The notes beneath the pieces are model-generated. The model was not told the DNA's origin and did not search any database. It saw only the letters and a list, made by a program, of their open reading frames with translations. A program made the translations under genes and the position numbers. Below, one piece after another: positions 1 to 64,000 of a stretch of DNA of 64,000 nt. This DNA comes from Candidatus Binatia bacterium (lineage in GTDB: Bacteria > Desulfobacterota > Binatia > UBA9968 > JAJDTQ01), in the NCBI GenBank assembly GCA_963666515.2, contig OY762897.2:2112001-2176000 (forward strand). Direction: 5' to 3'. Every line of letters starts with the position of its first letter. The first letter of the stretch is position 1.

Positions 1-2680
1 TGAAGCAACGGCCGACGTAGATGCGCTCCAGCACCTCGTCGTTTCGGTCATGGGCGGCATGCAGGTCGTCCGGCATACGCTCCGGGTCGTAGAGATCGGC
101 GATCGTCGCAGGGAAATACGCCTCGCGCACCAGCAAGATATCTTCGGCACACCGCGTCAGGTCCGCCTTGTTCGTCTCGGTGAGCGTCGGTACGGGGAAC
201 GTGTTCCAGCCAAGGGTATTTGAATATGAGAAATCCGTCCTCAACCGAACACAAACCGTGCCGATCCAGACCCAATGAAGCCTCGACGCGATCAGCGCCA
301 TGTTCCAGAGCGGAGCGTCGTAGAGAGCGAAGTTCCGGTCTCCTATAATTGTGCCGCCCGCCACTAAACCGACCGGCAGATAGGGACGATTCTCCGACGA
401 GACGCGGGGGACGACGATCGCCGTCTCCGATCCGGACTGACGAATTTCGCCGAATTGATGAGGTGTTTCCGCGAGTTGCTTTGTAGTAGGGCGATTAGAC
501 GCTGCTCGCTGCGCACGAACGGCCTCGAACCGCGCGGCCAGCCATTCGCTGTCCATGGCTTCCGGACAATCTTCATCAGTGACCCATATACATCGTCGTT
601 CCGTGCCGCTGATGAATTCCTGCGAGCCTATAAATGGCCGAATGAAGCGACGATCTACGCCATGACGTTCAATCGCATCCTCCGCCTCGGAATGGTTCAA
701 CAACAGACACCCCCCTTCATTGGGCATGTTGCCAAAGCTCATTCCGCCCAGATCCGCCATCGGTTTGCTGGCGGGACGCACCAGGACATCTGGTCCGCTG
801 ACCAAGTAAGGGTTGATGTTCCCTGTTTCGCGAACCGTTGTTTGTTCTGTGGTCTCGATGGAATACAGCTTGCGGACGGGACCTGCGTTGTTGGAGACTC
901 CGACGATTACAACGGTCACGCCGGCATTGTGACTCGCTAGATTGGCCCACTTGAAACTCGTGTGCGCGAAGGGAATTCCGTGGCCACTCTCAAACATGAG
1001 CGACCAGAGCGTTTCGACCTGACGGCCCTGGCAGATTGAGTTCGTGGAAACGAAAGCCGAGACTGTCGTCGTATGGACGCCATAGTCAGCAGCCTTCATG
1101 AACCAGCCGGCAACATAGTCAAGGGATTTCCACTTCCTCGTCCGGCCCTCGAAGACGCTTCTCAGGTCCGCTTTTTGTTCCACAGTTTGCCATTGGCTCC
1201 CACGGTACGGCGGGTTCCCACAGATGTATGTTTCACCACCTTCGTTCTCAAAATCGATCTCGGCCTGATCGACCGGCGTGTGGAAGAGATCGGTAGCGCG
1301 GTGCTTCACTCCTGCCCCTGTGGGCGGGCAGATGCTGCGCCAGTCAATCCGCAGGGCATTGCCAGTCGTTATCCAGTTCATGGCGTCGAGCGGCAAGAAC
1401 TCGGCCAGCGCTTCTCTTTGCCCACGATAGAGGACATCACACTGATACTCAGCGATGATAAGAGCAAGACGTGCGATCTCGGCCGGGAAATCCCGTATCT
1501 CGATCCCGCGAAAGTTGGTCAACGGGATGTCGGATCGGCGTTCACCCTCCCGGCGCCGCTTGTTGATCTCCGCTTCAATCGCACGCATCTCCTTGTAGGC
1601 GATCACCAGGAAATTGCCGGAACCACAGGCCGGATCAAACACCCGGATGCAGGCCATGCGGTTGCGAAGATTCAGGAGCTTCCGGCGGTTGCCACCAGCC
1701 TCTTCGAGCTTATCGCGCAGATCGTCGAGGAATAGTGGATTGAGGACCTTCAGGATGTTCGGCACGCTGGTGTAGTGCATGCCCAAAGCACCGCGTTCCT
1801 CGTCGTCGGCGACCGCCTGGATCATCGATCCGAAGATGTCCGGGTTGATTTTCGTCCAGTCCAGACTGGCCATGTGGAGCAGGTAGGACCGCGCGATCCT
1901 GCTGAAACGCGGCACGTCCGTCGAGCCCGAGAAGAGTCCGCCGTTCACGTACGGGAACACCTCGGCCCAACGGTAGATCTTTGCTGCCTCCCGTTCCTTC
2001 GCATCAATGTTCATGGCGCGGAAGATCTCGCCGACTACCTCGTGGGTGTTCGAACCGTCCCGCGCGCTCATTTGCTCGATCGTCTGAGTGAACAGGCTCT
2101 TGCCAGTGAAGATATCTGTATCTTCGGCGAAGAAACAGAAGATGAGACGCGCCATGAAATGGTTCATCTCATGCTGGCGATCCGCAGCACCCCAGTCAGG
2201 GTTGTCCTTCAGCAACTCGACATAGAGCCGATTCAGGCGTCCGGTCGCTTTGATGTCGAAGGCGTTCTCGCGGATCTGCTTGACGGTCGTGATTCCGGCA
2301 AGCGGCAGAAAAAGTCCGAAATGATCGGGGAAATCGGGATAGTCGCAGACGACGACCTCGCCGCTGTTCAGGTCTTCGGCCTGGAAGTCCTTGCCATCCG
2401 TGGCGAGGACAAATTTCGCCATGGAGCGGGTTGTTGCTGGGCTCGCTTTCAGCGCGGCCAGCGTCGCCGCTGCTTTGCCTTCAGAGGATACCTTGATGTG
2501 AATGTTGTTGCGCTGGAGAACGCCACCTATGTCGGAGTTGTTCGTTGCCCCGGTACGCAGGCGCTTGATGGTAGTCGCCTTGTTACCGAAGGCTTCGAGA
2601 AACGCGAAAGGGAACTCAACGGGGTCGAAAGGCTCCACCGCAAGAGCCGAAATGGCCTCTTCTATCTCAACGGCATTCAT
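1..2680 (-). CDS. MmeI/YeeA-like N6-adenine DNA methyltransferase (3' end runs off window)
   Basis: Not in ORF track; translated in part by hand from ATG 2680 (MNAVEIEEAISALAVEPFD). Motif I VFDPACGSGNF near 1630, motif IV YICGNPPY near 1215, and C-terminal YSNTLGWNTFP..IADLYDP are in the same frame as the start. Confidence 0.9.
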   Translation of the reverse strand, partial: MNAVEIEEAISALAVEPFDPVEFPFAFLEAFGNKATTIKRLRTGATNNSDIGGVLQRNNIHIKVSSEGKAAATLAALKASPATTRSMAKFVLATDGKDFQAEDLNSGEVVVCDYPDFPDHFGLFLPLAGITTVKQIRENAFDIKATGRLNRLYVELLKDNPDWGAADRQHEMNHFMARLIFCFFAEDTDIFTGKSLFTQTIEQMSARDGSNTHEVVGEIFRAMNIDAKEREAAKIYRWAEVFPYVNGGLFSGSTDVPRFSRIARSYLLHMASLDWTKINPDIFGSMIQAVADDEERGALGMHYTSVPNILKVLNPLFLDDLRDKLEEAGGNRRKLLNLRNRMACIRVFDPACGSGNFLVIAYKEMRAIEAEINKRRREGERRSDIPLTNFRGIEIRDFPAEIARLALIIAEYQCDVLYRGQREALAEFLPLDAMNWITTGNALRIDWRSICPPTGAGVKHRATDLFHTPVDQAEIDFENEGGETYICGNPPYRGSQWQTVEQKADLRSVFEGRTRKWKSLDYVAGWFMKAADYGVHTTTVSAFVSTNSICQGRQVETLWSLMFESGHGIPFAHTSFKWANLASHNAGVTVVIVGVSNNAGPVRKLYSIETTEQTTVRETGNINPYLVSGPDVLVRPASKPMADLGGMSFGNMPNEGGCLLLNHSEAEDAIERHGVDRRFIRPFIGSQEFISGTERRCIWVTDEDCPEAMDSEWLAARFEAVRAQRAASNRPTTKQLAETPHQFGEIRQSGSETAIVVPRVSSENRPYLPVGLVAGGTIIGDRNFALYDAPLWNMALIASRLHWVWIGTVCVRLRTDFSYSNTLGWNTFPVPTLTETNKADLTRCAEDILLVREAYFPATIADLYDPERMPDDLHAAHDRNDEVLERIYVGRCF

Positions 2681-2999
2681 CGGTCATCACAGAGCACAGA
2701 CACCTGTCGGCTATGCTGACGCAGCTCCAACTCAACGGCTAAAACGTCGTTGTAAAACCGGTCGGTCATTTGTCTGACCTTGTATCACCCCGGCATGTAT
2801 AGGATGGAATCGTCAACCGTCTCATCTGGCACGTCCACTCCTGCGCCGAACACGACCGACCGCGCGAAGCCCAATCGGGCTTCGCCAGTGATAGCCGATG
2901 CCAGTGTCCGGGCGCTCAACGACCGATGCTCGACCAGCGCCCGAGCCGATGTCGCTGGAATCCTGTCTCCGTTCGCCGCCAAAGTCACCGCCCCCTTCG

Positions 3000-3296
3000 C
3001 TATGATGCCTCACGGTCACGCCGCTCACGGCGAGATTCGGCAATTTCGGCGACGGTCTGCTCCATAATCTCATCCTCGGTGCGACCGATGTTGTCAAGCG
3101 ACTGCTCCGCCGCCAAAAAATGAGCGGCGATACGATCAGCGACGCTTGCTCTGTAGACAATCTCCATCGGACGGAGCAAAATCCCGTTTCCCATGATCGT
3201 GGCCTCCATGACATCGCCCTCTTGCAGATTCATCCCCCTGCGGAGCTTGGCGGGTATGGTGACCTGGAACTTCGGTTTGACGGTGACCAACGGCAT
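3000..3296 (-). CDS. AbrB/MazE/SpoVT-family DNA-binding (antitoxin-like) protein
   Basis: MPLVTVKPKFQVTIPAKLRRGMNLQEGD swapped-hairpin signature; start reassigned to ATG 3296. Confidence 0.85.
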   Translation of the reverse strand: MPLVTVKPKFQVTIPAKLRRGMNLQEGDVMEATIMGNGILLRPMEIVYRASVADRIAAHFLAAEQSLDNIGRTEDEIMEQTVAEIAESRRERRDREAS

Positions 3297-3381
3297 AACA
3301 GACCCCACTTGGAAAGTTGGAATTTCCTTATTTCTACCATCGGACGCCTGAACGGACAAGCTCCGACCAGCCATTCCCGCC

Positions 3382-4701
3382 TCACTCCTCCGCCAACCCC
3401 TCCGGCGTGAGCTCCCGGACCCCACGGTTGGCTACCGCGGTCACCGCCACCACGGCCACCATCATCACCCCACCCAAGATCACCGCCGACGGCGCGCCGG
3501 CCAAGGCGCCCAGAAACGGCGACAGGTGGTCCCGGGACAAGCCGGCGACGGCGCCCATCTGCAGTTGCCCCAGCGGGAGGACGACGCTGTAGTTCATGCC
3601 CCAGATGGCCATGACGCGGCCGCGATAGTCGTCAGGGACGCGTGTCTGGACGGAGGTCTGGGTGCTTATCATGAAGATGGAGAGGCCGACGCCGGCCATC
3701 AGGAGCAGGCACAATGCCAGCGGATAGATAGCGGATAACCCGAACAGGGTAAGGAAGAACGCCTGGATTCCGGCGCCCAGGAGGATCAGCCAGCCGCGTC
3801 TGGGGAAGTAGCCCAGGTTGGCGCCGATCAGGGCGCCGATCAGGGCGCCGATGCCACTGACCACGTACAGGTTGCCCAAGGTCGTGCCGTCGCCTCGGAA
3901 CACCACATCGGCGAAGACCGGCAGGAGCGCGGTGTGGGAAGCAAGGAAGAAGATGTCCAGGTAGTTCAAGCCGATGAGGGTGCGGAAGATCCTGCGGGTC
4001 CAGACGAACGAGAGCCCGCCCAGAAGGGTGCGCAGGAAGCTACCGCCCCCGGTACGCTCGATGACCGGCACCCGCACGGGGAGGAGCAGCAGACCGAACG
4101 CTAGGTAGGTGGTGGCGGCCACGTAGTAGGCCGCTCCGGCGCCTGCCAGGGGAGAGCCTATGTACCACCCCACGTAGTCGATGGTGAACCCTGCCAAGGC
4201 AGGGCCGAAGATGCGGGTGCCGGGCCAAATCATGGAGTTCAGGCTCACGGCGTTCATCAGGTGCGAGCGGTCCAGGAGGTGTGGAAACAGCGCCTGGCGG
4301 GCGGGATGATCGAAGGCCTGTATGCCGCCGTGGATGAAGGCCACCGCAAACACGTGCCAGACCCGCACCCATCCTGTTACCACCAGCGTCGCTATGGCGA
4401 ACAACAGGAGCGCGGTGACGTGCTGGAGCAGCATGAGGAAGCGCCGCAGTTCCAGCTTGTCGGCAGCGGCGCCTCCGAAGAGCGTCAATGCGATCGCGGG
4501 CGTAGCGGCCACTAGCCCTATGGCGCCCAGCACATACTCGGACCGAGTGAGCTCCCAAGCCAACCAGCCGTGAGCCAGAATCACCATCTGGTGGCCGGCC
4601 ACCGCGGTGAGGTGTCCGAACCAGTAAAGGCGAAAGCCGCGGTAGCGTAGGACTCGGAAGACGTGCAGCTTGTCACCGATGCGTGCGAACCTGTGCCTCA
4701 T
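3382..4701 (-). CDS. MFS transporter
   Basis: About 12 hydrophobic segments, GGAAADKLELRR and DYRGRVMAIW motifs; start uncertain (4701 or 4731). Confidence 0.9.
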   Translation of the reverse strand: MRHRFARIGDKLHVFRVLRYRGFRLYWFGHLTAVAGHQMVILAHGWLAWELTRSEYVLGAIGLVAATPAIALTLFGGAAADKLELRRFLMLLQHVTALLLFAIATLVVTGWVRVWHVFAVAFIHGGIQAFDHPARQALFPHLLDRSHLMNAVSLNSMIWPGTRIFGPALAGFTIDYVGWYIGSPLAGAGAAYYVAATTYLAFGLLLLPVRVPVIERTGGGSFLRTLLGGLSFVWTRRIFRTLIGLNYLDIFFLASHTALLPVFADVVFRGDGTTLGNLYVVSGIGALIGALIGANLGYFPRRGWLILLGAGIQAFFLTLFGLSAIYPLALCLLLMAGVGLSIFMISTQTSVQTRVPDDYRGRVMAIWGMNYSVVLPLGQLQMGAVAGLSRDHLSPFLGALAGAPSAVILGGVMMVAVVAVTAVANRGVRELTPEGLAEE

Positions 4702-4843
4702 CAAAAGCACTACCAAGGGAGACCTCAACAATAGAATGTCGACCGTAGAGCTAACGAAGACCCGATCTCAATCGTAAACCCTGGTTGACCTGCCTTCTTA
4801 GTGGTTGGGCTTCTTCAAGCGCCGTCACAACGCCAAACAAACG

Positions 4844-4872
4844 AAAGCCGAGCCCCTAAGAGCTCGGCCTTT
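4844..4872 (-). terminator. Intrinsic terminator-like hairpin
   Basis: GCCGAGC/GCTCGGC stem with T-rich tail on the minus strand, downstream of the 4947 stop. Confidence 0.65.
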
Positions 4873-4946
4873 GTACTCGTTGAGGTAGGTTGGTGCCACA
4901 TGGAGAAGTGCCCTGTGTCCCGACCGACGTCCATTAATACCGCATC

Positions 4947-5855
4947 TTACACGCCAACTACCTCTCGGAAAATTAGAAGCGGAGTAATACCAAAATAACC
5001 TTCTGGCCGACCAAGTAGGTTCTTCGTCGTCGGCCCAAGAAGGGTCATCATTTTAGCCGCAATCTCCTGACCGTCGGAGAAATCCGGTTCCTCTTCCGTA
5101 TAAGCAGAACGCTCAGGCTTGGCATCTAGAATCCCCAACGCGTACCACTCACCAGGAATTTGCGTCCCATGTTTCAAAGTGATGTCGCTTGCAAGCGTAG
5201 ACATTCCATCTTGACTGAGACTACACCATACGTTTGCCGCACCCGAAATTTTCGCCTGGATTGTATGAGGCATTATCGAAAGAAGATCTATCACCAAATC
5301 CAAATTGTCCGTTGTTGGAGAGTTGGAGACGTTCTGTGCCCTCCGTTCTCTTCTATTCCGCGCCGCCGGTTGTTGGCCAGCCTTGATCAAAGTCTGAACA
5401 CTTCTTAGTTTCCACGTCCGCTCCATCAATTGCAGGTCGGTGATCGAGAGACTACCGGAACACAGCACAAACTGGCCCATGTTGGCCTCGGCAACATTCC
5501 TGTGAATCATCTCTCGTTCACTCAAATAGTCGAGGAACGTGCGAGCGTTGGCCCAGATGGGATCATACACTCTTTGACTTTCGTGTTGGAAGCCGGCACC
5601 GGTCTCGCTCGTTTTTTCACCTTCGGCTGTAGCAATCAGTGGTACGCCGCCAACTGCCTTGATTGTGCCAGTGGTCCGCTTTGATCCTTGAGCCGACTCG
5701 TTTTGGACGATTTCCTTCAGTTGTCCTGAACTATCAAATTGTGACAGGAACGAAGCAATTCGCCTTGCATCATAATAGAGAAAATCAAAGACGGAATCGG
5801 TGTTTAGTCCGTCTTGCTCCTCTGTTGATGGAGTCTTCAGTTTTCTCGACGTCAC
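4947..5855 (-). CDS. Hypothetical protein (possibly DUF6414-like)
   Basis: 302-aa ORF in AT-richer DNA, N-terminal FDFLYYDARRIASFLSQF; family guess is from memory only. Confidence 0.7.
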   Translation of the reverse strand: MTSRKLKTPSTEEQDGLNTDSVFDFLYYDARRIASFLSQFDSSGQLKEIVQNESAQGSKRTTGTIKAVGGVPLIATAEGEKTSETGAGFQHESQRVYDPIWANARTFLDYLSEREMIHRNVAEANMGQFVLCSGSLSITDLQLMERTWKLRSVQTLIKAGQQPAARNRRERRAQNVSNSPTTDNLDLVIDLLSIMPHTIQAKISGAANVWCSLSQDGMSTLASDITLKHGTQIPGEWYALGILDAKPERSAYTEEEPDFSDGQEIAAKMMTLLGPTTKNLLGRPEGYFGITPLLIFREVVGV

Positions 5856-5994
5856 GTTCTACCTCTTCTGCGTCGTTCTTGGTTTGTTCAATCTCTGACC
5901 AGACTTCCGTCGGCTCAAAAGCAAGAAGCCCTTCGAAAGCGTGCCCAGCGGTCTTCTTCTTAATACTGCGCTTCCGTTTAGGCTCTTTGCTCAT
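5785..5994 (-). CDS. Small charged hypothetical protein overlapping the next gene
   Basis: 69 aa, AAGGAG RBS upstream, basic termini and acidic helical core. Confidence 0.6.
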   Translation of the reverse strand: MSKEPKRKRSIKKKTAGHAFEGLLAFEPTEVWSEIEQTKNDAEEVERDVEKTEDSINRGARRTKHRFRL

Positions 5995-6169
5995 GATGAG
6001 AGGATCTCCTTAGAACGCAGTTACCGAAAGATTTCCATCAACAAGTCCAAATGTGACGGCCCACAGGGCCTCACATCTTCTTTAGTCGCAATTTACTCCG
6101 GGCCGTTGTCTTAGCCAGCGGAACTAGGCTTGTTGCCAAGACCATTCAAAACATGCCCCTATCACCCCT

Positions 6170-7036
6170 TTACAGCTTTACCAGATCCGAGTAGCTCGCC
6201 TGGGAGTCGGGCTTGAGGCCGTAGCCGGCCATCCAGTTGCGCGCCCGGTTGAACTCCTCTTCAGTGTAGTCCTCGGGGTAGACGTAGTCCAGCCGGTTGA
6301 GATTCAGATCCTCGAACTTGAAGTCGCCGATGAGGTCGCCGGGGATGTCGCGCAGCAGGAGCGCGGCATGCTTCCTGAGGTCGGAGTTGATCTCGTCCAC
6401 GGAACGCCGCAACGCGCGGAATATCGCCTCGCGCGTATCCTCGGCGTCGTCGGCGTTGACGAACAGCAGACCCCAGTACTTGGACTCGGCCAGCACGCGG
6501 CAGCCGCGTTTCTCGGCGAGGCTGATGAACGGCTCCATCAGGGTGGCGGCCTCCACCTCGCCGTTCAGCAGCATCCGGGTACGGATGGCGGGTCCGCCGT
6601 CGTGCCGCAACCGCACCCGGTCCTTGTCGACGTGGCCTTCCAGCATCTTGTAGGTCATGTAGTGGGAACCGGTCTGGTCCTGGATGGAGATGGGCGCGTC
6701 TGCCAAGTCGTCAAGCCGGTGGTACGACGAGTCGCCCCGCACGATGATGGCCATGGTGGCCACGCTCTCGCGCCGGCCCAGGATCCAGCCGTCGCGCTCG
6801 CCGTCGGCCGCGCGCTTGATCACGCCCCACTCGCACTTGTTGTAGCCTTCCAGGTCACCGCACTCGTAGTCCGAGGCGATGGGGCGCTCGAACACGTCCG
6901 CGGGCTGGAGCTGGGAGTCCGGTGTCACCACTTCCGCGTCGATCCCCTCCGCGGCCATGAAGCCCTTTTCCACGCCCACGTCCCAGGGCAGCGTCCACAC
7001 GGTCCCTTCGCTGGTGACTCTGATCTTGCGCGACAT
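6170..7036 (-). CDS. ABC substrate-binding protein, NMT1/SsuA-like
   Basis: LPWDVGVEKGFMAAEGID, GSHY, VEAATLMEPF; GGAGG RBS before ATG. Confidence 0.8.
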   Translation of the reverse strand: MSRKIRVTSEGTVWTLPWDVGVEKGFMAAEGIDAEVVTPDSQLQPADVFERPIASDYECGDLEGYNKCEWGVIKRAADGERDGWILGRRESVATMAIIVRGDSSYHRLDDLADAPISIQDQTGSHYMTYKMLEGHVDKDRVRLRHDGGPAIRTRMLLNGEVEAATLMEPFISLAEKRGCRVLAESKYWGLLFVNADDAEDTREAIFRALRRSVDEINSDLRKHAALLLRDIPGDLIGDFKFEDLNLNRLDYVYPEDYTEEEFNRARNWMAGYGLKPDSQASYSDLVKL

Positions 7037-7175
7037 GATGACCCGACCTCCGATTGTGTTGGATTGATTCGGGGAGACTAGCATACCGGCTCCGATGATG
7101 GAACAATTCCGGGCTGAAGGGTGACTTTCCTCCGTTCACGCTTCGACATCACAACCCAGTCAAGGAGACTCGTGC

Positions 7176-8174
7176 ATGCATACCTGTGCCATCGACATTC
7201 ACCACCACTACATGCCGCCGGGCCTGATCGAGGAGCTGAAGGTCCACGGCCAGGCCGTGGGCACGGAGGTGGGCCAAACCCCGGAAGGGCTGAATACCCT
7301 GACCATCGGAAGCGGGCCGAGCTTCGTGGTGCCGCCGCCGCTCATGGACGTGGCCAAGCGGCTGGAGAACATGGACAAGGGCAAGATCGCCCTGGCGACC
7401 CTGGAGCCCCACACCGCATGCCTGGGCTACCGGCTCAACCCGGAGCAGGGCGAGGCGTGGTGCAACCTCTACAACGAGGGGCTGATGGAGCTGCGGAGGC
7501 GGCACCCGGACCGTTTCGCCGCGCTTGCGGCGGTGCCGTTGCAGGATCCGAAGCGTGCGGCCAAGGTGCTGGAGCGCGGCATCCTGGAGCACAAGCTGGC
7601 CGGGGCCTACATCGGCACCAACGTGAACGGCGAGTACTACCGGAGCCACGAGTTCGACGCCTTCTGGGGCAAGGCCCAGGAACTGGACGCGCTCATCGTC
7701 ATGCACCCCGAGGACATCGCAGGGCTGGAACGCATGGGCGCCTACGGCCTGTTCCTGATCTGCGGCAATCCCGCGGACACGGCCCTGTCGCTGGGGTTCA
7801 TGACCTACAGCGGCGTGTTCGACCGGTTCCCCGACCTGAAGCTCTGCACGCTCCACGGCGGCGGCTTCTTCCCCTACCACCTGGGGCGTTTCGACCAGGG
7901 ATTCGGAGTGCGGCCGGGGGCCGCGGACGCGGAGGCGGAGAACAAGCCCAGCGCCTACCTGAAAAACCTTTACTCCGACGCGCTGGTGTACCGTGTCGAC
8001 ACCCTGGAGTACCTGAAGAGCCTGCTGGGGTGGGAGCACCTGATGGTGGGGACGGACTACCCCTATCCGCTGGGCGACTGGAACGCGGTGGAGAAGGTGG
8101 AGGGGCTGGATTGTTCGGACGAGGAGAAGCTGGCGATCCTGGAGGGGAATGCGAGGCGGCTGTTGAAGTTGTAG
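7176..8174 (+). CDS. Amidohydrolase_2 family (ACMSD-like)
   Basis: DIHHH, MHP, HGGGFFPY, GTDYPY motifs. Confidence 0.9.
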   Translation: MHTCAIDIHHHYMPPGLIEELKVHGQAVGTEVGQTPEGLNTLTIGSGPSFVVPPPLMDVAKRLENMDKGKIALATLEPHTACLGYRLNPEQGEAWCNLYNEGLMELRRRHPDRFAALAAVPLQDPKRAAKVLERGILEHKLAGAYIGTNVNGEYYRSHEFDAFWGKAQELDALIVMHPEDIAGLERMGAYGLFLICGNPADTALSLGFMTYSGVFDRFPDLKLCTLHGGGFFPYHLGRFDQGFGVRPGAADAEAENKPSAYLKNLYSDALVYRVDTLEYLKSLLGWEHLMVGTDYPYPLGDWNAVEKVEGLDCSDEEKLAILEGNARRLLKL

Positions 8175-8187
8175 AGGCAGGGGGGGC

Positions 8188-8265
8188 CGCCGGATGCCGG
8201 GGTGAGGCCCGGGAAGACGAAGGGCGGACCCAACGTCTTCCCGGGCCTCACCCCGGCATCCGGCG
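8188..8265. repeat. Perfect 32-bp inverted repeat (REP doublet-like)
   Basis: CGCCGGATGCCGGGGTGAGGCCCGGGAAGACG, 14-nt spacer, exact reverse complement; lies between convergent genes. Confidence 0.9.
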
Positions 8266-8320
8266 AAGGCGGTGGTATGCGACGATCATGGTCGTTCGTT
8301 CCGCCCCTGGCGTGGAAAGG

Positions 8321-10480
8321 CTAGCCCGTCGGCCAGAGGGGGAAGATGGACTCCGGCCAGACGATGTGCAGGGCGAAGTCGTAGAAGCCGACGATGAGCG
8401 CCAGGAACGCGAGGGCGACGCCTGCGGAGCCCAGCCAGCCGGCCTTGCCGTAGTACATGAGATAGAGGAAGAGCATGCCCGGCAGGGCCACGTGCACGCC
8501 GATGAGCCAGATGGCCACGTACATGATCGTGGTGAAGCCGAAGATGCGCACGAACCGCTGGCCCTCGGTCTTGGGATCGTCCCCGAGGATGAAGCCCGTG
8601 TCCATGATGTCGCCTTCCTCGATGCGCTTCTCCGGGGTGCCTCGCAGCAGCGTCCACACCCGGATGAGCCAGAACGGCGTCCCCACCAGCACCGCGAGCC
8701 TCGGCATCAGGTCGGCGCCTTCCGGATAACTGAACGAGTCGATGAACATGTACAGAAAGAAGGCGCCCACCGCGAGCAGGAGCACGACCTCTCCGGCGAC
8801 CTCCAGGGTGAAGCGGCGTCCGGGGGAACTTTCCCCGCCCTTGTCGGCCGCTACCGGTGATTCCGCGACGGCTTCCCGTACTGCCGCATCATCCAGGTCC
8901 TCCCGGGCTCCGGCCGTGTCATCGCCTGCCGCCGGCGCGCCGCCTTCCGCCGTCGCCTGCCCGGACTCCTCACCCTCGGTCATGGACATCATGGCCTGCC
9001 GGGCACCGCGCTGCGCTCGCAGGCTGAACAGGGTCACCGCGACCATGAAGGCCAGGATGGCCAGGAACTGCGGCCGCAGGAGCATGCCCCAGCCGTAGTT
9101 GCTGACCGAGATCCACAGGAACCGCTCCAGGATGTCGGCCAGCGCCACGGCGATGAGGATGGGCGGACGCGGCCAGCCGTAGCGCTTCATGAACACGCCC
9201 AGCAGGCCGAAGGCCAGCACCGCGCCCAGGTCTCCCAGGTTGCCGGCGGCGGCCAGCGCCGCCAGCGAGACGATGCCCACCACCACCGGAGCCAGGATGT
9301 TGGGCGGGATCACCGAGATGCGGCACAGGGTCGGGGCGAAGGCCAGCATGATGGGCACCACGACAAGATTGGCGAAGGCGATGGTGTAGACCATGCTCAC
9401 GGTGAGGTCGAGGTGCCGCGTGAGCATGAGCGGGCCCGGCGTGATGCCGGTGAGGATGAGGATGGCCAGCACGATGGCCATGCCGCCGCTGCCGGGAATG
9501 CCGAAGACGACGGTGGGAATGAGCACACCCCCGTCCACCGAGTTGTTGGCGGCGTCGGAGGCGATGACGCCGCGCACGTCGCCCTTGCCGAAGGTCTCGG
9601 TGCCGCCGGGCTCGGTCTGCCGCGCCTGGGCGTAGGCGATCCAGTGGGCGGCGCTGCCGCCGACCCCCGGCATGATGCCCACGAACACGCCGATGAGGGA
9701 CGAGCGGATCATCAGCCACTTGTGGCTCCAGGCCTGCAACATGCCCCGCCACACGTCGGATTTGGCCTCCCGGAGCAGCGTGTCCAGCCGCTGCCGGGCG
9801 ATGGTGGTGTCCCCCACCACCAGCGCGATGGCCTCGGGCAGCGCGAACAGCCCCACCACCACCGGCACCAGCGTGAAGCCGTCCCAGAGGTAGAAGTCGA
9901 ACCCCATGGCGGCGCGCACGTTGCCGCCCAGGTCGGCGTAGCCCACCATGGCGATGGCGATGCCGAAGGCCGCGGTGAGGATGCCCTTGACGAAGGCTCC
10001 GGCGCTCACCACGGCCACGGCCAGCACCCCCATGAGCGTCAGCAGGAAGAACTCCGCGGAGCCGAACCACTCCAGGAGCTGGCGGCTCACCGGCAGCGCC
10101 AGCAGCAGCGCGATGGCGCCGATGACGCCGCCCACGATGGTGGTGGTGTAGCTCGCGCCCAGCGCGACCCCGGCCAGGCCCTGCTGGGCCATGGGATAGC
10201 CGTCCAGCACCGTGGCCTGGGCGGAGCGGGCGCCGGGAACGCCGAACAGGATGGCGGGGATGGGCTCGGTGATGTCGCTGGCCGCCATGTGGAACACCAC
10301 GATGGTGATGGCGACCCAGGGGTCGAGGTGGACCGCGAGGCTCAGGACCACCACGGACACCGGCAGCCCGCCTCCGGGCATGAGCCCGGAGAACAGCGCC
10401 ACCGGCAGCACCAGCGCCATCGCCAGCAGCGGCCCCGGCGAAAACAGGTGGAAGAAAGCGTCAACGGACGCTTCGAGCAT
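8321..10480 (-). CDS. tctA: TTT permease, TctA-TctB fusion
   Basis: PGARSAQATVLDGYPMAQQG, FGKGDVRGVIASDAANNS; C-terminal hydrophobic domain resembles TctB at 36451. Confidence 0.9.
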   Translation of the reverse strand: MLEASVDAFFHLFSPGPLLAMALVLPVALFSGLMPGGGLPVSVVVLSLAVHLDPWVAITIVVFHMAASDITEPIPAILFGVPGARSAQATVLDGYPMAQQGLAGVALGASYTTTIVGGVIGAIALLLALPVSRQLLEWFGSAEFFLLTLMGVLAVAVVSAGAFVKGILTAAFGIAIAMVGYADLGGNVRAAMGFDFYLWDGFTLVPVVVGLFALPEAIALVVGDTTIARQRLDTLLREAKSDVWRGMLQAWSHKWLMIRSSLIGVFVGIMPGVGGSAAHWIAYAQARQTEPGGTETFGKGDVRGVIASDAANNSVDGGVLIPTVVFGIPGSGGMAIVLAILILTGITPGPLMLTRHLDLTVSMVYTIAFANLVVVPIMLAFAPTLCRISVIPPNILAPVVVGIVSLAALAAAGNLGDLGAVLAFGLLGVFMKRYGWPRPPILIAVALADILERFLWISVSNYGWGMLLRPQFLAILAFMVAVTLFSLRAQRGARQAMMSMTEGEESGQATAEGGAPAAGDDTAGAREDLDDAAVREAVAESPVAADKGGESSPGRRFTLEVAGEVVLLLAVGAFFLYMFIDSFSYPEGADLMPRLAVLVGTPFWLIRVWTLLRGTPEKRIEEGDIMDTGFILGDDPKTEGQRFVRIFGFTTIMYVAIWLIGVHVALPGMLFLYLMYYGKAGWLGSAGVALAFLALIVGFYDFALHIVWPESIFPLWPTG

Positions 10481-10495
10481 GAAGGCTCCCGGCGT

Positions 10496-11545
10496 CTATC
10501 GCTTCTCGCCCATCAGCTTCTGGAAGAACAGCGCGCCGTCAGGAGGCAGATCCTTGATGGTGGCGAGCTGTTTCTCGTAGTGCTCCGGAGAACCGTAGCC
10601 CACGTCGTAGCCGGCGACGGTGGCGATCTTCACGAATTCCGGGTCCTCAATGGTAGCCTTGAAGGCCTTGCGCCAAGTGTCCACGATGGGTTGGGGCGTC
10701 TTCGGCGGCAGCATGAAGGCCCTGAGGGACTGGTGGATGTTCACGGCCGTGTTGAATGCCGTTTTCTGCGCCTCACTGATCTTCAGACCCGGCAGCTTGA
10801 GGATGTTGCGTGGCATCTTGGCTTCCATCCGCGCGAGCCACCCTTCGCTGGGCGGGGCGTTCCACCAGAAGATCGGCACCAGCCGCTTCTTCTCGACAAG
10901 CTCCGGGTACATGCGCGGCAGGCGGCGCTCCAGGCAGGTCACCACCTCGGTCTCGCCCCGGGCGAAGGCCGCAAACTCCTCGGCTGTGGACTTGTAGCCG
11001 TAGATCAGCTTCATGGGGCCGCCCACGAGCTGGACGAACTCCCCGCCCATGGGAACACGGCCGATGCCGGGCCGCTGGGACGCCATCCGCAACTGCCGCC
11101 CCATCTTGAGCATGTCTTCCCAGGACTTGGCGACGTTGCGGTCGACGCAGATGGTGTAGTTGTCGTCCACCAGTGTGGGCGCGCCCAGGATGATGAGTTC
11201 CTTGACGTCGAAGCCCGGCACGTCCACCCCTGCCAGCTCCTTCATCACCAGGCTGGTGAAATGCGGACCCACCGTGAGGCCGTTGGGCTTTTGGCGGTTG
11301 ATGTACTGGGTTCCCTTGAGGCCGGCGCCGCCGGGAACGTTGCGCACGATGAACCGGGGACTGCCCGGCAAGTGCTTGGGGGCCACCTTGGCGAACAGGC
11401 GGGCGATAATGTCGTAGCCGCCCCCCGCGCCGGTGCCGACGATGAGGTTGATGGTCTTGCCCTTGAAGTTGACGTCCTGTGCGGCAACATTGCCTGCAAG
11501 GAACAGGACGAACAATGCGGCGACGGCAAAGCGCATGTGTCTCAT
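10496..11545 (-). CDS. tctC: TTT substrate-binding protein (Bug family)
   Basis: Signal peptide, GAGGGYDIIAR, RNVPGGAG. Confidence 0.88.
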   Translation of the reverse strand: MRHMRFAVAALFVLFLAGNVAAQDVNFKGKTINLIVGTGAGGGYDIIARLFAKVAPKHLPGSPRFIVRNVPGGAGLKGTQYINRQKPNGLTVGPHFTSLVMKELAGVDVPGFDVKELIILGAPTLVDDNYTICVDRNVAKSWEDMLKMGRQLRMASQRPGIGRVPMGGEFVQLVGGPMKLIYGYKSTAEEFAAFARGETEVVTCLERRLPRMYPELVEKKRLVPIFWWNAPPSEGWLARMEAKMPRNILKLPGLKISEAQKTAFNTAVNIHQSLRAFMLPPKTPQPIVDTWRKAFKATIEDPEFVKIATVAGYDVGYGSPEHYEKQLATIKDLPPDGALFFQKLMGEKR

Positions 11546-11652
11546 GGCGGATTCCTTTCTCCGTGTCTTCCACGGATGGTGGCCCGTCACTTGAGCTATA
11601 GGCCACTAAACGCCGATATTCACTTGTCTTTCCTTTGCTGAACTCCCTGCGT

Positions 11653-12768
11653 TTACGGATAGAGGGCGTCGACCATCCGGCGCTTGTGATAGTCCGGCGT
11701 GCCCAGGTACTGGTAGAGCGTGTGCGCCAGCACGCTGTGGACCATCAGCGGATGCAGGTAGTCCGTGCCCGGTCCGGCGTGCACCATGTGCGAGTAGCTG
11801 CACGCCTGGTGGTAGCCCTCGCTGGCCGCGGCCTTGGACTCGTGGATGCCGGCCTCCGCGGGCAGTCCCTCGTCCAGCTCCCACAGGGTCTCATAGGTGG
11901 CCATGCGCGCCCGGTCCATGTGGATCGAAAGCTCCACGCAGTGGTCCTGCACCCGCTGGAAGCGGCCGATGAGCTGGCCGAAGGCGCGGCGTTCGTTGGT
12001 GTACCGGACGGTGAAGTCGTAGATCTCCTGGCACGCCCCCACCTTGTAGGCGCACAGGATCGGAATGGCCTTCTCCGCGGCCTTGTCCAGCAGCTCCCAG
12101 CCCGCGCCTGCCGCGCCGACGAGGTTTCCGGCAGGGACCTCTACGTTGTCGAAGGAGACCTCGCTCACCGACACCATGAAACCGTTGTGCGGCGTCACCG
12201 TCACCCCCGGCGCGTTCCGGTCCACCAGCACCACCGAGACCCCGCCGTCGCCGCCGCGCACCGCGCACAGGAAGGCGGTGGCGCCCTCGGCGTCGTAGAC
12301 GTGGCGCTTGGCGCCCTGGAGGGTCAGGGTGTCGCCGGACTGCGAGCACGCGGTGGCGACCGTCTCCGGCCCCCAATGGGCGCCGTGGTCGCCGATGGCC
12401 GGGATGACGATGGCGTCGCCACCGCAGATGGCCGGCAACAGCTCCTGCTTCTGGGCGTCGGAGCCGCCGTCGAGCACGATCTGCGCCGCCAGCACGCCGG
12501 ACGAGAATACCGGCCCGGGAACCGGCGCGCGCCCGAGCTCCTCGAACACCACCCCGCAGTCCAGGTAGGACAACCCGGCGCCGCCGTACTGCTCCGGCAT
12601 GAGCATGCCGAGCCAGCCCAAGCCGGCGATCTTGGCGTAGAGGTCGGGCAGGAAGGTCTCCTTCTTGAGGAACTGCTGCGTCAGCATGGTGGTGGGCGCC
12701 TCCGCCTGGACGAAGTCCGCGGCCACCTTCTTGAACATCTCCTGGTCTTCGTTGAGTCTCAGATCCAT
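11653..12768 (-). CDS. Acyl-CoA dehydrogenase (probable beta subunit of a heteromer)
   Basis: EELGRAPVPGP, RRAFGQLIGRFQRVQ. Confidence 0.88.
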   Translation of the reverse strand: MDLRLNEDQEMFKKVAADFVQAEAPTTMLTQQFLKKETFLPDLYAKIAGLGWLGMLMPEQYGGAGLSYLDCGVVFEELGRAPVPGPVFSSGVLAAQIVLDGGSDAQKQELLPAICGGDAIVIPAIGDHGAHWGPETVATACSQSGDTLTLQGAKRHVYDAEGATAFLCAVRGGDGGVSVVLVDRNAPGVTVTPHNGFMVSVSEVSFDNVEVPAGNLVGAAGAGWELLDKAAEKAIPILCAYKVGACQEIYDFTVRYTNERRAFGQLIGRFQRVQDHCVELSIHMDRARMATYETLWELDEGLPAEAGIHESKAAASEGYHQACSYSHMVHAGPGTDYLHPLMVHSVLAHTLYQYLGTPDYHKRRMVDALYP

Positions 12769-12778
12769 GATGTCGTCC

Positions 12779-13993
12779 TTACACCGTTTCCGGCGCCTTC
12801 TCCTTCGTCTCCCGGCCGATGCCGGCGCGACGGGCGAAGATGAGCCGGTCGGTGTCCAGCGTGCCACCGCCGTGGAGCTGCCCGGGGCCGCTGCGGATGA
12901 CGTACTCGAAGTCCAGCACCTCGTGCACGCCGTGATCCGGGATCAGCGCGTCCGCGCCCATGATCTTCTGCAGCCGCTCGCCGTTCCTGAGCCGGACCAT
13001 GCGCTGGTAGTAGCGGAACTGGGCGCCGCCGTAGGCGTGCGGCTCCTTGACGAAACGGTGCCAGAAGATGCGCCGGTTCATGCGGTTGACCGTGTTGATC
13101 TCCAGGATCATGTCGGCGATGATGTCGCGCACGTGCGGATCGTCGATGAGCGGCTTGCCGCCCACCTCGTGGTTCCGGCAGTACTCCACCACCCGGTCCA
13201 CCACCGGGTCGGTGCCGACCCGGCCGTCGCCGCCGTGCTCCAACTCCAGGTGGGTGTGGGCCACCTTCCAGCCGTTGTTCTCGCCGCCGACGAGGTACTT
13301 GGCGGGCACCCGCACGTTGTCGAAGAACACCGCGTTCTTGATGCCCATCATCAGGTGCATGTGCTGGATGGTGACGCCCGGCAGGTCGGCCGGGATGTGC
13401 AGCCAGCCCAGGTTCTCGTGGCGCTTGCCGTCGGGGTCGGTGCACACCAGCGTCCACAGCACGTCCGGCGGCAGGTGGTGGCCCACCATCACCTTCTGGC
13501 CGTTGACGATGTAGTCGTCGCCATCGCGGATGGCGCGAGTCTGGCAGTTGGCTACGTCGCTGCCGCTCTGGGGCTCGGTAAGCACCTGCCACACCACGAT
13601 CTCGCCGCGGGCGATGGGCGGCAGGAACTCGCGCTTCTGCTCCTCGCTGCCCCAGTGGAGCAGCACCGGGGCGACGATGCGCGCCAGAGTGTAGAAGATG
13701 TGGGTGAGGTTCAGGCCGTAGCGCGACAGCTCGGTCTCCAGCACGAACTGGTGATCCACGGTGAGGCCGGCGCCGCCGTACTCCTCCGGGAACATCGGGA
13801 ACAGCCAGCCCTTCTTGCCCAGCTTCTCCCCCAGGCCGCGGCGGAAGCCGTACTCCTCCTCGTCCTCCCGGGTGGACCACGAGGCCGACCACCGCAGGTG
13901 CTCCGAGCCCTTCATGTTCTCTTCCATCCAGGCCCGGACCTCCTTGCGGAACTCGGTCATCTCCGGTGAGTCTTCTTGCAGGTTGAAATCCAT
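12779..13993 (-). CDS. Acyl-CoA dehydrogenase (probable alpha subunit)
   Basis: TEPQSGSD, VNGQK, GGENNGWKVAHTHLELE. Confidence 0.9.
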   Translation of the reverse strand: MDFNLQEDSPEMTEFRKEVRAWMEENMKGSEHLRWSASWSTREDEEEYGFRRGLGEKLGKKGWLFPMFPEEYGGAGLTVDHQFVLETELSRYGLNLTHIFYTLARIVAPVLLHWGSEEQKREFLPPIARGEIVVWQVLTEPQSGSDVANCQTRAIRDGDDYIVNGQKVMVGHHLPPDVLWTLVCTDPDGKRHENLGWLHIPADLPGVTIQHMHLMMGIKNAVFFDNVRVPAKYLVGGENNGWKVAHTHLELEHGGDGRVGTDPVVDRVVEYCRNHEVGGKPLIDDPHVRDIIADMILEINTVNRMNRRIFWHRFVKEPHAYGGAQFRYYQRMVRLRNGERLQKIMGADALIPDHGVHEVLDFEYVIRSGPGQLHGGGTLDTDRLIFARRAGIGRETKEKAPETV

Positions 13994-14030
13994 GGACTCT
14001 CCTTCGTCGCTATGCTGCCAGTTCAACCGA

Positions 14031-14107
14031 CTCCGTGTTTCCCGGCGGCCTCTCCGTCATTCCCGGCGGCCCCCTGTCCGTCATTCCGGCGAAAGCCGGA
14101 ATCCAGG
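14031..14107 (+). repeat. Tandem degenerate GTCATTCC-type REP-like units
   Basis: Two truncated CCGTCATTCCCGGCGGCC-like units, then the full palindrome GTCATTCCGGCGAAAGCCGGAATCCAG. Confidence 0.8.
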
Positions 14108-14123
14108 GCTCGCCCGGGTCCCC

Positions 14124-15194
14124 TCAGCCCGTCCGTATCGGCTTGGTCACCGCCAGCGTGTTCCGTCCCGTCCACATGGGCAGCAGCACGCAGTGCCGGT
14201 GCTTGCCGCCGGTCACGATCACCATGATGTCGTCGGGCCGGGTGGCCAGGTGCACGATGCCGTCGGGGGTGACGTTGGGGGACTCCCGCAGCAGTTCCTC
14301 GTCGCTCTTGGTGCCCTTGCGGCGGTCCGGGATGCTGGCGAAGGTGAGGGTGGAATGCTCCCACAGGTACTCGCGGACGTCCGCCCGCGTGATGCCGTCC
14401 CGGGCCATGATCTCGGCGTCCTCGCTGCACAGGGCCACCAGCGGCGTGCCGCCGCCGAAGCTGCCCACGTCCAGGTGGCTGCCGCCGTGGTGCATGGCGA
14501 TGACCTCGGCCAGCGACGACAGCGCCTCCTGCCCGGTGCTGCCGGCGGTGTGCATGGGGATGAAGCCGTTGATGCCGCACACGGTCACGGCGCTCTGCTC
14601 GGGCTTGTAGCCCCGGCTCACGTGGTAGGGCTCCCAGGGGCTCTTCTCTTCGTTCTCGCCGAAGCAGAAGCTGTACTTGCCGGGCCAGCCGAAGGTGGCG
14701 CGGTCGGTGTCGCCGGGATAGCCGCCGCCGATGGTGATGAGGATCAGGCGGACGGCGCGGCCGATGGTGGCGTTGGCGCGGTGGCCGGGGCCGAACGCGC
14801 CGGCGTCGCAGTTGATGCCGATCTCGTTCCGCACCGGGCCGTTCACCAGCAGCGCCGGACCCGCGTAGCCGGTGGTGGCCTGGACCCCGTAGAGGTTGAA
14901 GCGGGGCTCCATGATGCCCTCGACCGCGGCGATGACCACCGGCAGGTATTCCGGCAGGCAGCCCGCCATCACGCAGTTGACGGCGACCTTCTCGACCGTG
15001 GCCGGTGCCCACTTGGGCGGCACCTGCCCCAGTATCTCCTGGGGGTCGCGGTGGGTGCCCGCGAGCATGCGCTCCACGCGCTCGCGGGTGGGCGGCACGA
15101 TGGGCAGGCCGTCGCTCAACTGGCGCTCCAGGAACCAGTCGTTGGCCGCCTCCAGCGAGTCCTCCACCTCGATGACGTCGGAGACGAGCTTCAC
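14124..15194 (-). CDS. Conserved protein, partner of UGSC (seleno)protein
   Basis: SDGLPIVPPT, EKVAVNCVMAGC, GPGHRANATIGRA; GTGA overlap with the upstream gene. Confidence 0.8.
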   Translation of the reverse strand: MKLVSDVIEVEDSLEAANDWFLERQLSDGLPIVPPTRERVERMLAGTHRDPQEILGQVPPKWAPATVEKVAVNCVMAGCLPEYLPVVIAAVEGIMEPRFNLYGVQATTGYAGPALLVNGPVRNEIGINCDAGAFGPGHRANATIGRAVRLILITIGGGYPGDTDRATFGWPGKYSFCFGENEEKSPWEPYHVSRGYKPEQSAVTVCGINGFIPMHTAGSTGQEALSSLAEVIAMHHGGSHLDVGSFGGGTPLVALCSEDAEIMARDGITRADVREYLWEHSTLTFASIPDRRKGTKSDEELLRESPNVTPDGIVHLATRPDDIMVIVTGGKHRHCVLLPMWTGRNTLAVTKPIRTG

Positions 15195-15772
15195 CTAGCT
15201 TCCGCCCCCGAAGCACCGGCCTCCGCCGGCTTGCCGGCGTCGGCGTCCGTCAGGATCTCGCGCACCGGCCCGATGGCGATCCTTGCATCCTCGGCGTGCT
15301 CGCCCGGCCGCGCGCCGCCGCTCGGGTGGTGCGGGATCTGCACCAGCGGCAGCTTGGGCATGCCGAAGAACGTCGCTTCCTTCCGGCCCAGCTCCATGAA
15401 GATGGTCTGGCACAGGGTCACCGTGGGGGTGCCGCGCTTCTGGATCTCGATGGCGTCGTGGACACTCCACGACGTGCAGGACCCTCAAGCGCCCAGGCCG
15501 GTGACGACCGCGTCGCACCGGCTCAGCATCTCCTCGATCATCTCCCCCGGCGCCGCATTCATGTGGCTGGGCTTCTTCTTGAGCAGCACCTCGGCCGCGC
15601 CCGTCTGCTCCTCGATCAGCCTCGCCAGTTCCTCGAACATCGGACTCGAGTTGGCCTGACCGTTGTCGATGATGCCGACGACTTTCCCGGCCAGACCATC
15701 CAGCCCAGGGACGGGCGGATGATTCTCCAGCAGGACGTCGGCCCTTGGATCGAGCATCTCAAGCTTTCCCAT
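15191..15772 (-). CDS. UGSC-family selenoprotein (in-frame UGA at 15485-15487)
   Basis: Track ORFs 15485..15784 and 15191..15421 share one frame: VVTGLGA-TGA-GSCTSWSVHDA gives a UxxC motif; 193 aa with readthrough. Confidence 0.85.
15454..15474 (-). promoter_or_regulatory. Candidate bacterial SECIS hairpin
   Basis: CGTCGTGGA-GTG-TCCACGACG perfect stem begins after a 10-nt spacer 3' of the UGA; GU in the loop. Confidence 0.65.
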
Positions 15773-15807
15773 GAGGCCCTCCATCGCACGCGTGATTTAC
15801 CTGCGAG

Positions 15808-15837
15808 ACCTTACCCAAGGGGCAATTGGATTGTCAA
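15808..15837 (-). promoter_or_regulatory. Putative sigma70 promoter of the UGSC operon
   Basis: TTGACA-N18-TAAGGT. Confidence 0.45.
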
Positions 15838-15851
15838 CGGCATGACGAGCG

Positions 15852-17060
15852 TCACAAGAGCTGGGACAAGAAAGTTCTGGCCGGGACCACCAGGGGCGGT
15901 CCCGGTCCCGCAAAGCAATCGGCGTCAACGAAGTCCGCATCTACCACCACCTGAAACGCAAACGGCGCGTTGACCTGATCCTGGAAGTACTTGAGAGACC
16001 CGCTCATGGATTCATCCCGGTGTTTCACCTCCACCAGGAACCAGGGTCGGCCTTCGCGGGCCACTACGAAGTCCACTTCCCGCTTTTCCCTGTCGCGCAG
16101 GTAGCCGAGTTCAAACCGCCCGAGGCCCATATCGTTCCAACCGTCAACCGCCTTGAGGAGATGACACGCAACAAAAGTCTCCGCTTTCTCCCCCACATCC
16201 TCGATATCCGACCAGTCCCTCAAGTACCACTTGGGCTCCTTGCGCAGCGATCGGGAGACGTTCCGGAACCACGGTCTGACGAGAAAGCCCAGGTGGAAGT
16301 CGCACAGTGTGGCGACCCAGCGACGGACGGTGTCCGCCGCCACCCGCACTTCTCCGGCGAGGTTGCCGTACACGAGTTGACCCCCCGACTGACGGCTCAG
16401 TCGATGGACAAGGACCTCCATCTGGTCGATCTGCTGAACCTGGGTGATGTCGCGGATGTCTTCCCGGACCAGTTGCGCGAGACGTAGCGACCGCCACCTA
16501 CGGCTGAAGCGGATGTCGCGTTTAAGGAACGGCTCAGGATATCCCCCGTGACTCCAAAGCGCTTCGAAATCACCTGCGTCGATTCTGCCTGGAAACCGGA
16601 CGATCCGCTCGGGATCGGGAAGCTCCCTACTTATCGTCTCCGCTACGGAGAAAGGGTGCATCCGGTAGGAGAAGTACCGCCCCATCAGGCTGTCGCCACC
16701 CCTGCGGAAGACGTCCAGACGGCTGCTGCCCGTGACGATGATCCGGAGGCGGTCACTATAGGTGTCGAACAGGCCCTTGAGGAAGGGTTTCCAGTTCGGG
16801 AACTTGTGTAGTTCGTCGAAGAGCGCTACCGGAGAGGTGGCGGAGAGCCGCTCCACTCCCATGGCGGCGGCAAGGCTGGCCGGACCCGCCAGCACGAGTT
16901 CCCGGTCGTCGAGATTGTCCCAGTTGCAGTAGTTGTCGGCGTGACGCCGGCACGTCGTGGTCTTGCCCACCTGCCGCGGACCGCTGACAAACACCATCTG
17001 CCGGTTGGCGGACAAGTGCTCGGCCAGCAGGGCATCGTAGACGCGCGATTCCGTGTCCAT
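15852..17060 (-). CDS. AAA_14 ATPase with DUF4143 domain
   Basis: GPRQVGKTT, ALFDE, TGSS, GGYPE, REVDFVV..VEVK. Confidence 0.9.
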   Translation of the reverse strand: MDTESRVYDALLAEHLSANRQMVFVSGPRQVGKTTTCRRHADNYCNWDNLDDRELVLAGPASLAAAMGVERLSATSPVALFDELHKFPNWKPFLKGLFDTYSDRLRIIVTGSSRLDVFRRGGDSLMGRYFSYRMHPFSVAETISRELPDPERIVRFPGRIDAGDFEALWSHGGYPEPFLKRDIRFSRRWRSLRLAQLVREDIRDITQVQQIDQMEVLVHRLSRQSGGQLVYGNLAGEVRVAADTVRRWVATLCDFHLGFLVRPWFRNVSRSLRKEPKWYLRDWSDIEDVGEKAETFVACHLLKAVDGWNDMGLGRFELGYLRDREKREVDFVVAREGRPWFLVEVKHRDESMSGSLKYFQDQVNAPFAFQVVVDADFVDADCFAGPGPPLVVPARTFLSQLL

Positions 17061-17166
17061 AGCTTGACCATTATCCATAGCATCGTATTCTGGTCAAGAC
17101 TATTCGACGATGTACCGTATTTTGGCCGGACTTCGTCGTACTTGGTCAATCCCTCGGGCCGACATA

Positions 17167-17181
17167 TGGCATGGAACTTGC
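17167..17181 (+). promoter_or_regulatory. Putative sigma54 -24/-12 promoter
   Basis: TGGCATGGAACTTGC matches TGGCAY-N5-TTGC with GG-N10-GC spacing. Confidence 0.55.
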
Positions 17182-17275
17182 GTTACTCAACGGCATGTCG
17201 GCTTGACGGGCCAAGGCTCAAAGGATAGGTTCCAACACGGCGGTCGTTACGGCCGCACTATGGGGAGACTGACCG

Positions 17276-17461
17276 ATGGAATTGGAAGAAAGGATGACCC
17301 GCCTCGAAACGGCCTTCGAAACCACCCTGCCGCATTTGGCTACCAAAGCGGATATTGCAACACTGGAAACGAAGATCGCCCGACTGGAAAGCAAGATGGC
17401 ATGGGAGACCGTCGCCATCCTGGTGGCCTTGGCGACGATCCTCGTCAAGCTGTTCACGTAG
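17276..17461 (+). CDS. Small CCDC90/DUF1640-like coiled-coil protein with C-terminal TM
   Basis: LPHLATKADI motif, hydrophobic C-terminus, GGGGAG RBS. Confidence 0.7.
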   Translation: MELEERMTRLETAFETTLPHLATKADIATLETKIARLESKMAWETVAILVALATILVKLFT

Positions 17462-17484
17462 AGCATCCTTTTCCGTAACCGCCC

Positions 17485-18654
17485 TCACCCCCACAGCCGC
17501 TCGCTCGCCAGCCGCGCTCCCTCGGACATGGCCTGGAACTTGGCCCAGACGATGGCGGGGTGGATCTCCGGCACTTCCAGGGCCTGGGTGCCGAAGCCGC
17601 AGTCGCTGCCGGCGATGACGTTCTCGCGGCCGACCACGCTGGCGAAGCGTTCGAGGCGTTGGGCGATCAGCTCGGGGTGCTCCACCAGCACCGACGACTG
17701 GGTGATGACGCCGGGAATGATGAGCTTGCCGTCGGGCAGCTTCACGTCCTCCCATATCTTCCACTCGTGCTCGTGGCGCGGGTTGGACGCCTCGAAGGAG
17801 AAGGCGCCGGCGCGGATATTGAGCACGATGTCGATGTAGTCCTTCATCTCCATGTCGTAGACCCGGGGACCCATGTTGATGCCGTAGCAGGTGTGGTAGC
17901 GCACCCGGTCCTCGGGAATGTCCCGCAGCGCGTGGTTGATGGCCTCAATCTGCCCTTCGGCCCAGGCGCGGCACTGCTCGACGCTCAGGTCCGGGTTCTT
18001 GACGTAGTAGTTGATCAGCAGCGGGTCGTCGATCTGGAGCAGGAAGCCGGCGTCGACGATGGCCTGGTACTCCACCCGCAAGGCGTCGGCGATGGCGAAC
18101 AGGAACTCCTCGTCCGACTTGTAGTACTCGTTCTCCTGGTTGCCGGCCACGTCGCACGGGGAGATGGCGGGCACGAAGGCCTCGACGGCGCCGGCTTCCT
18201 CCACCGCGGCCTTCAGGTTCGCCAGATCCTGCGCAATGCGATCCTGGGCCTTGTAGACGATGGGGCCGGTGCACGCCATCTGCATGTTGCTGGGGTTGGG
18301 TTTGGCTCCCGGCACCGGGCTGTAGTAGCCGTAGTACTCGGGAAACGCTTCCGACTCCCGTGAGCCTGCCCAAGGCGACACCCGCACCCGCCCGGTAGGT
18401 GTGAGGCCGTCGAGGCGCTGGTGAGCGTAGACCGCGAACCCGCGCTTGCTGAACTCGCCGTCGTCGACGACGTCGACGCCGAGATCCATCTGGAAACGGA
18501 CGATGTCCCCCACCGCGGACCGGAGCTTGTCCTCGTACTCGGCCGGGTCCACCGCCCTGCCCTCGTTCTCCGCCAGCATCAACTCGATGAGTTGGCGGGG
18601 GCGCGGCAGGCTTCCGGTGTGGGTGACGAGAATACGGTCGGTGCTGTGCAGCAT
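17485..18654 (-). CDS. Cobalamin-independent methionine synthase II-like Zn enzyme
   Basis: THTGSLPRP, DDGEF, HTCYG, DCGF. Confidence 0.9.
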   Translation of the reverse strand: MLHSTDRILVTHTGSLPRPRQLIELMLAENEGRAVDPAEYEDKLRSAVGDIVRFQMDLGVDVVDDGEFSKRGFAVYAHQRLDGLTPTGRVRVSPWAGSRESEAFPEYYGYYSPVPGAKPNPSNMQMACTGPIVYKAQDRIAQDLANLKAAVEEAGAVEAFVPAISPCDVAGNQENEYYKSDEEFLFAIADALRVEYQAIVDAGFLLQIDDPLLINYYVKNPDLSVEQCRAWAEGQIEAINHALRDIPEDRVRYHTCYGINMGPRVYDMEMKDYIDIVLNIRAGAFSFEASNPRHEHEWKIWEDVKLPDGKLIIPGVITQSSVLVEHPELIAQRLERFASVVGRENVIAGSDCGFGTQALEVPEIHPAIVWAKFQAMSEGARLASERLWG

Positions 18655-18686
18655 GGTTACCTCCGGTGATAACGCCACCTCCTCCC

Positions 18687-18715
18687 CTGGATTCCCGCTT
18701 TCGCGGGAATGACGG
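18687..18715 (-). repeat. GTCATTCCCGCGAAAGCGGGAATCCAG REP-like palindrome
   Basis: Same family as 14078-14106, opposite orientation. Confidence 0.85.
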
Positions 18716-18739
18716 AGAGGATGGGTGGATTTGCAAACC

Positions 18740-19156
18740 CTACGCGTCGTTCACGGGCTTGAACTTGTAAAGGGTCCGGTCCTCGGTGACGTCGTCGAAC
18801 ACGACCTCCACGGGCATGTCGCAACTCAGCGCGTCGGGCTTGCAGCCCACCACGTTGGTGGTGAGGCGCGGGCCTTCGTCCAGCTCCACCACCACCAGGG
18901 CGTAGGGCAGCTCTTCCGCAAAGCCCTTGTGGTAGGCGCGGTGGTACACCCCGAAGGAGTATATCTTCCCCTTGCCGCTCACCCGGGTCCAGGTCCACTC
19001 GGTGCTCCAGCACTCGGGGCAGGTGGCGGTGGGCGGGAACCAGTGATTGGAGCAGGCGTCGCAACGGGGCACCAGCAGCTCATGGCGCTTGCAGCCGTCC
19101 CAGAACGGTTCGGATTCGACGGACGGCGGCGGCAGCGGCTTGTTGTACTCGCTCAT
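18740..19156 (-). CDS. DUF35 Zn-ribbon/OB-fold protein
   Basis: FWDG, CDAC..CPEC, VELDEGPR. Confidence 0.9.
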   Translation of the reverse strand: MSEYNKPLPPPSVESEPFWDGCKRHELLVPRCDACSNHWFPPTATCPECWSTEWTWTRVSGKGKIYSFGVYHRAYHKGFAEELPYALVVVELDEGPRLTTNVVGCKPDALSCDMPVEVVFDDVTEDRTLYKFKPVNDA

Positions 19157-20325
19157 CCGGCTTCCCTCCCCAGGATCAGCGCCGACTGGCACACGGTGTT
19201 GCCGCCGTGGCCGCTCACCAGGGCGATGTTGCAGTCCTTCACCTGCCGGTCGGGGGTGTGCTCGCGGCGCACTTGGCGGGCGCCTTCCAGCACCTGGAGC
19301 ATGCCCTCGATGTGTCCCTCGGAAAGCTGGCCGCCGGAGGTGTTGGTGGGCAGCACGCCGTCGGCCTCCAGCGCCCCGGAGGCGACGAAGGGACCGCCCT
19401 CACCCTTGGCGCAGAAGCCGTAGTCCTCGAGCTGCAGCAGCACCATGTGGGTGAAGCAGTCGTAGATCTGCGCGGTGTCCACGTCCTTGGGGCCGATGCC
19501 CGCCATCCTGTAGGCCGCCTCCCCGGCCTCCCTGGCGCCGGTGGTGATCATGTTGTCGCCGGCGTACCAGCCGCTCAGGCGGTTGCCGAAGCCGAAGCCC
19601 AGCACGTAGGCGGGCGGCTGCCGGAGGTCCCGGGCGCGTTCCGCGCTGGTCACCACCACCGCGCCGGCGCCGTCGATGAACACGCTGCAGTCGTACAGGC
19701 ACAGCGGATCCACGATGAGACGCGCGCTCAGGTACTCGTCCAGGGTCAAGGGCTTCTGCATGAACGCGTGCGGGTTCTTGCGGGCGTGGTTGCGGAACGC
19801 CACCGCGATGGCGCCGAGCTGCGCCTTGGTGGTACCGAAGCGCTCCATGTGGCGCCGCGCCGCCACGGCGTAGTTCACCGGCGCGCCGAACTGGCCGAAC
19901 TCCGAACCGAACTCCGAGTAGGTGCGGGGCCGGGAGGCGACCGCCTGCTTGGCCTCGGCGTTGCGGTGCGTGCGGGACCAGGTGTCCCGGCCGTAGCCCA
20001 CCACCACGGTGTTGCAGACGCCGGCCTCGATGGCCATGCACGCCATGGCCACGGCCATGGTCTGGCTGGCGCCGCCGTTGGCGGTGGAGGTGCTGTAGGT
20101 GACGTCGAGGCCCAGGGCCTCGCCCACCTTCTGGTGGTGGCAGTAGACGTCGTCCGGGCCGCGGGTGATGAGGCCGTCCACGTCCTCCTTCTTGAGGCCG
20201 GCGTCCTCGATGGCGTTCTTGGCCGCCACCGCGAAGAGCCCGATGGGGCCCATCTCCGGCACCTTGCCCAGGGGGCTCTGCCCCACGCCGACGATGGCGT
20301 ACTTGCCGCTCAGGTTCGTGCTCAT
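19153..20325 (-). CDS. SCP-x/Ltp2-like thiolase-fold protein
   Basis: Start reassigned to MSTNLSGKYAIVGVG; IYDCFT, NTSGGQLSEG; no Cys at the usual nucleophile position (NGGAS). Confidence 0.88.
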   Translation of the reverse strand: MSTNLSGKYAIVGVGQSPLGKVPEMGPIGLFAVAAKNAIEDAGLKKEDVDGLITRGPDDVYCHHQKVGEALGLDVTYSTSTANGGASQTMAVAMACMAIEAGVCNTVVVGYGRDTWSRTHRNAEAKQAVASRPRTYSEFGSEFGQFGAPVNYAVAARRHMERFGTTKAQLGAIAVAFRNHARKNPHAFMQKPLTLDEYLSARLIVDPLCLYDCSVFIDGAGAVVVTSAERARDLRQPPAYVLGFGFGNRLSGWYAGDNMITTGAREAGEAAYRMAGIGPKDVDTAQIYDCFTHMVLLQLEDYGFCAKGEGGPFVASGALEADGVLPTNTSGGQLSEGHIEGMLQVLEGARQVRREHTPDRQVKDCNIALVSGHGGNTVCQSALILGREAG

Positions 20326-20348
20326 GTGTTCCTCCTGTGTCCCGTGGC

Positions 20349-21149
20349 CTACCGGGCCTTCCACACCGCCGGGCGTTTCTCCGCGAAGGCGCGGGAGCCC
20401 TCTTTCTGGTCCTCGGTGGTGGAGAGCGCCAGGCCCAGGTCGCTCTCGAGCCTGAGGCCCTGCTCCAGGGGTAGCTGCATTCCCTTGGTGATGGCTTCCT
20501 TGATGGCGATGACCGACAGCGGCGCGCCCAGGCAGATCTTGCGCGCGATCTCCCGCGCCGCGTCCATGTAGCCGTCCACCGGCGCCACCTTGTTCACCAG
20601 GCCGATGCGAAACGCCTCGTGGGCGTCCACGGCCTCGCCGGTGAGGGACAGCTCCAGCGCCTTGGCCATGCCGACGAGCCGCGGCAGCCGCTGGGTGCCG
20701 CCGCCTCCGCCGAGCCGCCCGCGGCGCACCTCGAACATGCCGAGCTTGGCGTCCTCCGCGGCCACGCGGATGTCGCAGGCCAGCGCCAGCTCCAGGCCGC
20801 CGCCCACCGCGTAGCCCCGTATCGCCGCGATGGTGGGCTTTTCCATGGCGGCCACCACCATGTTCTGGCCCTGCGTGCTCGGCCGGTTCCGCACCCGCCG
20901 TTTCTCGAAGAAAGTCGAATCGTCCACTTCCCGCGCCCGTTCCTTCAGGTCGAGGCCGGTGGAGAAGGCCCGCTCCCCCGCCCCGGTGATGATGCACACC
21001 CACACGTCCGGGTCCGCGGACACCCGGCCGCAGGCGTCGTGCAACTCGTCCCGGGCCTTGTAGCTGATGGCGTTCATGGACTCGGGGCGGTTGAGGGTGA
21101 TGGTGGCCACATGGTCGGTGACGTCGTAGAGGATGTTGTCGTAGGTCAT
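20349..21149 (-). CDS. Enoyl-CoA hydratase/isomerase
   Basis: AFSTGLDL, GGGLELALACD, GGGTQRLPR. Confidence 0.92.
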   Translation of the reverse strand: MTYDNILYDVTDHVATITLNRPESMNAISYKARDELHDACGRVSADPDVWVCIITGAGERAFSTGLDLKERAREVDDSTFFEKRRVRNRPSTQGQNMVVAAMEKPTIAAIRGYAVGGGLELALACDIRVAAEDAKLGMFEVRRGRLGGGGGTQRLPRLVGMAKALELSLTGEAVDAHEAFRIGLVNKVAPVDGYMDAAREIARKICLGAPLSVIAIKEAITKGMQLPLEQGLRLESDLGLALSTTEDQKEGSRAFAEKRPAVWKAR

Positions 21150-21165
21150 CGAAGCTCCCGGTTTG

Positions 21166-21189
21166 GGGGCGACCGCGGGTCGCCCCTAC
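21166..21189 (-). repeat. GTAG-type REP
   Basis: GTAGGGGCGACCCGCGGTCGCCCC: GTAG plus palindrome. Confidence 0.75.
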
Positions 21190-21239
21190 CTGAGTGTTGC
21201 ACCTTGACGGCGGGCGACAGCCGGTTGCCCTTTCCCGGA

Positions 21240-23369
21240 TTACACCGTGATCAGCGCGTCCGCCACCGCCACCCCGCGGCCCTCGGGACGGACCATCACG
21301 GGATTCATCTCGACGGCGGTGAAGCGTCCGGCGTTGTGCGCCACGAAGTCGCCGAAGCGCACCACGCAGGCCACCAGCGCGCCCACGTCCCGGGGCTCGC
21401 CGCCCCGGAGACCACTCAATAGCGCGACGCCGCGCAGCTCCGCCAGCATCTCGCGCACGTCTTCCTCGTCCAGCGGCGGCAACCGGAAGGCGGCGTCCCG
21501 GAAGACCTCCACGTGGACGCCGCCCAGCCCCAGCGTCACCAGCGGCCCGAACTGCGGATCGTGCACCATGCCGACGAGGATCTCCAACCCGTCGACGACC
21601 ATCTCCTGCACCAGGACGCCGTCGATGCGGGCGTCCGGGTGGGCCGCCTGGACGTTCCGGACGACACGGAGATACGCCGTCTCCACCTCCTCGGCGGTCG
21701 CCGCGCCAAGATGGACGCCGCCGGCATCCGACTTGTGCGGCACGTCGGGCGACTGGACCTTCAGCGCCACCGGAAGGCCGAGGCTGCCGGCGATCTCGAC
21801 CGCCTGCTCGGGAGTGCCGGCCAGTTCTTCCCGGGTCATGGGGATGCCGGTGCGCTCCAGTATCCTCTTGCTCTCATGCTCGGTGAGCGCGCCGGCGCCT
21901 TCGGGCGGCCTGAAATCCACGGACGCCGCCGGCATCCGGATCCGCTCGTCCTTGCGGCGGAACGCCGCGTAGTCCACGAGCCGGCGCACGGCCTTCATCC
22001 CGCCCGCCACGTCCTCGAGAATGGGCACGCCGGTTTCGGCAGAAAACGCGCGGCAGTCGCCGGTGAGGCTGTTGGACGCAAGGGACAGCACGAACAGCGG
22101 CTTGGCCGAGCCCTTGGCGCACGCCACCGCCTGGTCGAGCAGCTTCTGCTGACCCGGCGCGGTCGTCCGCTTGACGCTCAGCGCCATGCCCACCGCGTCG
22201 ATGCCGTCGTCGCTCAAGAGCGTGTCGAGCACGGTCGTGAGATTGTCGCCCTGTTCGATGCGCGGCATCCCCACGGTGTCGATGGGGTTGCTGAAGGGCC
22301 GGTCCGCGACCCCGAGGATCTCCTGGAGCCTTCCATTCACGGCCGTGGACAGGGGCGGGCACTGGAGGCCCGCAACCGCGTTCACGTCGCTGATGAGCGC
22401 GGTGGCGCCGCCGGAAATGGTCAGGAACACGACCTTCTCCCCCGCCGGAAGACGCCCGTGAAGGAACAGGCCCGCGGTCTCCACCAACTCGTCGAGGCTT
22501 TCCACCGCGGCCACGCCGGTTTCCCGGAACAGCGCCTCGTAGGCTTCCCGCTGGCCGGCCAGGGTGCCGGTGTGGGCCACCGTGGCCCTCTGCCCGGACT
22601 CGGTCCGGCCCAGCTTCAACACCACCACGGGCTTCTTCCGGCTGGTGGAGGCCAGTACCCGGCGCAGCTTGGCGCCGTCCTTGGCGCCCTCCATGATGCA
22701 GGCGATGACGCGGGTCTCGGGGTCGCCGGCGAGGTACTCGATGTAGTCGGCCATCTCCACCACCGCCTCGTTGCCGCTGGAGATGATGTAGTTGAAGCCG
22801 ATGCCGCGGCTGGCGCCCAACTCGGTGACGGCGTTGGTCAAGCCCCCGCTCTGGGAGATGAGCGAGACGCCTCCGGGCGCCAGGTCTTGCGGAATCGAGA
22901 AATAGGAATTGGCGAAGCCGTACCGGAGGCTCGCCACCCCCATGCAGCAGGGACCGGTGACGGCCATGCCTCCGGCGGAAGCCAGACGCTGAAGCTCCTG
23001 TTGGCGCCGCCGGCCTGCCGCGGTATCGCCGTCCGAGAAGCCCTCCGCCACCACGATGCCCGAGGGCACCCCCGCGGCAACGGCCTCCTCCACCACCCCC
23101 AGCACGCGGGTGACCGGCAACGCCACCACCACGCAATCGGGCACCTCCGGCAGGCCGTCGATGGACGGATAGCACGGCCTGTCCTGGATCTCCGTGTAGT
23201 TGGGATTGACCGGGTAGACCGCGCCTCGGAAACCCGACGCAAGGACGTTCCCCAGGATGCGTCCGCCCGTGCCCCCCTTGGGGGACGCCCCGACAACGGC
23301 CACCGATCGCGGCCGGAGCAAGGCCTGGAGGTTGGCGTTCCCGCTCATAGTCCGTTGGGAATCAGTCAC
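21240..23369 (-). CDS. ADP-forming acyl-CoA synthetase (acetate-CoA ligase family)
   Basis: PRSVAVVGAS, SQSGG, AHTGTLAG phospho-His, HKSDAGGV ATP-grasp. Confidence 0.92.
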   Translation of the reverse strand: MTDSQRTMSGNANLQALLRPRSVAVVGASPKGGTGGRILGNVLASGFRGAVYPVNPNYTEIQDRPCYPSIDGLPEVPDCVVVALPVTRVLGVVEEAVAAGVPSGIVVAEGFSDGDTAAGRRRQQELQRLASAGGMAVTGPCCMGVASLRYGFANSYFSIPQDLAPGGVSLISQSGGLTNAVTELGASRGIGFNYIISSGNEAVVEMADYIEYLAGDPETRVIACIMEGAKDGAKLRRVLASTSRKKPVVVLKLGRTESGQRATVAHTGTLAGQREAYEALFRETGVAAVESLDELVETAGLFLHGRLPAGEKVVFLTISGGATALISDVNAVAGLQCPPLSTAVNGRLQEILGVADRPFSNPIDTVGMPRIEQGDNLTTVLDTLLSDDGIDAVGMALSVKRTTAPGQQKLLDQAVACAKGSAKPLFVLSLASNSLTGDCRAFSAETGVPILEDVAGGMKAVRRLVDYAAFRRKDERIRMPAASVDFRPPEGAGALTEHESKRILERTGIPMTREELAGTPEQAVEIAGSLGLPVALKVQSPDVPHKSDAGGVHLGAATAEEVETAYLRVVRNVQAAHPDARIDGVLVQEMVVDGLEILVGMVHDPQFGPLVTLGLGGVHVEVFRDAAFRLPPLDEEDVREMLAELRGVALLSGLRGGEPRDVGALVACVVRFGDFVAHNAGRFTAVEMNPVMVRPEGRGVAVADALITV

Positions 23370-23624
23370 TTAGCGGCATTCCGGTACGGGTTGCGCCGCA
23401 CGGGCCGGCTGTCGGATGCCCGACGGCTGCCGGACCCTATCTTCACAACTGCGCGAATTTACACGAAAAAACGATGCGCAGAAATTGTGCAATTTGTTGA
23501 ATCCCGGATGAACAGGGCCGTTTTACGCGCGTCCGCGCCCAATACACAGGTTTTTCCACAGACCCTGTTACCAAATTGACATGCTCTCGTAACATTGACA
23601 CCCGTCGCCTCGGTCCGCCTGATC

Positions 23625-24689
23625 CTACGTGACGGTGGGGACGCCCGGGTCCTCGGGCTCCTGGCCGTCGTGGTCCCGCACGTGGTCGTACTGCCGCGCG
23701 AACCAGCGCATGTAATCGCCGTAGGTCGTGGGCTCGTAGCGGGGCGGGTTGTCCGGCCCCTGGCACGTGGGCAGACAGGCCATGGGGAAGTCGTGGGTGG
23801 CGTCGAAGAAGAACGGGATGGCGTAGCGGTCCCGGCCGGCGTTGCGGTTGACCACCCGGTGAGGGGTGGACAGGAACCGGTGGTTGGTCCACCGCCGCAG
23901 CATGTCCCCGGAATTGACCAGGAAGGTGCCGGGCGCCGCCGGCGCGTCGGTCCACTCTCCCGACGGCATGCGGATGGCCAGGCCCGGCAGCTCCGACTGC
24001 GGCAGCATGGTGAGGAAGCTCGAATCGGTATGCGGGGCCAGACCGTACTGGCCGGCGTCGCCCTGCTCCGCGGGCGGGTAGTGGGACATCCGCAGGGTGT
24101 ACTGGGGTTCCCTGAACGCCTCGTCGAAGTAGTCCCGCGGCAGCTCCAACGCCGCGGCATAGAGCGGCAGCATGCGCTTGCAGAGCTGCTCCATCGCGTC
24201 CAGGTAGGCCGCCACGGTCTCCCGGAAACCGGGCAGGACGCGCGGGTCGGGCCATGGATTGGCGCAGCGGTAGCGCACCCCCGCCACCACGTCGGGATGG
24301 TCGAGGGGAAGGTCCCTCTTAAGGAAGTACGCCTCCACGAAGTTGGGCCGCGTCGCCTTCTCCACCCGGGAGCTGCGGGACACGTACCCGTTCACCGGCA
24401 TGTATCCCACGTTGTGCTCGTTGCCCCGGACCGCCATCTTCTCGGCCAGCGGCCGGGCGTGGAAACGGGCGCACTGGGCGAAGACGTCGTCGATGAGGGC
24501 CTGGGACACGCCGTGGCCGTGGATGTAGTAGAAACCCACCCGCTCCAGGGCATGGCGCAACTCCGCGGCCAGGGACTCCATCGCGCCGGGAGCGCCGGCC
24601 ATGAAACCGGCCAGTTCCAGGACAGGGATGCCGCTTTCGACCGCGGCGGCAAGCTCGGGCTCGCGCAAGGCCTTGGCCATGCCGCTCAC
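23625..24689 (-). CDS. IPNS-family 2OG-Fe(II) oxygenase
   Basis: HTD...STPHRV, RYAIPFF. Confidence 0.9.
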   Translation of the reverse strand: MSGMAKALREPELAAAVESGIPVLELAGFMAGAPGAMESLAAELRHALERVGFYYIHGHGVSQALIDDVFAQCARFHARPLAEKMAVRGNEHNVGYMPVNGYVSRSSRVEKATRPNFVEAYFLKRDLPLDHPDVVAGVRYRCANPWPDPRVLPGFRETVAAYLDAMEQLCKRMLPLYAAALELPRDYFDEAFREPQYTLRMSHYPPAEQGDAGQYGLAPHTDSSFLTMLPQSELPGLAIRMPSGEWTDAPAAPGTFLVNSGDMLRRWTNHRFLSTPHRVVNRNAGRDRYAIPFFFDATHDFPMACLPTCQGPDNPPRYEPTTYGDYMRWFARQYDHVRDHDGQEPEDPGVPTVT

Positions 24690-25240
24690 CCGGTGGGAAG
24701 GACCGGCATGCCATCGGGAGCGCCGATCTCGAAGGCGTTGAGGGAGCAGGCCAGGGCCACGTAGCCGCCGATGATGCCGGTCAGCTCCGCCAGCCGGTGG
24801 TTGCCGAGGCGGTCTCGCAACGCCCGGAAGGTCGGCTCGGTCACGCGATGGGGCGGCCGGAGAAGCTCCTGGACGTACTTGACGAACGCCGCTTCATCGT
24901 CGTCCAGGCCCTCGGGCGCCCTGCCGTCGCGGATAGCGGCCACCGTCTCCTCCGGCACCCCGGCGTCCAGGGCGTGGCCGGAGTGGGCGGCCCACTCGTA
25001 AACGCAGTCCATCTCCCGCGCCACCGTGCAGATGACCAGTTCCTTCTCCCTCAGGGGGAAGTCGGAGGTGAACAGCGAGTACCCTACCAAGTGCGCGGTG
25101 CGCGCGGCCAGATCCGGACAGTGGAGCAGGTTGGCGTAGGGCGCGCTGATGCGCTTCCGGCTCGCCATGATGGAGTCGTAGTGGTGCCGCTGGTCCTCCG
25201 GTATGGCCTCGCGTTCGGTCAGCTCGGGCAAGCGGGACAT
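24686..25240 (-). CDS. Carboxymuconolactone decarboxylase/AhpD-like protein
   Basis: KELVICTVARE..CVYEWAAH. Confidence 0.85.
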   Translation of the reverse strand: MSRLPELTEREAIPEDQRHHYDSIMASRKRISAPYANLLHCPDLAARTAHLVGYSLFTSDFPLREKELVICTVAREMDCVYEWAAHSGHALDAGVPEETVAAIRDGRAPEGLDDDEAAFVKYVQELLRPPHRVTEPTFRALRDRLGNHRLAELTGIIGGYVALACSLNAFEIGAPDGMPVLPTG

Positions 25241-25259
25241 GCTGAATTCCTTCCGGCCG

Positions 25260-26735
25260 TCACAGCGCCGGCGTGGTGGCCGGCGGCTTGCGGTGGTTCG
25301 TGGCCTGTTCGTAGGCGTAGGCGAACCGGATCATGCGTGCATCGTCGTACGGCCGCCCCAGGAAAGTGATGCCGCCGGGAAGGCCGTCCCGGGTGAAACC
25401 TCCGGGCACCACCACCGAGGAGACGAAGATCAGGAACGTGTTGATGTGCGGCACTCCCCGCATGTTGACCCAGGGCGGCTGGATGCCGTCACGGATGAGG
25501 GTGGGCTGGTGTTCCACCGACTTGTGCACGATGGCGTCGAGCCGGTGGTCGGCCATGACCTTCAACAGGTTGCCCATGAGCTTTTCGCGCGCCAGCAGGT
25601 ACTGGTAGTGCTTGTCGGCGTCCAGCGGCGCCTTCCAGCGGTTCTGGGCGTTGTAGTGGACCTTGGCGAACTCCGGCGACGCCATGGCCTCCTGGCGCGA
25701 TTCGAACGGCCGCTTGGCGCTTCTGTGGTAGTACAGCTTGAACGCCTCGTCGGCGTTCTTGGGGTTCCATGACCGCTGTGCCAGCAGCTCGTTTAGCTGC
25801 GGTATCTCCACCGGGTCCACCACCTCGGCTCCGGCGGCCTGGAGGTCCGCCACCGCCCGGTCGAACAGCTCGGTGATCTGCCGGAAATCGTCGGTGTCGG
25901 GCTCCGAGGTGTGGCCCATGGGCTCGCGCAGGATACCCAGACGGGCGCCGCCGAGTCCATTGGCGTCAAGGGAATCGGTGTAGCTCGAAGGGACGTGGCC
26001 GACGCCGCGGGCGGTCACCGGGTCCTCGGGATCGTAGCCCACCATCGCGTCCAGCAGCTTGGCCATGTCCGTCACGGTGCGCCCCATGGGTCCCAGCGAG
26101 CCGGTCATGTCGGGCCAACCGTCATAGACGCCGCCCCGGCTCACGAGCCCGGGCGTGGGGCGCATGCCGGCGACGCAGTTCCAGGTGGACGGCCGGCGGA
26201 TGGAGGCGTAGCCCTCCTGTCCCACCGCCACGGTGGCGAAGTTCGCGGCCAGCGCCCCGCCGGAGCCGCCGGAGGAGCCGCCCACCGTGCGCTCGACGTC
26301 GTAGGGGTTGCGGCTGGAGCCGAACAGCGAGCCGTGGGTGTCGCCCCCGCCCAGTTCGCCCAGGGTGGCCTTGGCCAGGATGATGGCGCCGGCCGCCTTG
26401 AGCTTCTCCGCCACGGTGCAGTCGCGGTCCGGGTAGAAGTCCTTGAACAGCACGCTGCCCAGGGTGGTGGGCATGCCCTTGACGTCGCCCTGGTCCTTGA
26501 AAACGATCGGAATGCCGTGGAGCGGGCCGGTGAGAGGCGAGGCGCCGAGCCGGTCGGCTTCCTCCAGGGCGTTGGGGTTGACGGTGATGATGCAGTTCAG
26601 CGCCGGCCCCTTCTTGTCATAGGCCTCGATCCGGTCCAGGTAAGCCTGCACCAGTTGGCGCGGGGTCAACTGCCCCGACTGATACGCCTTGTGGACGGCC
26701 TCGATGGTGGTTTCCACCACGTCGAAATTGCTCAT
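25260..26735 (-). CDS. Amidase signature family
   Basis: GPLHGIPIVFKD, GGSSGGS, SIRRPS. Confidence 0.92.
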   Translation of the reverse strand: MSNFDVVETTIEAVHKAYQSGQLTPRQLVQAYLDRIEAYDKKGPALNCIITVNPNALEEADRLGASPLTGPLHGIPIVFKDQGDVKGMPTTLGSVLFKDFYPDRDCTVAEKLKAAGAIILAKATLGELGGGDTHGSLFGSSRNPYDVERTVGGSSGGSGGALAANFATVAVGQEGYASIRRPSTWNCVAGMRPTPGLVSRGGVYDGWPDMTGSLGPMGRTVTDMAKLLDAMVGYDPEDPVTARGVGHVPSSYTDSLDANGLGGARLGILREPMGHTSEPDTDDFRQITELFDRAVADLQAAGAEVVDPVEIPQLNELLAQRSWNPKNADEAFKLYYHRSAKRPFESRQEAMASPEFAKVHYNAQNRWKAPLDADKHYQYLLAREKLMGNLLKVMADHRLDAIVHKSVEHQPTLIRDGIQPPWVNMRGVPHINTFLIFVSSVVVPGGFTRDGLPGGITFLGRPYDDARMIRFAYAYEQATNHRKPPATTPAL

Positions 26736-26744
26736 GCGGTTCTC

Positions 26745-27581
26745 CTAGAAAAACGCCAGGGTGCGCATCTCGATGCTCTCCCGGGCCGGCGCATCGGGAG
26801 GCGTGTCGGGGTCGTCGAAGGCGCAGTGCAGGGTCCAGCGGGCGCGCCCGTCCTTCTCGGACTCGAAGGTCTTGAACACCACGGCCTCGTGGCGCTCCAT
26901 GTGCGGAAAGTAGTACCAGTAGTGCCTGGGATTGAAGGTGTAGTGCAGCGTCTCGCCGCGCCGGTCCGGGTAGATGCGCGCGGTGGGGATGGCGCCCTCC
27001 ATGCCGGTGCTGCCGGCGTCGCAAATGGCCAGCGGATCCCGAATCACCGGCCGGTTGATGGGACGCCAGGTCTGGATCACGCCGAACCGGCCCTTGAGTA
27101 GCTCCTCGGCTTCGTCCGGCAGAATGTCGCGCACCCGCTGCGGCCCGGACCAGTCCGTGTAGTCGTTGTGGGCGCCGCGCACCGGGCCGCCCACCTGCTT
27201 CGCCTCCCGCGTGGCCTCGTCGCCCGAGCGCAGCGTGTGGTCGAACACCACCACGCGTTTCGCCCCGGAGGTCTTCTTCACCAGCTCCTCGGTCTCCTTG
27301 TAGTAGACCGTGCGCACCTCTTCCTCGTCGTAGAAGTCCTTCATTTGCGTGTCGTGGCGCACCAGCACGAAGCCCTCGCGCTCCAGCGAAAGCCCCCCGG
27401 CCAGGAGCCGCGCGTTGTGGATAGCGACCGTGTGGCTCTCGTAGTTGCCCCTGCGCCTTCGGTCGGCCTCCTTCTGGCTCATGCCGCCGTAGCTCGCGGG
27501 GGCCTCGGTGTCTTTCTTGAGGTAGTTGACCACGCCCTGTATGCATTCCGGCTGTGCCGCCTCTTGGGGTCTTGCCATCAC
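26745..27581 (-). CDS. CmcJ/NvfI/AsaB-like oxidoreductase
   Basis: FDHTLR, HNDYT, WRPI..DPLAICDA, HCAF, RESIEMR. Confidence 0.85.
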   Translation of the reverse strand: MMARPQEAAQPECIQGVVNYLKKDTEAPASYGGMSQKEADRRRRGNYESHTVAIHNARLLAGGLSLEREGFVLVRHDTQMKDFYDEEEVRTVYYKETEELVKKTSGAKRVVVFDHTLRSGDEATREAKQVGGPVRGAHNDYTDWSGPQRVRDILPDEAEELLKGRFGVIQTWRPINRPVIRDPLAICDAGSTGMEGAIPTARIYPDRRGETLHYTFNPRHYWYYFPHMERHEAVVFKTFESEKDGRARWTLHCAFDDPDTPPDAPARESIEMRTLAFF

Positions 27582-27608
27582 GCCCTCCTTCGGATCGGGA
27601 AATCCTGA

Positions 27609-28727
27609 CTAGTCAAAACCATAAAACCGCGCGCAGTTGTCCCACAGGATCTTGCGCTTGGCCTCGTCGGACAGGTCGAGTTCCAGGAACCCCTCCACCG
27701 CATGGGGATACTTGGAGTCACCGTGCGGGTAGTCGGTGGAAAAGACGAGCTGGTCGCAGCCGAACTCCTCGATGGTGAACCGCGCCGGGGTCTCGTCCGG
27801 CTCGATGGAAATCCAGCATTGGTCCTTGAAGTAATCGCTGGGTTTCCGGTCCAGATCGGGCATGTAGACGTCGCCCTCCCGCTCGAAACCCTCGTCGAAG
27901 CGCCAGAGGAGCCACGGCAGCCACGAGCAGTTGGCTTCCAGGAACGCCACCCGCAGCCTGGGATGACGCGCGAGCACGCCGCCGCCGACAAAGCTCCCGA
28001 GCCCCATCATCTGCTCCAGGGGCTGGGAATAGACGCGCCTCAGGCCGAAGTTGGGCTCGAACTGCTCGCCGGCCTGGGCTGTGCGGGAAGTGGTGGCTTC
28101 GTGGAACCCGATGGGAACGGCCAACTCCTCCAGGGTATTCCACAGGGGCTCGTAGTACGGGTCGTGCAGGGCTTTGCCGTTGACGATGTTGGACCTCAGG
28201 AAGACCGTGCGGAAGCCGTACTCGCCCACCACCCGGCGCGTCTCCTCCACCGCGTCGTTGATGTCGTAGACCGAGATCATGCCGGCGCCGAACAGCCGGT
28301 TCGGGTCGGCTCGGCAAAAGTCGTGGAGCCAGTCGTTGTAGGCCCGCGCCAGAGCCGCGGCGAATTCCCGCGTGTGTCCCGGAAAGGTGAGCACATGGAG
28401 GCCCCGGGTCGGGAACAGCACCGCGGCGTCGATGCCCTCCACGTCCATGGCCTCGAGCTGCACCTCGCCGGTCCAGCCCCTTTCGGAGTGGTCACGGTAG
28501 GTGTTCTGGTTCTTCTCGTAGTTGTGGCCGCGATGCTCCTCCGTGCCGGTGCGGCGCGTCTCAGCCGCCTTGTCGGGGAAGCGCAGCCCCAGGTCCCGAA
28601 CGTTCTCGGACGTGCGCCCCAGCGGAGCCTGTGCCTGAAACTCCGGCGGCAGGTACCGGGGCCACAGATCCGTGGGTTCCATGATGTGCATGTCGCTGTC
28701 GAATACTTTGAAACCGTCCCTGGCCAT
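27609..28727 (-). CDS. Amidohydrolase_2 family
   Basis: DSDMHIMEP, STDYPHGD. Confidence 0.9.
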   Translation of the reverse strand: MARDGFKVFDSDMHIMEPTDLWPRYLPPEFQAQAPLGRTSENVRDLGLRFPDKAAETRRTGTEEHRGHNYEKNQNTYRDHSERGWTGEVQLEAMDVEGIDAAVLFPTRGLHVLTFPGHTREFAAALARAYNDWLHDFCRADPNRLFGAGMISVYDINDAVEETRRVVGEYGFRTVFLRSNIVNGKALHDPYYEPLWNTLEELAVPIGFHEATTSRTAQAGEQFEPNFGLRRVYSQPLEQMMGLGSFVGGGVLARHPRLRVAFLEANCSWLPWLLWRFDEGFEREGDVYMPDLDRKPSDYFKDQCWISIEPDETPARFTIEEFGCDQLVFSTDYPHGDSKYPHAVEGFLELDLSDEAKRKILWDNCARFYGFD

Positions 28728-28808
28728 GAACTTGCCCCTTTCCTTGCGGGGAGCCCACACGCGCCGCCTTGGGGGCCGCCGCCCGCTCCGTCTCCCCGAT
28801 GGATGAGA

Positions 28809-28835
28809 AAGGCCGCCCCTCGGGAGGGCGGCCTT
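28809..28835 (-). terminator. Terminator-like hairpin
   Basis: AAGGCCGCCC/GGGCGGCCTT just after the 28840 stop; short T tract. Confidence 0.6.
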
Positions 28836-28839
28836 CGCG

Positions 28840-29901
28840 TTACTGTACCGGCTGAGAAATGTCGAGTTGGTAGAGGTTCTTGACGTTGGTGCAGACCAGC
28901 TTCTTCCGTATGTCCGCCGGCAGGTGGCCCAGGTCGCGCTCGATATAGCGCTTGGACTCCGGCCACGTGGAGTTGGCGTGGGGGTAGTCGTTGGACCACA
29001 TGCAGTTGTCCTGACCCCACCACTCGAAGTTGTGCCCGGCCACCGTGTCGCGGAAGAAGGTGCCGAAGAACTGCTCGTTGAAGTACTCGCTGGGGTTCTT
29101 GGTGATGGAGATGGGGTTCTCTCCCTTGAACCGGTTCCAGTAGTAGTCCCACTGCTGCAGCATGAACGGCATCCAGCCGATCTCGTTCTCGACGCACACG
29201 AACTTGAGCTTGGGGTGGCGCTCCATGATGCCGTAGAAGATGAAGTCGAAGACGGCGTTGATGATCTCCTGGAGCTTCAGGTTGACGCTGCCGCGGTAGG
29301 GCTCGACGCCGATGCGCTGGTTACCGAACACGGTTTTCTTGTGGTAGCCGTGGCCGGTGAGGATGTGCAGGTGCACCGGCAGCTCGAGGTCCGCGGAAGC
29401 GGCCCAGAACTTCTCGTAGTGGTCCGAGTGGAACGGCAGGTCCGCGTGCGGCGCCTGCCAGATGAGCGAGCCCTTGAGACCCTTCTTGGCGCAGCGCTCG
29501 AGTTCCTTCACCGCGTTGTCGATGTCGTACATGGAGATGGCCGCCACCCCTACCAGCCGGTTGGGCGCCACCGAGGAGTAGTCCACCACCCAGTCGTTGT
29601 AGGCGCCGAATGAAACTTCCTGCAGCTTGGCGTCATCCATGGCGAAGTGCGGCAGCAGGTAGGTCGGGAAGAGTACCTCCGCGCTCACCCCGTCGGTCTC
29701 CATCTCGGTGATGCGCTTGTCCGGGTCCGATCCGCCCGGCTGGGTCTGAAAGCTCTCCCCCAACTTCAACTGGGGAAAGCGCGGCACCTGGTCCCTGTAC
29801 CCTTTGGGAGCCCTTTCCACCAGGATGTCCGACGGCTCCATGACGTGGGAGTCCGATGAAATAATGACTTCACAGCCCGCCAGTGTTCCGTTGTCTGCCA
29901 T
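28840..29901 (-). CDS. Amidohydrolase_2 family
   Basis: SSDSHVMEP, WSNDYPHANSTWP. Confidence 0.9.
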   Translation of the reverse strand: MADNGTLAGCEVIISSDSHVMEPSDILVERAPKGYRDQVPRFPQLKLGESFQTQPGGSDPDKRITEMETDGVSAEVLFPTYLLPHFAMDDAKLQEVSFGAYNDWVVDYSSVAPNRLVGVAAISMYDIDNAVKELERCAKKGLKGSLIWQAPHADLPFHSDHYEKFWAASADLELPVHLHILTGHGYHKKTVFGNQRIGVEPYRGSVNLKLQEIINAVFDFIFYGIMERHPKLKFVCVENEIGWMPFMLQQWDYYWNRFKGENPISITKNPSEYFNEQFFGTFFRDTVAGHNFEWWGQDNCMWSNDYPHANSTWPESKRYIERDLGHLPADIRKKLVCTNVKNLYQLDISQPVQ

Positions 29902-29995
29902 TTGATTGTCCCCCTTGCGAACGTTTCACAAATTTTCGCGCACTTAACCTAGCGTCTAGCATTACCGGTCTTGGGGCGTCAAGATTCGCCCTCCT

Positions 29996-31174
29996 TCACG
30001 TAACGCCGTTCTCGCGCAACTCCGCCAGCGCCTCCTCGTCGTAGCCGAGGCCGCGCAGGATTTCGTCGGTGTTCTCGCCCAGAACCGGCGCCGCGCGGTG
30101 AAACCGCATGGGCGTGTCGGACAACTGGATAGCGTTGCCGATGAGGTTGCTTGTCCCCATGCCGGGATGGCGGATCTCCTGCGGCAGGCCCATCTCCTTC
30201 ACCTGCGGGTCGTCCAGCACCTCCTCGATCTTGTATATCGGCGCGTTGGGCACGCTGACCGCGTCCAGGGCATCAAGCCAGTGGTCCCGCGGCTTTTTCT
30301 CGAACTCCGCCTGCAGGATGGGGACGATGTCATAGTGGTGCTTCCAGCGGTCGTTGCGGGTGGCGAAGCGCGGGTCGTCCAGCAGGTCCCGGCGGCCCAC
30401 GGCGCTCACCAGCCCCTCCCAGGCCTTCTGGTGTCCGGAGAGGTGGATCACCAACGGTTTACGGTCGCTGGGGATGAAGCAGTAGATGCGCCCGCGCGGG
30501 AAGTTTTCCCGGGTGATGGCTTCGCCGCCGTTCAGGTAGTCGGCCATGTGCGACTCGATGAACGCCAAGCTGATGCGCAGCAGCGAGGCGTCGACGAACT
30601 GGCCGCGGCCGGTGTGGTGGCGCGCCAGCAGCGCCCCGAGGATGCCGTAGGCGGCGAACACCCCGGTGGAATGATCGGTGACCGAGACCCCCACTACCTT
30701 GGGCTTGTCGAAGTCGGTCATGAGGCTCAGCATGCCGCTCAGGGCTTGGCCGATGGTGTCGAAGCCGGGCTTGTCGCGGTAGGGGCCCTCCTGGCCGTAC
30801 CCCGTGATGGAGCAATGGACCAGCCTGGGATTGAGTTCGGAAAGGCGCTCGTAGTCGAGGCCGAGCTTCGTGCGCGTCTCGGGACGGAAGTTCTCCAGCA
30901 GGACATCAGCCTTTTCCAGCAGCTTGAGCAGGATCTCCTTGCCCTGGGGCTTGCGGAGGTCCAGGGTGAGGCTCCGCTTGTTGCGGTTGAGCGCCCGGAA
31001 GCTCGGTCCGTAGCCCTCGTACAGCGGATTCCGCCCGCGGTGCGTATCACCCCCGTCGGGCAACTCCACCTTGATGACGTCGCACCCGAGGTCGCCCAAG
31101 AGGCTCCCGCAGAACGGCCCGGCCACGTGGCCGCTTAGATCCAGCGCCATGGTCCCCTGCAATGCCGCGTTCAT
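29996..31174 (-). CDS. CaiB/BaiF family III CoA-transferase
   Basis: AGPFCG, NRNKRSLTLDL, ENFRP, catalytic Asp region VSVTD. Confidence 0.93.
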   Translation of the reverse strand: MNAALQGTMALDLSGHVAGPFCGSLLGDLGCDVIKVELPDGGDTHRGRNPLYEGYGPSFRALNRNKRSLTLDLRKPQGKEILLKLLEKADVLLENFRPETRTKLGLDYERLSELNPRLVHCSITGYGQEGPYRDKPGFDTIGQALSGMLSLMTDFDKPKVVGVSVTDHSTGVFAAYGILGALLARHHTGRGQFVDASLLRISLAFIESHMADYLNGGEAITRENFPRGRIYCFIPSDRKPLVIHLSGHQKAWEGLVSAVGRRDLLDDPRFATRNDRWKHHYDIVPILQAEFEKKPRDHWLDALDAVSVPNAPIYKIEEVLDDPQVKEMGLPQEIRHPGMGTSNLIGNAIQLSDTPMRFHRAAPVLGENTDEILRGLGYDEEALAELRENGVT

Positions 31175-31398
31175 GATTCAGGACGCCTCCCTTTCGCCAC
31201 ACCGCTGCCACTGCCCTTGAGACTCCGTAGTGGACCAATTCGCACAGATCGTTCGATAGTTCCCGCATCGGGGTTCTCGGGCATGACGAGTTCCAGGAGA
31301 AGCTGCAGTCGCTGGTTCCCGGACAGCTTCCGGTAGTAAGCGTAGTCGGCTTCTTCTTCCTCGGCGAAGGAGGTGAATTTGCGAACTACCCTTTCCAT
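31171..31398 (-). CDS. Small hypothetical protein (antitoxin-like)
   Basis: MERVVRKFTSFAEEEEADYAYYRKLSGNQRLQLLLEL; ATGA overlap with the CoA-transferase start. Confidence 0.5.
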   Translation of the reverse strand: MERVVRKFTSFAEEEEADYAYYRKLSGNQRLQLLLELVMPENPDAGTIERSVRIGPLRSLKGSGSGVAKGRRPES

Positions 31399-31493
31399 AA
31401 CGGCCTTCGACGGCTTCCCAGTATAGCCGATATGGACCATAGTGGGGAACGGGAACAGAGGATTGAGATGACCGAGATACCGACGGAGGACTC

Positions 31494-31874
31494 GTGAAGG
31501 ACGGAATCGTGAAAGGACTCGAAGGCGAGTGGGTGATCGAAACGACGCGGGAGATGGCGGCGGCGCATATCGCGGACGAAGGTCTCCTGGTCTACTCGAC
31601 GCCCGCCATGGTCGGCCACATGGAGCGCGCCTGCGTGGAGACGGTACGCCCGTACCTGGACGACGACGAGGTGTCGCTGGGGGTGCGGGTAGAGATCTCC
31701 CACATCGCCGGAACGGGAATGGGCGAGACCGTCCGCACGAGCGCGAAACTCACCGGCGTGGAAGGCCGCCGCCTGAGCTTTACGGTGGAGGCGCACAACG
31801 AACGCGAGAAGATCGGCGAGGGTAGCCACCAGCGCGTGGTGGTGAAACGGGACCGGCTGCCGTCAAAGAAGTGA
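31494..31874 (+). CDS. FlK-type hotdog thioesterase
   Basis: STPAMVGHMERAC, SH, GEGSHQR. Confidence 0.9.
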   Translation: MKDGIVKGLEGEWVIETTREMAAAHIADEGLLVYSTPAMVGHMERACVETVRPYLDDDEVSLGVRVEISHIAGTGMGETVRTSAKLTGVEGRRLSFTVEAHNEREKIGEGSHQRVVVKRDRLPSKK

Positions 31875-32015
31875 CCACCCGCCGCCCCGCGCCGGCGCCG
31901 GGCCGCGCTTGACAGCCCGTCGGGGCGCGTGGTGATATTGGGCGCCGCGCGGGTTTGGCTGCGCGGGCGGCTTCGGCAAGAACTTCATGGGCGTGCGACG
32001 GCGACGGAGCGACAC

Positions 32016-32705
32016 ATGGCAGGCACCAGTTCCCTGAGAGAGAGGCTCGAAGCCGCGGTGCTGGAGCGGCACTGCGCGAACCATCCGCTGACCGAGAAGT
32101 GGGCCGCGGGCAAGCTCAGCCGCAACGCCATGATGGGTTGGGCCATCGAGCAGTACCACTGGATCAGCAACATCTACCGCGGCGAGCTGTACAAGGCGGC
32201 CAATACGCCGCTCGAGGTGCAGCGGCTGCTGCTGGGCAACTACCTGGAGGAGAGCGACCCGGAACGGCCGCACCTGGACATCATCCTGCGCTTTTGCACC
32301 GCCAACGGCGGCGACGCCGAGGCCGCCAAGCGCGGCCGCGGACTGCCCACCACCGAAGCCTGGGCGACCTGGTTCAACCGGGTGTGCAGGGACGAGTCCT
32401 TCATCTGCAGCGTGGCCGCCACCAACATCGGCACCGAGTCCCAGTCGCCCATGCTGTACAGCAAGGTGCTTCCGGCCCTGCGTGACGTCTACCACTTCGA
32501 CGAAGACGCCATCGAGCACTTCTGGCTCCACGCGGACGTGGATACCGAGCATGGCGGCCGGGGCTTCGATATCCTGGAACGGTACTGCACCACACCCGAG
32601 CTACAGCAGATGGCCGTCGATTACGCCCGGGAGAGCGCGAAGATGCGCTGGTTCTTCTTCGACGGCATCTACATCCACTACGAGATGGGCTACGAGTTGC
32701 GGTAG
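32016..32705 (+). CDS. CADD/PqqC/TenA-fold heme-oxygenase-like diiron protein
   Basis: NYLEE..PH, GTESQSP, FWLHADVDTEH ligand set; GGAG RBS. Confidence 0.85.
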   Translation: MAGTSSLRERLEAAVLERHCANHPLTEKWAAGKLSRNAMMGWAIEQYHWISNIYRGELYKAANTPLEVQRLLLGNYLEESDPERPHLDIILRFCTANGGDAEAAKRGRGLPTTEAWATWFNRVCRDESFICSVAATNIGTESQSPMLYSKVLPALRDVYHFDEDAIEHFWLHADVDTEHGGRGFDILERYCTTPELQQMAVDYARESAKMRWFFFDGIYIHYEMGYELR

Positions 32706-32735
32706 GCTGCAACGTAGCGGCGTGAAGGGCACGGC

Positions 32736-33788
32736 ATGAAGACCGAACCGCAGGATTTAACAGAGCTGGACAGCTATCTCGCGGACCGATGGCTGTCGGG
32801 CCTGTGGAAGCTGGACCGCCACGAACGCACGCCCGACCCCCAGACGAAGGTGGTGCCGCACCTGTGGAAATGGAAAGACGTTTACGAGAGTCTCCAGCAG
32901 GCCCGGGACCGCATCGGCATCGAGAAGGGGCGCACCGAGCGCCGCACCATCCGTCTGGTCAACCCCGGGATGCGGCACATCGAGATGACCAGCCACACCA
33001 TGCTACTGGCCTGCCAGATGATCCAGCCCGGCGAGGTGGCCCCGGCCCACCGCCACACCATGGCCGCCATCCGTTTCATCGTCCAGGGCGAAGGCGCCTA
33101 CACGGTGGTCAACGGCGAGAAGCTCGACATGGCGGAGGGGGACCTGATCCTCACGCCGCAGTGGACGTGGCACGACCACGGACACGAGGGCGCCGAGCCG
33201 ATGGTCTGGCTCGACGGCCTCGACGTTCCGCTGATCCAGTCGCTGCAGGTGATCTCCTACGAGCCCTATTCCGAGGAGAAGCAGGCGACCCGGGCGAGCG
33301 AGCAGGAAGCGTCGCATTTCGGCATGACCCGCCCGGTGCGATCTGACGACCAAGGCGCGCCTGCGCCGCTCCACTACCGCTGGGAAGACACCTACCGCTC
33401 GCTACAGGCGCTGGCCGAGACGCCCGGCGACCCCTACGACGGCGTCGCCCTCGAATACGTGAATCCCCTCACCGGCGGCAGGACGCTACCGACCCTGTCC
33501 TGCTGGGCTCAGATGCTGCGCCCAGGCGAGCGCACCCGCGCTCACCGTCACAACAGCACCAGCATCTACCACGCGCTCCGCGGCAGCGGCGCCACGGTCA
33601 TCAACGGCCAGACGCTGGAGTGGAACAAGGGAGACACGTTCATCGTGCCGCTGTGGAGCTGGCACGAGCACGCCAATCGCTCGGACGGCGAGGAGGCGGT
33701 CCTGTTTTCCATGCACGATATTCCCGTGCTGGAGGCCTTCGGGCTGCACCGCCAGGAGAGCATGGACGAATCCGGCATGGGAATGTAG
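32736..33788 (+). CDS. Gentisate 1,2-dioxygenase-family bicupin
   Basis: ERRTIRLVNPG, APAHRH, WTWHDH, EYVNPLTGG. Confidence 0.9.
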   Translation: MKTEPQDLTELDSYLADRWLSGLWKLDRHERTPDPQTKVVPHLWKWKDVYESLQQARDRIGIEKGRTERRTIRLVNPGMRHIEMTSHTMLLACQMIQPGEVAPAHRHTMAAIRFIVQGEGAYTVVNGEKLDMAEGDLILTPQWTWHDHGHEGAEPMVWLDGLDVPLIQSLQVISYEPYSEEKQATRASEQEASHFGMTRPVRSDDQGAPAPLHYRWEDTYRSLQALAETPGDPYDGVALEYVNPLTGGRTLPTLSCWAQMLRPGERTRAHRHNSTSIYHALRGSGATVINGQTLEWNKGDTFIVPLWSWHEHANRSDGEEAVLFSMHDIPVLEAFGLHRQESMDESGMGM

Positions 33789-33854
33789 CCACTGTTAACA
33801 GTGCGTCGATGACCAAAATAACCAAAGCGTGCCAACGAAGGAGGAACCACGACG

Positions 33855-34904
33855 ATGGACAGATACCGTGCAACGATACTGACTTCGATTCTTGCAGCGC
33901 TCGTCCTGTGCGCTGCCCCGGCGCCCGCGGCGGACTACTATGAGGGCAAGACCATCAGCGTCCTGGTCTCTTCGAGCCCCGGCGGCGGCACCGACGCCAC
34001 CGCGCGGCTGGTCTCGCGTTTCCTGCCGAAGTTCATACCCGGCAACCCCAAGACCATCGTGCAGAACATGCCCGGCGGCGGCGGCACCGTGGTCAACAAC
34101 TACTACACGCGCCGGGCCAAGCCGGACGGGCTGACCCTGCTGCAGGATTCCTCGTCCGCGCTGAGCACCTACGTGCGCGGCGGCAAGCGGGTCCGGTACA
34201 ATCCCAGGACGTATTCGTACATCGGCTCCATCATGCGCGGCGGCAGCATCCTCATGGTGCGGAAGGACGCGCGCAAACGCCTCACCGACTCCAAGGCCAA
34301 GCCCGTGGTGGTGGGCGATTCGGACGGCATCCGCACCTGGGTGGCCATGACCGTCTGGGGAGCCAAGTACCTGGGTTGGAACAACCGCTGGATCTTCGGC
34401 TACGCCGGCACCGGCGAGATGGTCCTGGCGCTCAGGCAGGGCGAGATCGAGATGTGGGGCACCGGCAACGCCAAGCTCATCCGGGATCTGCAACGGGACG
34501 GCGTGGTGGACCCGCTGGTGCTGCTGACGGACCAGCGCCGCAAGGACTTCCCCGACATCCCGACCTTCGAGGAAGTGCTCGGCGACAAGAAACCCGGCGG
34601 CATCTCCTGGCAGGCCTACAAGGTATGGGCCGGCCCTTCGGACGTGGACAAGTTTCTCCACGCCCCCAAAGGAACCCCCGCGAACGTCATGGACATCCTA
34701 CACGGGGCCTGGGCCAAGATGGTGCAGGATCCGAAGTTCCAGACCGAGGCCACCAAGTTCTTCGGCGAGGCCTGGAGGACCCGTGACGGTGCAGCCACGG
34801 CCAAGCTCGTGATGGAAGTGACCAACGCTTCACAGGAGGTGAAGGACTTCCTCTTCAACATCCGCAAGGAGCACGGCCTGCCCACGGGCAAGAAGAAGAA
34901 ATAA
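33855..34904 (+). CDS. tctC: TTT substrate-binding protein
   Basis: Signal peptide, SPGGGTDATAR, QNMPGGGG. Confidence 0.9.
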   Translation: MDRYRATILTSILAALVLCAAPAPAADYYEGKTISVLVSSSPGGGTDATARLVSRFLPKFIPGNPKTIVQNMPGGGGTVVNNYYTRRAKPDGLTLLQDSSSALSTYVRGGKRVRYNPRTYSYIGSIMRGGSILMVRKDARKRLTDSKAKPVVVGDSDGIRTWVAMTVWGAKYLGWNNRWIFGYAGTGEMVLALRQGEIEMWGTGNAKLIRDLQRDGVVDPLVLLTDQRRKDFPDIPTFEEVLGDKKPGGISWQAYKVWAGPSDVDKFLHAPKGTPANVMDILHGAWAKMVQDPKFQTEATKFFGEAWRTRDGAATAKLVMEVTNASQEVKDFLFNIRKEHGLPTGKKKK

Positions 34905-34945
34905 CGTCGCGCTGAGCCGCACTATCCGGCAGTCTTCGTCAGCCC

Positions 34946-36454
34946 ATGCTCGAAGCCGCGTTTGACGGCCTGCTCGGCGTCCTGACCCTGCACTCCCTGG
35001 GCATGATGGCCCTGGGAGTGCTGATCGGGAGCATGGTGGGGTTCCTGCCGGGAATCGGCGGCCCCACCACCCTGGCCATCATGCTCCCCTTCGTGATGAC
35101 CATGCAGGATCCCTATCCGGTCATCGCGCTGCTGGTGGGCCTGGACGCCGTGGGCAACACCGCCAGCGCCTTCCCTTCCATCCTCATCTCCATACCCGGG
35201 AGCTCGGGCTCCCAGGCAACCATTCTGGACGGCTATCCCCTGGCCAAGCAGGGCCAGGCGGCGCGGGCGCTGAGCGCCTCCTTCGCGGCCTCGCTGCTGG
35301 GCGGGTTCGTGGGCGCCCTGGTGCTGGTGGCCTCCCTGCCGATCCTGCGCCCGCTGGTGCTGACCTTCGGCTCGCCGGAGTTCTTCGTCCTGACCCTGTG
35401 GGGCCTCACCATGGTCGCGGTGCTGAGCGGCAACGCCCCGGTCAAGGGCATCATCGCCGGCATCATCGGCGTGCTGGTGGCCACCATCGGCATGGACGTG
35501 AAGTCGGGAATCCCCCGGTTCGACTTCGACTACGACTACCTGTGGGACGGCATCAGCCTCATCATCGTCGCCCTGGGCCTGTTCGGCATCCCGGAGATCA
35601 TCGACCTGGCGAGCCGCAAGACCAGCATCGCGGAGCACGAGGAGCTGGGCAGCGGCTTCCTCCAGGGCATCAAGGACGTGTTCCGCCACTGGTGGCTGAT
35701 GGTGCGGTCTTCCGCCATCGGCGCGTGGGTCGGTTTCCTGCCGGGACTCGGCAGCTCCGTTGCCGACTGGTTCGCCTATGCCCACGCGGTGCAGACCGAG
35801 AGGAACACCGAGGGCTTCGGCAAGGGCGACATCCGCGGGGTGATCGCGCCCGAGGCGTCCAACAACGCCAAGGAAGGGGGCGGATACATACCGACCCTGG
35901 CCTTCGGCATCCCGGGCAGCACGTCCACGGCGTTGATCCTCACCGCCTTCGTGGCCGTGGGCATCAAGCCCGGCCCTGACATGCTGACATCGCAGCTCGA
36001 CCTCACCTTCGCGGTGATCTGGACCTTGGTCATCGGCAACGTCATCGCGGTGGTGATGTGCGGCGCCCTCGCCAAGCCCATGGCGCGGGCGTGCTTCATG
36101 CCCTTCCACAGCATCGTGCCGCTGGTGGCGGTGTTCGTCTTCATCGGCGCCTTCGCCGCCAACTTCAGCGTCAACGACCTGCGCGCGCTGCTGGTGTTCT
36201 CGCTGCTGGGCTTCATGATGCGGCGGCACGGCTGGCCGCGGCCGCCGCTGCTCCTGGGGGTGGTGCTGGGCACCAAGATGGAGACCTACCTGTGGCTTTC
36301 CTACACCCGCTACGGTTTCGAGTGGCTGTTGCGGCCGGCCGTCATCATCCTGCTCGTTCTGGTGGCGGCGTCGCTGTGCTACCCCATGCTCAAGGGGCGG
36401 CGCGAGCGGCGGCAAGCCGCCGTTGCCGCGGGTGAGACATCGGGGGAGACATGA
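34946..36454 (+). CDS. tctA: TTT large permease
   Basis: ATILDGYPLAKQG, GVIAPEASNNA. Confidence 0.92.
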   Translation: MLEAAFDGLLGVLTLHSLGMMALGVLIGSMVGFLPGIGGPTTLAIMLPFVMTMQDPYPVIALLVGLDAVGNTASAFPSILISIPGSSGSQATILDGYPLAKQGQAARALSASFAASLLGGFVGALVLVASLPILRPLVLTFGSPEFFVLTLWGLTMVAVLSGNAPVKGIIAGIIGVLVATIGMDVKSGIPRFDFDYDYLWDGISLIIVALGLFGIPEIIDLASRKTSIAEHEELGSGFLQGIKDVFRHWWLMVRSSAIGAWVGFLPGLGSSVADWFAYAHAVQTERNTEGFGKGDIRGVIAPEASNNAKEGGGYIPTLAFGIPGSTSTALILTAFVAVGIKPGPDMLTSQLDLTFAVIWTLVIGNVIAVVMCGALAKPMARACFMPFHSIVPLVAVFVFIGAFAANFSVNDLRALLVFSLLGFMMRRHGWPRPPLLLGVVLGTKMETYLWLSYTRYGFEWLLRPAVIILLVLVAASLCYPMLKGRRERRQAAVAAGETSGET

Positions 36455-36945
36455 ACGGCGACAGACGGCTTCACTACGAGGGCATCCTCTTCACCCTGGC
36501 CGTCGGGCTGGTGCTGCTCTGGGCTCTCCGCGTGGCCCACGGCTGGGACGAGTTGCGCGCATCCATCATCATCTTCGTCCTGGGGGGCATCGGCGTGTGC
36601 CTGGCCGCGCTCCAGGTCGTGATGGACTTGCGCCCGAGGCGTGGCGGAGAGCAGGCAGGAGGCATCCACATGGACGCCCCGGTCCTTCAGTCCTCCGGCC
36701 GCTGGGGCAATGTCGAAATATGGGCCTGGATCCTGGGCTTCTACGCCGCCATCCGGATCATCGGGTTCCCCGCGACGGTCCCGTTGTTCGTCTTCGGCTA
36801 CGCCAAGTTCTACGGCGCGAGCTGGCTGCTCTCCTGCCTCCTGGCCGCCCTGGCCTGGGGGTTCGTCTACGGCGTCTTCGAGCACGTCCTCCACGTGCCC
36901 TGGCCGGAGCCGTGGCTGGCCGGGCTGTTCCTCAGCCCTGCCTGA
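36451..36945 (+). CDS. tctB: TTT small permease
   Basis: 4-5 TM segments, LHVPWP end, ATGA overlap with tctA. Confidence 0.85.
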   Translation: MNGDRRLHYEGILFTLAVGLVLLWALRVAHGWDELRASIIIFVLGGIGVCLAALQVVMDLRPRRGGEQAGGIHMDAPVLQSSGRWGNVEIWAWILGFYAAIRIIGFPATVPLFVFGYAKFYGASWLLSCLLAALAWGFVYGVFEHVLHVPWPEPWLAGLFLSPA

Positions 36946-37735
36946 GGTTGATCACCGAACTCACCCCGCGGCCGGCGTCGGTGTGGATCACCTCGCCGGT
37001 CATGATGCGCGACTGGGACGAAGCCAGCAGCACGTAGGCGGCGGCGTGGTCCTCCGGGACCACGGCGACATCGAGGAGATTGTTGGGGAGCCCCGCCGGC
37101 GGCCGGGGCGCGCCGAAGACGTCGTCGCCTCCGGCCCCCGGGGCCAGAGACGGCGCCGCGCGCAGGCCGGTGGCGGTGCCGGACGGCGCCACTCCGTTCA
37201 CCCGGACCGTGGGCGCCAGTTCGTTGGCCAACTGGCGCACCAGCCCCAGCGCGGCGTGCTTGGAGGCGACGTAGAGGGTACCTCCGCTCACGTAGTAGGA
37301 GGACGTGGAAAGCGTGAAGACCATGTTGCCGCGGGTCTTCATCAGCTCGGGGATGGCGGCCTTGGCGCCCATGAAATAGCCCTTGACGTTGACCCCGAGG
37401 ACCTCTTCGTAGCCCTGCTCCAGTTCCTCGTCCGAAAGCTCCGCCAAGGGCCGTCTGGCGTCGTGGATGCCGGCGTTGCCCACGAACACGGTGAGCTTGC
37501 CGAACTCCGACACAGCCGCGGCCACCGCCCGCCGGTTGTCCGCCAGGCTCCGCACGTCGCCGGAAACGACGGCCACGTTGTCACCTATCTCGTCCTTCAA
37601 CGCGGCCAGCCGTTCTCCCGACATGTCGAAGGCTACCACCTTGGCGCCCTCCTCCACGAAACGCGCCACCACCGCCTTGCCGATTCCGGAACCGGACCCG
37701 GTCACGACCGCCACCTCGTTTTCGAGCCATTGCAT
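36932..37735 (-). CDS. SDR, cis-dihydrodiol dehydrogenase (BphB/HcaB-like)
   Basis: TGSGSGIG, NAGIHD, VNVKGY, YVASKHA. Confidence 0.85.
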   Translation of the reverse strand: MQWLENEVAVVTGSGSGIGKAVVARFVEEGAKVVAFDMSGERLAALKDEIGDNVAVVSGDVRSLADNRRAVAAAVSEFGKLTVFVGNAGIHDARRPLAELSDEELEQGYEEVLGVNVKGYFMGAKAAIPELMKTRGNMVFTLSTSSYYVSGGTLYVASKHAALGLVRQLANELAPTVRVNGVAPSGTATGLRAAPSLAPGAGGDDVFGAPRPPAGLPNNLLDVAVVPEDHAAAYVLLASSQSRIMTGEVIHTDAGRGVSSVINLRQG

Positions 37736-37802
37736 GGACGTCACCTCCTTGATCGTGGCTGTAACATACCAATCACCGGCCCGGTTCGGAACCCGGCGAA
37801 CC

Positions 37803-37832
37803 TTGACACTTCCACGGGCGCGGGGATAGAGT
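37803..37832 (+). promoter_or_regulatory. Putative sigma70 promoter
   Basis: TTGACA-N18-TAGAGT. Confidence 0.45.
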
Positions 37833-37866
37833 CGCCTCTGTAGCCGGTGCGTCCGGCGGTGTTCCC

Positions 37867-38904
37867 ATGACGGTACGATTTCCCACAACCGGGGCTATCG
37901 CGGGCGATCTCTACGGCATGGTGCTGCGCGAACTGACGCTGTGCAGGGCCACGTCCGACGAGACCGTCGTGGTGTTCACCGACACCCGCACCAACACCAA
38001 CTACGCCGCCGCGTTCCTGGCCGCGGCCAAGGAGGTGGCCGCCAGCGCGTTCGAGATCAAGATTCCCCTTCTGCCCGGCACCGAGGGCAACGACACCAAC
38101 GTGGCGCCGGTGGTGGAGATCCTGAAGACCGCGCACTTGGTGGTGGACCTCACCACCGGCGGCGTCCTCTACCTCTACAGCAAGACGCTCGCCGACGTGC
38201 TGTCGGGTGGCACCCGGGTGCTCCAGGTGCGCGGCACCGAGGACCAACTCCGGCGGTGCTTCCCCGACGAGGCAGTGCGGCAACGGACCCTGAACGGCGC
38301 AAGGAAACTGGAAGAAGCCGGGGAGATCCGCGTCACCACCGAGACCGGCACCGACCTCACCATGCGCAAGGACGGCCGGCGCGGGGTCACCCAGTACGGC
38401 ATCAGCGACGTGCCCGGACGCTGGGACAGTTGGCCCTCGGGCTTCCTCTACTGCGCGCCGCTGGAGGACAGCGCCAACGGCACGCTGATGCTGGATCCCG
38501 GCGACCTGCTGGTGATGCTGGGCCGCTACGTCCAACAGCCCGTGCGCATCGAGGTGAAGGACGGCTGTATTACCGCGGTCGAGGGGGGCGTGGACGCCAT
38601 CCTGCTGAGAGAGCACCTGGAGCAGTCGGGAGACTCCCAGGCGTTCATCATCTCCCACATCGGCTGGGGCACGGACCCGCGGGCGCGCTGGGTGGAGGTG
38701 GCGCAGCGCGGCACCGAGGAAGGCGCCCGGGACGCCCGCTCCACCTACGGCAACGTGCAGATCGCCTTCGGCGCCAACTACGCCCTAGGCGGGAAGAACA
38801 CCACGCTGGCCCACGAGGACCTGATCCTGCGCCGGGCCGCGTTCCATCTCGACGGGGAGATGATCGTGGATGACGGCCGGATCATCCCCGAAGAGCTGAC
38901 GTGA
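37867..38904 (+). CDS. NicX-like 2,5-dihydroxypyridine dioxygenase / M29-fold protein
   Basis: QYGISDVPGRWDSWPSG, SHIGWG, HED. Confidence 0.78.
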   Translation: MTVRFPTTGAIAGDLYGMVLRELTLCRATSDETVVVFTDTRTNTNYAAAFLAAAKEVAASAFEIKIPLLPGTEGNDTNVAPVVEILKTAHLVVDLTTGGVLYLYSKTLADVLSGGTRVLQVRGTEDQLRRCFPDEAVRQRTLNGARKLEEAGEIRVTTETGTDLTMRKDGRRGVTQYGISDVPGRWDSWPSGFLYCAPLEDSANGTLMLDPGDLLVMLGRYVQQPVRIEVKDGCITAVEGGVDAILLREHLEQSGDSQAFIISHIGWGTDPRARWVEVAQRGTEEGARDARSTYGNVQIAFGANYALGGKNTTLAHEDLILRRAAFHLDGEMIVDDGRIIPEELT

Positions 38905-39010
38905 CGGGCCGTACGCGTGTCGACGCCGGAGTCCTGCCCTGCACGAGGGCTCATGAGACAGCGCGAGAGCCGTTGCCGCCGACAAGGCGTATGAGAAACA
39001 ACCTCGGGAG

Positions 39011-39874
39011 GTGGATGCCATGAACCTGACCGTCAAACCCGTTTCCCCCGCCATCGGCGCCGAGATAGAGGGCCTGGACCTGCGTGAGCCGCTGGCCGAT
39101 GCGGCCCGCGAAGCGGTCCTGGACGCGTTCCACGAGCATGTCCTCCTGCTGTTCCGGGACCAGCACCTGACGGAGCTGCAGCAGACGGCCTTCGCCATGA
39201 CGTTCGGGGAACTGGGCAAGCGCACGGTGGGCGCCCGATTCGTCAAGTCCCCGAAGGACACCTACGCCAACCCGGTGATGATGGTCACCAACCGTAGCGA
39301 CGACGGACCCACGGGCAACACGGCCTCCTTCGGCGACGGCGAGATGTGGTTCCACCACGATACCTGTTTCTACCCGGTGCCCAACATCGTCACCATGCTC
39401 TACGGAATCGAGGTCACCAGCGAGGGAGGCCTGACGCGGGTCTCGAACATGTATCGGGCCTATGACAACATTCCCCGGGAACTTCGCGACCGGCTGGAGG
39501 GACGCACCGTCCTGCAGGTGTACGACTACAACCGTTACCGCATCGACCCCAACGTGGATATGACCGGCGCCCGCAGCCATGTGCAGCCCATCTTCATCAC
39601 CCACCCGGTCACGGGCAGGAAGGCGCTCTACGTGAACCGCACCATGACCGCGCACATCGAAGGCATGGACCGGGCCGAGAGCGACGCCATCCTCGACGAG
39701 CTGTTCGACATCGCCGAGGACGACCGCATCGTCTACGACCACGAGTGGCGGGTGGGCGACCTGCTCATGTGGGACAACCGCTGCTCCACTCACGCGCGCA
39801 CCGACTTCCCCGCGGAGGAGGCGCGAATCCTGCGGCGGTGCACCGTGGCCGGCAAGGAGCCGGTTCACGCATAG
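39011..39874 (+). CDS. TauD/TfdA dioxygenase
   Basis: FHHD, HPVTGRKALYV, WDNRCSTHAR. Confidence 0.92.
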   Translation: MDAMNLTVKPVSPAIGAEIEGLDLREPLADAAREAVLDAFHEHVLLLFRDQHLTELQQTAFAMTFGELGKRTVGARFVKSPKDTYANPVMMVTNRSDDGPTGNTASFGDGEMWFHHDTCFYPVPNIVTMLYGIEVTSEGGLTRVSNMYRAYDNIPRELRDRLEGRTVLQVYDYNRYRIDPNVDMTGARSHVQPIFITHPVTGRKALYVNRTMTAHIEGMDRAESDAILDELFDIAEDDRIVYDHEWRVGDLLMWDNRCSTHARTDFPAEEARILRRCTVAGKEPVHA

Positions 39875-39904
39875 AACAGAACCTCGGCCAGACAGGAGAA
39901 GACC

Positions 39905-40762
39905 ATGAGCCTGACCACGAGACCGCTTTCACCGGCCCTGGGCGTGGAAATTCTCGGACTGGACGTGAGCGAGCCGCTGGACGTCAAGGTCCGGGACGAA
40001 ATCCTGTCCGAGTTCTACAAGAATATCGCGCTGCTCTTTCGCGGCCAGAACATGACGGTGGAGCAGCAGAACCGCTTCACCACCACGTTCGGGGAGATCG
40101 GCAAGCGCACGGTGGGGCCGCGGCTCCGAAAATCCGCGGACGACATCTACACGACGCCGGTGATGGTGGTGAGCAACATCAAGGAGGACGGCAAGCCGCT
40201 GGAAGGGGCCTCGGCCAACGGCGACAGGGAGATGGGCTTCCACCAGGACACCGCGTTCCACGAGATACCCGACCACGTCACCATCCTCTACGGCATCGAG
40301 GTGTCGGCCCACGGCGGCCACACCATGGTGACCAACCAGCACGCGGCCTATGACCATGTCCCCGCGGACCTCAAGGCGAAGCTGGAGGGCTGCAAGGTGC
40401 TGCAGGTCTATGATTACCAGCGGCACACGGTGGACGCCGACATCGACCTGAGCGGCGCCCGCTACTACGTGCAGCCCATCTTCATCACGCACCCGGTGAC
40501 GGGCCGCAAGGCGTTGTACGTGAACCGCATGATGTCCGTGCGCATCGAGGGCATGGAGCGGGCCGAGAGCGACGCCATCCTCAGCGACCTGTTCGACATC
40601 ACCGAGGATCCGCGCTTCCGGTACGAGCACACCTGGGAGGTGGGGGACCTGCTGATGTGGGACAACTTCTGCTCGATCCACGCCCGCACGTTCTACCCGG
40701 ACGAGGAGCGGCGGCTCTTGCGGCGCACCACCGTGGCTGGCAAGGACCGGCTGCACGCCTGA
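39905..40762 (+). CDS. TauD/TfdA dioxygenase (tandem paralog)
   Basis: FHQD, HPVTGRKALYV, WDNFCSIHAR. Confidence 0.92.
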   Translation: MSLTTRPLSPALGVEILGLDVSEPLDVKVRDEILSEFYKNIALLFRGQNMTVEQQNRFTTTFGEIGKRTVGPRLRKSADDIYTTPVMVVSNIKEDGKPLEGASANGDREMGFHQDTAFHEIPDHVTILYGIEVSAHGGHTMVTNQHAAYDHVPADLKAKLEGCKVLQVYDYQRHTVDADIDLSGARYYVQPIFITHPVTGRKALYVNRMMSVRIEGMERAESDAILSDLFDITEDPRFRYEHTWEVGDLLMWDNFCSIHARTFYPDEERRLLRRTTVAGKDRLHA

Positions 40763-40771
40763 GCCGGCCGG

Positions 40772-41170
40772 TCAGGTCAGTCCCGTCTTGACCTCGATCT
40801 GGTTGCCGTCCGGGTCGAGGATGTACTGCGAATCGCTACGCCCGGTGGCGCCGGTGCGCGGCACCACACCGCCTTCGAGCCTCACACTCATGTTCTCGAT
40901 GCGTTCCAGGATTTCCCGGAACTCGGGGCCGGTGAACGTCAGGCAGAAATGGTCCACGCCGCCGTGCTCCTCCGGGCTGCGTGCCCGGAACGACGGCTCG
41001 TAGAGCAGGAAGATGATGCTCCCGCCCACCTGCATGGCGGCCGCCTCCACGTTGCTTCTGCCGAGCATGCGGCGGTCCACCATCTCGAAGCCGAAGAGAT
41101 CGCTGTAGAACCTGATGGAGCGGTCGAGGTCGGTGACCTTGACCCCTACGTGGTCGAGTAGCGGCATCAC
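40772..41170 (-). CDS. VOC/glyoxalase family protein
   Basis: LDHVG, DHFC, DPDGNQIEV. Confidence 0.88.
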   Translation of the reverse strand: MMPLLDHVGVKVTDLDRSIRFYSDLFGFEMVDRRMLGRSNVEAAAMQVGGSIIFLLYEPSFRARSPEEHGGVDHFCLTFTGPEFREILERIENMSVRLEGGVVPRTGATGRSDSQYILDPDGNQIEVKTGLT

Positions 41171-41314
41171 GCACCTCCTTGAGGGATAGGCCCTCTATAC
41201 CCCGAATGATATGCGAAGGGTATGGGAAGGCCGACGGCTTCATGCGCGCCGTGGGATCATGTAGACTATGCGGGAATCCTGAATCGTCCGTTCCATCCCG
41301 TGAGCAAAACCGGA

Positions 41315-43648
41315 ATGCCCGACGACACCACCAGGCGCGCGCCCCCGCTCGACTTCATCCGCACCATCGTCCGGGACGACCTGGCCGGCGGGAAACACCC
41401 CGGCGGCGTGGTCACCCGCTTTCCGCCGGAGCCCAACGGCTTTCTCCACATCGGCCACGCCAAGTCCATCTGCCTGAACTTCGGCGTCGCCGGGGAATTC
41501 GGCGGCCGTTGCAACCTGCGCTTCGACGATACCGACCCGGCCAAGGAGGACACGCTCTTCGTCGAGGCCATCAAGGACAACATCCGCTGGCTGGGCTTCG
41601 ACTGGGGCGAGGGCCTGTACAACGCCTCCGACTACTTCGAGGAGCTTTACCGCTTCGCCGTCCAGCTCATCGAGCGCGGCGGCGCCTACGTGTGCAGCCT
41701 GAGCGAGGCGGAGATCCGGGAGACCCGCGGCACGGTGACGGAGCCCGGCCGCGAGAGCCCCTACCGCGCCCGCGCGGTGGACGAGAACCTCGACCTGTTC
41801 GCCCGCATGCGCGCCGGCGAGTTCCCTGACGGCGCCCACGTGCTGCGTGCCAGGATCGACATGGCGTCGCCGAACATGAAGATGCGCGACCCGGTGATCT
41901 ACCGCATCCGCCACGTCACCCACCACCACACCGGCGACGCCTGGCCCATCTATCCCATGTACGACTTCGCCCACCCGCTGTCGGACGCGCTGGAAGGGGT
42001 CACCCACTCCCTCTGCACCCTGGAGTTCGAGAACAACCGGGAGTTCTACGACTGGATCCTGGCGCAGGTGGACGTCCCCTCCACCCCGCGTCAGATCGAG
42101 TTCGCCCGGCTGAACCTCGACTACACGGTAATGAGCAAGCGCCGGCTGCTGGAGCTGGTGGAGGAGGAGCACGTCGCCGGGTGGGACGACCCGCGCATGC
42201 CCACCCTGGCCGGACTGAGGCGGCGCGGCTACACGCCCGAGGCCATCCGCAACTTCTGCCACAGCGTCGGCATCGCCAAGAGCGACAACACCGTCGAGAT
42301 GGGCCAGCTAGAGTACTTCATTCGCGACGACCTGAACCACAAGGCTCCCCGGGTGCTGGCTGTCGAACGTCCCCTCAAGGTGGTCCTCACCAACTACCCG
42401 GAGGGTCGCGTGGAAGAGCTGGAGGCGCCCTACTATCCCCACGACGTGCCCAAGGAAGGATCGCGCCCGCTCCCCTTTTCCCGCGAGATATACATCGAGC
42501 GGGACGACTTCCTCGAAGAACCGCCCAAGGGCTACCGCCGGCTGGCGCCGGGGCGCGAGGTGCGGCTGCGCTACGCCTACATCATCCGTTGCGACGAGGT
42601 GGTCAAGGATCCATCCACGGGCGAGGTGACGGAGTTACGCTGCTCCTACGACCCGGAGACCCGGAGCGGCTCCGACAAGAGCGGCAAGAAGGTGCAGGGC
42701 ACCATCCACTGGGTATCCGCCGCTCACGCGCTCGAAGCCGAGTTGCGGCTCTACGACCGGCTGTTCTCGGCGCCGGACCCCCAGGGCGACCCCGGCCGCG
42801 ACTATCGCGAGCTGCTGAACCCCAAGTCCCTGGAGACCGTCACCGGACTCGTCGAGCCGAGCCTGGACAGCGCCCGCCCGGGCGACCGCTTCCAGTTCGA
42901 GCGGCTGGGCTACTTCTGCGTGGACCCGGACTCCGCTGCCGGTGCGCCGGTGTTCAACCGCATCGTCACGTTGCGGGACTCGTGGCTCAAGATCGTACGG
43001 CGGGACGACGGCTCCGGCGAGCCCAGGCGGTCCCGCGGAACGCAGGCCGCCCCGAAGAACGCGGCCAGGGTTCCCGCGGAAAGAAGGGCGCCGGCCCCCG
43101 CCGAACTGACCGCGGCGCAGCACTCCAGAATGGAGCACTACCGCGACCGGCTCGGGCTCGCGACCGGCGACGCCTTCCTCCTGGCCTCGGACGACAGCCT
43201 GGCCGGGTTCTTCGAGGAGGCGGTCCGCGCCCACGACAACGCCAAGGCGGTGGCCAACTGGATCGTCAACGAACTGCGCCCGGCGGTGAAAGACAATCCG
43301 CTGGACTCATTGCCGTTGACTCCGGCGGCGCTGGCGGAACTGGTGGCCCTCATCGACAGCCAGACCATTTCCGGCAACGCCGGTAAACAGGTCTTCGCCG
43401 CCATGCTGGAAAGCCGCGAGAGCCCGGCCGGCATCGTCGAAAGGCTCGGACTCCGGCAGGTAACCGACGCGGGCCAGCTCGAACCCCTCGTCGACGCCGT
43501 CCTCGCCGCAAATCCCGGGAACGTCACCCTCTATCGCGAGGGCAAGACCAATCTCCTGGGATTCTTCGTGGGCCAGGTGATGAAGTCCACCAACGGCAAG
43601 GCCGACCCCCGCCTCGTCAACGAGTTGCTGCGGGCGAAGCTGGCCTGA
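41315..43648 (+). CDS. glnS: Glutaminyl-tRNA synthetase with C-terminal YqeY domain
   Basis: [19 protein letters not shown]-terminal [14 protein letters not shown]; start 41300 or 41315. Confidence 0.95.
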
Positions 43649-43693
43649 CGGCCGGCGAATCCGGTGCGTGGCCGGCGCGGCCGAGTCTGCACG

Positions 43694-44245
43694 TCAATTC
43701 TTCGTGCGGAACGTCCGATGGCAGTCCGAGCAGGTCTTCTGCAGACGCATGAAGACCGCGTCCGGCGCCATCGCCGCGAGGTCTTCGGATCCCGAACTCC
43801 GCGACGCCGGACCTGCGTCCGCCCCCCTTCCGCCGCCTCGCTCCGACAGCCGTTCATTGGATGCCGTTGCGGCAAGCGCGCCCGCGTACACGGCGAGGTC
43901 CCGGGCCGTGGCGGAGAAGCGTTCCCAATCGGTCCATATGGCGGGCTTCGCCCTCGACGGGTGCTTCAGACTCCCCTCGGGGAACAAGGCCGTCATCTTC
44001 TCGCCCCCGTGTGTTGCGATGGCCCGGGCGTAGGCCCTGACCCGTTCGGCGTCGTAGGGCTGCTTCCCGCGCATCATCCCCCGCAACGCCTTCATGGCGC
44101 CGGCGATGGCTTCCATGGCGTCCATGCGCTGCTTGACGATGCCGGTGGCGCCACGGTGCGCAAGCACTCCCGCGGAGGCAAGAACGAGAGCCAAGGCTAC
44201 CGCCGCGGACAGGAGCCGTTTCCCCGGTACAGACTGTGGTCCCAC
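43694..44245 (-). CDS. Cytochrome c'/c556
   Basis: Signal peptide, AKPAIW, C-terminal CSDCH. Confidence 0.88.
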   Translation of the reverse strand: MGPQSVPGKRLLSAAVALALVLASAGVLAHRGATGIVKQRMDAMEAIAGAMKALRGMMRGKQPYDAERVRAYARAIATHGGEKMTALFPEGSLKHPSRAKPAIWTDWERFSATARDLAVYAGALAATASNERLSERGGGRGADAGPASRSSGSEDLAAMAPDAVFMRLQKTCSDCHRTFRTKN

Positions 44246-44249
44246 GGTC

Positions 44250-44663
44250 CTAGAATATCCCCCTCGCCCGTTGCAAAGCGCGGACGTAATCGATGACGGC
44301 CCTGAGGTCGGCGTCCGAAAGGCCCGGAACCGGCGGCATGTTGCCGAACCGCCAGTGGTGCGCCCGAACCCCCCTTCTCACCGCCAGCACGAACGCCATG
44401 TCGGAATGATGGCCCGGTTCGTAGTATCGGTGGACCAGCGGCGGTCCCTGGGAAGACCCGACCGCTTGCGGCCCGTGGCACACCGCGCATTTCTGATTGT
44501 ATACAGCCTGGCCCGGCATACCCGCCATGGACGCCGCCGGGATTTCGGGGCGCGTCCCGGTCCCGCCGGCTGGCGGGTGCATACCGTGCCCGCCCGGCCA
44601 CAGGACCCATGCCGCCGCGGCGGCGACCACCACCGCGGCCGCCAAGCCGACGACCAGCTTCAC
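44250..44663 (-). CDS. Monoheme cytochrome c
   Basis: N-terminal TM, CAVCH, HHWRFGNMPP; GTG start inferred. Confidence 0.82.
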   Translation of the reverse strand: MKLVVGLAAAVVVAAAAAWVLWPGGHGMHPPAGGTGTRPEIPAASMAGMPGQAVYNQKCAVCHGPQAVGSSQGPPLVHRYYEPGHHSDMAFVLAVRRGVRAHHWRFGNMPPVPGLSDADLRAVIDYVRALQRARGIF

Positions 44664-44704
44664 CCACTCTTCCCCGGCATTGCCCTCATTCGAGCCACCA
44701 TGGC

Positions 44705-46327
44705 CTAATGCCCGCCTCGGGCTTCGGCGATGAGGAGTTCCAGGATTTCCTGGCTGGTGATCGCTCCCACGAACGCCTCGGACTCGCGGTCCTTGACGGG
44801 TATCACGGTCAGGGAACTCTCCGTCATCCGCTGGAGGGCGTCTTCCAGCGCCTCGTCGGGCCAGGTGTTGGGCGCGGACTCGCGCGCGATCTTGCCCAGG
44901 TTCGTGCCCGACCACGCCGGCTTGGGCAGATACCTGAGCATCGCAAGCGATACGATCCCCACCAGCTCGTCCCTGTCCACGACCACGTAGTCCTGCTGGT
45001 GCGGCACGATCCACTGGTCGGCGAAGTCCCGCACCGACATCTCTGGATCGGGAAAGATGCGCTCCCGGTCGATGACGTCGCCGACGGTGATGTCGTCGAG
45101 GGCGAAGCGGACCAGGGAGGGCGGAAGGGGACCCTTCAGCGCGGTCCGTCCCGTGGGCTTGGCGCGGCTGACCGCGGCGGTGATGATCGGCGGCGCAAAC
45201 AGGATGTAGGCCAGCATGATGAGAACGAACAACGAGAAGACGGGCGGCCCGATGATCTCGCGTTCCAGCAGCACGAGCAGTATGGCGATCTCGGCAACGC
45301 CCTTCGCCATCAGCCCGGAGGCGATGGTGAAAGGCAGGTCGAGACGCGCCGCCACGGAGCCCAGCGCGGCGCCGGCGAACTTTCCGATCAGGGGGACCGT
45401 CACCAGCGCCGCGATGGTCCACGCCGGCAGCTCGATGAACGACAGGGTCAGATGCAACCCGGCCGAGCTGAAGAAGAGGGGCACGAAGAACCCGTCGGCA
45501 ATGCTCTTCAAGCCCGGGATGATGTCCCGCTGCACCTGGTGGGGCAGCCGCGACAGCGCGACGCCCAGGAGCAGCGCGCCCAGGGAGCCGTGCAGGCCGA
45601 ACCCCTCGGCGACCACGACCGCAACGAACAGGAAGCCCAGGATCAGCCCGAACGACAGTTGGGGGACACGGAGCGCGCGCTCCAGCAACTCGATCAGCGG
45701 CGGCACCACCCGGCCGGCCAGCACCCAGGTTGCCACGATGAAGCCAGCGATCTGTCCCAGCAGGACGAACACGCCGCCGAGGCTCAGTTCGTGGGAGTGT
45801 TCGCCGATGGTGAGTCCCACCATCAGCAGGACCAGCAGCTCCGCGATGAGCGCGGTGGTGAACATCTCGAGCCCCACGGGGTCCTTCAGGCGGTCGGAAT
45901 CGATCAGGACCTTGGCGACGACGCCCAGGCTGGTGAGGGAAAGAACCCCGGCCAGCGCCAGCGAGCCGTTGAAATCGAGGCCGAGACCGAAGTCGTGGAA
46001 CAGGTCGTAGGTGACAGCCAGCGAAGCCATGAGCGGTATGAGGACCGAAATGACCGCCACCATGAAGAACCGGCCGCGAATGGCCGCCATGAAACCGGAG
46101 ACGTCGATCTCGTGCAGGCCGATGAGGAAGAAGTAGAGGAAGATGCCGATGCTCAGGAGGACCTGGATGTGGCCGGTCAGTTCGACTATACCCAAAACCG
46201 GTCCCAGGAGGATGCCTGTGGCCGTGTAGGCGACGATGGCGTTGAGCCGGAAGCGCCAGAGAACGCCTTCAGCCAGCTTGGCGACGAGGATGAGCAACCC
46301 GGTGGAGAGCAGCGCTTCTTCAAGCAT
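44705..46327 (-). CDS. Cation:proton antiporter with CBS domains
   Basis: FFVPLFF, GKFAGA, KGVAE; C-terminal CBS pair. Confidence 0.9.
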   Translation of the reverse strand: MLEEALLSTGLLILVAKLAEGVLWRFRLNAIVAYTATGILLGPVLGIVELTGHIQVLLSIGIFLYFFLIGLHEIDVSGFMAAIRGRFFMVAVISVLIPLMASLAVTYDLFHDFGLGLDFNGSLALAGVLSLTSLGVVAKVLIDSDRLKDPVGLEMFTTALIAELLVLLMVGLTIGEHSHELSLGGVFVLLGQIAGFIVATWVLAGRVVPPLIELLERALRVPQLSFGLILGFLFVAVVVAEGFGLHGSLGALLLGVALSRLPHQVQRDIIPGLKSIADGFFVPLFFSSAGLHLTLSFIELPAWTIAALVTVPLIGKFAGAALGSVAARLDLPFTIASGLMAKGVAEIAILLVLLEREIIGPPVFSLFVLIMLAYILFAPPIITAAVSRAKPTGRTALKGPLPPSLVRFALDDITVGDVIDRERIFPDPEMSVRDFADQWIVPHQQDYVVVDRDELVGIVSLAMLRYLPKPAWSGTNLGKIARESAPNTWPDEALEDALQRMTESSLTVIPVKDRESEAFVGAITSQEILELLIAEARGGH

Positions 46328-46518
46328 GTCGGATTCCCGGCTGGCGACAGAACGAGTGGGGGTCCACATGCCCGCGCACCTTCATGACGCCATCGACAGG
46401 ACAGGACACTAGCCCGATTGGCAGAGGCGGCGCAACCCGCCGGTTGAGATCGGTCATTCTCCTTGCCATATTGTTACACCTTCGTGAAATTTCCAGTGAA
46501 TTCCTTCAGGGGGTGCGG

Positions 46519-48059
46519 ATGACCGGGGCCAGCGTCGACATACTGATTGTTCAAGAAAATCCTTCCGCGACCGCCTCTCTCCAGGCGTGTCTGGAAGAAT
46601 TGGGCTATACGGTGTGCGCCGCGGTGTCGTCCGGCCGGCAGGCCGTGGAAGCAGCCGCGGCAGCACGTCCCGACGTGGCCTTGATCGACCTCGGGGTCAG
46701 AGGGGAGGTCAGCGGCATCGAGGCGGCCGAACGGATCGGCCGCCCGCTGGACGTCGCGGTGGTCTACCTGGACGGCATTTTCGACGAGGAGCTGTGGCAG
46801 CGAGCCCAGGCGACCCGTCCGTTGGGCTACGTGCCGCAGCCGTTCGAGAAGCGGCAACTGCACCTGACCGTCCAGACCGCCCTTTCCCTGCGCGAGCGGG
46901 AAAACGGCCATCGGGAGAACGCGGCGCGGCTGGAACGCCGCGCGCGCCGCATGGAGGCGGTGTTCGACGGCTTCCGGTCGTGCGGGCGCTCCAGGGCGAG
47001 GAAACGGAAGAGATGGACTTCTTCGTACGCAATCAGCACAACCCGGACGGGACGTACATCAAGGCCCGGGCGATCCCCATCTACAACCATGACCGCACCG
47101 AGATCATCGCCGGCATGGCCGTCGTGCGCGACATCACCGAGCAGATCAACGCCCAGGAAGCGTTGTCGCACGCGTTCGCGCAGGGACGGCTGGAGATCGT
47201 CGAGACCATCCTCCACAACATCGGCAACGCCATCAACAGCGTCACCGTGGGCATCGACACCGTGGACCAGAAGCTGGCCGGCGATCCGCTCCTGCGCCGG
47301 CTCCGCAGCCTGGCAGACGCCGTCAAGGACCACGAGGAGGACTGGATCGACTACATCACCCGCGATCCGCAGGGGCAGAAGGTCATGCCCTTCATCGTCG
47401 CCATCGCCGACGACTTCACCCGGCAGAACCACCAGTTGAGAGGGACCGTCCAGCGCGTGAAGGACCGGGCGAATCACATCGCGGACATCGTCCGCACCCA
47501 GAAGGCCATCGGCGGTCCCGGCATGGACCGGAAAGACGTCAACCTGGAGAACGCCATCGCCGCGGCGGTCAAGGTGCTGCAGGATTCGGTCCAGCGAAGG
47601 AACGTCCGCATCGAGGTCGACTGCGGGAACGCGCCCCGGGAGATACGTATCCGGGAGAGTCAGTTCCACCAGATGATGGTCAACCTGGTGAAGAACTCGC
47701 TTGAAGCCATCGACGAGCTGACCGCTTCGGACGGACTCCGGGAAACTCCGTGCATCCGCATCCGCGCCCACGTCGAGGGCGAATCATTCATCCTCGAAGT
47801 GAACGACAACGGCATCGGCATCGACCGGAACCGCCAGCAAGCGATCTTCGCCGCGGGCTATACCACCAAGGAGTCCGGGACCGGCTTGGGTCTCCATTCG
47901 AGCGCCTACTTCGTCGCCGAATCGGGCGGGCAGATCCATCCTCTGAGCGACGGCGTGGGCAAGGGAACGACCATGCGCATCCAGTTGCCGCTCTCCTCCA
48001 TCACCGCTCCGGAACCCGCAGTCCAAGACGCTCGTCACGCCGGCGCAGCCATCCGATGA
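46519..48059 (+). pseudogene. Frameshifted REC-PAS-histidine kinase
   Basis: REC domain in one frame to MEAVFDG (~46970); PAS tail, LHNIGN H-box, N box, DNGIG and GTGLGL in another frame. Confidence 0.75.
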
Positions 48060-48588
48060 ACGGCAACGCCAGCACCACCATCCACGCTTTCCCGATGACC
48101 TGTCCCAACAGGAAGTCGAGGCTCCCGAACGCGAGGTACAGGAACAGGACGCTGTCCACCACCAGGCCCACGACGCTGCTGGCGAAGACCGCCAGCAGCA
48201 ACCGGCGCCGCTGCAACGGCGTATAGACGGCAAGGTCGGCCAGTTCCGAAAGCAGGAAGGCCGCGGCCGACGCCACGACCAGAGACGGCGGCGCGAACAC
48301 CGCGGACAAGCCCGCGCCCGCCACCACCGCGCCAGCGGCCCACGCGAGGCCCATGCGGCGCTGGACCAGGTCCCGGAGCACGAGCGCCAGCCCGATGGTC
48401 ACGACCCCGCTCGGCGCCATGATCCCGGGCGCCACCGGGATCAGGCACGGCGACGCCGGCGGGCACACCGTGCCCACGTTGCCGATGAGCCAGTTGGCCG
48501 CCGGGATGCACAACCCGAACCCGACCAGAAACAGGACCCCTTCCCTGCGCCTTCGACCTTCAATATCGGACACCGCCCGTACCTCCAT
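48001..48588 (-). CDS. VUT/YhhQ-family (DUF165) transporter
   Basis: LRDLVQRRMG, FLLSELADLAVY, DSVLFLYLAFG; start reassigned. Confidence 0.85.
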   Translation of the reverse strand: MEVRAVSDIEGRRRREGVLFLVGFGLCIPAANWLIGNVGTVCPPASPCLIPVAPGIMAPSGVVTIGLALVLRDLVQRRMGLAWAAGAVVAGAGLSAVFAPPSLVVASAAAFLLSELADLAVYTPLQRRRLLLAVFASSVVGLVVDSVLFLYLAFGSLDFLLGQVIGKAWMVVLALPFIGWLRRRDERLGLRVPER

Positions 48589-48608
48589 GAGTGCACCTTC
48601 TAGCGGGT

Positions 48609-50327
48609 TCATCCCGCAGCGCGCAAGGTCGCGGCGGCGCGCCAGCCGAGAGTGAAATAGAGGATAACCAACGGAACCACGAGGAGCAGGGCCACGAGCG
48701 AGACCGCCGCGGCGTGGTTCAACTCTCCGTCCCCCCAGATGGCCCAAATGTAGACCGGCAGCGTGGTGTTGTCGCGGGTCACCAGAAGCGCCGCCATGGT
48801 CAGCTCGCTGTAGGCGAGAAGAGCCATCCACAACCACGCGTAGAGCAGCGTCGGCGCCAGCAGCGGACGCACGATGCGCCAGAACACGCTCATGGTCTCG
48901 AGCCCGAAGACATAGCCCGCCTCGTCGAGGTCCTTGTGGATTTGCAGCAGGGAGGAGTTGTACATCCGCGTGGCGAAGGGGATCCGGGCTACGACGTTCA
49001 CCAGGATGATGATGAGGATGGTCCCGTAGAACGGGACGTAGACCGGCAGCCAGAACAGCGCGATGAACAGCGCGCCTACGGCGAAGATCATGTTCGGAAT
49101 GACGTGCGGGAGAAAGGAGACGACGTCGAACAGCCCGGAGAGGCGACTCTTCGACTTGATGATGTTCCAGGAGAGGGCCACTCCCACGATCGTCGCCAGG
49201 GTCGGCACCACCAGCGTCAGGACCGCGGAGTTCCCCAGCGCGAACCAGAACGTGTCCCAGGGTATGTTCCTGAAGTTGGACAGCGTCACCATCTGCAACG
49301 CCGGCCAGGACGGCGCCATCAGGAACGGGAGCAGCGACGCCCACACCAGCATCGCCAGCGGCAACAGCAGGTTGAGCGAAACCACCAACCCGATGAACAG
49401 CCATCCGGTGACCCACCATCGCCCAAGCTCCAGGGGCCGGGGCCGGTAGGCCTTGCCCGAGATCACCTGGTACCGCTCGCCGCGCTGAATGGTCCGCAGG
49501 TACCACCAGCTAATGAGAAGCGCCAGCGCCATCATGAAGACGCTGATGGCGCCGACGATGCCGTAGTCCGGCGGAGCGTCGAGCGGCTGCGCGCGGACGT
49601 AGAGATACGTGCTCAGGGTGTAGGTCCGGTTCGCCATGCCGAGGAACGCCGGAACGTCGAAGGTCGTCATGCCGAGCGCCATCACGTAGAGGCCCGCGGC
49701 CAGGATGCTCGGCCACATCAGCGGCAGGGTCACGTACCGAAGCCGGTCCCAAAATCCGCCGCCGTGAACCTGAGCGCTCTCTTCGAGAGCCGGGTCCATG
49801 TTGCGGAAGGCGGGGGCGATCATGATGAAGGCAAGCCCCACGAAGTTGAGGCCCTGCACGAAACCCATTCCCGGCACGGCGCCGATGTTGAACGGCGCCG
49901 CCTCGAGAGACAGGAAATCCATCAGCCACCGGTTGACGATGCCGATGCGCGGGTGAAGGAGGAACTGCCACCCCATGGCCGGGAAAAAGGCCGGCACCGC
50001 CAGGGTGAGGGTGAGCAGCGTAACCACCCAGCCGCGCCCCGGCAGGTCGGTGCGCTCCACCAGGAACGCGATGGGGACCGCCAACACGAGCGCGGTGACC
50101 ACGACGATAAGCGTGAAACCGAGCGTGTTGACGACCGCCCGGAAGGCCGAGCCGTCGCGGAAGACTTCACGAAAGTTGTCGAGCGTCCAGACGCCGCCGG
50201 CGATCCGCCCTTCCTCGAGGAACGCCACCTGGACCACGACCGCCAACAGCAGGGCGATGACGGCGAGCGCCCCCAGGGCCACGCAGACGAAGGGCGGCGA
50301 GCCCATCCATAGCCGTCGCCAATGCAC
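48609..50327 (-). CDS. ABC permease, FbpB/ThiP-like
   Basis: Two EAA motifs (DPALEESAQVHG, DLDEAGYVFG). Confidence 0.9.
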   Translation of the reverse strand: MHWRRLWMGSPPFVCVALGALAVIALLLAVVVQVAFLEEGRIAGGVWTLDNFREVFRDGSAFRAVVNTLGFTLIVVVTALVLAVPIAFLVERTDLPGRGWVVTLLTLTLAVPAFFPAMGWQFLLHPRIGIVNRWLMDFLSLEAAPFNIGAVPGMGFVQGLNFVGLAFIMIAPAFRNMDPALEESAQVHGGGFWDRLRYVTLPLMWPSILAAGLYVMALGMTTFDVPAFLGMANRTYTLSTYLYVRAQPLDAPPDYGIVGAISVFMMALALLISWWYLRTIQRGERYQVISGKAYRPRPLELGRWWVTGWLFIGLVVSLNLLLPLAMLVWASLLPFLMAPSWPALQMVTLSNFRNIPWDTFWFALGNSAVLTLVVPTLATIVGVALSWNIIKSKSRLSGLFDVVSFLPHVIPNMIFAVGALFIALFWLPVYVPFYGTILIIILVNVVARIPFATRMYNSSLLQIHKDLDEAGYVFGLETMSVFWRIVRPLLAPTLLYAWLWMALLAYSELTMAALLVTRDNTTLPVYIWAIWGDGELNHAAAVSLVALLLVVPLVILYFTLGWRAAATLRAAG

Positions 50328-50338
50328 CCGACGAGCTC

Positions 50339-51148
50339 CTAGCGGAAGTCGATGGCGGCGAGCCTGGAGAAGCGGAACTTGCCGGCGACCCGGGGCAGCA
50401 CCGTGAACTGGTGCAGCGTGTACTCCATCTCATAATCGGAAAGGGCGTAGATCCCGTCGAGGGGCACCACCACCGTGTAGCCAAAGGCGCGCGCGGCCGT
50501 GGTCGCGGTGTAGAGCAAGGCGAAGTTGGCGGCGCCGCCCAGGAACACCATCGTGTGGGTCCCCCAGCCTTCCAGCAGTTGCCGCAGTTCGCCGCCGAGG
50601 AACTTGTCGTAGCCGTTGGGATAGAGGATCGGTTCGTCGCTCTGCCGGGCCAACGCGGTCGCCGCGGCGCCGTGGGGCGTATCCTTCTCCCACACCACCA
50701 CCGTGTAGACCACCGGCACCGACGCCGCCCGGGCCTTGTCGAGGAACCCGCGGGCCGGCCGGATCAGCGGCTGCGCCGGCTGGGACGGGTCTTCGGCCTT
50801 GGTGTTGAGGTCGAGTACGACGACCGCGGTGCTGGCCGCGTCCAGGACAAGCGGTTCCGGGGCCACCCGGTTCGGTCCAGTCCGCACCGGGGAGCGTTGC
50901 TCGCTCACGTTCACCGTGGCATCCAGCGACACGCCGCAACCGGGACAATAGCGCTCCTCCAGCAGTGCGCGGCCTTCCATGATCTCGTGGAACGGCCCCA
51001 TGCGCCCCGGCGGCAGCAGCCGGGTGACACAGGCCTCGCGCCAGTCCTCGCCGGCGGCGCAGAGGCGGTGGCCGCAAGCGGCGCATTGCACCCACTCTCC
51101 GCCCTGCTCCTCCACCAGTTCCAGGTTTTCCCGCAGCGGCCGCCTCAC
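50339..51148 (-). CDS. Acetone carboxylase gamma-like domain fused to isochorismatase-like domain
   Basis: GTG start overlaps the upstream TGA; CAACGH..YCPGCG, then VVLDLN..YDKF..GGAANFALLYTA. Confidence 0.75.
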   Translation of the reverse strand: MRRPLRENLELVEEQGGEWVQCAACGHRLCAAGEDWREACVTRLLPPGRMGPFHEIMEGRALLEERYCPGCGVSLDATVNVSEQRSPVRTGPNRVAPEPLVLDAASTAVVVLDLNTKAEDPSQPAQPLIRPARGFLDKARAASVPVVYTVVVWEKDTPHGAAATALARQSDEPILYPNGYDKFLGGELRQLLEGWGTHTMVFLGGAANFALLYTATTAARAFGYTVVVPLDGIYALSDYEMEYTLHQFTVLPRVAGKFRFSRLAAIDFR

Positions 51149-52989
51149 GACCCGGCTCCCCGGTTCTCCAGCAGGCGCTGCCGCCGGATCTCCGCCGTTG
51201 CCTGAAGGTCCACCGCGAAGGAAGCCGGGTCTATGACCACGCCGTAGACGTGCAGCGCAGTCTCCACCGTCACCAGCTCGTTCTCCACGTCCTTGAGCAC
51301 CGCCCCGGGGTCGCGGTCCAGCGGACTGCCGTAGCCGCCGCCCATGCCCAGGGTGTAGTACAGCACGTCGTCCGGCGTCAGCTCGAAGCTCGCGTAGGGC
51401 AGCACCCGCGGCGTGCCGCCAAGCTCGTCGAGCGCCTGCGGCATCCGGTTGGCGTCCAGCATCTTCCCCAGCGCCGTGCCCTCCAGGTGCACCAGGATGC
51501 TCGGCGCCCCGGGGTAGCCCCCGAAGATGCCGCGTCCGCCGTTGACGAGACCGGCCACCCCGAAGGCGACGCCCTCGATCCTGCCCTCGGGGGCCTTGTG
51601 CACCGAGAACGCCATTTCCGCGCCGGTGCCGCCGCGATAACGGCCCGCTCCCTGCTGGTCCCTGGCATGGCGCCGGAACAGGAACAGCATCGGGCAGTTC
51701 ATCTCCAGCCACTCCACGTTGGGGCAGGTCATGAAGTCGAGCTTGGTGGTGTCGACCCCGTCCATGGTGGCGCGGGCGCCGCTGCCGCTGAGGGGCGACA
51801 TGGCCAGGCTCGTGGAATAAAACGCGCCGTGCTGGTTCAGCCCTGACGTGCGCACCCGGCGCCCGCCCCATATCCGTACCATGATCTCGTCACGCCACGC
51901 CTCGCTGCCCGCCAGCATGCCGTTGAGCACCGACACCACCACGTACTTGGCGGTGGCGCCGCCCGACGTGGTGTTGAGGGAGACCGGCGCCGGATGGGTG
52001 ACGTTCACCAGGGTTCCCGGCGGCGCGATGGTCTCGATGGGCCGGAACAACCCGTGGTTGCGGGGAAAGTCGTAGGCCACGGTCTCCACGAGGCCTTCGA
52101 AGCAGGTGCCGAAGGTGGCGTGGTAGGGCAGGTTGACGCCGACGCTCGCCTGGGGGTCGGTGCCGGTGAAGTCGAAGACCATGCGGCTGCCCTGCTTCTT
52201 CAGGGTCAGCCGGACGGTCCACGAGCCTTCCCTGGACTCGATGGCGGCGCTGTCGCTCCACTCGCCGTCCGGGATCGCCTCCAGGCGCTTGCGCAGCGCG
52301 CGCTCGGAGTAATCGATCATCTGGGCGGCCACGGCGTCCATGAGGTCGACGCCGTGGTGGCTGTAGAACTGCCTCATGCGCGCCTTGGCCACGCTGTGGC
52401 CGGCAAGCTGGCAATTGATGTCCAGCGCCACCATGTCGGGCCGCCGGGTCATGTTGATGAGGGTGTCGAACACGTCCTTGCGCAGGTTGCCGCGGTCCAC
52501 CAGCTTGATGCCGGGAATGCGGAGGCCCTCGTGACAGATCTCCCTGGCTTCCGGGGAATCGCCGCCCGGGGACATGGCGCCGATGTCCATCACGTGGACG
52601 AACGACGCGCTCCATCCGATCAGCCTTCCCTCCACGTGGATGGGGGAGACGAGGTAGACGTCGGATTGGTGCACCGCCGAGACGTAGGGGTCGTTCAGGA
52701 GGAAAACGTCGTCCTCGTGCACGCCGTCGTATTCGGCGAAGCGCTCGATGATCCACTTCACCGTGAAGCCGGCGCAGGCCACGTGCCAGGGCATGGACTC
52801 GCCGGTGGCCAGGATCTCGCCGTCGGCCCGGTAGAGCGAGGCCATGTAGTCGTGCATCTGGGTGGTGTTGACCGTCCCGCCGACCCGTTCGATGGTGGTG
52901 CCCATCTCCTTGGCGATGCGCTGGAGCCGGTGCGAAAGGATCTCGAAGGTCACCGGATCCACGGTCCTGCCGTCGCCGTTATGATCCAT
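51145..52989 (-). CDS. Hydantoinase B/oxoprolinase family
   Basis: DPVTFEI, LNDPY..HQSD, HVMDIG, GAGRYRGG, GGGYGSP. Confidence 0.92.
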   Translation of the reverse strand: MDHNGDGRTVDPVTFEILSHRLQRIAKEMGTTIERVGGTVNTTQMHDYMASLYRADGEILATGESMPWHVACAGFTVKWIIERFAEYDGVHEDDVFLLNDPYVSAVHQSDVYLVSPIHVEGRLIGWSASFVHVMDIGAMSPGGDSPEAREICHEGLRIPGIKLVDRGNLRKDVFDTLINMTRRPDMVALDINCQLAGHSVAKARMRQFYSHHGVDLMDAVAAQMIDYSERALRKRLEAIPDGEWSDSAAIESREGSWTVRLTLKKQGSRMVFDFTGTDPQASVGVNLPYHATFGTCFEGLVETVAYDFPRNHGLFRPIETIAPPGTLVNVTHPAPVSLNTTSGGATAKYVVVSVLNGMLAGSEAWRDEIMVRIWGGRRVRTSGLNQHGAFYSTSLAMSPLSGSGARATMDGVDTTKLDFMTCPNVEWLEMNCPMLFLFRRHARDQQGAGRYRGGTGAEMAFSVHKAPEGRIEGVAFGVAGLVNGGRGIFGGYPGAPSILVHLEGTALGKMLDANRMPQALDELGGTPRVLPYASFELTPDDVLYYTLGMGGGYGSPLDRDPGAVLKDVENELVTVETALHVYGVVIDPASFAVDLQATAEIRRQRLLENRGAGS

Positions 52990-55120
52990 CGTCCTCCCTC
53001 CCGGAAAGCGCCGGCCGCGAACCCACCGCGATACGGACGTTGCCGAGATCGTCCATCATCGCGCGGTCGCCCGGGTTGATCAGGATCGTGGTGATGGGGG
53101 TCTCGATGACGCCCGGCTCCGAGATGGCCATGCCCGGGCGCATCCTGGCGACGTCGTACAACGGGGTTGTCACGAAGTCGCCGAACTCCTCGAAATAGAC
53201 CGGCCGCGTGCCCTTTTCGGCCGCCGAGATATCGCCGCCCCCCTCCAGTGGCCGCAGCACCGGCTTGGGCAGCGCCCCCGAGCCGGTGACCCGCAGGGTG
53301 ACGATCTCCCGGCCGGCGGCCCGGTAAGCCGAGCCCCTGCCGTAGACCGCCTCGTAGAGCCCGTCGAACCGTGCATACACGCCATCGAGATCCTCTTCGG
53401 TCAGGTCGGCCTCCCCCGGCGGGATCGGGACGTTGATCTCGTGGACCTGGTAGCGGTAGCGCATGTCCACGCTCCGCGCGAGGGTGATGTCCGCGGCGGT
53501 GAAACCCGCGTCCTCCAGGCTGCGGCGGACCCTGGACAGGACCGGCGAGAAGGACTCGTTGACACGGTCGGCCGGGACCGGCACCAGGCAGCGGTCCGAG
53601 ACGCCCTCCTCGTACACCACGTCGGAGGACACGAGGCCCACGGCGCCGTGGACCGAGGCGGTCACCGGGACCACCACCTGCTCGATGCCGAGTTCGGCCG
53701 CGAACCGGCCGGCGTGCACCGGGCAGGCGCCGCCGAAGGCGAACAGGGTGTCGCCCCGGGGATCGTGTCCGCGCTGGACGGTGGCGTTGCGGATCAGGTC
53801 GCTCATCTGGGCGTTGACGATGCGGTGGATGGCGCCGGCCGCCTCGGTGACGCTCATGCCCAGGGGCCGGGCCACCTTCTCCTCCACCGCCCGGCGCGCG
53901 GCCTCCACGTCGAGGGTGATCTGGCCGCCGAGGAAATAATCGGGGTTCAGGTATCCCAGGACCAGGCTTGCATCGGTCACCGTGGGCTCGGCGCCGCCGC
54001 GGTTGTAGCACACCGGACCGGGGTTGGCGCCGGCGCCGCGCGGCCCGACTTTCAAAAGGTCGGTCCCCTCCTCGAGCCAGGCGATGCTGCCGCCTCCCGC
54101 GCCGATGGATTCCACCCAGATCTTGGGAGACAGCAGCCGGTAGCGCAGGAAAACAGGCTGATAATCACGCTCCATGGCGCCGCCGCGGATAATGCCGACC
54201 TTGAAGGTGGTGCCGCCCATGTCCGCCGCCACGATGTCGTCGATGCCGCTCAGGCGGCCCATGTAGTGGCAGGCCGCGACACCGGCCGCGGGACCCGACT
54301 CGATGGTTCCCACCGCCTTGCGCACGGAGTCGTCGACCCCCAGGACGCCGCCGTAAGCCTGCATGATCAGCGGCTCCCGCCTCAGGCCCCGGTCCCGCAG
54401 CAGCGCGCGCAGTTGGTTCAGGTATGAGCCGATCCGGGGGCCGATATAGGCGTTGAAGACCGTCGTCGCGGTGCGTTCGTACTCTCCCTGGAAGGGAGCC
54501 GCCTCGCTGGAAAGGGTCACGAACAGGTCGGGATGCCGTCTGCCCAGCAGCTCGCCGATGATCCGTTCATGGCCGTCGTTGGCGATGGACCACAGGAGCG
54601 AGACCGCCACCGACTCGACGCCGCGTTCCACGAGCTTCCCGATGGCGCGCTCGGCTTCCGCCTCGTCCAGGTCCACGAGCGCATCGCCCTCGAAATCCAT
54701 GCGTTCGTTGACCTCGGCAATGAGGGGCTTGGGAACGAGGGGCTCCGGCTTCGTGAGGGCCGCCATGTGGTGCGCTTCGGACTCCGGCAGCCCGGCCACC
54801 ACGCCGCCGCGCATCATCAGGATGGTGTCGCCGAACCCGGCGGTGGCGATGAGACCGGTGCGCGCGCCGGTGCGGGTGATCAGCGTGTTATCGCCGATGG
54901 TGCAGGCGTGATAGAAGAGCCGCGTGGCGCTCAGCAGGTCGCCCTCGTCGGCCATGCCGAGATTGCGCGCCGCGTCCCGCAACGCGTCGAGCACCCCCAG
55001 GGCAAAGTTCTGCGGCGTCGAGGACGCCTTTCCCAGGGTCATGCCCCCCTCGCCGCTCACCGCGACGCAATCGGTGAAAGTGCCGCCGATGTCGACGCCG
55101 ACGATGTAGGTGTCGCTCAC
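52979..55120 (-). CDS. Hydantoinase A/oxoprolinase family
   Basis: DIGGTFTD, SGPAAG, DMGGTT, IGAGGGS. Confidence 0.93.
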   Translation of the reverse strand: MSDTYIVGVDIGGTFTDCVAVSGEGGMTLGKASSTPQNFALGVLDALRDAARNLGMADEGDLLSATRLFYHACTIGDNTLITRTGARTGLIATAGFGDTILMMRGGVVAGLPESEAHHMAALTKPEPLVPKPLIAEVNERMDFEGDALVDLDEAEAERAIGKLVERGVESVAVSLLWSIANDGHERIIGELLGRRHPDLFVTLSSEAAPFQGEYERTATTVFNAYIGPRIGSYLNQLRALLRDRGLRREPLIMQAYGGVLGVDDSVRKAVGTIESGPAAGVAACHYMGRLSGIDDIVAADMGGTTFKVGIIRGGAMERDYQPVFLRYRLLSPKIWVESIGAGGGSIAWLEEGTDLLKVGPRGAGANPGPVCYNRGGAEPTVTDASLVLGYLNPDYFLGGQITLDVEAARRAVEEKVARPLGMSVTEAAGAIHRIVNAQMSDLIRNATVQRGHDPRGDTLFAFGGACPVHAGRFAAELGIEQVVVPVTASVHGAVGLVSSDVVYEEGVSDRCLVPVPADRVNESFSPVLSRVRRSLEDAGFTAADITLARSVDMRYRYQVHEINVPIPPGEADLTEEDLDGVYARFDGLYEAVYGRGSAYRAAGREIVTLRVTGSGALPKPVLRPLEGGGDISAAEKGTRPVYFEEFGDFVTTPLYDVARMRPGMAISEPGVIETPITTILINPGDRAMMDDLGNVRIAVGSRPALSGREDDGS

Positions 55121-55167
55121 GCTCGTGTCCCGCGCGGTGCCGGCAGCGAAGGGTCCGCCCGCGAGCG

Positions 55168-56292
55168 CTAGTTCCCGCGCAGTTTCTTGGCGAGCTTCCG
55201 GGAGACCTTGCGGTAGAAGTAGGCGTTCTTCACCACGTTCTGGTCGGTGCCGAAGTAGATATTGGCGCCGGCGGCGCGCTTGCTCTCCACCAGCTTGTTG
55301 AGCTGCGAGCCGGCGCGGAACGGTGAATCGCGTCCGATCACCTTCCAGATGGTGTCCTGGCCCTGCTTCGTCAGCATGTAGACGGACAGGAGCTTGGCGA
55401 GATTGGGATGCGCGCTCGTCTTCGGCACGCTGACCTCGCTTGCGGTGCCGGACATGAAATCGTCCATGGTGGCGTAGTCCACCGGGCCTCCCTTGGCCTT
55501 GAGTCGCGAATAGGCCACCGGCTTGGTGTCGAAGGCGAATATCGGAAACTCGCCCGTGGCCACGCGGTTGTGGACGCCCGTGCGGGTGGTGCCAATGATG
55601 GTGCCGTTGGCCACCATGGCGTCGACGATGCGCGTGGCCTCTTCCTCACCCAGATGGATCGCCGCCTCGACCCAGCCGACGGCAAAGACTGTGGTGCCGA
55701 TCTTGCCCTTGTACCTGGGGTTGGTGAAGTCCTTGTACGACTTCGGCAGGTCCTTGGCCTTCACGAGGTTGGTGTTGTAGCCGATGATGTGAATCGAGGC
55801 GCCGATGACCACGGCCGCGCCGTTGATGCCGATTTCCTCGTCCCCGAGCCCCGGCATGAGCTTCTTCCAGTCCACGCGCAGGAGGGCGCCGGCCTGATCC
55901 GAGGGGATTGTCTGCCGCGAAGGGGCGAAGAAGACGTCGGTGCTGGCCGGGCGGCCGGTCTTGGCCTCGTCGATGATCCGCGGCATCAGCTTCGACGCGC
56001 TGGGGCCGGGGGTGGTCTTGAGCCGGACGTTGATGCCGTAGGTCTTGTTGAGTCCCTTCTCCAGCGCCGCCATGAGCTTGGGAGAATTCCAGTCCCCAGA
56101 GCCGAAGACGTTCAGCTCGCCCTCCTTTTGTGCCGCGGCGACCAGTTGCTTGAGCGCGTCGCCGCCCGTCTGGGCGGACGCCTGCGCCACGGCCGCGCCG
56201 ATGAACGCCAGCACCATGCCCGCGGCCGTCGCGACGGCGGCGACGCGCGGCCAAAGAAGACCCATGTCAAATCGCCCGGAAAGAACTCTCAT
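55168..56292 (-). CDS. ABC substrate-binding protein (Fe3+/thiamine cluster)
   Basis: Signal peptide, AAAQKEGEL, YNTNLV, HPNLAKL; start uncertain. Confidence 0.85.
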   Translation of the reverse strand: MRVLSGRFDMGLLWPRVAAVATAAGMVLAFIGAAVAQASAQTGGDALKQLVAAAQKEGELNVFGSGDWNSPKLMAALEKGLNKTYGINVRLKTTPGPSASKLMPRIIDEAKTGRPASTDVFFAPSRQTIPSDQAGALLRVDWKKLMPGLGDEEIGINGAAVVIGASIHIIGYNTNLVKAKDLPKSYKDFTNPRYKGKIGTTVFAVGWVEAAIHLGEEEATRIVDAMVANGTIIGTTRTGVHNRVATGEFPIFAFDTKPVAYSRLKAKGGPVDYATMDDFMSGTASEVSVPKTSAHPNLAKLLSVYMLTKQGQDTIWKVIGRDSPFRAGSQLNKLVESKRAAGANIYFGTDQNVVKNAYFYRKVSRKLAKKLRGN

Positions 56293-56537
56293 CGTCGTTA
56301 CCTCCCAGAGTCACTGCGGCCTTCCGTTCACCTCAAGGAACTGGGGTATCCATATTTTGAGCGAGGGCGGGTTGTCAACACTGCGCCGCGGGGTCAGGCC
56401 GGAGACCGCTTGGCGAAAACGATTACAAGCATCACGCTACCTCAGCCAACAGAGCGGGGGCCACTACGCTTGGACATCCGGAATCGATTACTCGTGTACA
56501 AAAACGCTTAGAAGAGGCGCTGTTCGTCCGAAAACGA

Positions 56538-56999
56538 TTACCGTTTTCCGGCTCGGTGGCGTTTCGGAGGCTGCGGGTTGTTGGCGGGATTGGTGTCGTG
56601 CTTCGCCATGGCGTTCACCGCCGGCCCGCCGACCAGGGGCGCCAGTTCCGCCTCCAGCGCGTCGGCTTTTGCCTTGTCGTAGACCTCGTCGCCGTCCACG
56701 TAGAGCGTGAAGGACTTGACGTACTTCGCCTTCTTGGCGGGATCCTCGATGGTGGCCTTGGTCCAGGCGTAGAGCGGATACTTGTCGACACCCTGTCGCT
56801 CGGCTTCGGCGCAATAGCCGGCAAAGGCGTCGTACTGGCACCGCAGCACCGCGCCATGCCTGTCGAGCACGGCTACAAGCGGTTCGAGGTCCGGATGGCT
56901 GTCCCCCGTGCGCGCGGCCTCGGCGACTTCGTCTCCAAGGTTGACGCGCAACTGGTACAGCCATTCACGGGTCATGGATTCGGGCGTCTTCTCCGCCAT
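56538..56999 (-). CDS. Hypothetical protein
   Basis: 153 aa with host-like codon usage; WLYQLR..CQYDAFAGYC..HDTNPANNPQPP. Confidence 0.7.
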   Translation of the reverse strand: MAEKTPESMTREWLYQLRVNLGDEVAEAARTGDSHPDLEPLVAVLDRHGAVLRCQYDAFAGYCAEAERQGVDKYPLYAWTKATIEDPAKKAKYVKSFTLYVDGDEVYDKAKADALEAELAPLVGGPAVNAMAKHDTNPANNPQPPKRHRAGKR

Positions 57000-57085
57000 G
57001 GTCTCTATCTTCCGCTCCGGGACTTTCCTTCCAGGGTGCTACACCGGACCGCCCGCCGCAACCGCCGCGGCCTGCGGCGCCCTCC

Positions 57086-58261
57086 TCACCTCCGATCGAG
57101 CGTCTCCCTGGCCACGAACGCCAGCCCCGCGGCAGCGCCCAGCAGGATGGGGGCGTAGAAGAGGAACGTCCTGCCGGCGCTCATGAGGTCAACGAGCCAG
57201 CCGCCCACCAGCGGACCCATCACCGCGCCGGACTCGCCCACGGTGCGGCGGAGCCCCTGAAGGCGCCCCCGGGCCTCTTTCGGGATGACGTCGTAGGTGG
57301 AGACGGCCAGAGCGCCCAGGGACATGCCCTGGGCGAGGCCGATGACCACCATGATCGCCGCCAGTTGCGGCAGGGTCGAGGCCAACGGGAAGGCCAGGAA
57401 GGCGATGCCCGGCAGCGCGGTGCTGGGAACACTGGCATACTTGCGCCCGACACGGTCGGTGATGAAGCCGGCGGGCAGGATCATGAGCAGGACGAACACG
57501 CCGGAAACGCCGAACAGGCCGCCGACGTGAGCCGCGGAGAAGCCAAGCTCCACCCCCGCGTACAGCGGCAGCATGCCCTGGAGCGTCGTGCGGTACATCT
57601 GCATGCTGAAAGTCGCTATCACCAGCGTTACGAAGGTGGCGCGGAGGTGCGGGAGGACGTCCGAAACCTTCCCCCACCAGGCGATCTTGCCGACTTGACC
57701 CCGCACCGTGTCTCTCCGGGCCAGGACCGCTGCCACGAACACGGCCAGGGCTACGGCCGCGTAGACCGTAAACACCATGCGGAACCCGACCCACTGGGCG
57801 ATGACGCCCCCCGCCACCGGACCGAGGGCCATGCCGGCTGACTTGACTCCCATGAAGCCGCTCAGCAGGCGCCCGCGCTGGCGCTGCGCCACCATCTCGA
57901 CCCCGGACACCTCGCGACCCATGGTCCAGACGCTGTCGCCGACGCCGGCCAGGAACTGGCCGAGAAAGAGCAGGAGGAAGTAGGGGGTGACCGCGGTCAT
58001 GACGGCGCCGGTCAGCACCAGGGCGCTCCCCACCAGCATGGTGATCTTGGCGCCGTGGCGGTCCATGAGGAGGCCTGCCGGTATCAGGATGATGGTGCGG
58101 CCCAGAGCGTGGGCGGTGACCACCTGCACGGCAAGTCCCGCCGAAACTCCGAAAGACGCCGCCAGGAGCGGGATGGTCGGGAAAACCATGCCCTGCCCCA
58201 GGCTCATGACAAGGACGGTGCCGTACAGCAGCGCGAGGCTACCGGCCCGCGGACCGGTCAT
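57086..58261 (-). CDS. MFS transporter
   Basis: GLLMDRHG and GFITDRVGRK motifs. Confidence 0.9.
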   Translation of the reverse strand: MTGPRAGSLALLYGTVLVMSLGQGMVFPTIPLLAASFGVSAGLAVQVVTAHALGRTIILIPAGLLMDRHGAKITMLVGSALVLTGAVMTAVTPYFLLLFLGQFLAGVGDSVWTMGREVSGVEMVAQRQRGRLLSGFMGVKSAGMALGPVAGGVIAQWVGFRMVFTVYAAVALAVFVAAVLARRDTVRGQVGKIAWWGKVSDVLPHLRATFVTLVIATFSMQMYRTTLQGMLPLYAGVELGFSAAHVGGLFGVSGVFVLLMILPAGFITDRVGRKYASVPSTALPGIAFLAFPLASTLPQLAAIMVVIGLAQGMSLGALAVSTYDVIPKEARGRLQGLRRTVGESGAVMGPLVGGWLVDLMSAGRTFLFYAPILLGAAAGLAFVARETLDRR

Positions 58262-58289
58262 CGAGTATGGACTCCCGGGACGGGAAGGG

Positions 58290-58886
58290 TCAGGGCTTGG
58301 AGCCGCCGTAGAGGGAGAGCCCGGAGCTCTTCTGATGGCACGCAACGTCCTGGAATCCCGCGCTCCGGAACCATTCGAGTTGGTCGTCCATCGACGCCGA
58401 GCCGCGGTCCAGGTTGAAGAACCGGCCGCCGGACCGCACTCGGCCGAATATCTCCTCGTAGACGGACTTGATGGTCTCGCCGGCCCGGACGTTGTGGATG
58501 GCGTTGCACGAGACCACGAGATCGAACTCGCCGTCGGCCACCTGGCTCCAGTTCTTCTTGCTGAAGTCGGAGATCACGTACTCGAAGCGACCTTCAAGCT
58601 CCTTCATGCGCTCGCCGCCCAGCTTGGCCATGGCCGCCGAGCCGTCATGGCAAACCGCGGTGGCGCTGGGGAAGGTTTCCAGCAGGAACTTGCTGAGCGC
58701 CCCGTAGCCGCACCCCACGTCCATGAACCGAAAGGCCGCGTCCTTGTCGAACGGCGCCAGGCTCGCGATGAGCGTGAACTGCCGGGCTCGAAGCGTCTCG
58801 TTGCGCATCTGGCGCTGCGCCCAATCCTCCACGTATTCCTCGGAGTTCCAATCGTGCTGCCGCAACGGGTCGGTGATCTGTGCCAT
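58290..58886 (-). CDS. Class I SAM-dependent methyltransferase
   Basis: MDVGCGYG, FDLVVSCNAIHN. Confidence 0.88.
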   Translation of the reverse strand: MAQITDPLRQHDWNSEEYVEDWAQRQMRNETLRARQFTLIASLAPFDKDAAFRFMDVGCGYGALSKFLLETFPSATAVCHDGSAAMAKLGGERMKELEGRFEYVISDFSKKNWSQVADGEFDLVVSCNAIHNVRAGETIKSVYEEIFGRVRSGGRFFNLDRGSASMDDQLEWFRSAGFQDVACHQKSSGLSLYGGSKP

Positions 58887-58962
58887 TTCTGCTTCTCGAC
58901 CTCCTGTGAAGTGGCTGTGTCCTGAGCCCTGTCCGGTGGTGGTGTCGGTCGTGACCGGGCGC

Positions 58963-58987
58963 GGGCGGGTTTGGAACCCGCCCCTAC
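58963..58987 (-). repeat. GTAG-type REP
   Basis: GTAGGGGCGGGTTCCAAACCCGCCC. Confidence 0.75.
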
Positions 58988-59020
58988 AACGCTTAGACAA
59001 AATAGGCGCGGATGTCCAGG

Positions 59021-59049
59021 TTGACAGCCGCACGCCGTGGGCCTATAGG
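59021..59049 (+). promoter_or_regulatory. Putative sigma70 promoter of the UbiD operon
   Basis: TTGACA-N17-TATAGG. Confidence 0.5.
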
Positions 59050-59081
59050 GCCTATGGATGGCGCAGCCGGGAGACGAACGC

Positions 59082-60530
59082 ATGACGAAAGAGCGACGAG
59101 ACGTTGAAGCGGCCCTGAACCTGCGGACTTTCATCGACCGGCTCAGGCAGGCGGGAAAGCTCAAGGAGATCCGGGACGCCCACTGGGACCTGGAGATCGG
59201 CGCGCTGACCGAGATCGCCGCCGAGTCCGGCGAGGGCTCGGCGCTGCTCTTCGACACCGTCCCGGACCACCCGGAGGGCTACCGCGTCCTCAGCAACGTC
59301 CTGCGCTCTCCGGAATCGGACGCCCTGGCCTTGGGCATGCCGCCGGAGGTCCGCGGCCTGGACGTCGTGCAGGCGGTCAAGGGCCGGCTCCAGGACCTGA
59401 AGCCCATCCCGCCGACCGAGATCGGCGAGTCGCCGCTGCTGGAGAACGTCGCCTTCGACGGCGACGTCAACGTGCTCAAGTTCCCCACACCCAAGTGGCA
59501 CGCGGACGACGGCGGACGCTACATCGGCACGTTCACGGCCACGGTGTGCCGCGACCCCGACACCGGCTACGTCAACGTCGGCACCTACCGCGTCCAGGTC
59601 CACGACGAGAACACCGTGGGCGTGTGGATGATCCCCGGGAAACACGGCGACCTCATCACCCGGAAATACTGGGCGCGGGGCGAGAGCTGCCCCGTGGCCG
59701 TCGTGTGCGGGCTGCCGCCGGGCATGATGACCGCGAGCGCGGTGGGCATCCCCTGGAACATGAGCGAGTACGACTTCCTGGGGGGCCTGCTGGAGACGCC
59801 GGTGCCGGTCATCAAGGGGCAGAAGACCGGGCTGCCCGTACCCGCCTTCGCGGACATCGTCCTGGAAGGCCACATACCGCCGCCGGAGCAGGAGACCCAC
59901 GAAGAGGGGCCGTTCGGCGAGTGGCCCGGATATTACGCCTCGGGGTCGCGGCAGGCCCCGGTGGTCAAGGTGGAGGCCGTCTATCACCGCAACGACCCCA
60001 TCATCACCGGCGACCCGCCGCTCAGGACCTTCCTCAACAGCGAGACCCACAAGTACATCCGCTCGGCCAACATCTGGTCGTCCCTGGAGCGCGCCGGCAT
60101 CCCCGAGGTGCAGGGCGTGTGGTTCCCGCGGCAGGGCCGGTTCATGGTCACCGTGGCCATCAAGCAGCGCTACTCGGGCCACGCCAAGCAGGCCGGATAC
60201 GGCGTGCTCGCCACCCGCGACGGCGGACGGGACGTGCGCATGGTCATCGTGGTGGACGAGGACGTGGACATCACCAACGTGGGCGAGGTGCTCTGGGCCA
60301 TGTCCACCCGCTGGGACCCCCGGACCGATTCCGAGATCCTCGACGTCGCCGCCAGCATCCTGAACCCGCGGCTTTCGCCCGAGGACAAGCAGCGCCGGGA
60401 GCTGACCACCTCCTGCATGGTGGTGGACGCGTGCCGGCCCTACAGTTGGAAGGACGAGTTCCCGAAGATCTCGGGCGTGAGCGCCGACTACAAGGCCAGG
60501 GTCCGCGCCAAGTGGGCGGACCGGTTGTGA
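59082..60530 (+). CDS. UbiD-family prFMN-dependent (de)carboxylase
   Basis: DGGRYIG, NVGTYR, EGPFGEWPGYY, VVDEDVD; start 59058 or 59082. Confidence 0.93.
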   Translation: MTKERRDVEAALNLRTFIDRLRQAGKLKEIRDAHWDLEIGALTEIAAESGEGSALLFDTVPDHPEGYRVLSNVLRSPESDALALGMPPEVRGLDVVQAVKGRLQDLKPIPPTEIGESPLLENVAFDGDVNVLKFPTPKWHADDGGRYIGTFTATVCRDPDTGYVNVGTYRVQVHDENTVGVWMIPGKHGDLITRKYWARGESCPVAVVCGLPPGMMTASAVGIPWNMSEYDFLGGLLETPVPVIKGQKTGLPVPAFADIVLEGHIPPPEQETHEEGPFGEWPGYYASGSRQAPVVKVEAVYHRNDPIITGDPPLRTFLNSETHKYIRSANIWSSLERAGIPEVQGVWFPRQGRFMVTVAIKQRYSGHAKQAGYGVLATRDGGRDVRMVIVVDEDVDITNVGEVLWAMSTRWDPRTDSEILDVAASILNPRLSPEDKQRRELTTSCMVVDACRPYSWKDEFPKISGVSADYKARVRAKWADRL

Positions 60531-60621
60531 CACGGGCGACGGGCATTGCGTGGAGGAACGACCGGGCGAGCGGACGTGACGGGGTCACCGCCCCGCACCC
60601 GGTGACAGGAAGGAGATACCG

Positions 60622-61656
60622 ATGAGACATCCGTACCGATTCGCGGCAGCCTTCTCGTTGCTGCTGTGCATGGCCGTCCCGGCCACGGCATGGGCCGACG
60701 TGGCGGCGTTCTACAAGGGCAAGACCTTGCGGTTCATCCTGGGCTCCGCGCCCGGCGGGGGCTTCGACACCTACGGCCGCACCATCGCCCGCACCCTCAC
60801 CAAGCACATTCCCGGCAACCCGAAGATCATCGTCCAGAACATGCCCGGCGCCGGTTTCGCCATCGCCATGAACTACGTCTACAACGTCGCCAGACGTGAC
60901 GGCTCGGTGATCGGAGCGACCAACAGCGGCTTGGTGATGAAGCAGGTGCTGGGCGAGAAGGGCATCAAGTTCGACAACGCGAAGTTCGGCTGGCTGGGCA
61001 GCGCCGGCAAGGCCACGCCCACGTGCATGGTGATGTCGCGCACGGGTGTGACCGACCTCAAGGGGATCCTGAACGCCCCGAAGCCCATCAACTTCGGATC
61101 CGCGGGCACCCTCACCCGGGACACCCCGCTGATCCTGCGGGATTTCGTGGGCGGCAAGATCAACGTCGTCAGGGGGTATAACGGCACGGCGCAGATTCGC
61201 GCGGCCGTGGGGCGCAAGGAGGTGGACGGGTACTGCTCTTCGTGGGAGTCGGTGCGGATCCAGGCCACGGAAATGCTCAAGGGCAAGGAGGGCGACCGGC
61301 TGGTTCCCTTCCTCACCAGCGGCGACAAGGACGAGCCGGTGCTCAAGAACCTGCCGCTGTTCGCCGATCACATCAAGAACGCCGACGAGCGCGCGGCCTA
61401 CGAAGCGTGGCTGGCGCCGTACAAGCTCTTCCGCGCCTACGTGACGCCGCCGGGCATCCCGAAGGATCGGCTGGAGGCGCTGCAGACCGCCTTCAAGAAC
61501 ACCCTGGACGACCCGGAGTTCAAGACGGCCTCCAAGAAGATCGGCATCGAGATCTCGTACCTGTCGGGCGCCGAGATCCTGGGCCTCGTGAAGAAGGTCT
61601 TTTCCATCGGGCCGGGGGCCAAGGCGCGGCTCGAGCGGCTGGTCAAAGGCAAGTAG
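60622..61656 (+). CDS. tctC: TTT substrate-binding protein
   Basis: Signal peptide, APGGGFDTYGR, QNMPGAG. Confidence 0.9.
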   Translation: MRHPYRFAAAFSLLLCMAVPATAWADVAAFYKGKTLRFILGSAPGGGFDTYGRTIARTLTKHIPGNPKIIVQNMPGAGFAIAMNYVYNVARRDGSVIGATNSGLVMKQVLGEKGIKFDNAKFGWLGSAGKATPTCMVMSRTGVTDLKGILNAPKPINFGSAGTLTRDTPLILRDFVGGKINVVRGYNGTAQIRAAVGRKEVDGYCSSWESVRIQATEMLKGKEGDRLVPFLTSGDKDEPVLKNLPLFADHIKNADERAAYEAWLAPYKLFRAYVTPPGIPKDRLEALQTAFKNTLDDPEFKTASKKIGIEISYLSGAEILGLVKKVFSIGPGAKARLERLVKGK

Positions 61657-61675
61657 GGTGTCCGAGGGAAGCCAC

Positions 61676-62404
61676 ATGGAAGCGCACGCTGCGAAACGGA
61701 ACGGCGTGGAGAGCGTCTGGCAGGAACTGGTGGAGCTCGTCAACGCGCAGTTCGAGACCCCGCCCTTTCAGCGGCTGCTGGGGCTCCGGTTCTCGCAGGC
61801 GCGTGCCCAGGCCCTGTCCATCCAGATGAAGCACTACGTCGCCAACCGGCGGGACTGCTGGGCGTTCGTCGCCGGCGCCGCCCCGCTGAGCGTCAAGCGC
61901 CTCATCTGGGAGCACGAGGGCGAGGAGCTGATGGGCGACAAGGCCGCGGGCAAGGTGGACCACATCACGCTCGCCGTGCAAGAGGGCAGGATTTTCGGTC
62001 TGTCGCCCGAGGATTACGAGCGCGTACGCCCGCTGGACGCGGCTGTGGCGTGTTTCTACGCGTGGATCCACTTGGCCAAGGACCGGCCGTGGCGCGAGGC
62101 CGTCGCGGCGTCGGCAGTGCTGGAGATGCGCAACTCCGACGACTTGGTGCGCGGCGGCTCGCTGTCCTACCGCGTCGGCAAGAACCTCGAACGGGACCTG
62201 GGGATTCCGCTGAAGCGGCAGATCAACAACGCCGAGCACGTGACCGCGGACGTGGAGCACGGCCAACTCCTGCTGGAAGTGGCGCGCGAACACTGCCACA
62301 CCGAGGAAGAGCAGCAGGCGCTGCTGCGGGGCGCGCGGGAGAGCCTCGTGATCGACCGGGCCTACCGCGAGCAACTCGCCAACATGATGAAGGCGCTGGA
62401 CTAG
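61676..62404 (+). CDS. Heme-oxygenase-like (TenA/PqqC/CADD) diiron protein, paralog 1
   Basis: HEGEEL..DH, LEMRN, HVTADVEH. Confidence 0.75.
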   Translation: MEAHAAKRNGVESVWQELVELVNAQFETPPFQRLLGLRFSQARAQALSIQMKHYVANRRDCWAFVAGAAPLSVKRLIWEHEGEELMGDKAAGKVDHITLAVQEGRIFGLSPEDYERVRPLDAAVACFYAWIHLAKDRPWREAVAASAVLEMRNSDDLVRGGSLSYRVGKNLERDLGIPLKRQINNAEHVTADVEHGQLLLEVAREHCHTEEEQQALLRGARESLVIDRAYREQLANMMKALD

Positions 62405-62431
62405 GAGCCTGCGCCACAGGAGTCCGACGAC

Positions 62432-63139
62432 ATGCCCGATATCGCGAAGCTCAAGAGCACTCTGAACGAGATGTGCAACCGCCAGTACACAACCGACGAG
62501 TTCCAGGACCTGCTCACGCTGCCCTGGACCATGGAGCGCGGGCGCTACTACGTGGTGCAGAACGCCCTCTACACCAGGAACCGGCGGGACTGTTGGGGCT
62601 ACGTGCAGGCCGCGGCGCCGCTGGACGTCAAGGCGCTGGTGTGGCAGCACGAGAGCGACGAACTGATCAACGACCCGCGCGCCGGCATGGATCACTACTC
62701 CCTGACCGTCAAGCAGGGCGAGGTCATCGGCCTGGAACGCGAGGACTTCGAGAAGGCCGAGTTGCCGCCCATGGCGCAGGCGGCCTTCCTCGCCTGGCAC
62801 CACATCGCCGTCAAGGGGCCGTGGCTGGCTTCGTTCACCTCCTCCCAGATGCTGGAGCGCCGCAACAACCCCGACATCGTGAAGGACGGCGGCATGTCCT
62901 ACCGTATCGGCAAGAAGTTCGAGAACGAGCTGGGCATCAGCCTCAAGCGGATGATCTCGCTCAACGTGCACTCCACCGCGGACACCGAGCACTCCGACAT
63001 GATGGACGGCGTCTACGACAAGCACGTGCGCACGCAGGAGGACTACGACACCGTGCTGCGGGCCGCGAAGCAGTGCATGGCCATCGACCGCGCCTACCGC
63101 GGCGGGCTGGCCTACGTCATGCAGCGCATCGAGGGCTGA
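62432..63139 (+). CDS. Heme-oxygenase-like diiron protein, paralog 2
   Basis: HESDEL..DH, LERRN, HSTADTEH. Confidence 0.75.
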   Translation: MPDIAKLKSTLNEMCNRQYTTDEFQDLLTLPWTMERGRYYVVQNALYTRNRRDCWGYVQAAAPLDVKALVWQHESDELINDPRAGMDHYSLTVKQGEVIGLEREDFEKAELPPMAQAAFLAWHHIAVKGPWLASFTSSQMLERRNNPDIVKDGGMSYRIGKKFENELGISLKRMISLNVHSTADTEHSDMMDGVYDKHVRTQEDYDTVLRAAKQCMAIDRAYRGGLAYVMQRIEG

Positions 63140-63163
63140 GCGGAGACGCGCAGGGAGACGACC

Positions 63164-64000
63164 ATGAGCCTCGAAGACCTCAACAAGGATCTCGCCACCA
63201 AGCAACTGGCGGGTTTCTGGGCGTCCAACATCACCGACAACGACGGCGAGGTGCTGGAGCCCCGGACCACCGTGGTCCCCTACCTGTGGAAGTGGGACGA
63301 CATCTACAACGGGCTCTTGCAGGCCGGCGAACTGGTGAGCCTGGAACAGTCGGAGCGGCGCACCATCCGCCTCATCAATCCCGGCGTGCCCGGCACCACC
63401 GGCGCCACCAACACGGTGCACACCTCCATCCAGCTCGTGAAGCCGGGCGAGGTCGCCAAGGCCCACCGCCATACCCTGACCGCGCTGCGCTTCGTGCTCC
63501 GGGGCGGCGGCGCTTTCACCACAGTGGAAGGCGAGCGCTTCACCATGCACCCCGGCGACCTGATCCTCACGCCCCAGTGGACCTGGCACGACCACTACAA
63601 CGGCACCGGCGAGAACATCATGTGGCTGGACGGCCACGACGGCCCCCTGCTGAAGGCGCTGGAGGTGATGGCGGTGGAGCCCTTCGGCCAGAAGCAGCAG
63701 CCGGTGGAGGCCATGCCCGACTTCAGCCTGCACCAGTTCGGCTGGGCGCGTCCGCCCGAGCAGCTCTCGGAGTTCCCGGACCCGCCCTTCCGCTATCCGT
63801 GGGAGACCACTTACGAATCGCTGGAGGCGCTGGCGACGAGCCCGGGCGACGAGTGCGACGGGGTGCTGCTGCGCTACGTCAACCCGCGCAACGGCGGCTT
63901 CACGCTGCGCACCATCGGCTGCGAGATCCAGATGATCCGGCCCGGCGAGAATACGCGCTCGCACCGCCACACCAGCACCACCATCTACCACGTGTTCCGC
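63164..64000 (+). CDS. Gentisate 1,2-dioxygenase-family cupin (runs off window)
   Basis: Not in ORF track; hand translation MSLEDLNKDL..ERRTIRLINPG..AKAHRH..WTWHDH. Confidence 0.88.
   Translation, partial: MSLEDLNKDLATKQLAGFWASNITDNDGEVLEPRTTVVPYLWKWDDIYNGLLQAGELVSLEQSERRTIRLINPGVPGTTGATNTVHTSIQLVKPGEVAKAHRHTLTALRFVLRGGGAFTTVEGERFTMHPGDLILTPQWTWHDHYNGTGENIMWLDGHDGPLLKALEVMAVEPFGQKQQPVEAMPDFSLHQFGWARPPEQLSEFPDPPFRYPWETTYESLEALATSPGDECDGVLLRYVNPRNGGFTLRTIGCEIQMIRPGENTRSHRHTSTTIYHVFR

Follow-up and report, generated by a model that had tools for sequence, protein, structure and literature searches.

In bacteria, selenocysteine (Sec) is inserted when SelB, with GTP and Sec-tRNA, binds a hairpin located just 3' of a UGA codon. 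The UGSC family of selenoproteins, its motif and its fusion partner have been published since 2007–2008 (PMC1976440 and PMC2398784, in their accessible parts), and the family also appears in the accessible parts of PMC13188914, PMC9312934, PMC5029168 and PMC7539508. According to the accessible text of PMC2398784, UGSC is among the five most abundant selenoprotein families of the GOS survey (255 sequences), and the Unknown_1 domain was already reported there, including in Fig. S1, as fused to UGSC. In their accessible portions, PMC2398784 and PMC13188914 group UGSC with the redox selenoproteins and call its fold probably thioredoxin-like; the latter, a 2026 review, gives the family as still uncharacterised. 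The accessible text of the same review also states that the glycine reductase pathway uses the thioredoxin system (PMC13188914). GrdB and PrdB, of glycine and proline reductase, work with a second subunit, and UGSC is likewise paired with a candidate partner. No paper on selenocysteine in Binatia or Binatota was found in the literature searched; the accessible part of PMC9999580 does not address Sec in Binatota, and bioRxiv 2022.07.06.499078 does not mention UGSC.

Here we analyse a UGSC gene in a window of 64,000 nucleotides (the whole stretch of DNA studied) from a Candidatus Binatia bacterium. The gene shares with the described family the motif, the UGA codon with a downstream hairpin, the Cys homologs and the linkage to, or fusion with, Unknown_1 (PMC1976440 and PMC2398784, accessible parts). 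It represents a Binatia subfamily, in which Ala precedes U (GLGA-U) instead of the usual Asp of the family (GD-U/C).

The UGSC gene and its in-frame TGA

15191..15772, minus strand: UGSC-family selenoprotein gene, 193 aa with the internal TGA taken as Sec; PF24696, 147.6 bits
15778..15782, minus strand: Shine-Dalgarno-like GGAGG, 5 nt before the ATG at 15772, read from the sequence
15485..15487, minus strand: in-frame TGA, codon 96, inferred Sec of U96-G-S-C99; TGA in 66/66 related loci, Cys in distant homologs
15476..15478, minus strand: Cys99 codon, second residue of the UxxC motif; Cys in 118/126 alignment rows

The reading frame runs from the ATG at 15772 over 95 codons to the TGA at 15487–15485, and over 97 more to the TGA at 15193–15191. 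The alignment of close relatives begins at the same ATG. Under translation table 11 the gene appears as two ORFs, 15784–15485 and 15421–15191. The first-pass annotation, which named no strand, had joined two ORFs in frame over one TGA to give GLGA-U-GSC; this arrangement was confirmed on the minus strand, where the peptide CDAVVTGLGA*GSCTSWSVHDA (asterisk, TGA) is read. Its expectation that gene callers split such a gene is borne out by the P. ferrooxidans record, in which the TGA homolog is annotated as two hypothetical proteins. The plus-strand frame 15191–15772 is also open, and was rejected as a shadow of the minus-strand gene.

A single Pfam model, PF24696, bridges the internal TGA. Residues 5–175 are aligned with nearly the whole model (1–171 of 172) with an E-value of 5e-43, and the gathering cut-off is 25 bits. 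The match to NF041046 is of full length (E = 2e-32) and scores 112.3 bits, so that the equivalog cut-off of 125 is missed. As several other PF24696 members also fall below the NF041046 cut-off, UGSC membership rests on Pfam. With PF24696 above its cut-off, the UGSC motif in place and Unknown_1 adjacent, the earlier family call holds, and the assignment of the window protein as a UGSC-family selenoprotein (PF24696) is supported at the sequence level.

Coding-like frames on both sides, as judged by a GC filter, were found at 2 of the 1518 TGA triplets of the window. The second of these, at 63137 on the plus strand, has no hairpin. Because of this rarity, and because one Pfam model spans the stop, the combination of TGA, hairpin and flanking coding-like frames is not due to chance. 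The scan of the 64-kb window found no further recoded TGA.

Related loci were collected from GTDB genomes by matching patterns that precede the site, and 72 candidate stretches gave 66 loci with 61–97% identity, mostly titled Candidatus Binatia or deltaproteobacteria. TGA occupies the Sec site in every one of them, as in the window. A second, paralogous UGSC copy is present in nine loci, and all nine copies have TGA and the same hairpin core. TGA is also found in the Paracoccus and Acidovorax homologs. Homologs had been expected to carry Cys at this position. Of the other 125 aligned family members, 115 do (4 have Ser, 3 Trp and 2 Gly); Cys forms are over-represented in this alignment, since protein databases list TGA forms as fragments. 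In a quick-method tree of 60 rows, the 21 TGA rows group with one Cys row at weak support (83), a grouping to which we attach no weight.

Trp or a variable residue at the site, which the first-pass annotation took to count against Sec, came up in one case. Trp is present in the four closest full-length database proteins (64–69% identity), against which stand the TGA and Cys counts given above and the absence of TGG from this site in all DNA read, a set that does not include the DNA behind the Trp proteins. The Trp-bearing proteins come from JGI contigs of 1.0–1.4 kb, and most likely they are gene calls in which UGA was translated as Trp. Eight other close database proteins terminate exactly at GLGA. 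These two groups of proteins, the GTG available as a start for the C-terminal half, and the lack of visible Sec genes in the window or its flanks would fit a UGA read as Trp (a code 4/25-like case) or as Cys, a gene split into proteins of 95 and 76 aa, or a pseudogene. Such explanations are very improbable. Many window genes end in TGA, and orthologous neighbours in the clade terminate variously in TGA, TAA or TAG; TGA is thus a true stop, and a UGA=Trp code was rejected. Across the loci the TGA is fixed and the frame is conserved before and after it; two separate proteins would break up the catalytic motif, and the Paracoccus copy sits among Sec genes.

A search for selA, selB and selD over the window and the 66 loci (1.10 Mb) gave nothing, and no tRNA was found in the window or in the 60 of the 66 loci scanned. 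With E. coli SelB as the query for a Binatia SelB, only enterobacterial proteins were among the 120 matches listed, a result that is uninformative on Binatia. In Paracoccus versutus and P. ferrooxidans, a TGA-type UGSC gene and its partner are located between selA and selB. The P. versutus locus has a tRNA-Sec (Rfam, 73.6 bits), and two thioredoxin-reductase-like genes are present in the Paracoccus sel cluster; selD is not within the 44 kb read of the Paracoccus locus. A link between the MetE-like gene of the window and that of the Paracoccus sel cluster was dropped (23–29% identity). We infer that the UGA at codon 96 is almost certainly recoded to Sec in an intact gene, and that the Binatia host inserts Sec.

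The hairpin 3' of the TGA

15454..15474, minus strand: SECIS-like hairpin, 9-bp stem with a GUG loop 19 nt after the UGA, −13.5 kcal/mol

The layout is exactly as first claimed: a 10-nt spacer (15484–15475) is followed by a perfect 9-bp stem (15474–15466 with 15462–15454) closed by the loop GUG. The hairpin was checked with our own script of the bacterial SECIS constraints in the accessible part of PMC13188914 (hairpin 16–37 nt downstream, G in the loop), and all four constraints of that model hold for it. With the consensus given in the accessible text of the same source it shares the 3-nt loop with G first, the 9-bp stem and the distance of 19 nt from the UGA, whereas it is wholly coding and almost invariant. 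No Rfam family matches it. The folding z-scores after the TGA are −3.3 (30 nt), −3.1 (45 nt), −1.8 (60 nt) and −1.6 (80 nt). A loose bacterial SECIS model describes 152 of the 1518 TGA triplets in the window, and 21 of the 1518 are equally or more stable. The hairpin by itself is modest evidence for Sec.

The codons +5 (TCG), +7 (AGT), +8 (GTC) and +9 (CAC) after the UGA show zero synonymous change in 66–67 sequences, and the rare AGT codon that forms the GU of the loop is fixed in the 67 main copies. The mean heterozygosity is 0.06 over the 6 hairpin codons vs 0.47 over 73 other conserved codons (p = 7e-5, a value that overstates the certainty because the sequences are related). The inner 7 stem pairs are intact in 51/51 distinct sequences, and the outer two pairs are each broken in 11/51. 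Covariation in the stem is not above that of shuffles (97/500), and 6 of the 9 pairs never vary; the signal is missing because the stem is nearly invariant. Judged from the frozen synonymous sites, the hairpin is under selection.

Eight plasmid homologs were examined. Both that have TGA (Paracoccus versutus and Acidovorax T1) keep the hairpin almost letter for letter, and 5 of the 6 with a Cys codon fold weakly (−7 to −12 kcal/mol). The Cys-coding Embleya homolog, whose peptide is near-identical, is without the hairpin. The Cys-coding Natrinema homolog retains a similar stem (−17.5); therefore, the peptide dictates part of the hairpin.

The partner gene and the neighbourhood

14124..15194, minus strand: partner gene 'Unknown_1', 356 aa, GTG start overlapping the UGSC stop (GTGA), conserved Cys79 and Cys177
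15188..15200, minus strand: shortened junction, about 75–85 nt less than in close relatives, from the alignment with 9 close loci

The partner sequence agrees with the Fig. S1A block of PMC2398784. It matches no family in Pfam or NCBIfam. Its homologs number at least 7811, and among those with a name the closest are mostly from Binatia. The partner lies within 800 nt downstream in 57 of the 66 loci; it is missing in 3 with room for it, and 6 are untestable. A limit of 300 nt had given the partner in 39/63 (window included), and the limit was widened to 800 nt after a DUF559 insert was seen to separate the two genes. Plasmid records with a UGSC match also carry the partner in 21/21 cases, and 22 of the 191 UGSC proteins scanned are UGSC–partner fusions. 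Cys79 of the partner is kept in 98 and Cys177 in 92 of 101 rows; D28, N141, R146 and E180 are conserved in it as well.

The UGSC stop, the intergenic stretch and the partner ATG of the relatives are absent at the window junction, and the distance from the UGA to the DGLP motif is 374 nt in the window vs 447–615 nt in 24 close loci. Because of this shorter junction, the partner starts at a GTG that overlaps the UGSC stop. If the junction is real, translation of the partner would be coupled to successful Sec read-through.

The model of the partner has a pLDDT of 94.7. The fold search, in which the N-terminal half was barely tested, matched no solved structure clearly (best Z 6.5 over 89 residues, none ≥ 8), and we make no claim to a novel fold. 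Foldseek listed class I fumarate hydratase (E 4e-4, TM 0.24; Z 4.0–4.2, 187–197 residues aligned, r.m.s.d. 5.3–6.3), and the clusters given by the ESM Atlas all belong to the partner's own family and are unnamed apart from automatic labels such as 'thioredoxin fragment'. No match was found between the partner and PrdA or GrdE. Homology of UGSC with the partner, suggested by profile comparison, was rejected, the match stemming from a UGSC fragment inside one row. P0009 and P0156 were dropped as one organism's pair, their compositions being different.

A thioredoxin-reductase-like gene is near the pair in 8 of the 17 plasmid loci fetched (Paracoccus twice, Roseovarius, two Variovorax, Arthrobacter, Neorhizobium and Haloterrigena) and directly upstream of it in 5 of the 66 Binatia loci; no trxB was found in the window or in the other 61. 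These are raw counts, uncorrected for the background of trxB near random genes. The pairs of Roseovarius and Arthrobacter are of the Cys type. As trxA is present in 1 of the 17 plasmid loci, the TrxB-like neighbours are usually without a thioredoxin gene. The other neighbours of the pair are mostly carboxylate transporters, CoA transferases, CoA-ester lyases, acyl-CoA dehydrogenases and SDRs, which are weak evidence in the window because such genes fill it anyway. The fusions of Vibrio europaeus and Sporomusa have no CxxC and lie beside aconitase X. Therefore, some family members cannot use Sec/Cys chemistry, which argues against one chemistry for the whole family.

Predicted fold and proposed function

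The model of the UGSC protein (pLDDT 92.8, pTM 0.86) is built of five strand–helix repeats; strand 3 ends at U96, and C99 opens the helix that follows. The structural neighbours listed for it are receiver, periplasmic-binding, TIR and flavodoxin-like domains (best Z 12.1, r.m.s.d. 4.6, 136 residues aligned). The predicted fold is flavodoxin/receiver-like and does not look like the thioredoxin fold that has been suggested for the family. Thioredoxin is absent among the structural matches listed, which is no formal exclusion; glycine and proline reductase, of which the set searched may contain no solved structure, are likewise absent among them. The fold class gives no function because it is common and its neighbours score closely. 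A sequence search of solved structures with both alignments and P0260 gave nothing credible.

In an NCBIfam scan of 126 UGSC members with E up to 1, the families ranking next behind UGSC were GrdB (63 members), GrdF (36), the broad selenoprotein-B family (31), GrdH (19) and PrdB (13), and the next unrelated family matched 5 of the 126. The best GrdB-type match is residues 66–191 (126 residues) of P0260, with E 2.9e-10 and 32.7 bits; the window protein alone gives E 0.012 and 11.1 bits. Both scores miss the cut-off of 65 bits of the broad TIGR01918. No GrdB match for the UGSC family was found in Pfam, and 84 partner proteins gave no GrdB/PrdB-type matches in NCBIfam. Because the scores are far below the cut-offs and Pfam gives no GrdB match, the relation is remote similarity and not membership.

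According to the match ranges, the catalytic residue maps to about residues 346–347 of 431 in GrdB, whose Sec we take to be near residue 350, and to about residue 149 of 238 in PrdB. The Sec of C. difficile PrdB is at residue 151 (accessible part of PMC11229817). The Sec/Cys of UGSC is thus in register with the UxxC of the GrdB/PrdB profiles. With GrdB, GrdF and GrdH (TIGR01917, TIGR01918) and PrdB (TIGR04483), UGSC shares the UxxC Sec at the matching place and recurrent, if weak, profile matches over the C-terminal Sec-bearing part. In contrast to GrdB, UGSC is without the N-terminal 300 residues, and the GrdB motif UxxCxxC (PMC13188914, accessible text) has a third Cys that is missing in the window's U-G-S-C-T-S-W. 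No pyruvoyl subunit (PrdA/GrdE) was matched by Pfam in the 45 window proteins, the read-through product included. Unlike in glycine and proline reductase, no PrdA/GrdE, GrdA or GrdC is seen nearby, the partner belongs to an unrelated family, and the UGSC family is also found in aerobes and haloarchaea. Neither the link of UGSC to GrdB/PrdB, nor a flavodoxin-like fold, nor the sel cluster of Paracoccus was found in the literature searched, much of it accessible in part; subscription papers, InterPro/Pfam clan notes and bioRxiv supplements may contain them.

The following mechanism is proposed. SelB with GTP and Sec-tRNA would bind the GU-loop hairpin 3' of the UGA, and a 193-aa protein with a U96xxC99 centre would be produced. 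This protein would be the redox-active subunit, and the 356-aa partner encoded directly behind it the second subunit, which most likely binds the substrate. In the predicted alpha/beta sandwich, the third strand ends at Sec96, and the conserved residues N37, K67, C99 and D106, together with the HP motif, should cluster there. The selenolate would attack the substrate, Cys99 would resolve the product as a selenenylsulfide, and an NADPH-dependent thioredoxin-reductase-like enzyme would regenerate the Sec96/Cys99 centre. From the gene linkage, UGSC is probably the redox subunit of a two-protein enzyme with TrxB-like recycling via NADPH; binding between the two proteins and the electron donor are part of this proposal. 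The chemistry may be as in GrdB/PrdB, reductive cleavage of a C–heteroatom bond of a small carboxylate or CoA ester, as the gene clusters around the pair are catabolic and include TTT/TRAP transporters, CoA transferases and acyl-CoA dehydrogenases. By analogy, such cleavage by UGSC and its partner is a tentative suggestion as to both chemistry and substrate.

Two other functions were weighed for a Sec-containing UGSC protein. It could be a redox carrier or general thiol/selenol oxidoreductase that resembles thioredoxin in its role and not in its fold and keeps Cys79/Cys177 of the partner or other proteins reduced, with the partner as the enzyme. The UxxC motif, the conservation of both partner cysteines, the placing of UGSC among redox selenoproteins in the accessible literature (PMC2398784, PMC13188914) and the TrxB-like neighbours without trxA, for which UGSC could be the substrate, are all consistent with a carrier. 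The in-register likeness to the substrate-attacking Sec region of GrdB/PrdB speaks against it, and a dedicated enzyme is the better fit to a gene that is almost always linked to one partner, so that we consider a carrier rather unlikely. Alternatively, the Sec/Cys pair could be a metal or iron–sulfur ligand and the two proteins a non-redox hydro-lyase or isomerase, as might be suggested by class I fumarate hydratase among the best Foldseek matches of the partner and by the Cys-less fusions beside aconitase X. The fumarate hydratase scores are within the chance range and the recurrent trxB neighbours point to redox cycling; this alternative is improbable. The best overall reading, to which we give a probability of roughly 0.6, is that UGSC is the subunit that supplies the catalytic Sec in a two-protein reductase, which acts on a small organic substrate and is recycled by TrxB.

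A more specific form of this reading is possible and should be taken as speculative. UGSC and Unknown_1 may be an unrecognised branch of the selenoprotein-B superfamily, in which the Sec domain stands alone, a subunit of about 350 aa replaces the pyruvoyl subunit, and a dedicated thioredoxin reductase recycles the centre directly. Such an enzyme would reductively cleave C–S, C–N or C–O bonds of imported organic acids in aerobes, sponge-type Binatia and haloarchaea.

The window gene itself adds a member to an already published family, and its partner is published too. The annotation of the window is repaired to one selenoprotein instead of two fragments, and the use of selenocysteine by Binatia is indicated. 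The predicted non-thioredoxin fold, the remote GrdB/PrdB link, the near-obligate partner and the trxB neighbours give a testable enzyme hypothesis for UGSC, and Paracoccus versutus, in which the pair lies inside the sel gene cluster, is a culturable test system. If the selenoprotein-B branch reading is true, a selenoprotein family that ranks among the most abundant in aquatic environments would be assigned to a functional class.

Copy number and arrangement of the UGSC gene

A second UGSC paralog of the TGA type, with TGA at the predicted selenocysteine site, is present in nine of the related loci (L025, L030, L031, L033, L039, L054, L061, L062 and L065). It is located 2-4 kb upstream with its own copy of the partner gene ('Unknown_1') alongside, and its hairpin loop is GUG or GUA. 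Two haloarchaeal loci show another arrangement:

L084 4319-6981 and L085 4279-6978: single UGSC gene with a partner copy on each side

Selenium cluster and fusions

The TGA-type UGSC gene and its partner are also found in a selenium cluster on Paracoccus plasmids, and fused forms were identified as follows.

L069 5091-15872 and L078 5138-21739: selenium cluster, Paracoccus pTAV4 / pFER4
L071 7998-10496: in-frame fusion of TGA-type UGSC and partner, Acidovorax sp. T1 plasmid p2-T1
L071 12906-13010: SAM riboswitch, same plasmid
L079 5374-7059 and L080 5377-7101: UGSC-partner fusions without CxxC (the Cys form of the motif), Vibrio europaeus and Sporomusa termitida
P0210, P0242, P0298 and P0311 (UGSC-family proteins) and L075 7926-8741: UGSC domain fused to a small extra domain

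The Paracoccus cluster contains trxB, selA, a MetE-like protein whose N-terminus resembles TusA, DsrE, TusA, a cysteine desulfurase, the UGSC gene and partner, selB, a second trxB-like gene and tRNA-Sec. In P. ferrooxidans, a segment flanked by IS5 elements is inverted, and these elements separate the 3' end of selB from the rest.

The Acidovorax fusion continues into a piece of an IS91-type transposase; p2-T1 is an IncP plasmid, and IS1071 adjoins the fusion. The fusions without CxxC adjoin aconitase X and DUF126 genes. The small domain in the other fusions has C-x-x-C-x-x-P at its end and, judged by eye, resembles NifU.

Surroundings of the UGSC gene in the window and in Binatia

Window 15188-15200 (-): junction deletion, ~75-85 nt
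Window 15852-17078 (-): AAA_14 + DUF4143 ATPase gene, immediately upstream of UGSC
L036 5990-6513: DUF559 (endonuclease-like) gene, ~500 nt, between UGSC and partner
Window 41222-43648 (+): glutaminyl-tRNA synthetase-like gene, GatB/Yqey domain C-terminal
Window 31929-32705, 61658-62404 and 62432-63139 (+): three heme-oxygenase-like/TenA proteins
Window 37867-38904, 26745-27581 and 56538-56999: three ORFs without Pfam match

TTT transporters, amidohydrolases and dioxygenases are abundant in the window.

Among 25 close sequences, the deletion at the UGSC-partner junction is observed in the window only, and it is either real or an assembly error. The DUF559 gene separates UGSC from the partner in many soil Binatia (L027, L032, L033, L036, L039, L043, L044, L057 and others). 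The edges of this insert are inverted repeats of the type TTCCCCCCTTGCGGGGAA, and frameshifts are common in its gene; the insert is likely a small mobile element. The AAA_14 + DUF4143 gene of the window shows a lower GC3 of 0.76. A relative of this gene was found in 15 close loci and is absent from the others; since only part of the close loci have it, the gene upstream of UGSC is probably a variable insert.

Follow-up and report, generated by a model that had tools for sequence, protein, structure and literature searches.

A putative catabolic module pairing a CADD-like heme-oxygenase-like dimetal oxidase with a gentisate-type bicupin dioxygenase in a Candidatus Binatia bacterium

In a 64,000-nt stretch of the genome of a Candidatus Binatia bacterium (GCA_963666515.2 OY762897.2:2112001-2176000; hereafter the window, with coordinates counted from its first letter), a gene for a CADD-like heme-oxygenase-like dimetal oxidase (HDO) directly precedes genes for a gentisate-type bicupin ring-cleavage dioxygenase (GDO) and for a complete importer, and the adjacency of HDO and GDO genes recurs non-randomly in this genome and is seen again in others. 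The reading we favor, held as a whole with moderate confidence, is that HDO-GDO-tctCAB constitutes a compact operon for the catabolism of an aromatic carboxylic acid, in which the imported acid would be oxidized by the HDO and its ring subsequently cleaved by the GDO, with no need for coenzyme A esters. The arrangement suggests that a mostly biosynthetic family also serves in the breakdown of aromatic acids.

Gene order at the locus

Pfam and NCBIfam profile searches recovered every gene that an earlier note on this DNA had placed between 29996 and 36945, including the gentisate-type cupin and tctCAB beyond the CADD-like HDO (Table 1). The ORF of the HDO opens at a GTG at 31929; all 120 homologues listed are about 229 aa long and align from the ATG at 32016, and the gene is therefore taken to begin there. 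The core unit is tightly spaced, with gaps of 30 nt between HDO and GDO, 66 nt between GDO and tctC and 41 nt between tctC and tctA, and a 4-nt overlap of tctA and tctB. TctC, TctA and TctB are encoded together and each exceeds the cut-off of its Pfam model, and thus form a full tripartite tricarboxylate transporter (TTT). No reductase or ferredoxin gene is found within the operon.

Table 1. Features of the window discussed in the text
Feature	Position	Strand	Basis
CaiB/BaiF-type family III CoA-transferase	29996-31174	minus	PF02515 (CoA_transf_3), E 3.8e-106
Small conserved ORF, 89 aa, no family	31171-31440	minus	ORF list
FlK-type hot-dog thioesterase	31494-31874	plus	PF22636, E 4e-34
TTGACA hexamer, between FlK and HDO	31909-31914	plus	read in sequence
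CADD-like heme-oxygenase-like dimetal oxidase (HDO, 'A1 family'), 229 aa	32016-32705	plus	PF14518, E 2.2e-20
Gentisate/5-aminosalicylate-type bicupin ring-cleavage dioxygenase (GDO), 350 aa	32736-33788	plus	two Cupin_2 stretches
TctC periplasmic binding protein	33855-34904	plus	PF03401, 51.2 bits
TctA large membrane subunit	34946-36454	plus	PF01970, E 3e-127
TctB small membrane subunit	36451-36945	plus	PF07331, 37.7 bits
HcaB/BphB-like short-chain dehydrogenase (SDR), convergent with tctB	36932-37888	minus	NF004849, 305.5 bits vs cut-off 330
Additional HDO, tandem 5' of HDO2	61658-62404	plus	PF14518, E 5e-14
HDO2 (NRRDCW subtype), paired with GDO2	62432-63139	plus	PF14518 and sequence
GDO2, cut by the window end (to genome position 2176183)	63164-64000	plus	TIGR02272, 239.6 bits, partial protein

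Upstream of the core unit, FlK ends 141 nt before the HDO start codon on the same strand. CaiB comes second in a long operon on the minus strand, which continues with two Amidohydro_2 genes, CmcJ and an amidase; between CaiB and FlK lies a small ORF that overlaps the CaiB start with its stop codon by 4 nt, has no Pfam or NCBIfam match and is kept in 10 of 14 closely related loci. The hexamer between FlK and HDO, from which it had been suggested that the thioesterase may be transcribed separately, is indeed present. However, a promoter scan gave neither a suitable -10 element nor a -35/-10 pair at this position, and over 8.2 kb it returned one promoter-like site, with 0.9 expected from shuffles; taken by itself, the hexamer therefore has no evidential weight. 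Two contigs from relatives in an RNA library, a weak indication, span the 3' end of HDO and the 5' part of GDO.

The HDO and GDO proteins

The HDO scores 73.6 bits against PF14518 (gathering score 28.9), and its ligand positions, three His and three carboxylates (E79, H86, E141, H172, D176 and H179), are invariant in 18/18 aligned family members and kept in all 13 HDO paralogues of the genome; both the full ligand set and the lack of an NRRDCW motif had been read correctly from the sequence beforehand. In its AF2 model (pLDDT 93.2) the protein is a seven-helix heme-oxygenase-like fold and a member of the HDO superfamily, with CtCADD (8va9) as the best Foldseek match (TM 0.84/0.90) and with CADD, PqqC, UndA, HrmI, FlcD and BesC all matched at probability 1.00. 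The closest solved relatives by sequence are 4-aminobenzoate synthases (9pj4, E 2e-26; CtCADD, E 1.5e-15) and PqqC. Some sources label homologues of the HDO 'pyrroloquinoline-quinone synthase'.

PMC9522330 identifies Tyr27, within the peptide HMLEHTFYVK, as the substrate tyrosine of CADD, and an aminobenzoate as the CADD product. In alignment, the Tyr27 position is occupied by an invariant threonine (T26) in the HDO family and the Lys152 position by V151, and the protein is therefore not a CADD-type 4-aminobenzoate (pABA) synthase. Self-sacrificial synthesis of pABA is rejected (the earlier note had named pABA formation as in CADD as an outcome that would overturn its proposal) on these residues, on a score of 80.5 bits against TIGR04305 (CADD-type 4-aminobenzoate synthase; cut-off 200) and on the gene context, as the neighbors of the family are catabolic enzymes and importers in every context type seen, and Pfam and NCBIfam searches of the 64-kb window revealed no genes for folate, pqq or other biosynthesis. 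The score against TIGR02111 (PqqC) is likewise low (28.6 bits, cut-off 240).

The GDO is a full-length bicupin, matched by the gentisate dioxygenases 3bu7 (E 2e-74) and 2d40 (E 2e-70), with which its N-terminal HxH...H motif aligns; the histidines of this motif are presumably metal ligands. It scores 339.2 bits against the NCBIfam model of 5-aminosalicylate dioxygenase (NF049978, cut-off 650) and 276.5 bits against that of gentisate dioxygenase (TIGR02272, cut-off 442.1). It thus falls below both equivalog cut-offs; as it is one of nine paralogues in the genome, its true substrate is probably another substituted salicylate.

Recurrence of the pairing and neighborhoods of the HDO family

The earlier note had proposed that repetition of the HDO-then-cupin order with a dissimilar HDO argues for functional linkage, and this proposal has gained support. 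The second pair, HDO2 and GDO2, is real: HDO2 keeps the six ligands, carries NRRDCW and gives no BLASTP match to the HDO at E 1e-3, GDO2 is 51% identical to the GDO, and the tandem HDO before this pair is 43% identical to HDO2. Across the genome, an HDO gene lies within 200 nt of three of the nine GDO genes and within 1.5 kb of four, as compared with means of 0.05 and 0.12 under random placement (observed values reached in 1 and 0 of 20000 runs, respectively), although this control overstates significance, as HDO, GDO, TctC and Amidohydro_2 genes are heavily expanded and catabolic genes cluster. The three tight pairs are all on the same strand with spacings of 25-111 nt; their HDOs share 0-30% mutual identity, while their GDOs are mutual closest paralogues (50-51%) that form one subclade. 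Of the 30 best GDO loci in five genomes that represent other families of the order, seven have an HDO within 1.5 kb, several of them with a binding-protein or TctA gene close by, and another pair of the present genome (the H_2055k type) recurs in another family of the order with identities of 70% for HDO and 60% for GDO. A functional link between the HDO and the cupin dioxygenase is thereby supported.

The neighborhoods of the HDO family itself were compared at 14 close loci, which belong to one genus, encode HDOs at least 90% identical and owe their shared neighborhood to common descent, and at 59 more distant loci. GDO is linked to the family throughout the genus and at 2 of the 59 other loci. 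One of these two, from an alphaproteobacterial MAG, shows that the association arose independently a second time, as the HDO family member there stands beside GDO, a ChrR-type cupin and TctC; at the other the distance is 4-6 kb. In the nearest outgroup (six loci, HDO 79-84% identical), TctC is upstream and a 114-aa VOC protein takes the place of GDO downstream. Partners vary between lineages: an FAH hydrolase is near HDO in 14 loci and directly downstream in 11 of these, RidA is directly upstream in 12, TTT or TRAP importers are also neighbors, the cluster of the SDR that converges with tctB is represented near HDO in 17, a Rieske alpha subunit occurs with an HcaB-like SDR in two, and an FAD aromatic hydroxylase occurs in two others. 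The FAH, Rieske or FAD hydroxylase and importer neighbors are aromatic-acid contexts. On a Skermanella plasmid, three ferredoxin genes and a gene for a reductase-like 2Fe-2S protein come after a 34%-identical homologue, an arrangement that would suit an oxygenase dependent on an electron supply.

Proposed reactions, alternatives and known systems

We infer the order of the two enzymes, the type of oxidation and the class of substrate as follows. The TTT system would import a free aromatic acid; the CADD-like HDO would bind two metal ions (Fe/Fe or Fe/Mn), activate O2 and oxidize the free small molecule, without sacrificing residues of its own as CADD does. Our most likely guess is that it would ring-hydroxylate a 3-substituted benzoate, of the 3-hydroxy- or 3-aminobenzoate type, to a 5-substituted salicylate, whose ring the gentisate-type bicupin would then open between C1 and C2. 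More broadly, and only tentatively, HDOs may serve in Binatia, some Alphaproteobacteria and Chloroflexota as multi-turnover catabolic oxygenases, in small modules of an importer, an HDO and an Fe(II) dioxygenase (GDO or small VOC) in which the HDO would take the place of the flavin or Rieske hydroxylases of classical gentisate-type pathways. The enzyme at 32016-32705 would in that case be the first relative of CADD known to use a free hydroxy- or aminobenzoate as substrate.

The earlier note had placed coenzyme A esters in the pathway: a CaiB-type transferase would form a benzoyl thioester, the HDO hydroxylate it, FlK release the product and GDO cleave the ring, by analogy with PhgC, PhgA and PhgB. 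The PhgABC route from 4-hydroxybenzoyl-CoA to gentisate does exist as that note describes it, according to PMC7862547 and PMC11848710. FlK, the only copy in the genome, does precede HDO, with a divergent CaiB within 1 kb, and the two are kept in 13 and 14, respectively, of the 14 species-level relatives. However, neither occurs at any of the 59 distant loci within 10 kb, even at a threshold of E 1e-2, so that the refuting outcome named in that note, a linkage not conserved in relatives, is largely borne out. Among the close loci, one (L078) lacks FlK, a DUF2204 gene is inserted next to CaiB in L015, L016 and L078, and extra genes lie between CaiB and FlK in some. CaiB, moreover, belongs to the opposite operon, across the small ORF, and has a best NCBIfam score of 271 bits (cut-off 750), and the genome contains 23 such paralogues; no thioesterase or CoA enzyme stands beside the other HDO-GDO pairs examined. 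A link of the HDO to CoA esters is thus not supported and the route as a whole is improbable: CaiB is probably not part of the module, membership of FlK is doubtful, and in the favored catabolic reading FlK would be a genus-specific neighbor.

Several observations bear on whether the HDO hydroxylates at all. At some loci a Rieske or FAD ring hydroxylase already adjoins it, and the HDO therefore need not be the hydroxylase, which counts against our reading, as do the scarcity of GDO linkage to the family outside one genus, the different arrangement in the nearest outgroup and the lack of a reductase or ferredoxin gene in the operon; the HDO reactions listed in the consulted passages of PMC13133933 include neither an aromatic ring hydroxylation nor a step of catabolism, and several of the enzymes are N-oxygenases. 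It may be that the HDO acts on a nitrogen function, for example by N-oxygenating or oxidatively deaminating an aminobenzoate or aminosalicylate, or on a ring-fission product, with GDO in the same pathway. The RidA neighbors and the better match of GDO to the 5-aminosalicylate model hint at amine chemistry as opposed to plain hydroxylation, these N-oxygenases and the aminobenzoate product of CADD also speak for this alternative, and the FAH neighbors would also fit action after ring cleavage. However, RidA and FAH are both absent from the HDO-GDO-tctCAB operon, GDO is below the cut-off in both models, and the HDO-then-GDO order gives no support to a later step, so that we regard this alternative as unlikely. 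It is improbable, too, that the adjacency has no direct metabolic meaning, with HDO and GDO serving different pathways in a dense catabolic island under common regulation or around a shared importer. Such a view draws on the expansion of these families (13 HDO, 9 GDO, 47 TctC, 26 TctA and about 100 Amidohydro_2 genes), on the changing partners of the HDO family and on the absence of HDO near five of nine GDOs here and 23 of 30 in relatives, but it is opposed by the close same-strand spacing of three pairs with dissimilar HDOs, by the recurrence of the H_2055k-type pair in another family and by the restriction of the HDO-linked GDOs to one subclade. Very improbable, finally, is a role of the HDO in forming a cofactor or metabolite (pABA as in CADD, or a PQQ-like compound), or a biosynthetic function of the HDO-cupin pair like that of SznF. 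The nearest solved relatives, the names given to some homologues and the SznF precedent would agree with this, but the Thr and Val replacements, the low CADD and PqqC scores, the absence of biosynthetic genes from the window, the 13 paralogues, the importer in the operon and a cupin that is a full gentisate-dioxygenase homologue all speak against it.

Among known systems, PhgABC of Brevibacillus laterosporus is alike in that hydroxylation feeds a gentisate-type cleavage and a thioesterase gene adjoins the oxygenase (PMC7862547 and PMC11848710). In contrast, the HDO operon is without a CoA ligase, the CoA-transferase lies in another operon and the FlK/CaiB linkage is not kept outside one genus, in a comparison made by gene context, with PhgA taken by description only. 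CADD (CT610) and the 4-aminobenzoate synthases share with the HDO the seven-helix fold (TM 0.84-0.90, rmsd 1.8 A to 8va9 and 1rcw) and the ligand pattern E, H, E, H-x3-D-x2-H at almost identical positions. By sequence, too, this group supplies the closest match of any solved structure; however, identity is about 21%, the HDO has an invariant Thr for Tyr27 and Val for Lys152 and falls below the CADD family cut-off, and its context is catabolic, with an importer and many paralogues. Its presumed reaction is a multi-turnover one on a free substrate. The gentisate, salicylate and 5-aminosalicylate (MabB) 1,2-dioxygenases are bicupin Fe(II) enzymes, and the GDO resembles them in its full-length bicupin architecture and HxH...H motif, but differs from the gentisate and 5-aminosalicylate enzymes in scoring below both equivalog cut-offs as one of nine paralogues. 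To our knowledge, known gentisate pathways have flavin or Rieske hydroxylases upstream, and none has an HDO. No fusion of HDO and cupin was found among 2172 longer candidates, which held two singleton matches with other domains. SznF, in which an HDO domain is joined to a cupin domain, is alike in bringing the two together in one pathway, whereas here they are encoded by separate genes, the cupin is a GDO homologue and the setting is catabolic.

Gene order, spacing and transcription

The genome (G000; 4.67 Mb, 98% complete), to which MAGs bearing the label Candidatus Binatia are the closest public relatives, carries here a CADD-like heme-oxygenase-like dimetal oxidase (HDO), a gentisate/5-aminosalicylate-type bicupin dioxygenase (GDO) and a tripartite tricarboxylate transporter (TTT). 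The HDO reading frame has its first start at GTG 31929; nearly all of the 120 homologues listed are 229 aa long with alignments that begin at ATG 32016, and the gene was therefore set from that position. The spacers measure 141 nt (FlK-HDO), 30 nt (HDO-GDO), 66 nt (GDO-tctC) and 41 nt (tctC-tctA), tctA and tctB overlap by 4 nt, and an Rfam scan of 29800-37200 at E 0.1 gave no match.

Features of the cluster and the evidence for each assignment
Feature	Position	Strand	Basis
Family III CoA-transferase (CaiB)	29996-31174	-	family match
FlK-type hot-dog thioesterase	31494-31874	+	Pfam/NCBIfam family match
HDO, PF14518	32016-32705	+	family match, start set by homologues
GDO, bicupin dioxygenase	32736-33788	+	family match
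tctC	33855-34904	+	family match
tctA	34946-36454	+	family match
tctB	36451-36945	+	family match

Evidence from RNA consists of assembled contigs, from which 5'/3' ends, strand and level are unreadable. Four sequencing runs hold 90-98% of the sampled words, with all other runs at or below 0.19. In two RNA-library contigs (similarity about 85-93%), the final 37-42 nt of the HDO are connected through a divergent spacer with the 5' portion of the GDO, a hint of HDO-GDO co-transcription in a relative that is weak because DNA carry-over is possible; stretches of FlK without RNA-library cover carry no evidential weight. Elsewhere in the window lie an MmeI-type restriction-modification enzyme in which all five MmeI domains are present and which the window start truncates (2-2680, -), an 808-aa class I Glu/Gln-tRNA synthetase with a C-terminal GatB/YqeY domain (41222-43648, +), and two tandem TauD/TfdA-family 2-oxoglutarate dioxygenases (39011-40762, +) downstream of a 345-aa ORF that has no family match; both are syntenic in the genus.

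The HDO and GDO enzymes

A profile of 18 HDO family members matched solved 4-aminobenzoate synthases best (9pj4, E 2e-26; CtCADD 1rcw, E 1.5e-15), followed by PqqC and TenA-like proteins. CtCADD is also the best structural match (TM 0.84/0.90, rmsd 1.8 A, 21% identity) of the AlphaFold model (pLDDT 93.2), and E79, H86, E141, H172, D176 and H179 are invariant in the family alignment. Invariant too are R18, R108, R205 and R211, candidates for binding carboxylates. CADD, as described in PMC9522330, makes pABA from its own Tyr27, located in the peptide HMLEHTFYVK, with Lys152 close by. In the profile alignment to solved structures these sites are occupied by T26, invariant in the family, and V151, and the protein scores far under the NCBIfam cut-offs for the CADD and PqqC families. 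By fold, ligands and best matches this protein is a dimetal HDO of the CADD branch; with Thr and Val at the two sites and a score under the CADD cut-off, it is not a CADD-type suicide enzyme.

An ESM Atlas search retrieved generic PF14518/TENA clusters only, and a plasmid collection contained seven homologue records, all 33-34% identical and one of them from Cupriavidus. On plasmid pTT6-1 of Skermanella sp. TT6 (L132, 698045-702911), the genes behind a homologue 34% identical to the window HDO encode three small ferredoxins, an aldehyde dehydrogenase, a heme-binding protein and a larger reductase-like 2Fe-2S protein. This row is possibly a complete electron-transfer set for the HDO in a cultured organism, and its ferredoxin and reductase-like genes would fit an oxygenase needing electrons. 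Among 2172 longer candidates for HDO-cupin or other fusions, the only two hits were singletons (PF01326 or PF04138/PF01066 with PF14518), which were treated as gene-call artefacts.

Over its full length the GDO is homologous to solved gentisate 1,2-dioxygenases (3bu7, E 2e-74; 2d40, E 2e-70), with which its HxH...H motif aligns. Its top NCBIfam model is 5-aminosalicylate 1,2-dioxygenase (339 bits against a cut-off of 650), behind which ranks the gentisate 1,2-dioxygenase model (276.5 bits, cut-off 442.1). By homology, the GDO is assigned to the gentisate-dioxygenase class.

Recurrence and contexts of the HDO family

G000 holds 13 PF14518 genes, all with the six ligands, and nine GDO paralogues, three of which are preceded, on the same strand and at a distance of 25-111 nt, by an HDO; a fourth stands in the order HDO, luciferase-like monooxygenase, GDO. 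With the 13 HDOs placed at random, an average of 0.05 GDOs had an HDO at no more than 200 nt and 0.12 at no more than 1.5 kb, and 1 and 0 of 20000 runs came up to the observed three and four. This supports the functional link between HDO and cupin that the earlier note read from the recurrence of the pair, although the control overstates the case, since it takes no account of how catabolic genes cluster. Within the GDO set, the three with a tightly linked HDO are most similar to one another (50-51% identity), and their HDOs are indeed dissimilar, as that note had also stated, being 0-30% identical and having closer unlinked paralogues. At the other pair, near the window end (HDO2/GDO2), a third HDO (61658-62404, +) stands in tandem directly before HDO2, so that this cluster reads HDO-HDO-GDO, and a further cupin protein, 383 aa long (L090:4176-5327), comes after GDO2 past the window end.

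PF14518 was present in all 21 genomes of the genus and order searched (G000 and 20 relatives; 4-30 genes each) and, of 14 well-known control genomes, in just two. An HDO lay within 1.5 kb at seven of the 30 best GDO loci taken from five genomes in two other families. One of the seven holds the best orthologue of the window GDO (L101, 65% identity), beside which stand an HDO of a different subtype and an ABC binding protein; another repeats the H_2055k-type HDO/GDO pair of G000 (L110), and a third (L122) shows an HDO-GDO-tctA row. No flavin hydroxylase, as non-orthologous displacement would place there, lay within 1.5 kb before GDO orthologues lacking an HDO at the 10 loci examined. The HDO2 subtype occurred in 0 of 300 other genomes drawn evenly from the phylum (E 1e-20), a result that says little because the draw had about ten same-class genomes.

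A scan with one genome per species returned 73 loci of the window HDO family (53-95% identity), all in MAGs, from Binatia, Chloroflexota and many Alphaproteobacteria; neighbours were sought by tblastn with window proteins (E 1e-10, at least 50% coverage; repeated at E 1e-2). Among the 14 close loci (HDO identity at least 90%), the GDO lies downstream of the HDO in all, and TTT genes follow it in 12 of the 13 extending that far, L017 being without them; these loci count as one event, since the whole 18-kb neighbourhood is common to them. A GDO was near the HDO in two of the 59 other loci, divergent and 227 nt away in L064 and at 4-6 kb in L075.

The nearest outgroup (six loci, 79-84% HDO identity) has the order tctC, HDO, 114-aa VOC protein. 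A VOC/glyoxalase-fold protein of 112-114 aa occurs in G000 (L083:3030-5213; G000:C1:19029-21212) and at L023-L027, the outgroup protein and that of G000 being 78% identical; it adjoins tctC and an HDO at both places, and the HDO subtypes differ. Judged from gene order, HDOs have, in addition to the GDO, a second recurring partner in this VOC protein. The recurring GDO pairs, together with VOC at two HDO subtypes, indicate that a pattern of importer, HDO and Fe(II)-type dioxygenase-fold protein is general in the Binatia lineage of G000.

Alphaproteobacterial loci, such as L044, L046, L048, L051, L053 and L079-L081, carry RidA/TRAP/Rieske or HydAB/FAH gene rows. In the one type, a second HDO, RidA and an A1-type HDO (the window family) stand in a row near a TRAP system, a VanA-type Rieske oxygenase and SDRs; the other comprises caprolactamase-like HydAB, a PreA-like reductase, MarR, a luciferase-like monooxygenase, the HDO, an FAH-family hydrolase, DUF1223 and a lactonase-like MBL protein. 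The TctC cluster is near the HDO in at least 22 loci, the FAH cluster in at least 14 (directly 3' of the HDO in 11) and the RidA cluster in at least 12, counts that are lower bounds because the GC3-minus-GC2 heuristic used for gene calls missed the HDO itself in 10 of the 73 loci. In single cases the HDO also has as neighbours an HcaB-like dehydrogenase together with a ring-hydroxylating Rieske alpha subunit (L031, L032), an FAD aromatic-ring hydroxylase (L043, L079), or genes of the OCD or Ldh_2 family. The common denominator of these contexts, on family assignments, is oxidative catabolism of organic, mostly aromatic, acids. Paralogue counts in G000 are also high for Amidohydro_2 (about 100; 105 and 87 matches with two queries), TctC (47) and TctA (26).

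A model for the HDO-GDO pathway and its alternatives

The model proposes that TTT would import a free aromatic acid, that the HDO would oxidise it in an O2-dependent step, and that the GDO would then cleave the ring of the product. We give this general scheme about an even chance. As to the HDO step itself, a 3-substituted benzoate may be hydroxylated, yielding a 5-substituted salicylate; this is guesswork, and rather doubtful. The earlier note had instead proposed a CoA-dependent route, in which CaiB would activate the substrate and FlK would hydrolyse the thioester between hydroxylation and ring cleavage, with FlK perhaps transcribed separately. The linkage of these genes to the HDO breaks down beyond the close loci: FlK is kept in 13 of the 14 (it is replaced in L078) and CaiB in 14 of 14, and both in 0 of the 59 others. 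L015, L016 and L078 carry an inserted DUF2204 gene in the interval from CaiB to the HDO, which is a breakpoint among relatives. CaiB, of which G000 has 23 paralogues (FlK, one), is preceded by a conserved 89-aa ORF (31171-31440, -) that has no family assigned and shows a 4-nt overlap between its stop and the CaiB start, and is followed at short spacing by two Amidohydro_2 genes, a CmcJ/NvfI oxygenase, an amidase, a CMD-family gene and a 2OG oxygenase; from this arrangement it reads as a member of a minus-strand operon. In the same three loci the DUF2204 nucleotidyltransferase-like gene adjoins the 89-aa ORF and may be a small toxin-antitoxin-like insert. The TTGACA hexamer at 31909 is present, but the promoter scan gave no -10 partner that would favour separate FlK/HDO transcription; terminator-like sites numbered 3 against 3.8 expected, with none between FlK and the HDO. 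We consider the CoA-dependent variant quite improbable.

The main alternative to the scheme of import, HDO oxidation and ring cleavage is that the HDO reaction is amine-directed, or takes place after ring cleavage, which we hold to be unlikely, if somewhat less so than the CoA-dependent variant. The HDO reactions given in PMC13133933 are N-oxygenation, olefin formation, methine excision, nitrile and skatole formation, and pABA synthesis; its named examples are drawn from natural-product or folate biosynthesis, with no catabolic reaction and no arene hydroxylation among them. Literature searches found no paper combining 'heme oxygenase-like' with 'gentisate' and, among the matches listed, none linking gentisate with Binatota or Binatia. 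If the proposed scheme is true, a conserved, expanded HDO set coupled to ring-cleavage dioxygenases and importers of acids would extend the HDO repertoire to aromatic catabolism, enzymologists would gain a CADD relative that should turn over free substrate, and the large oxygenase, decarboxylase and TTT binding-protein sets of the uncultured, partly sponge-associated Binatia would be explained in part. The component families are known; what is new is their wiring, their expansion and an enzyme of the CADD branch that lacks the sacrificial residues.
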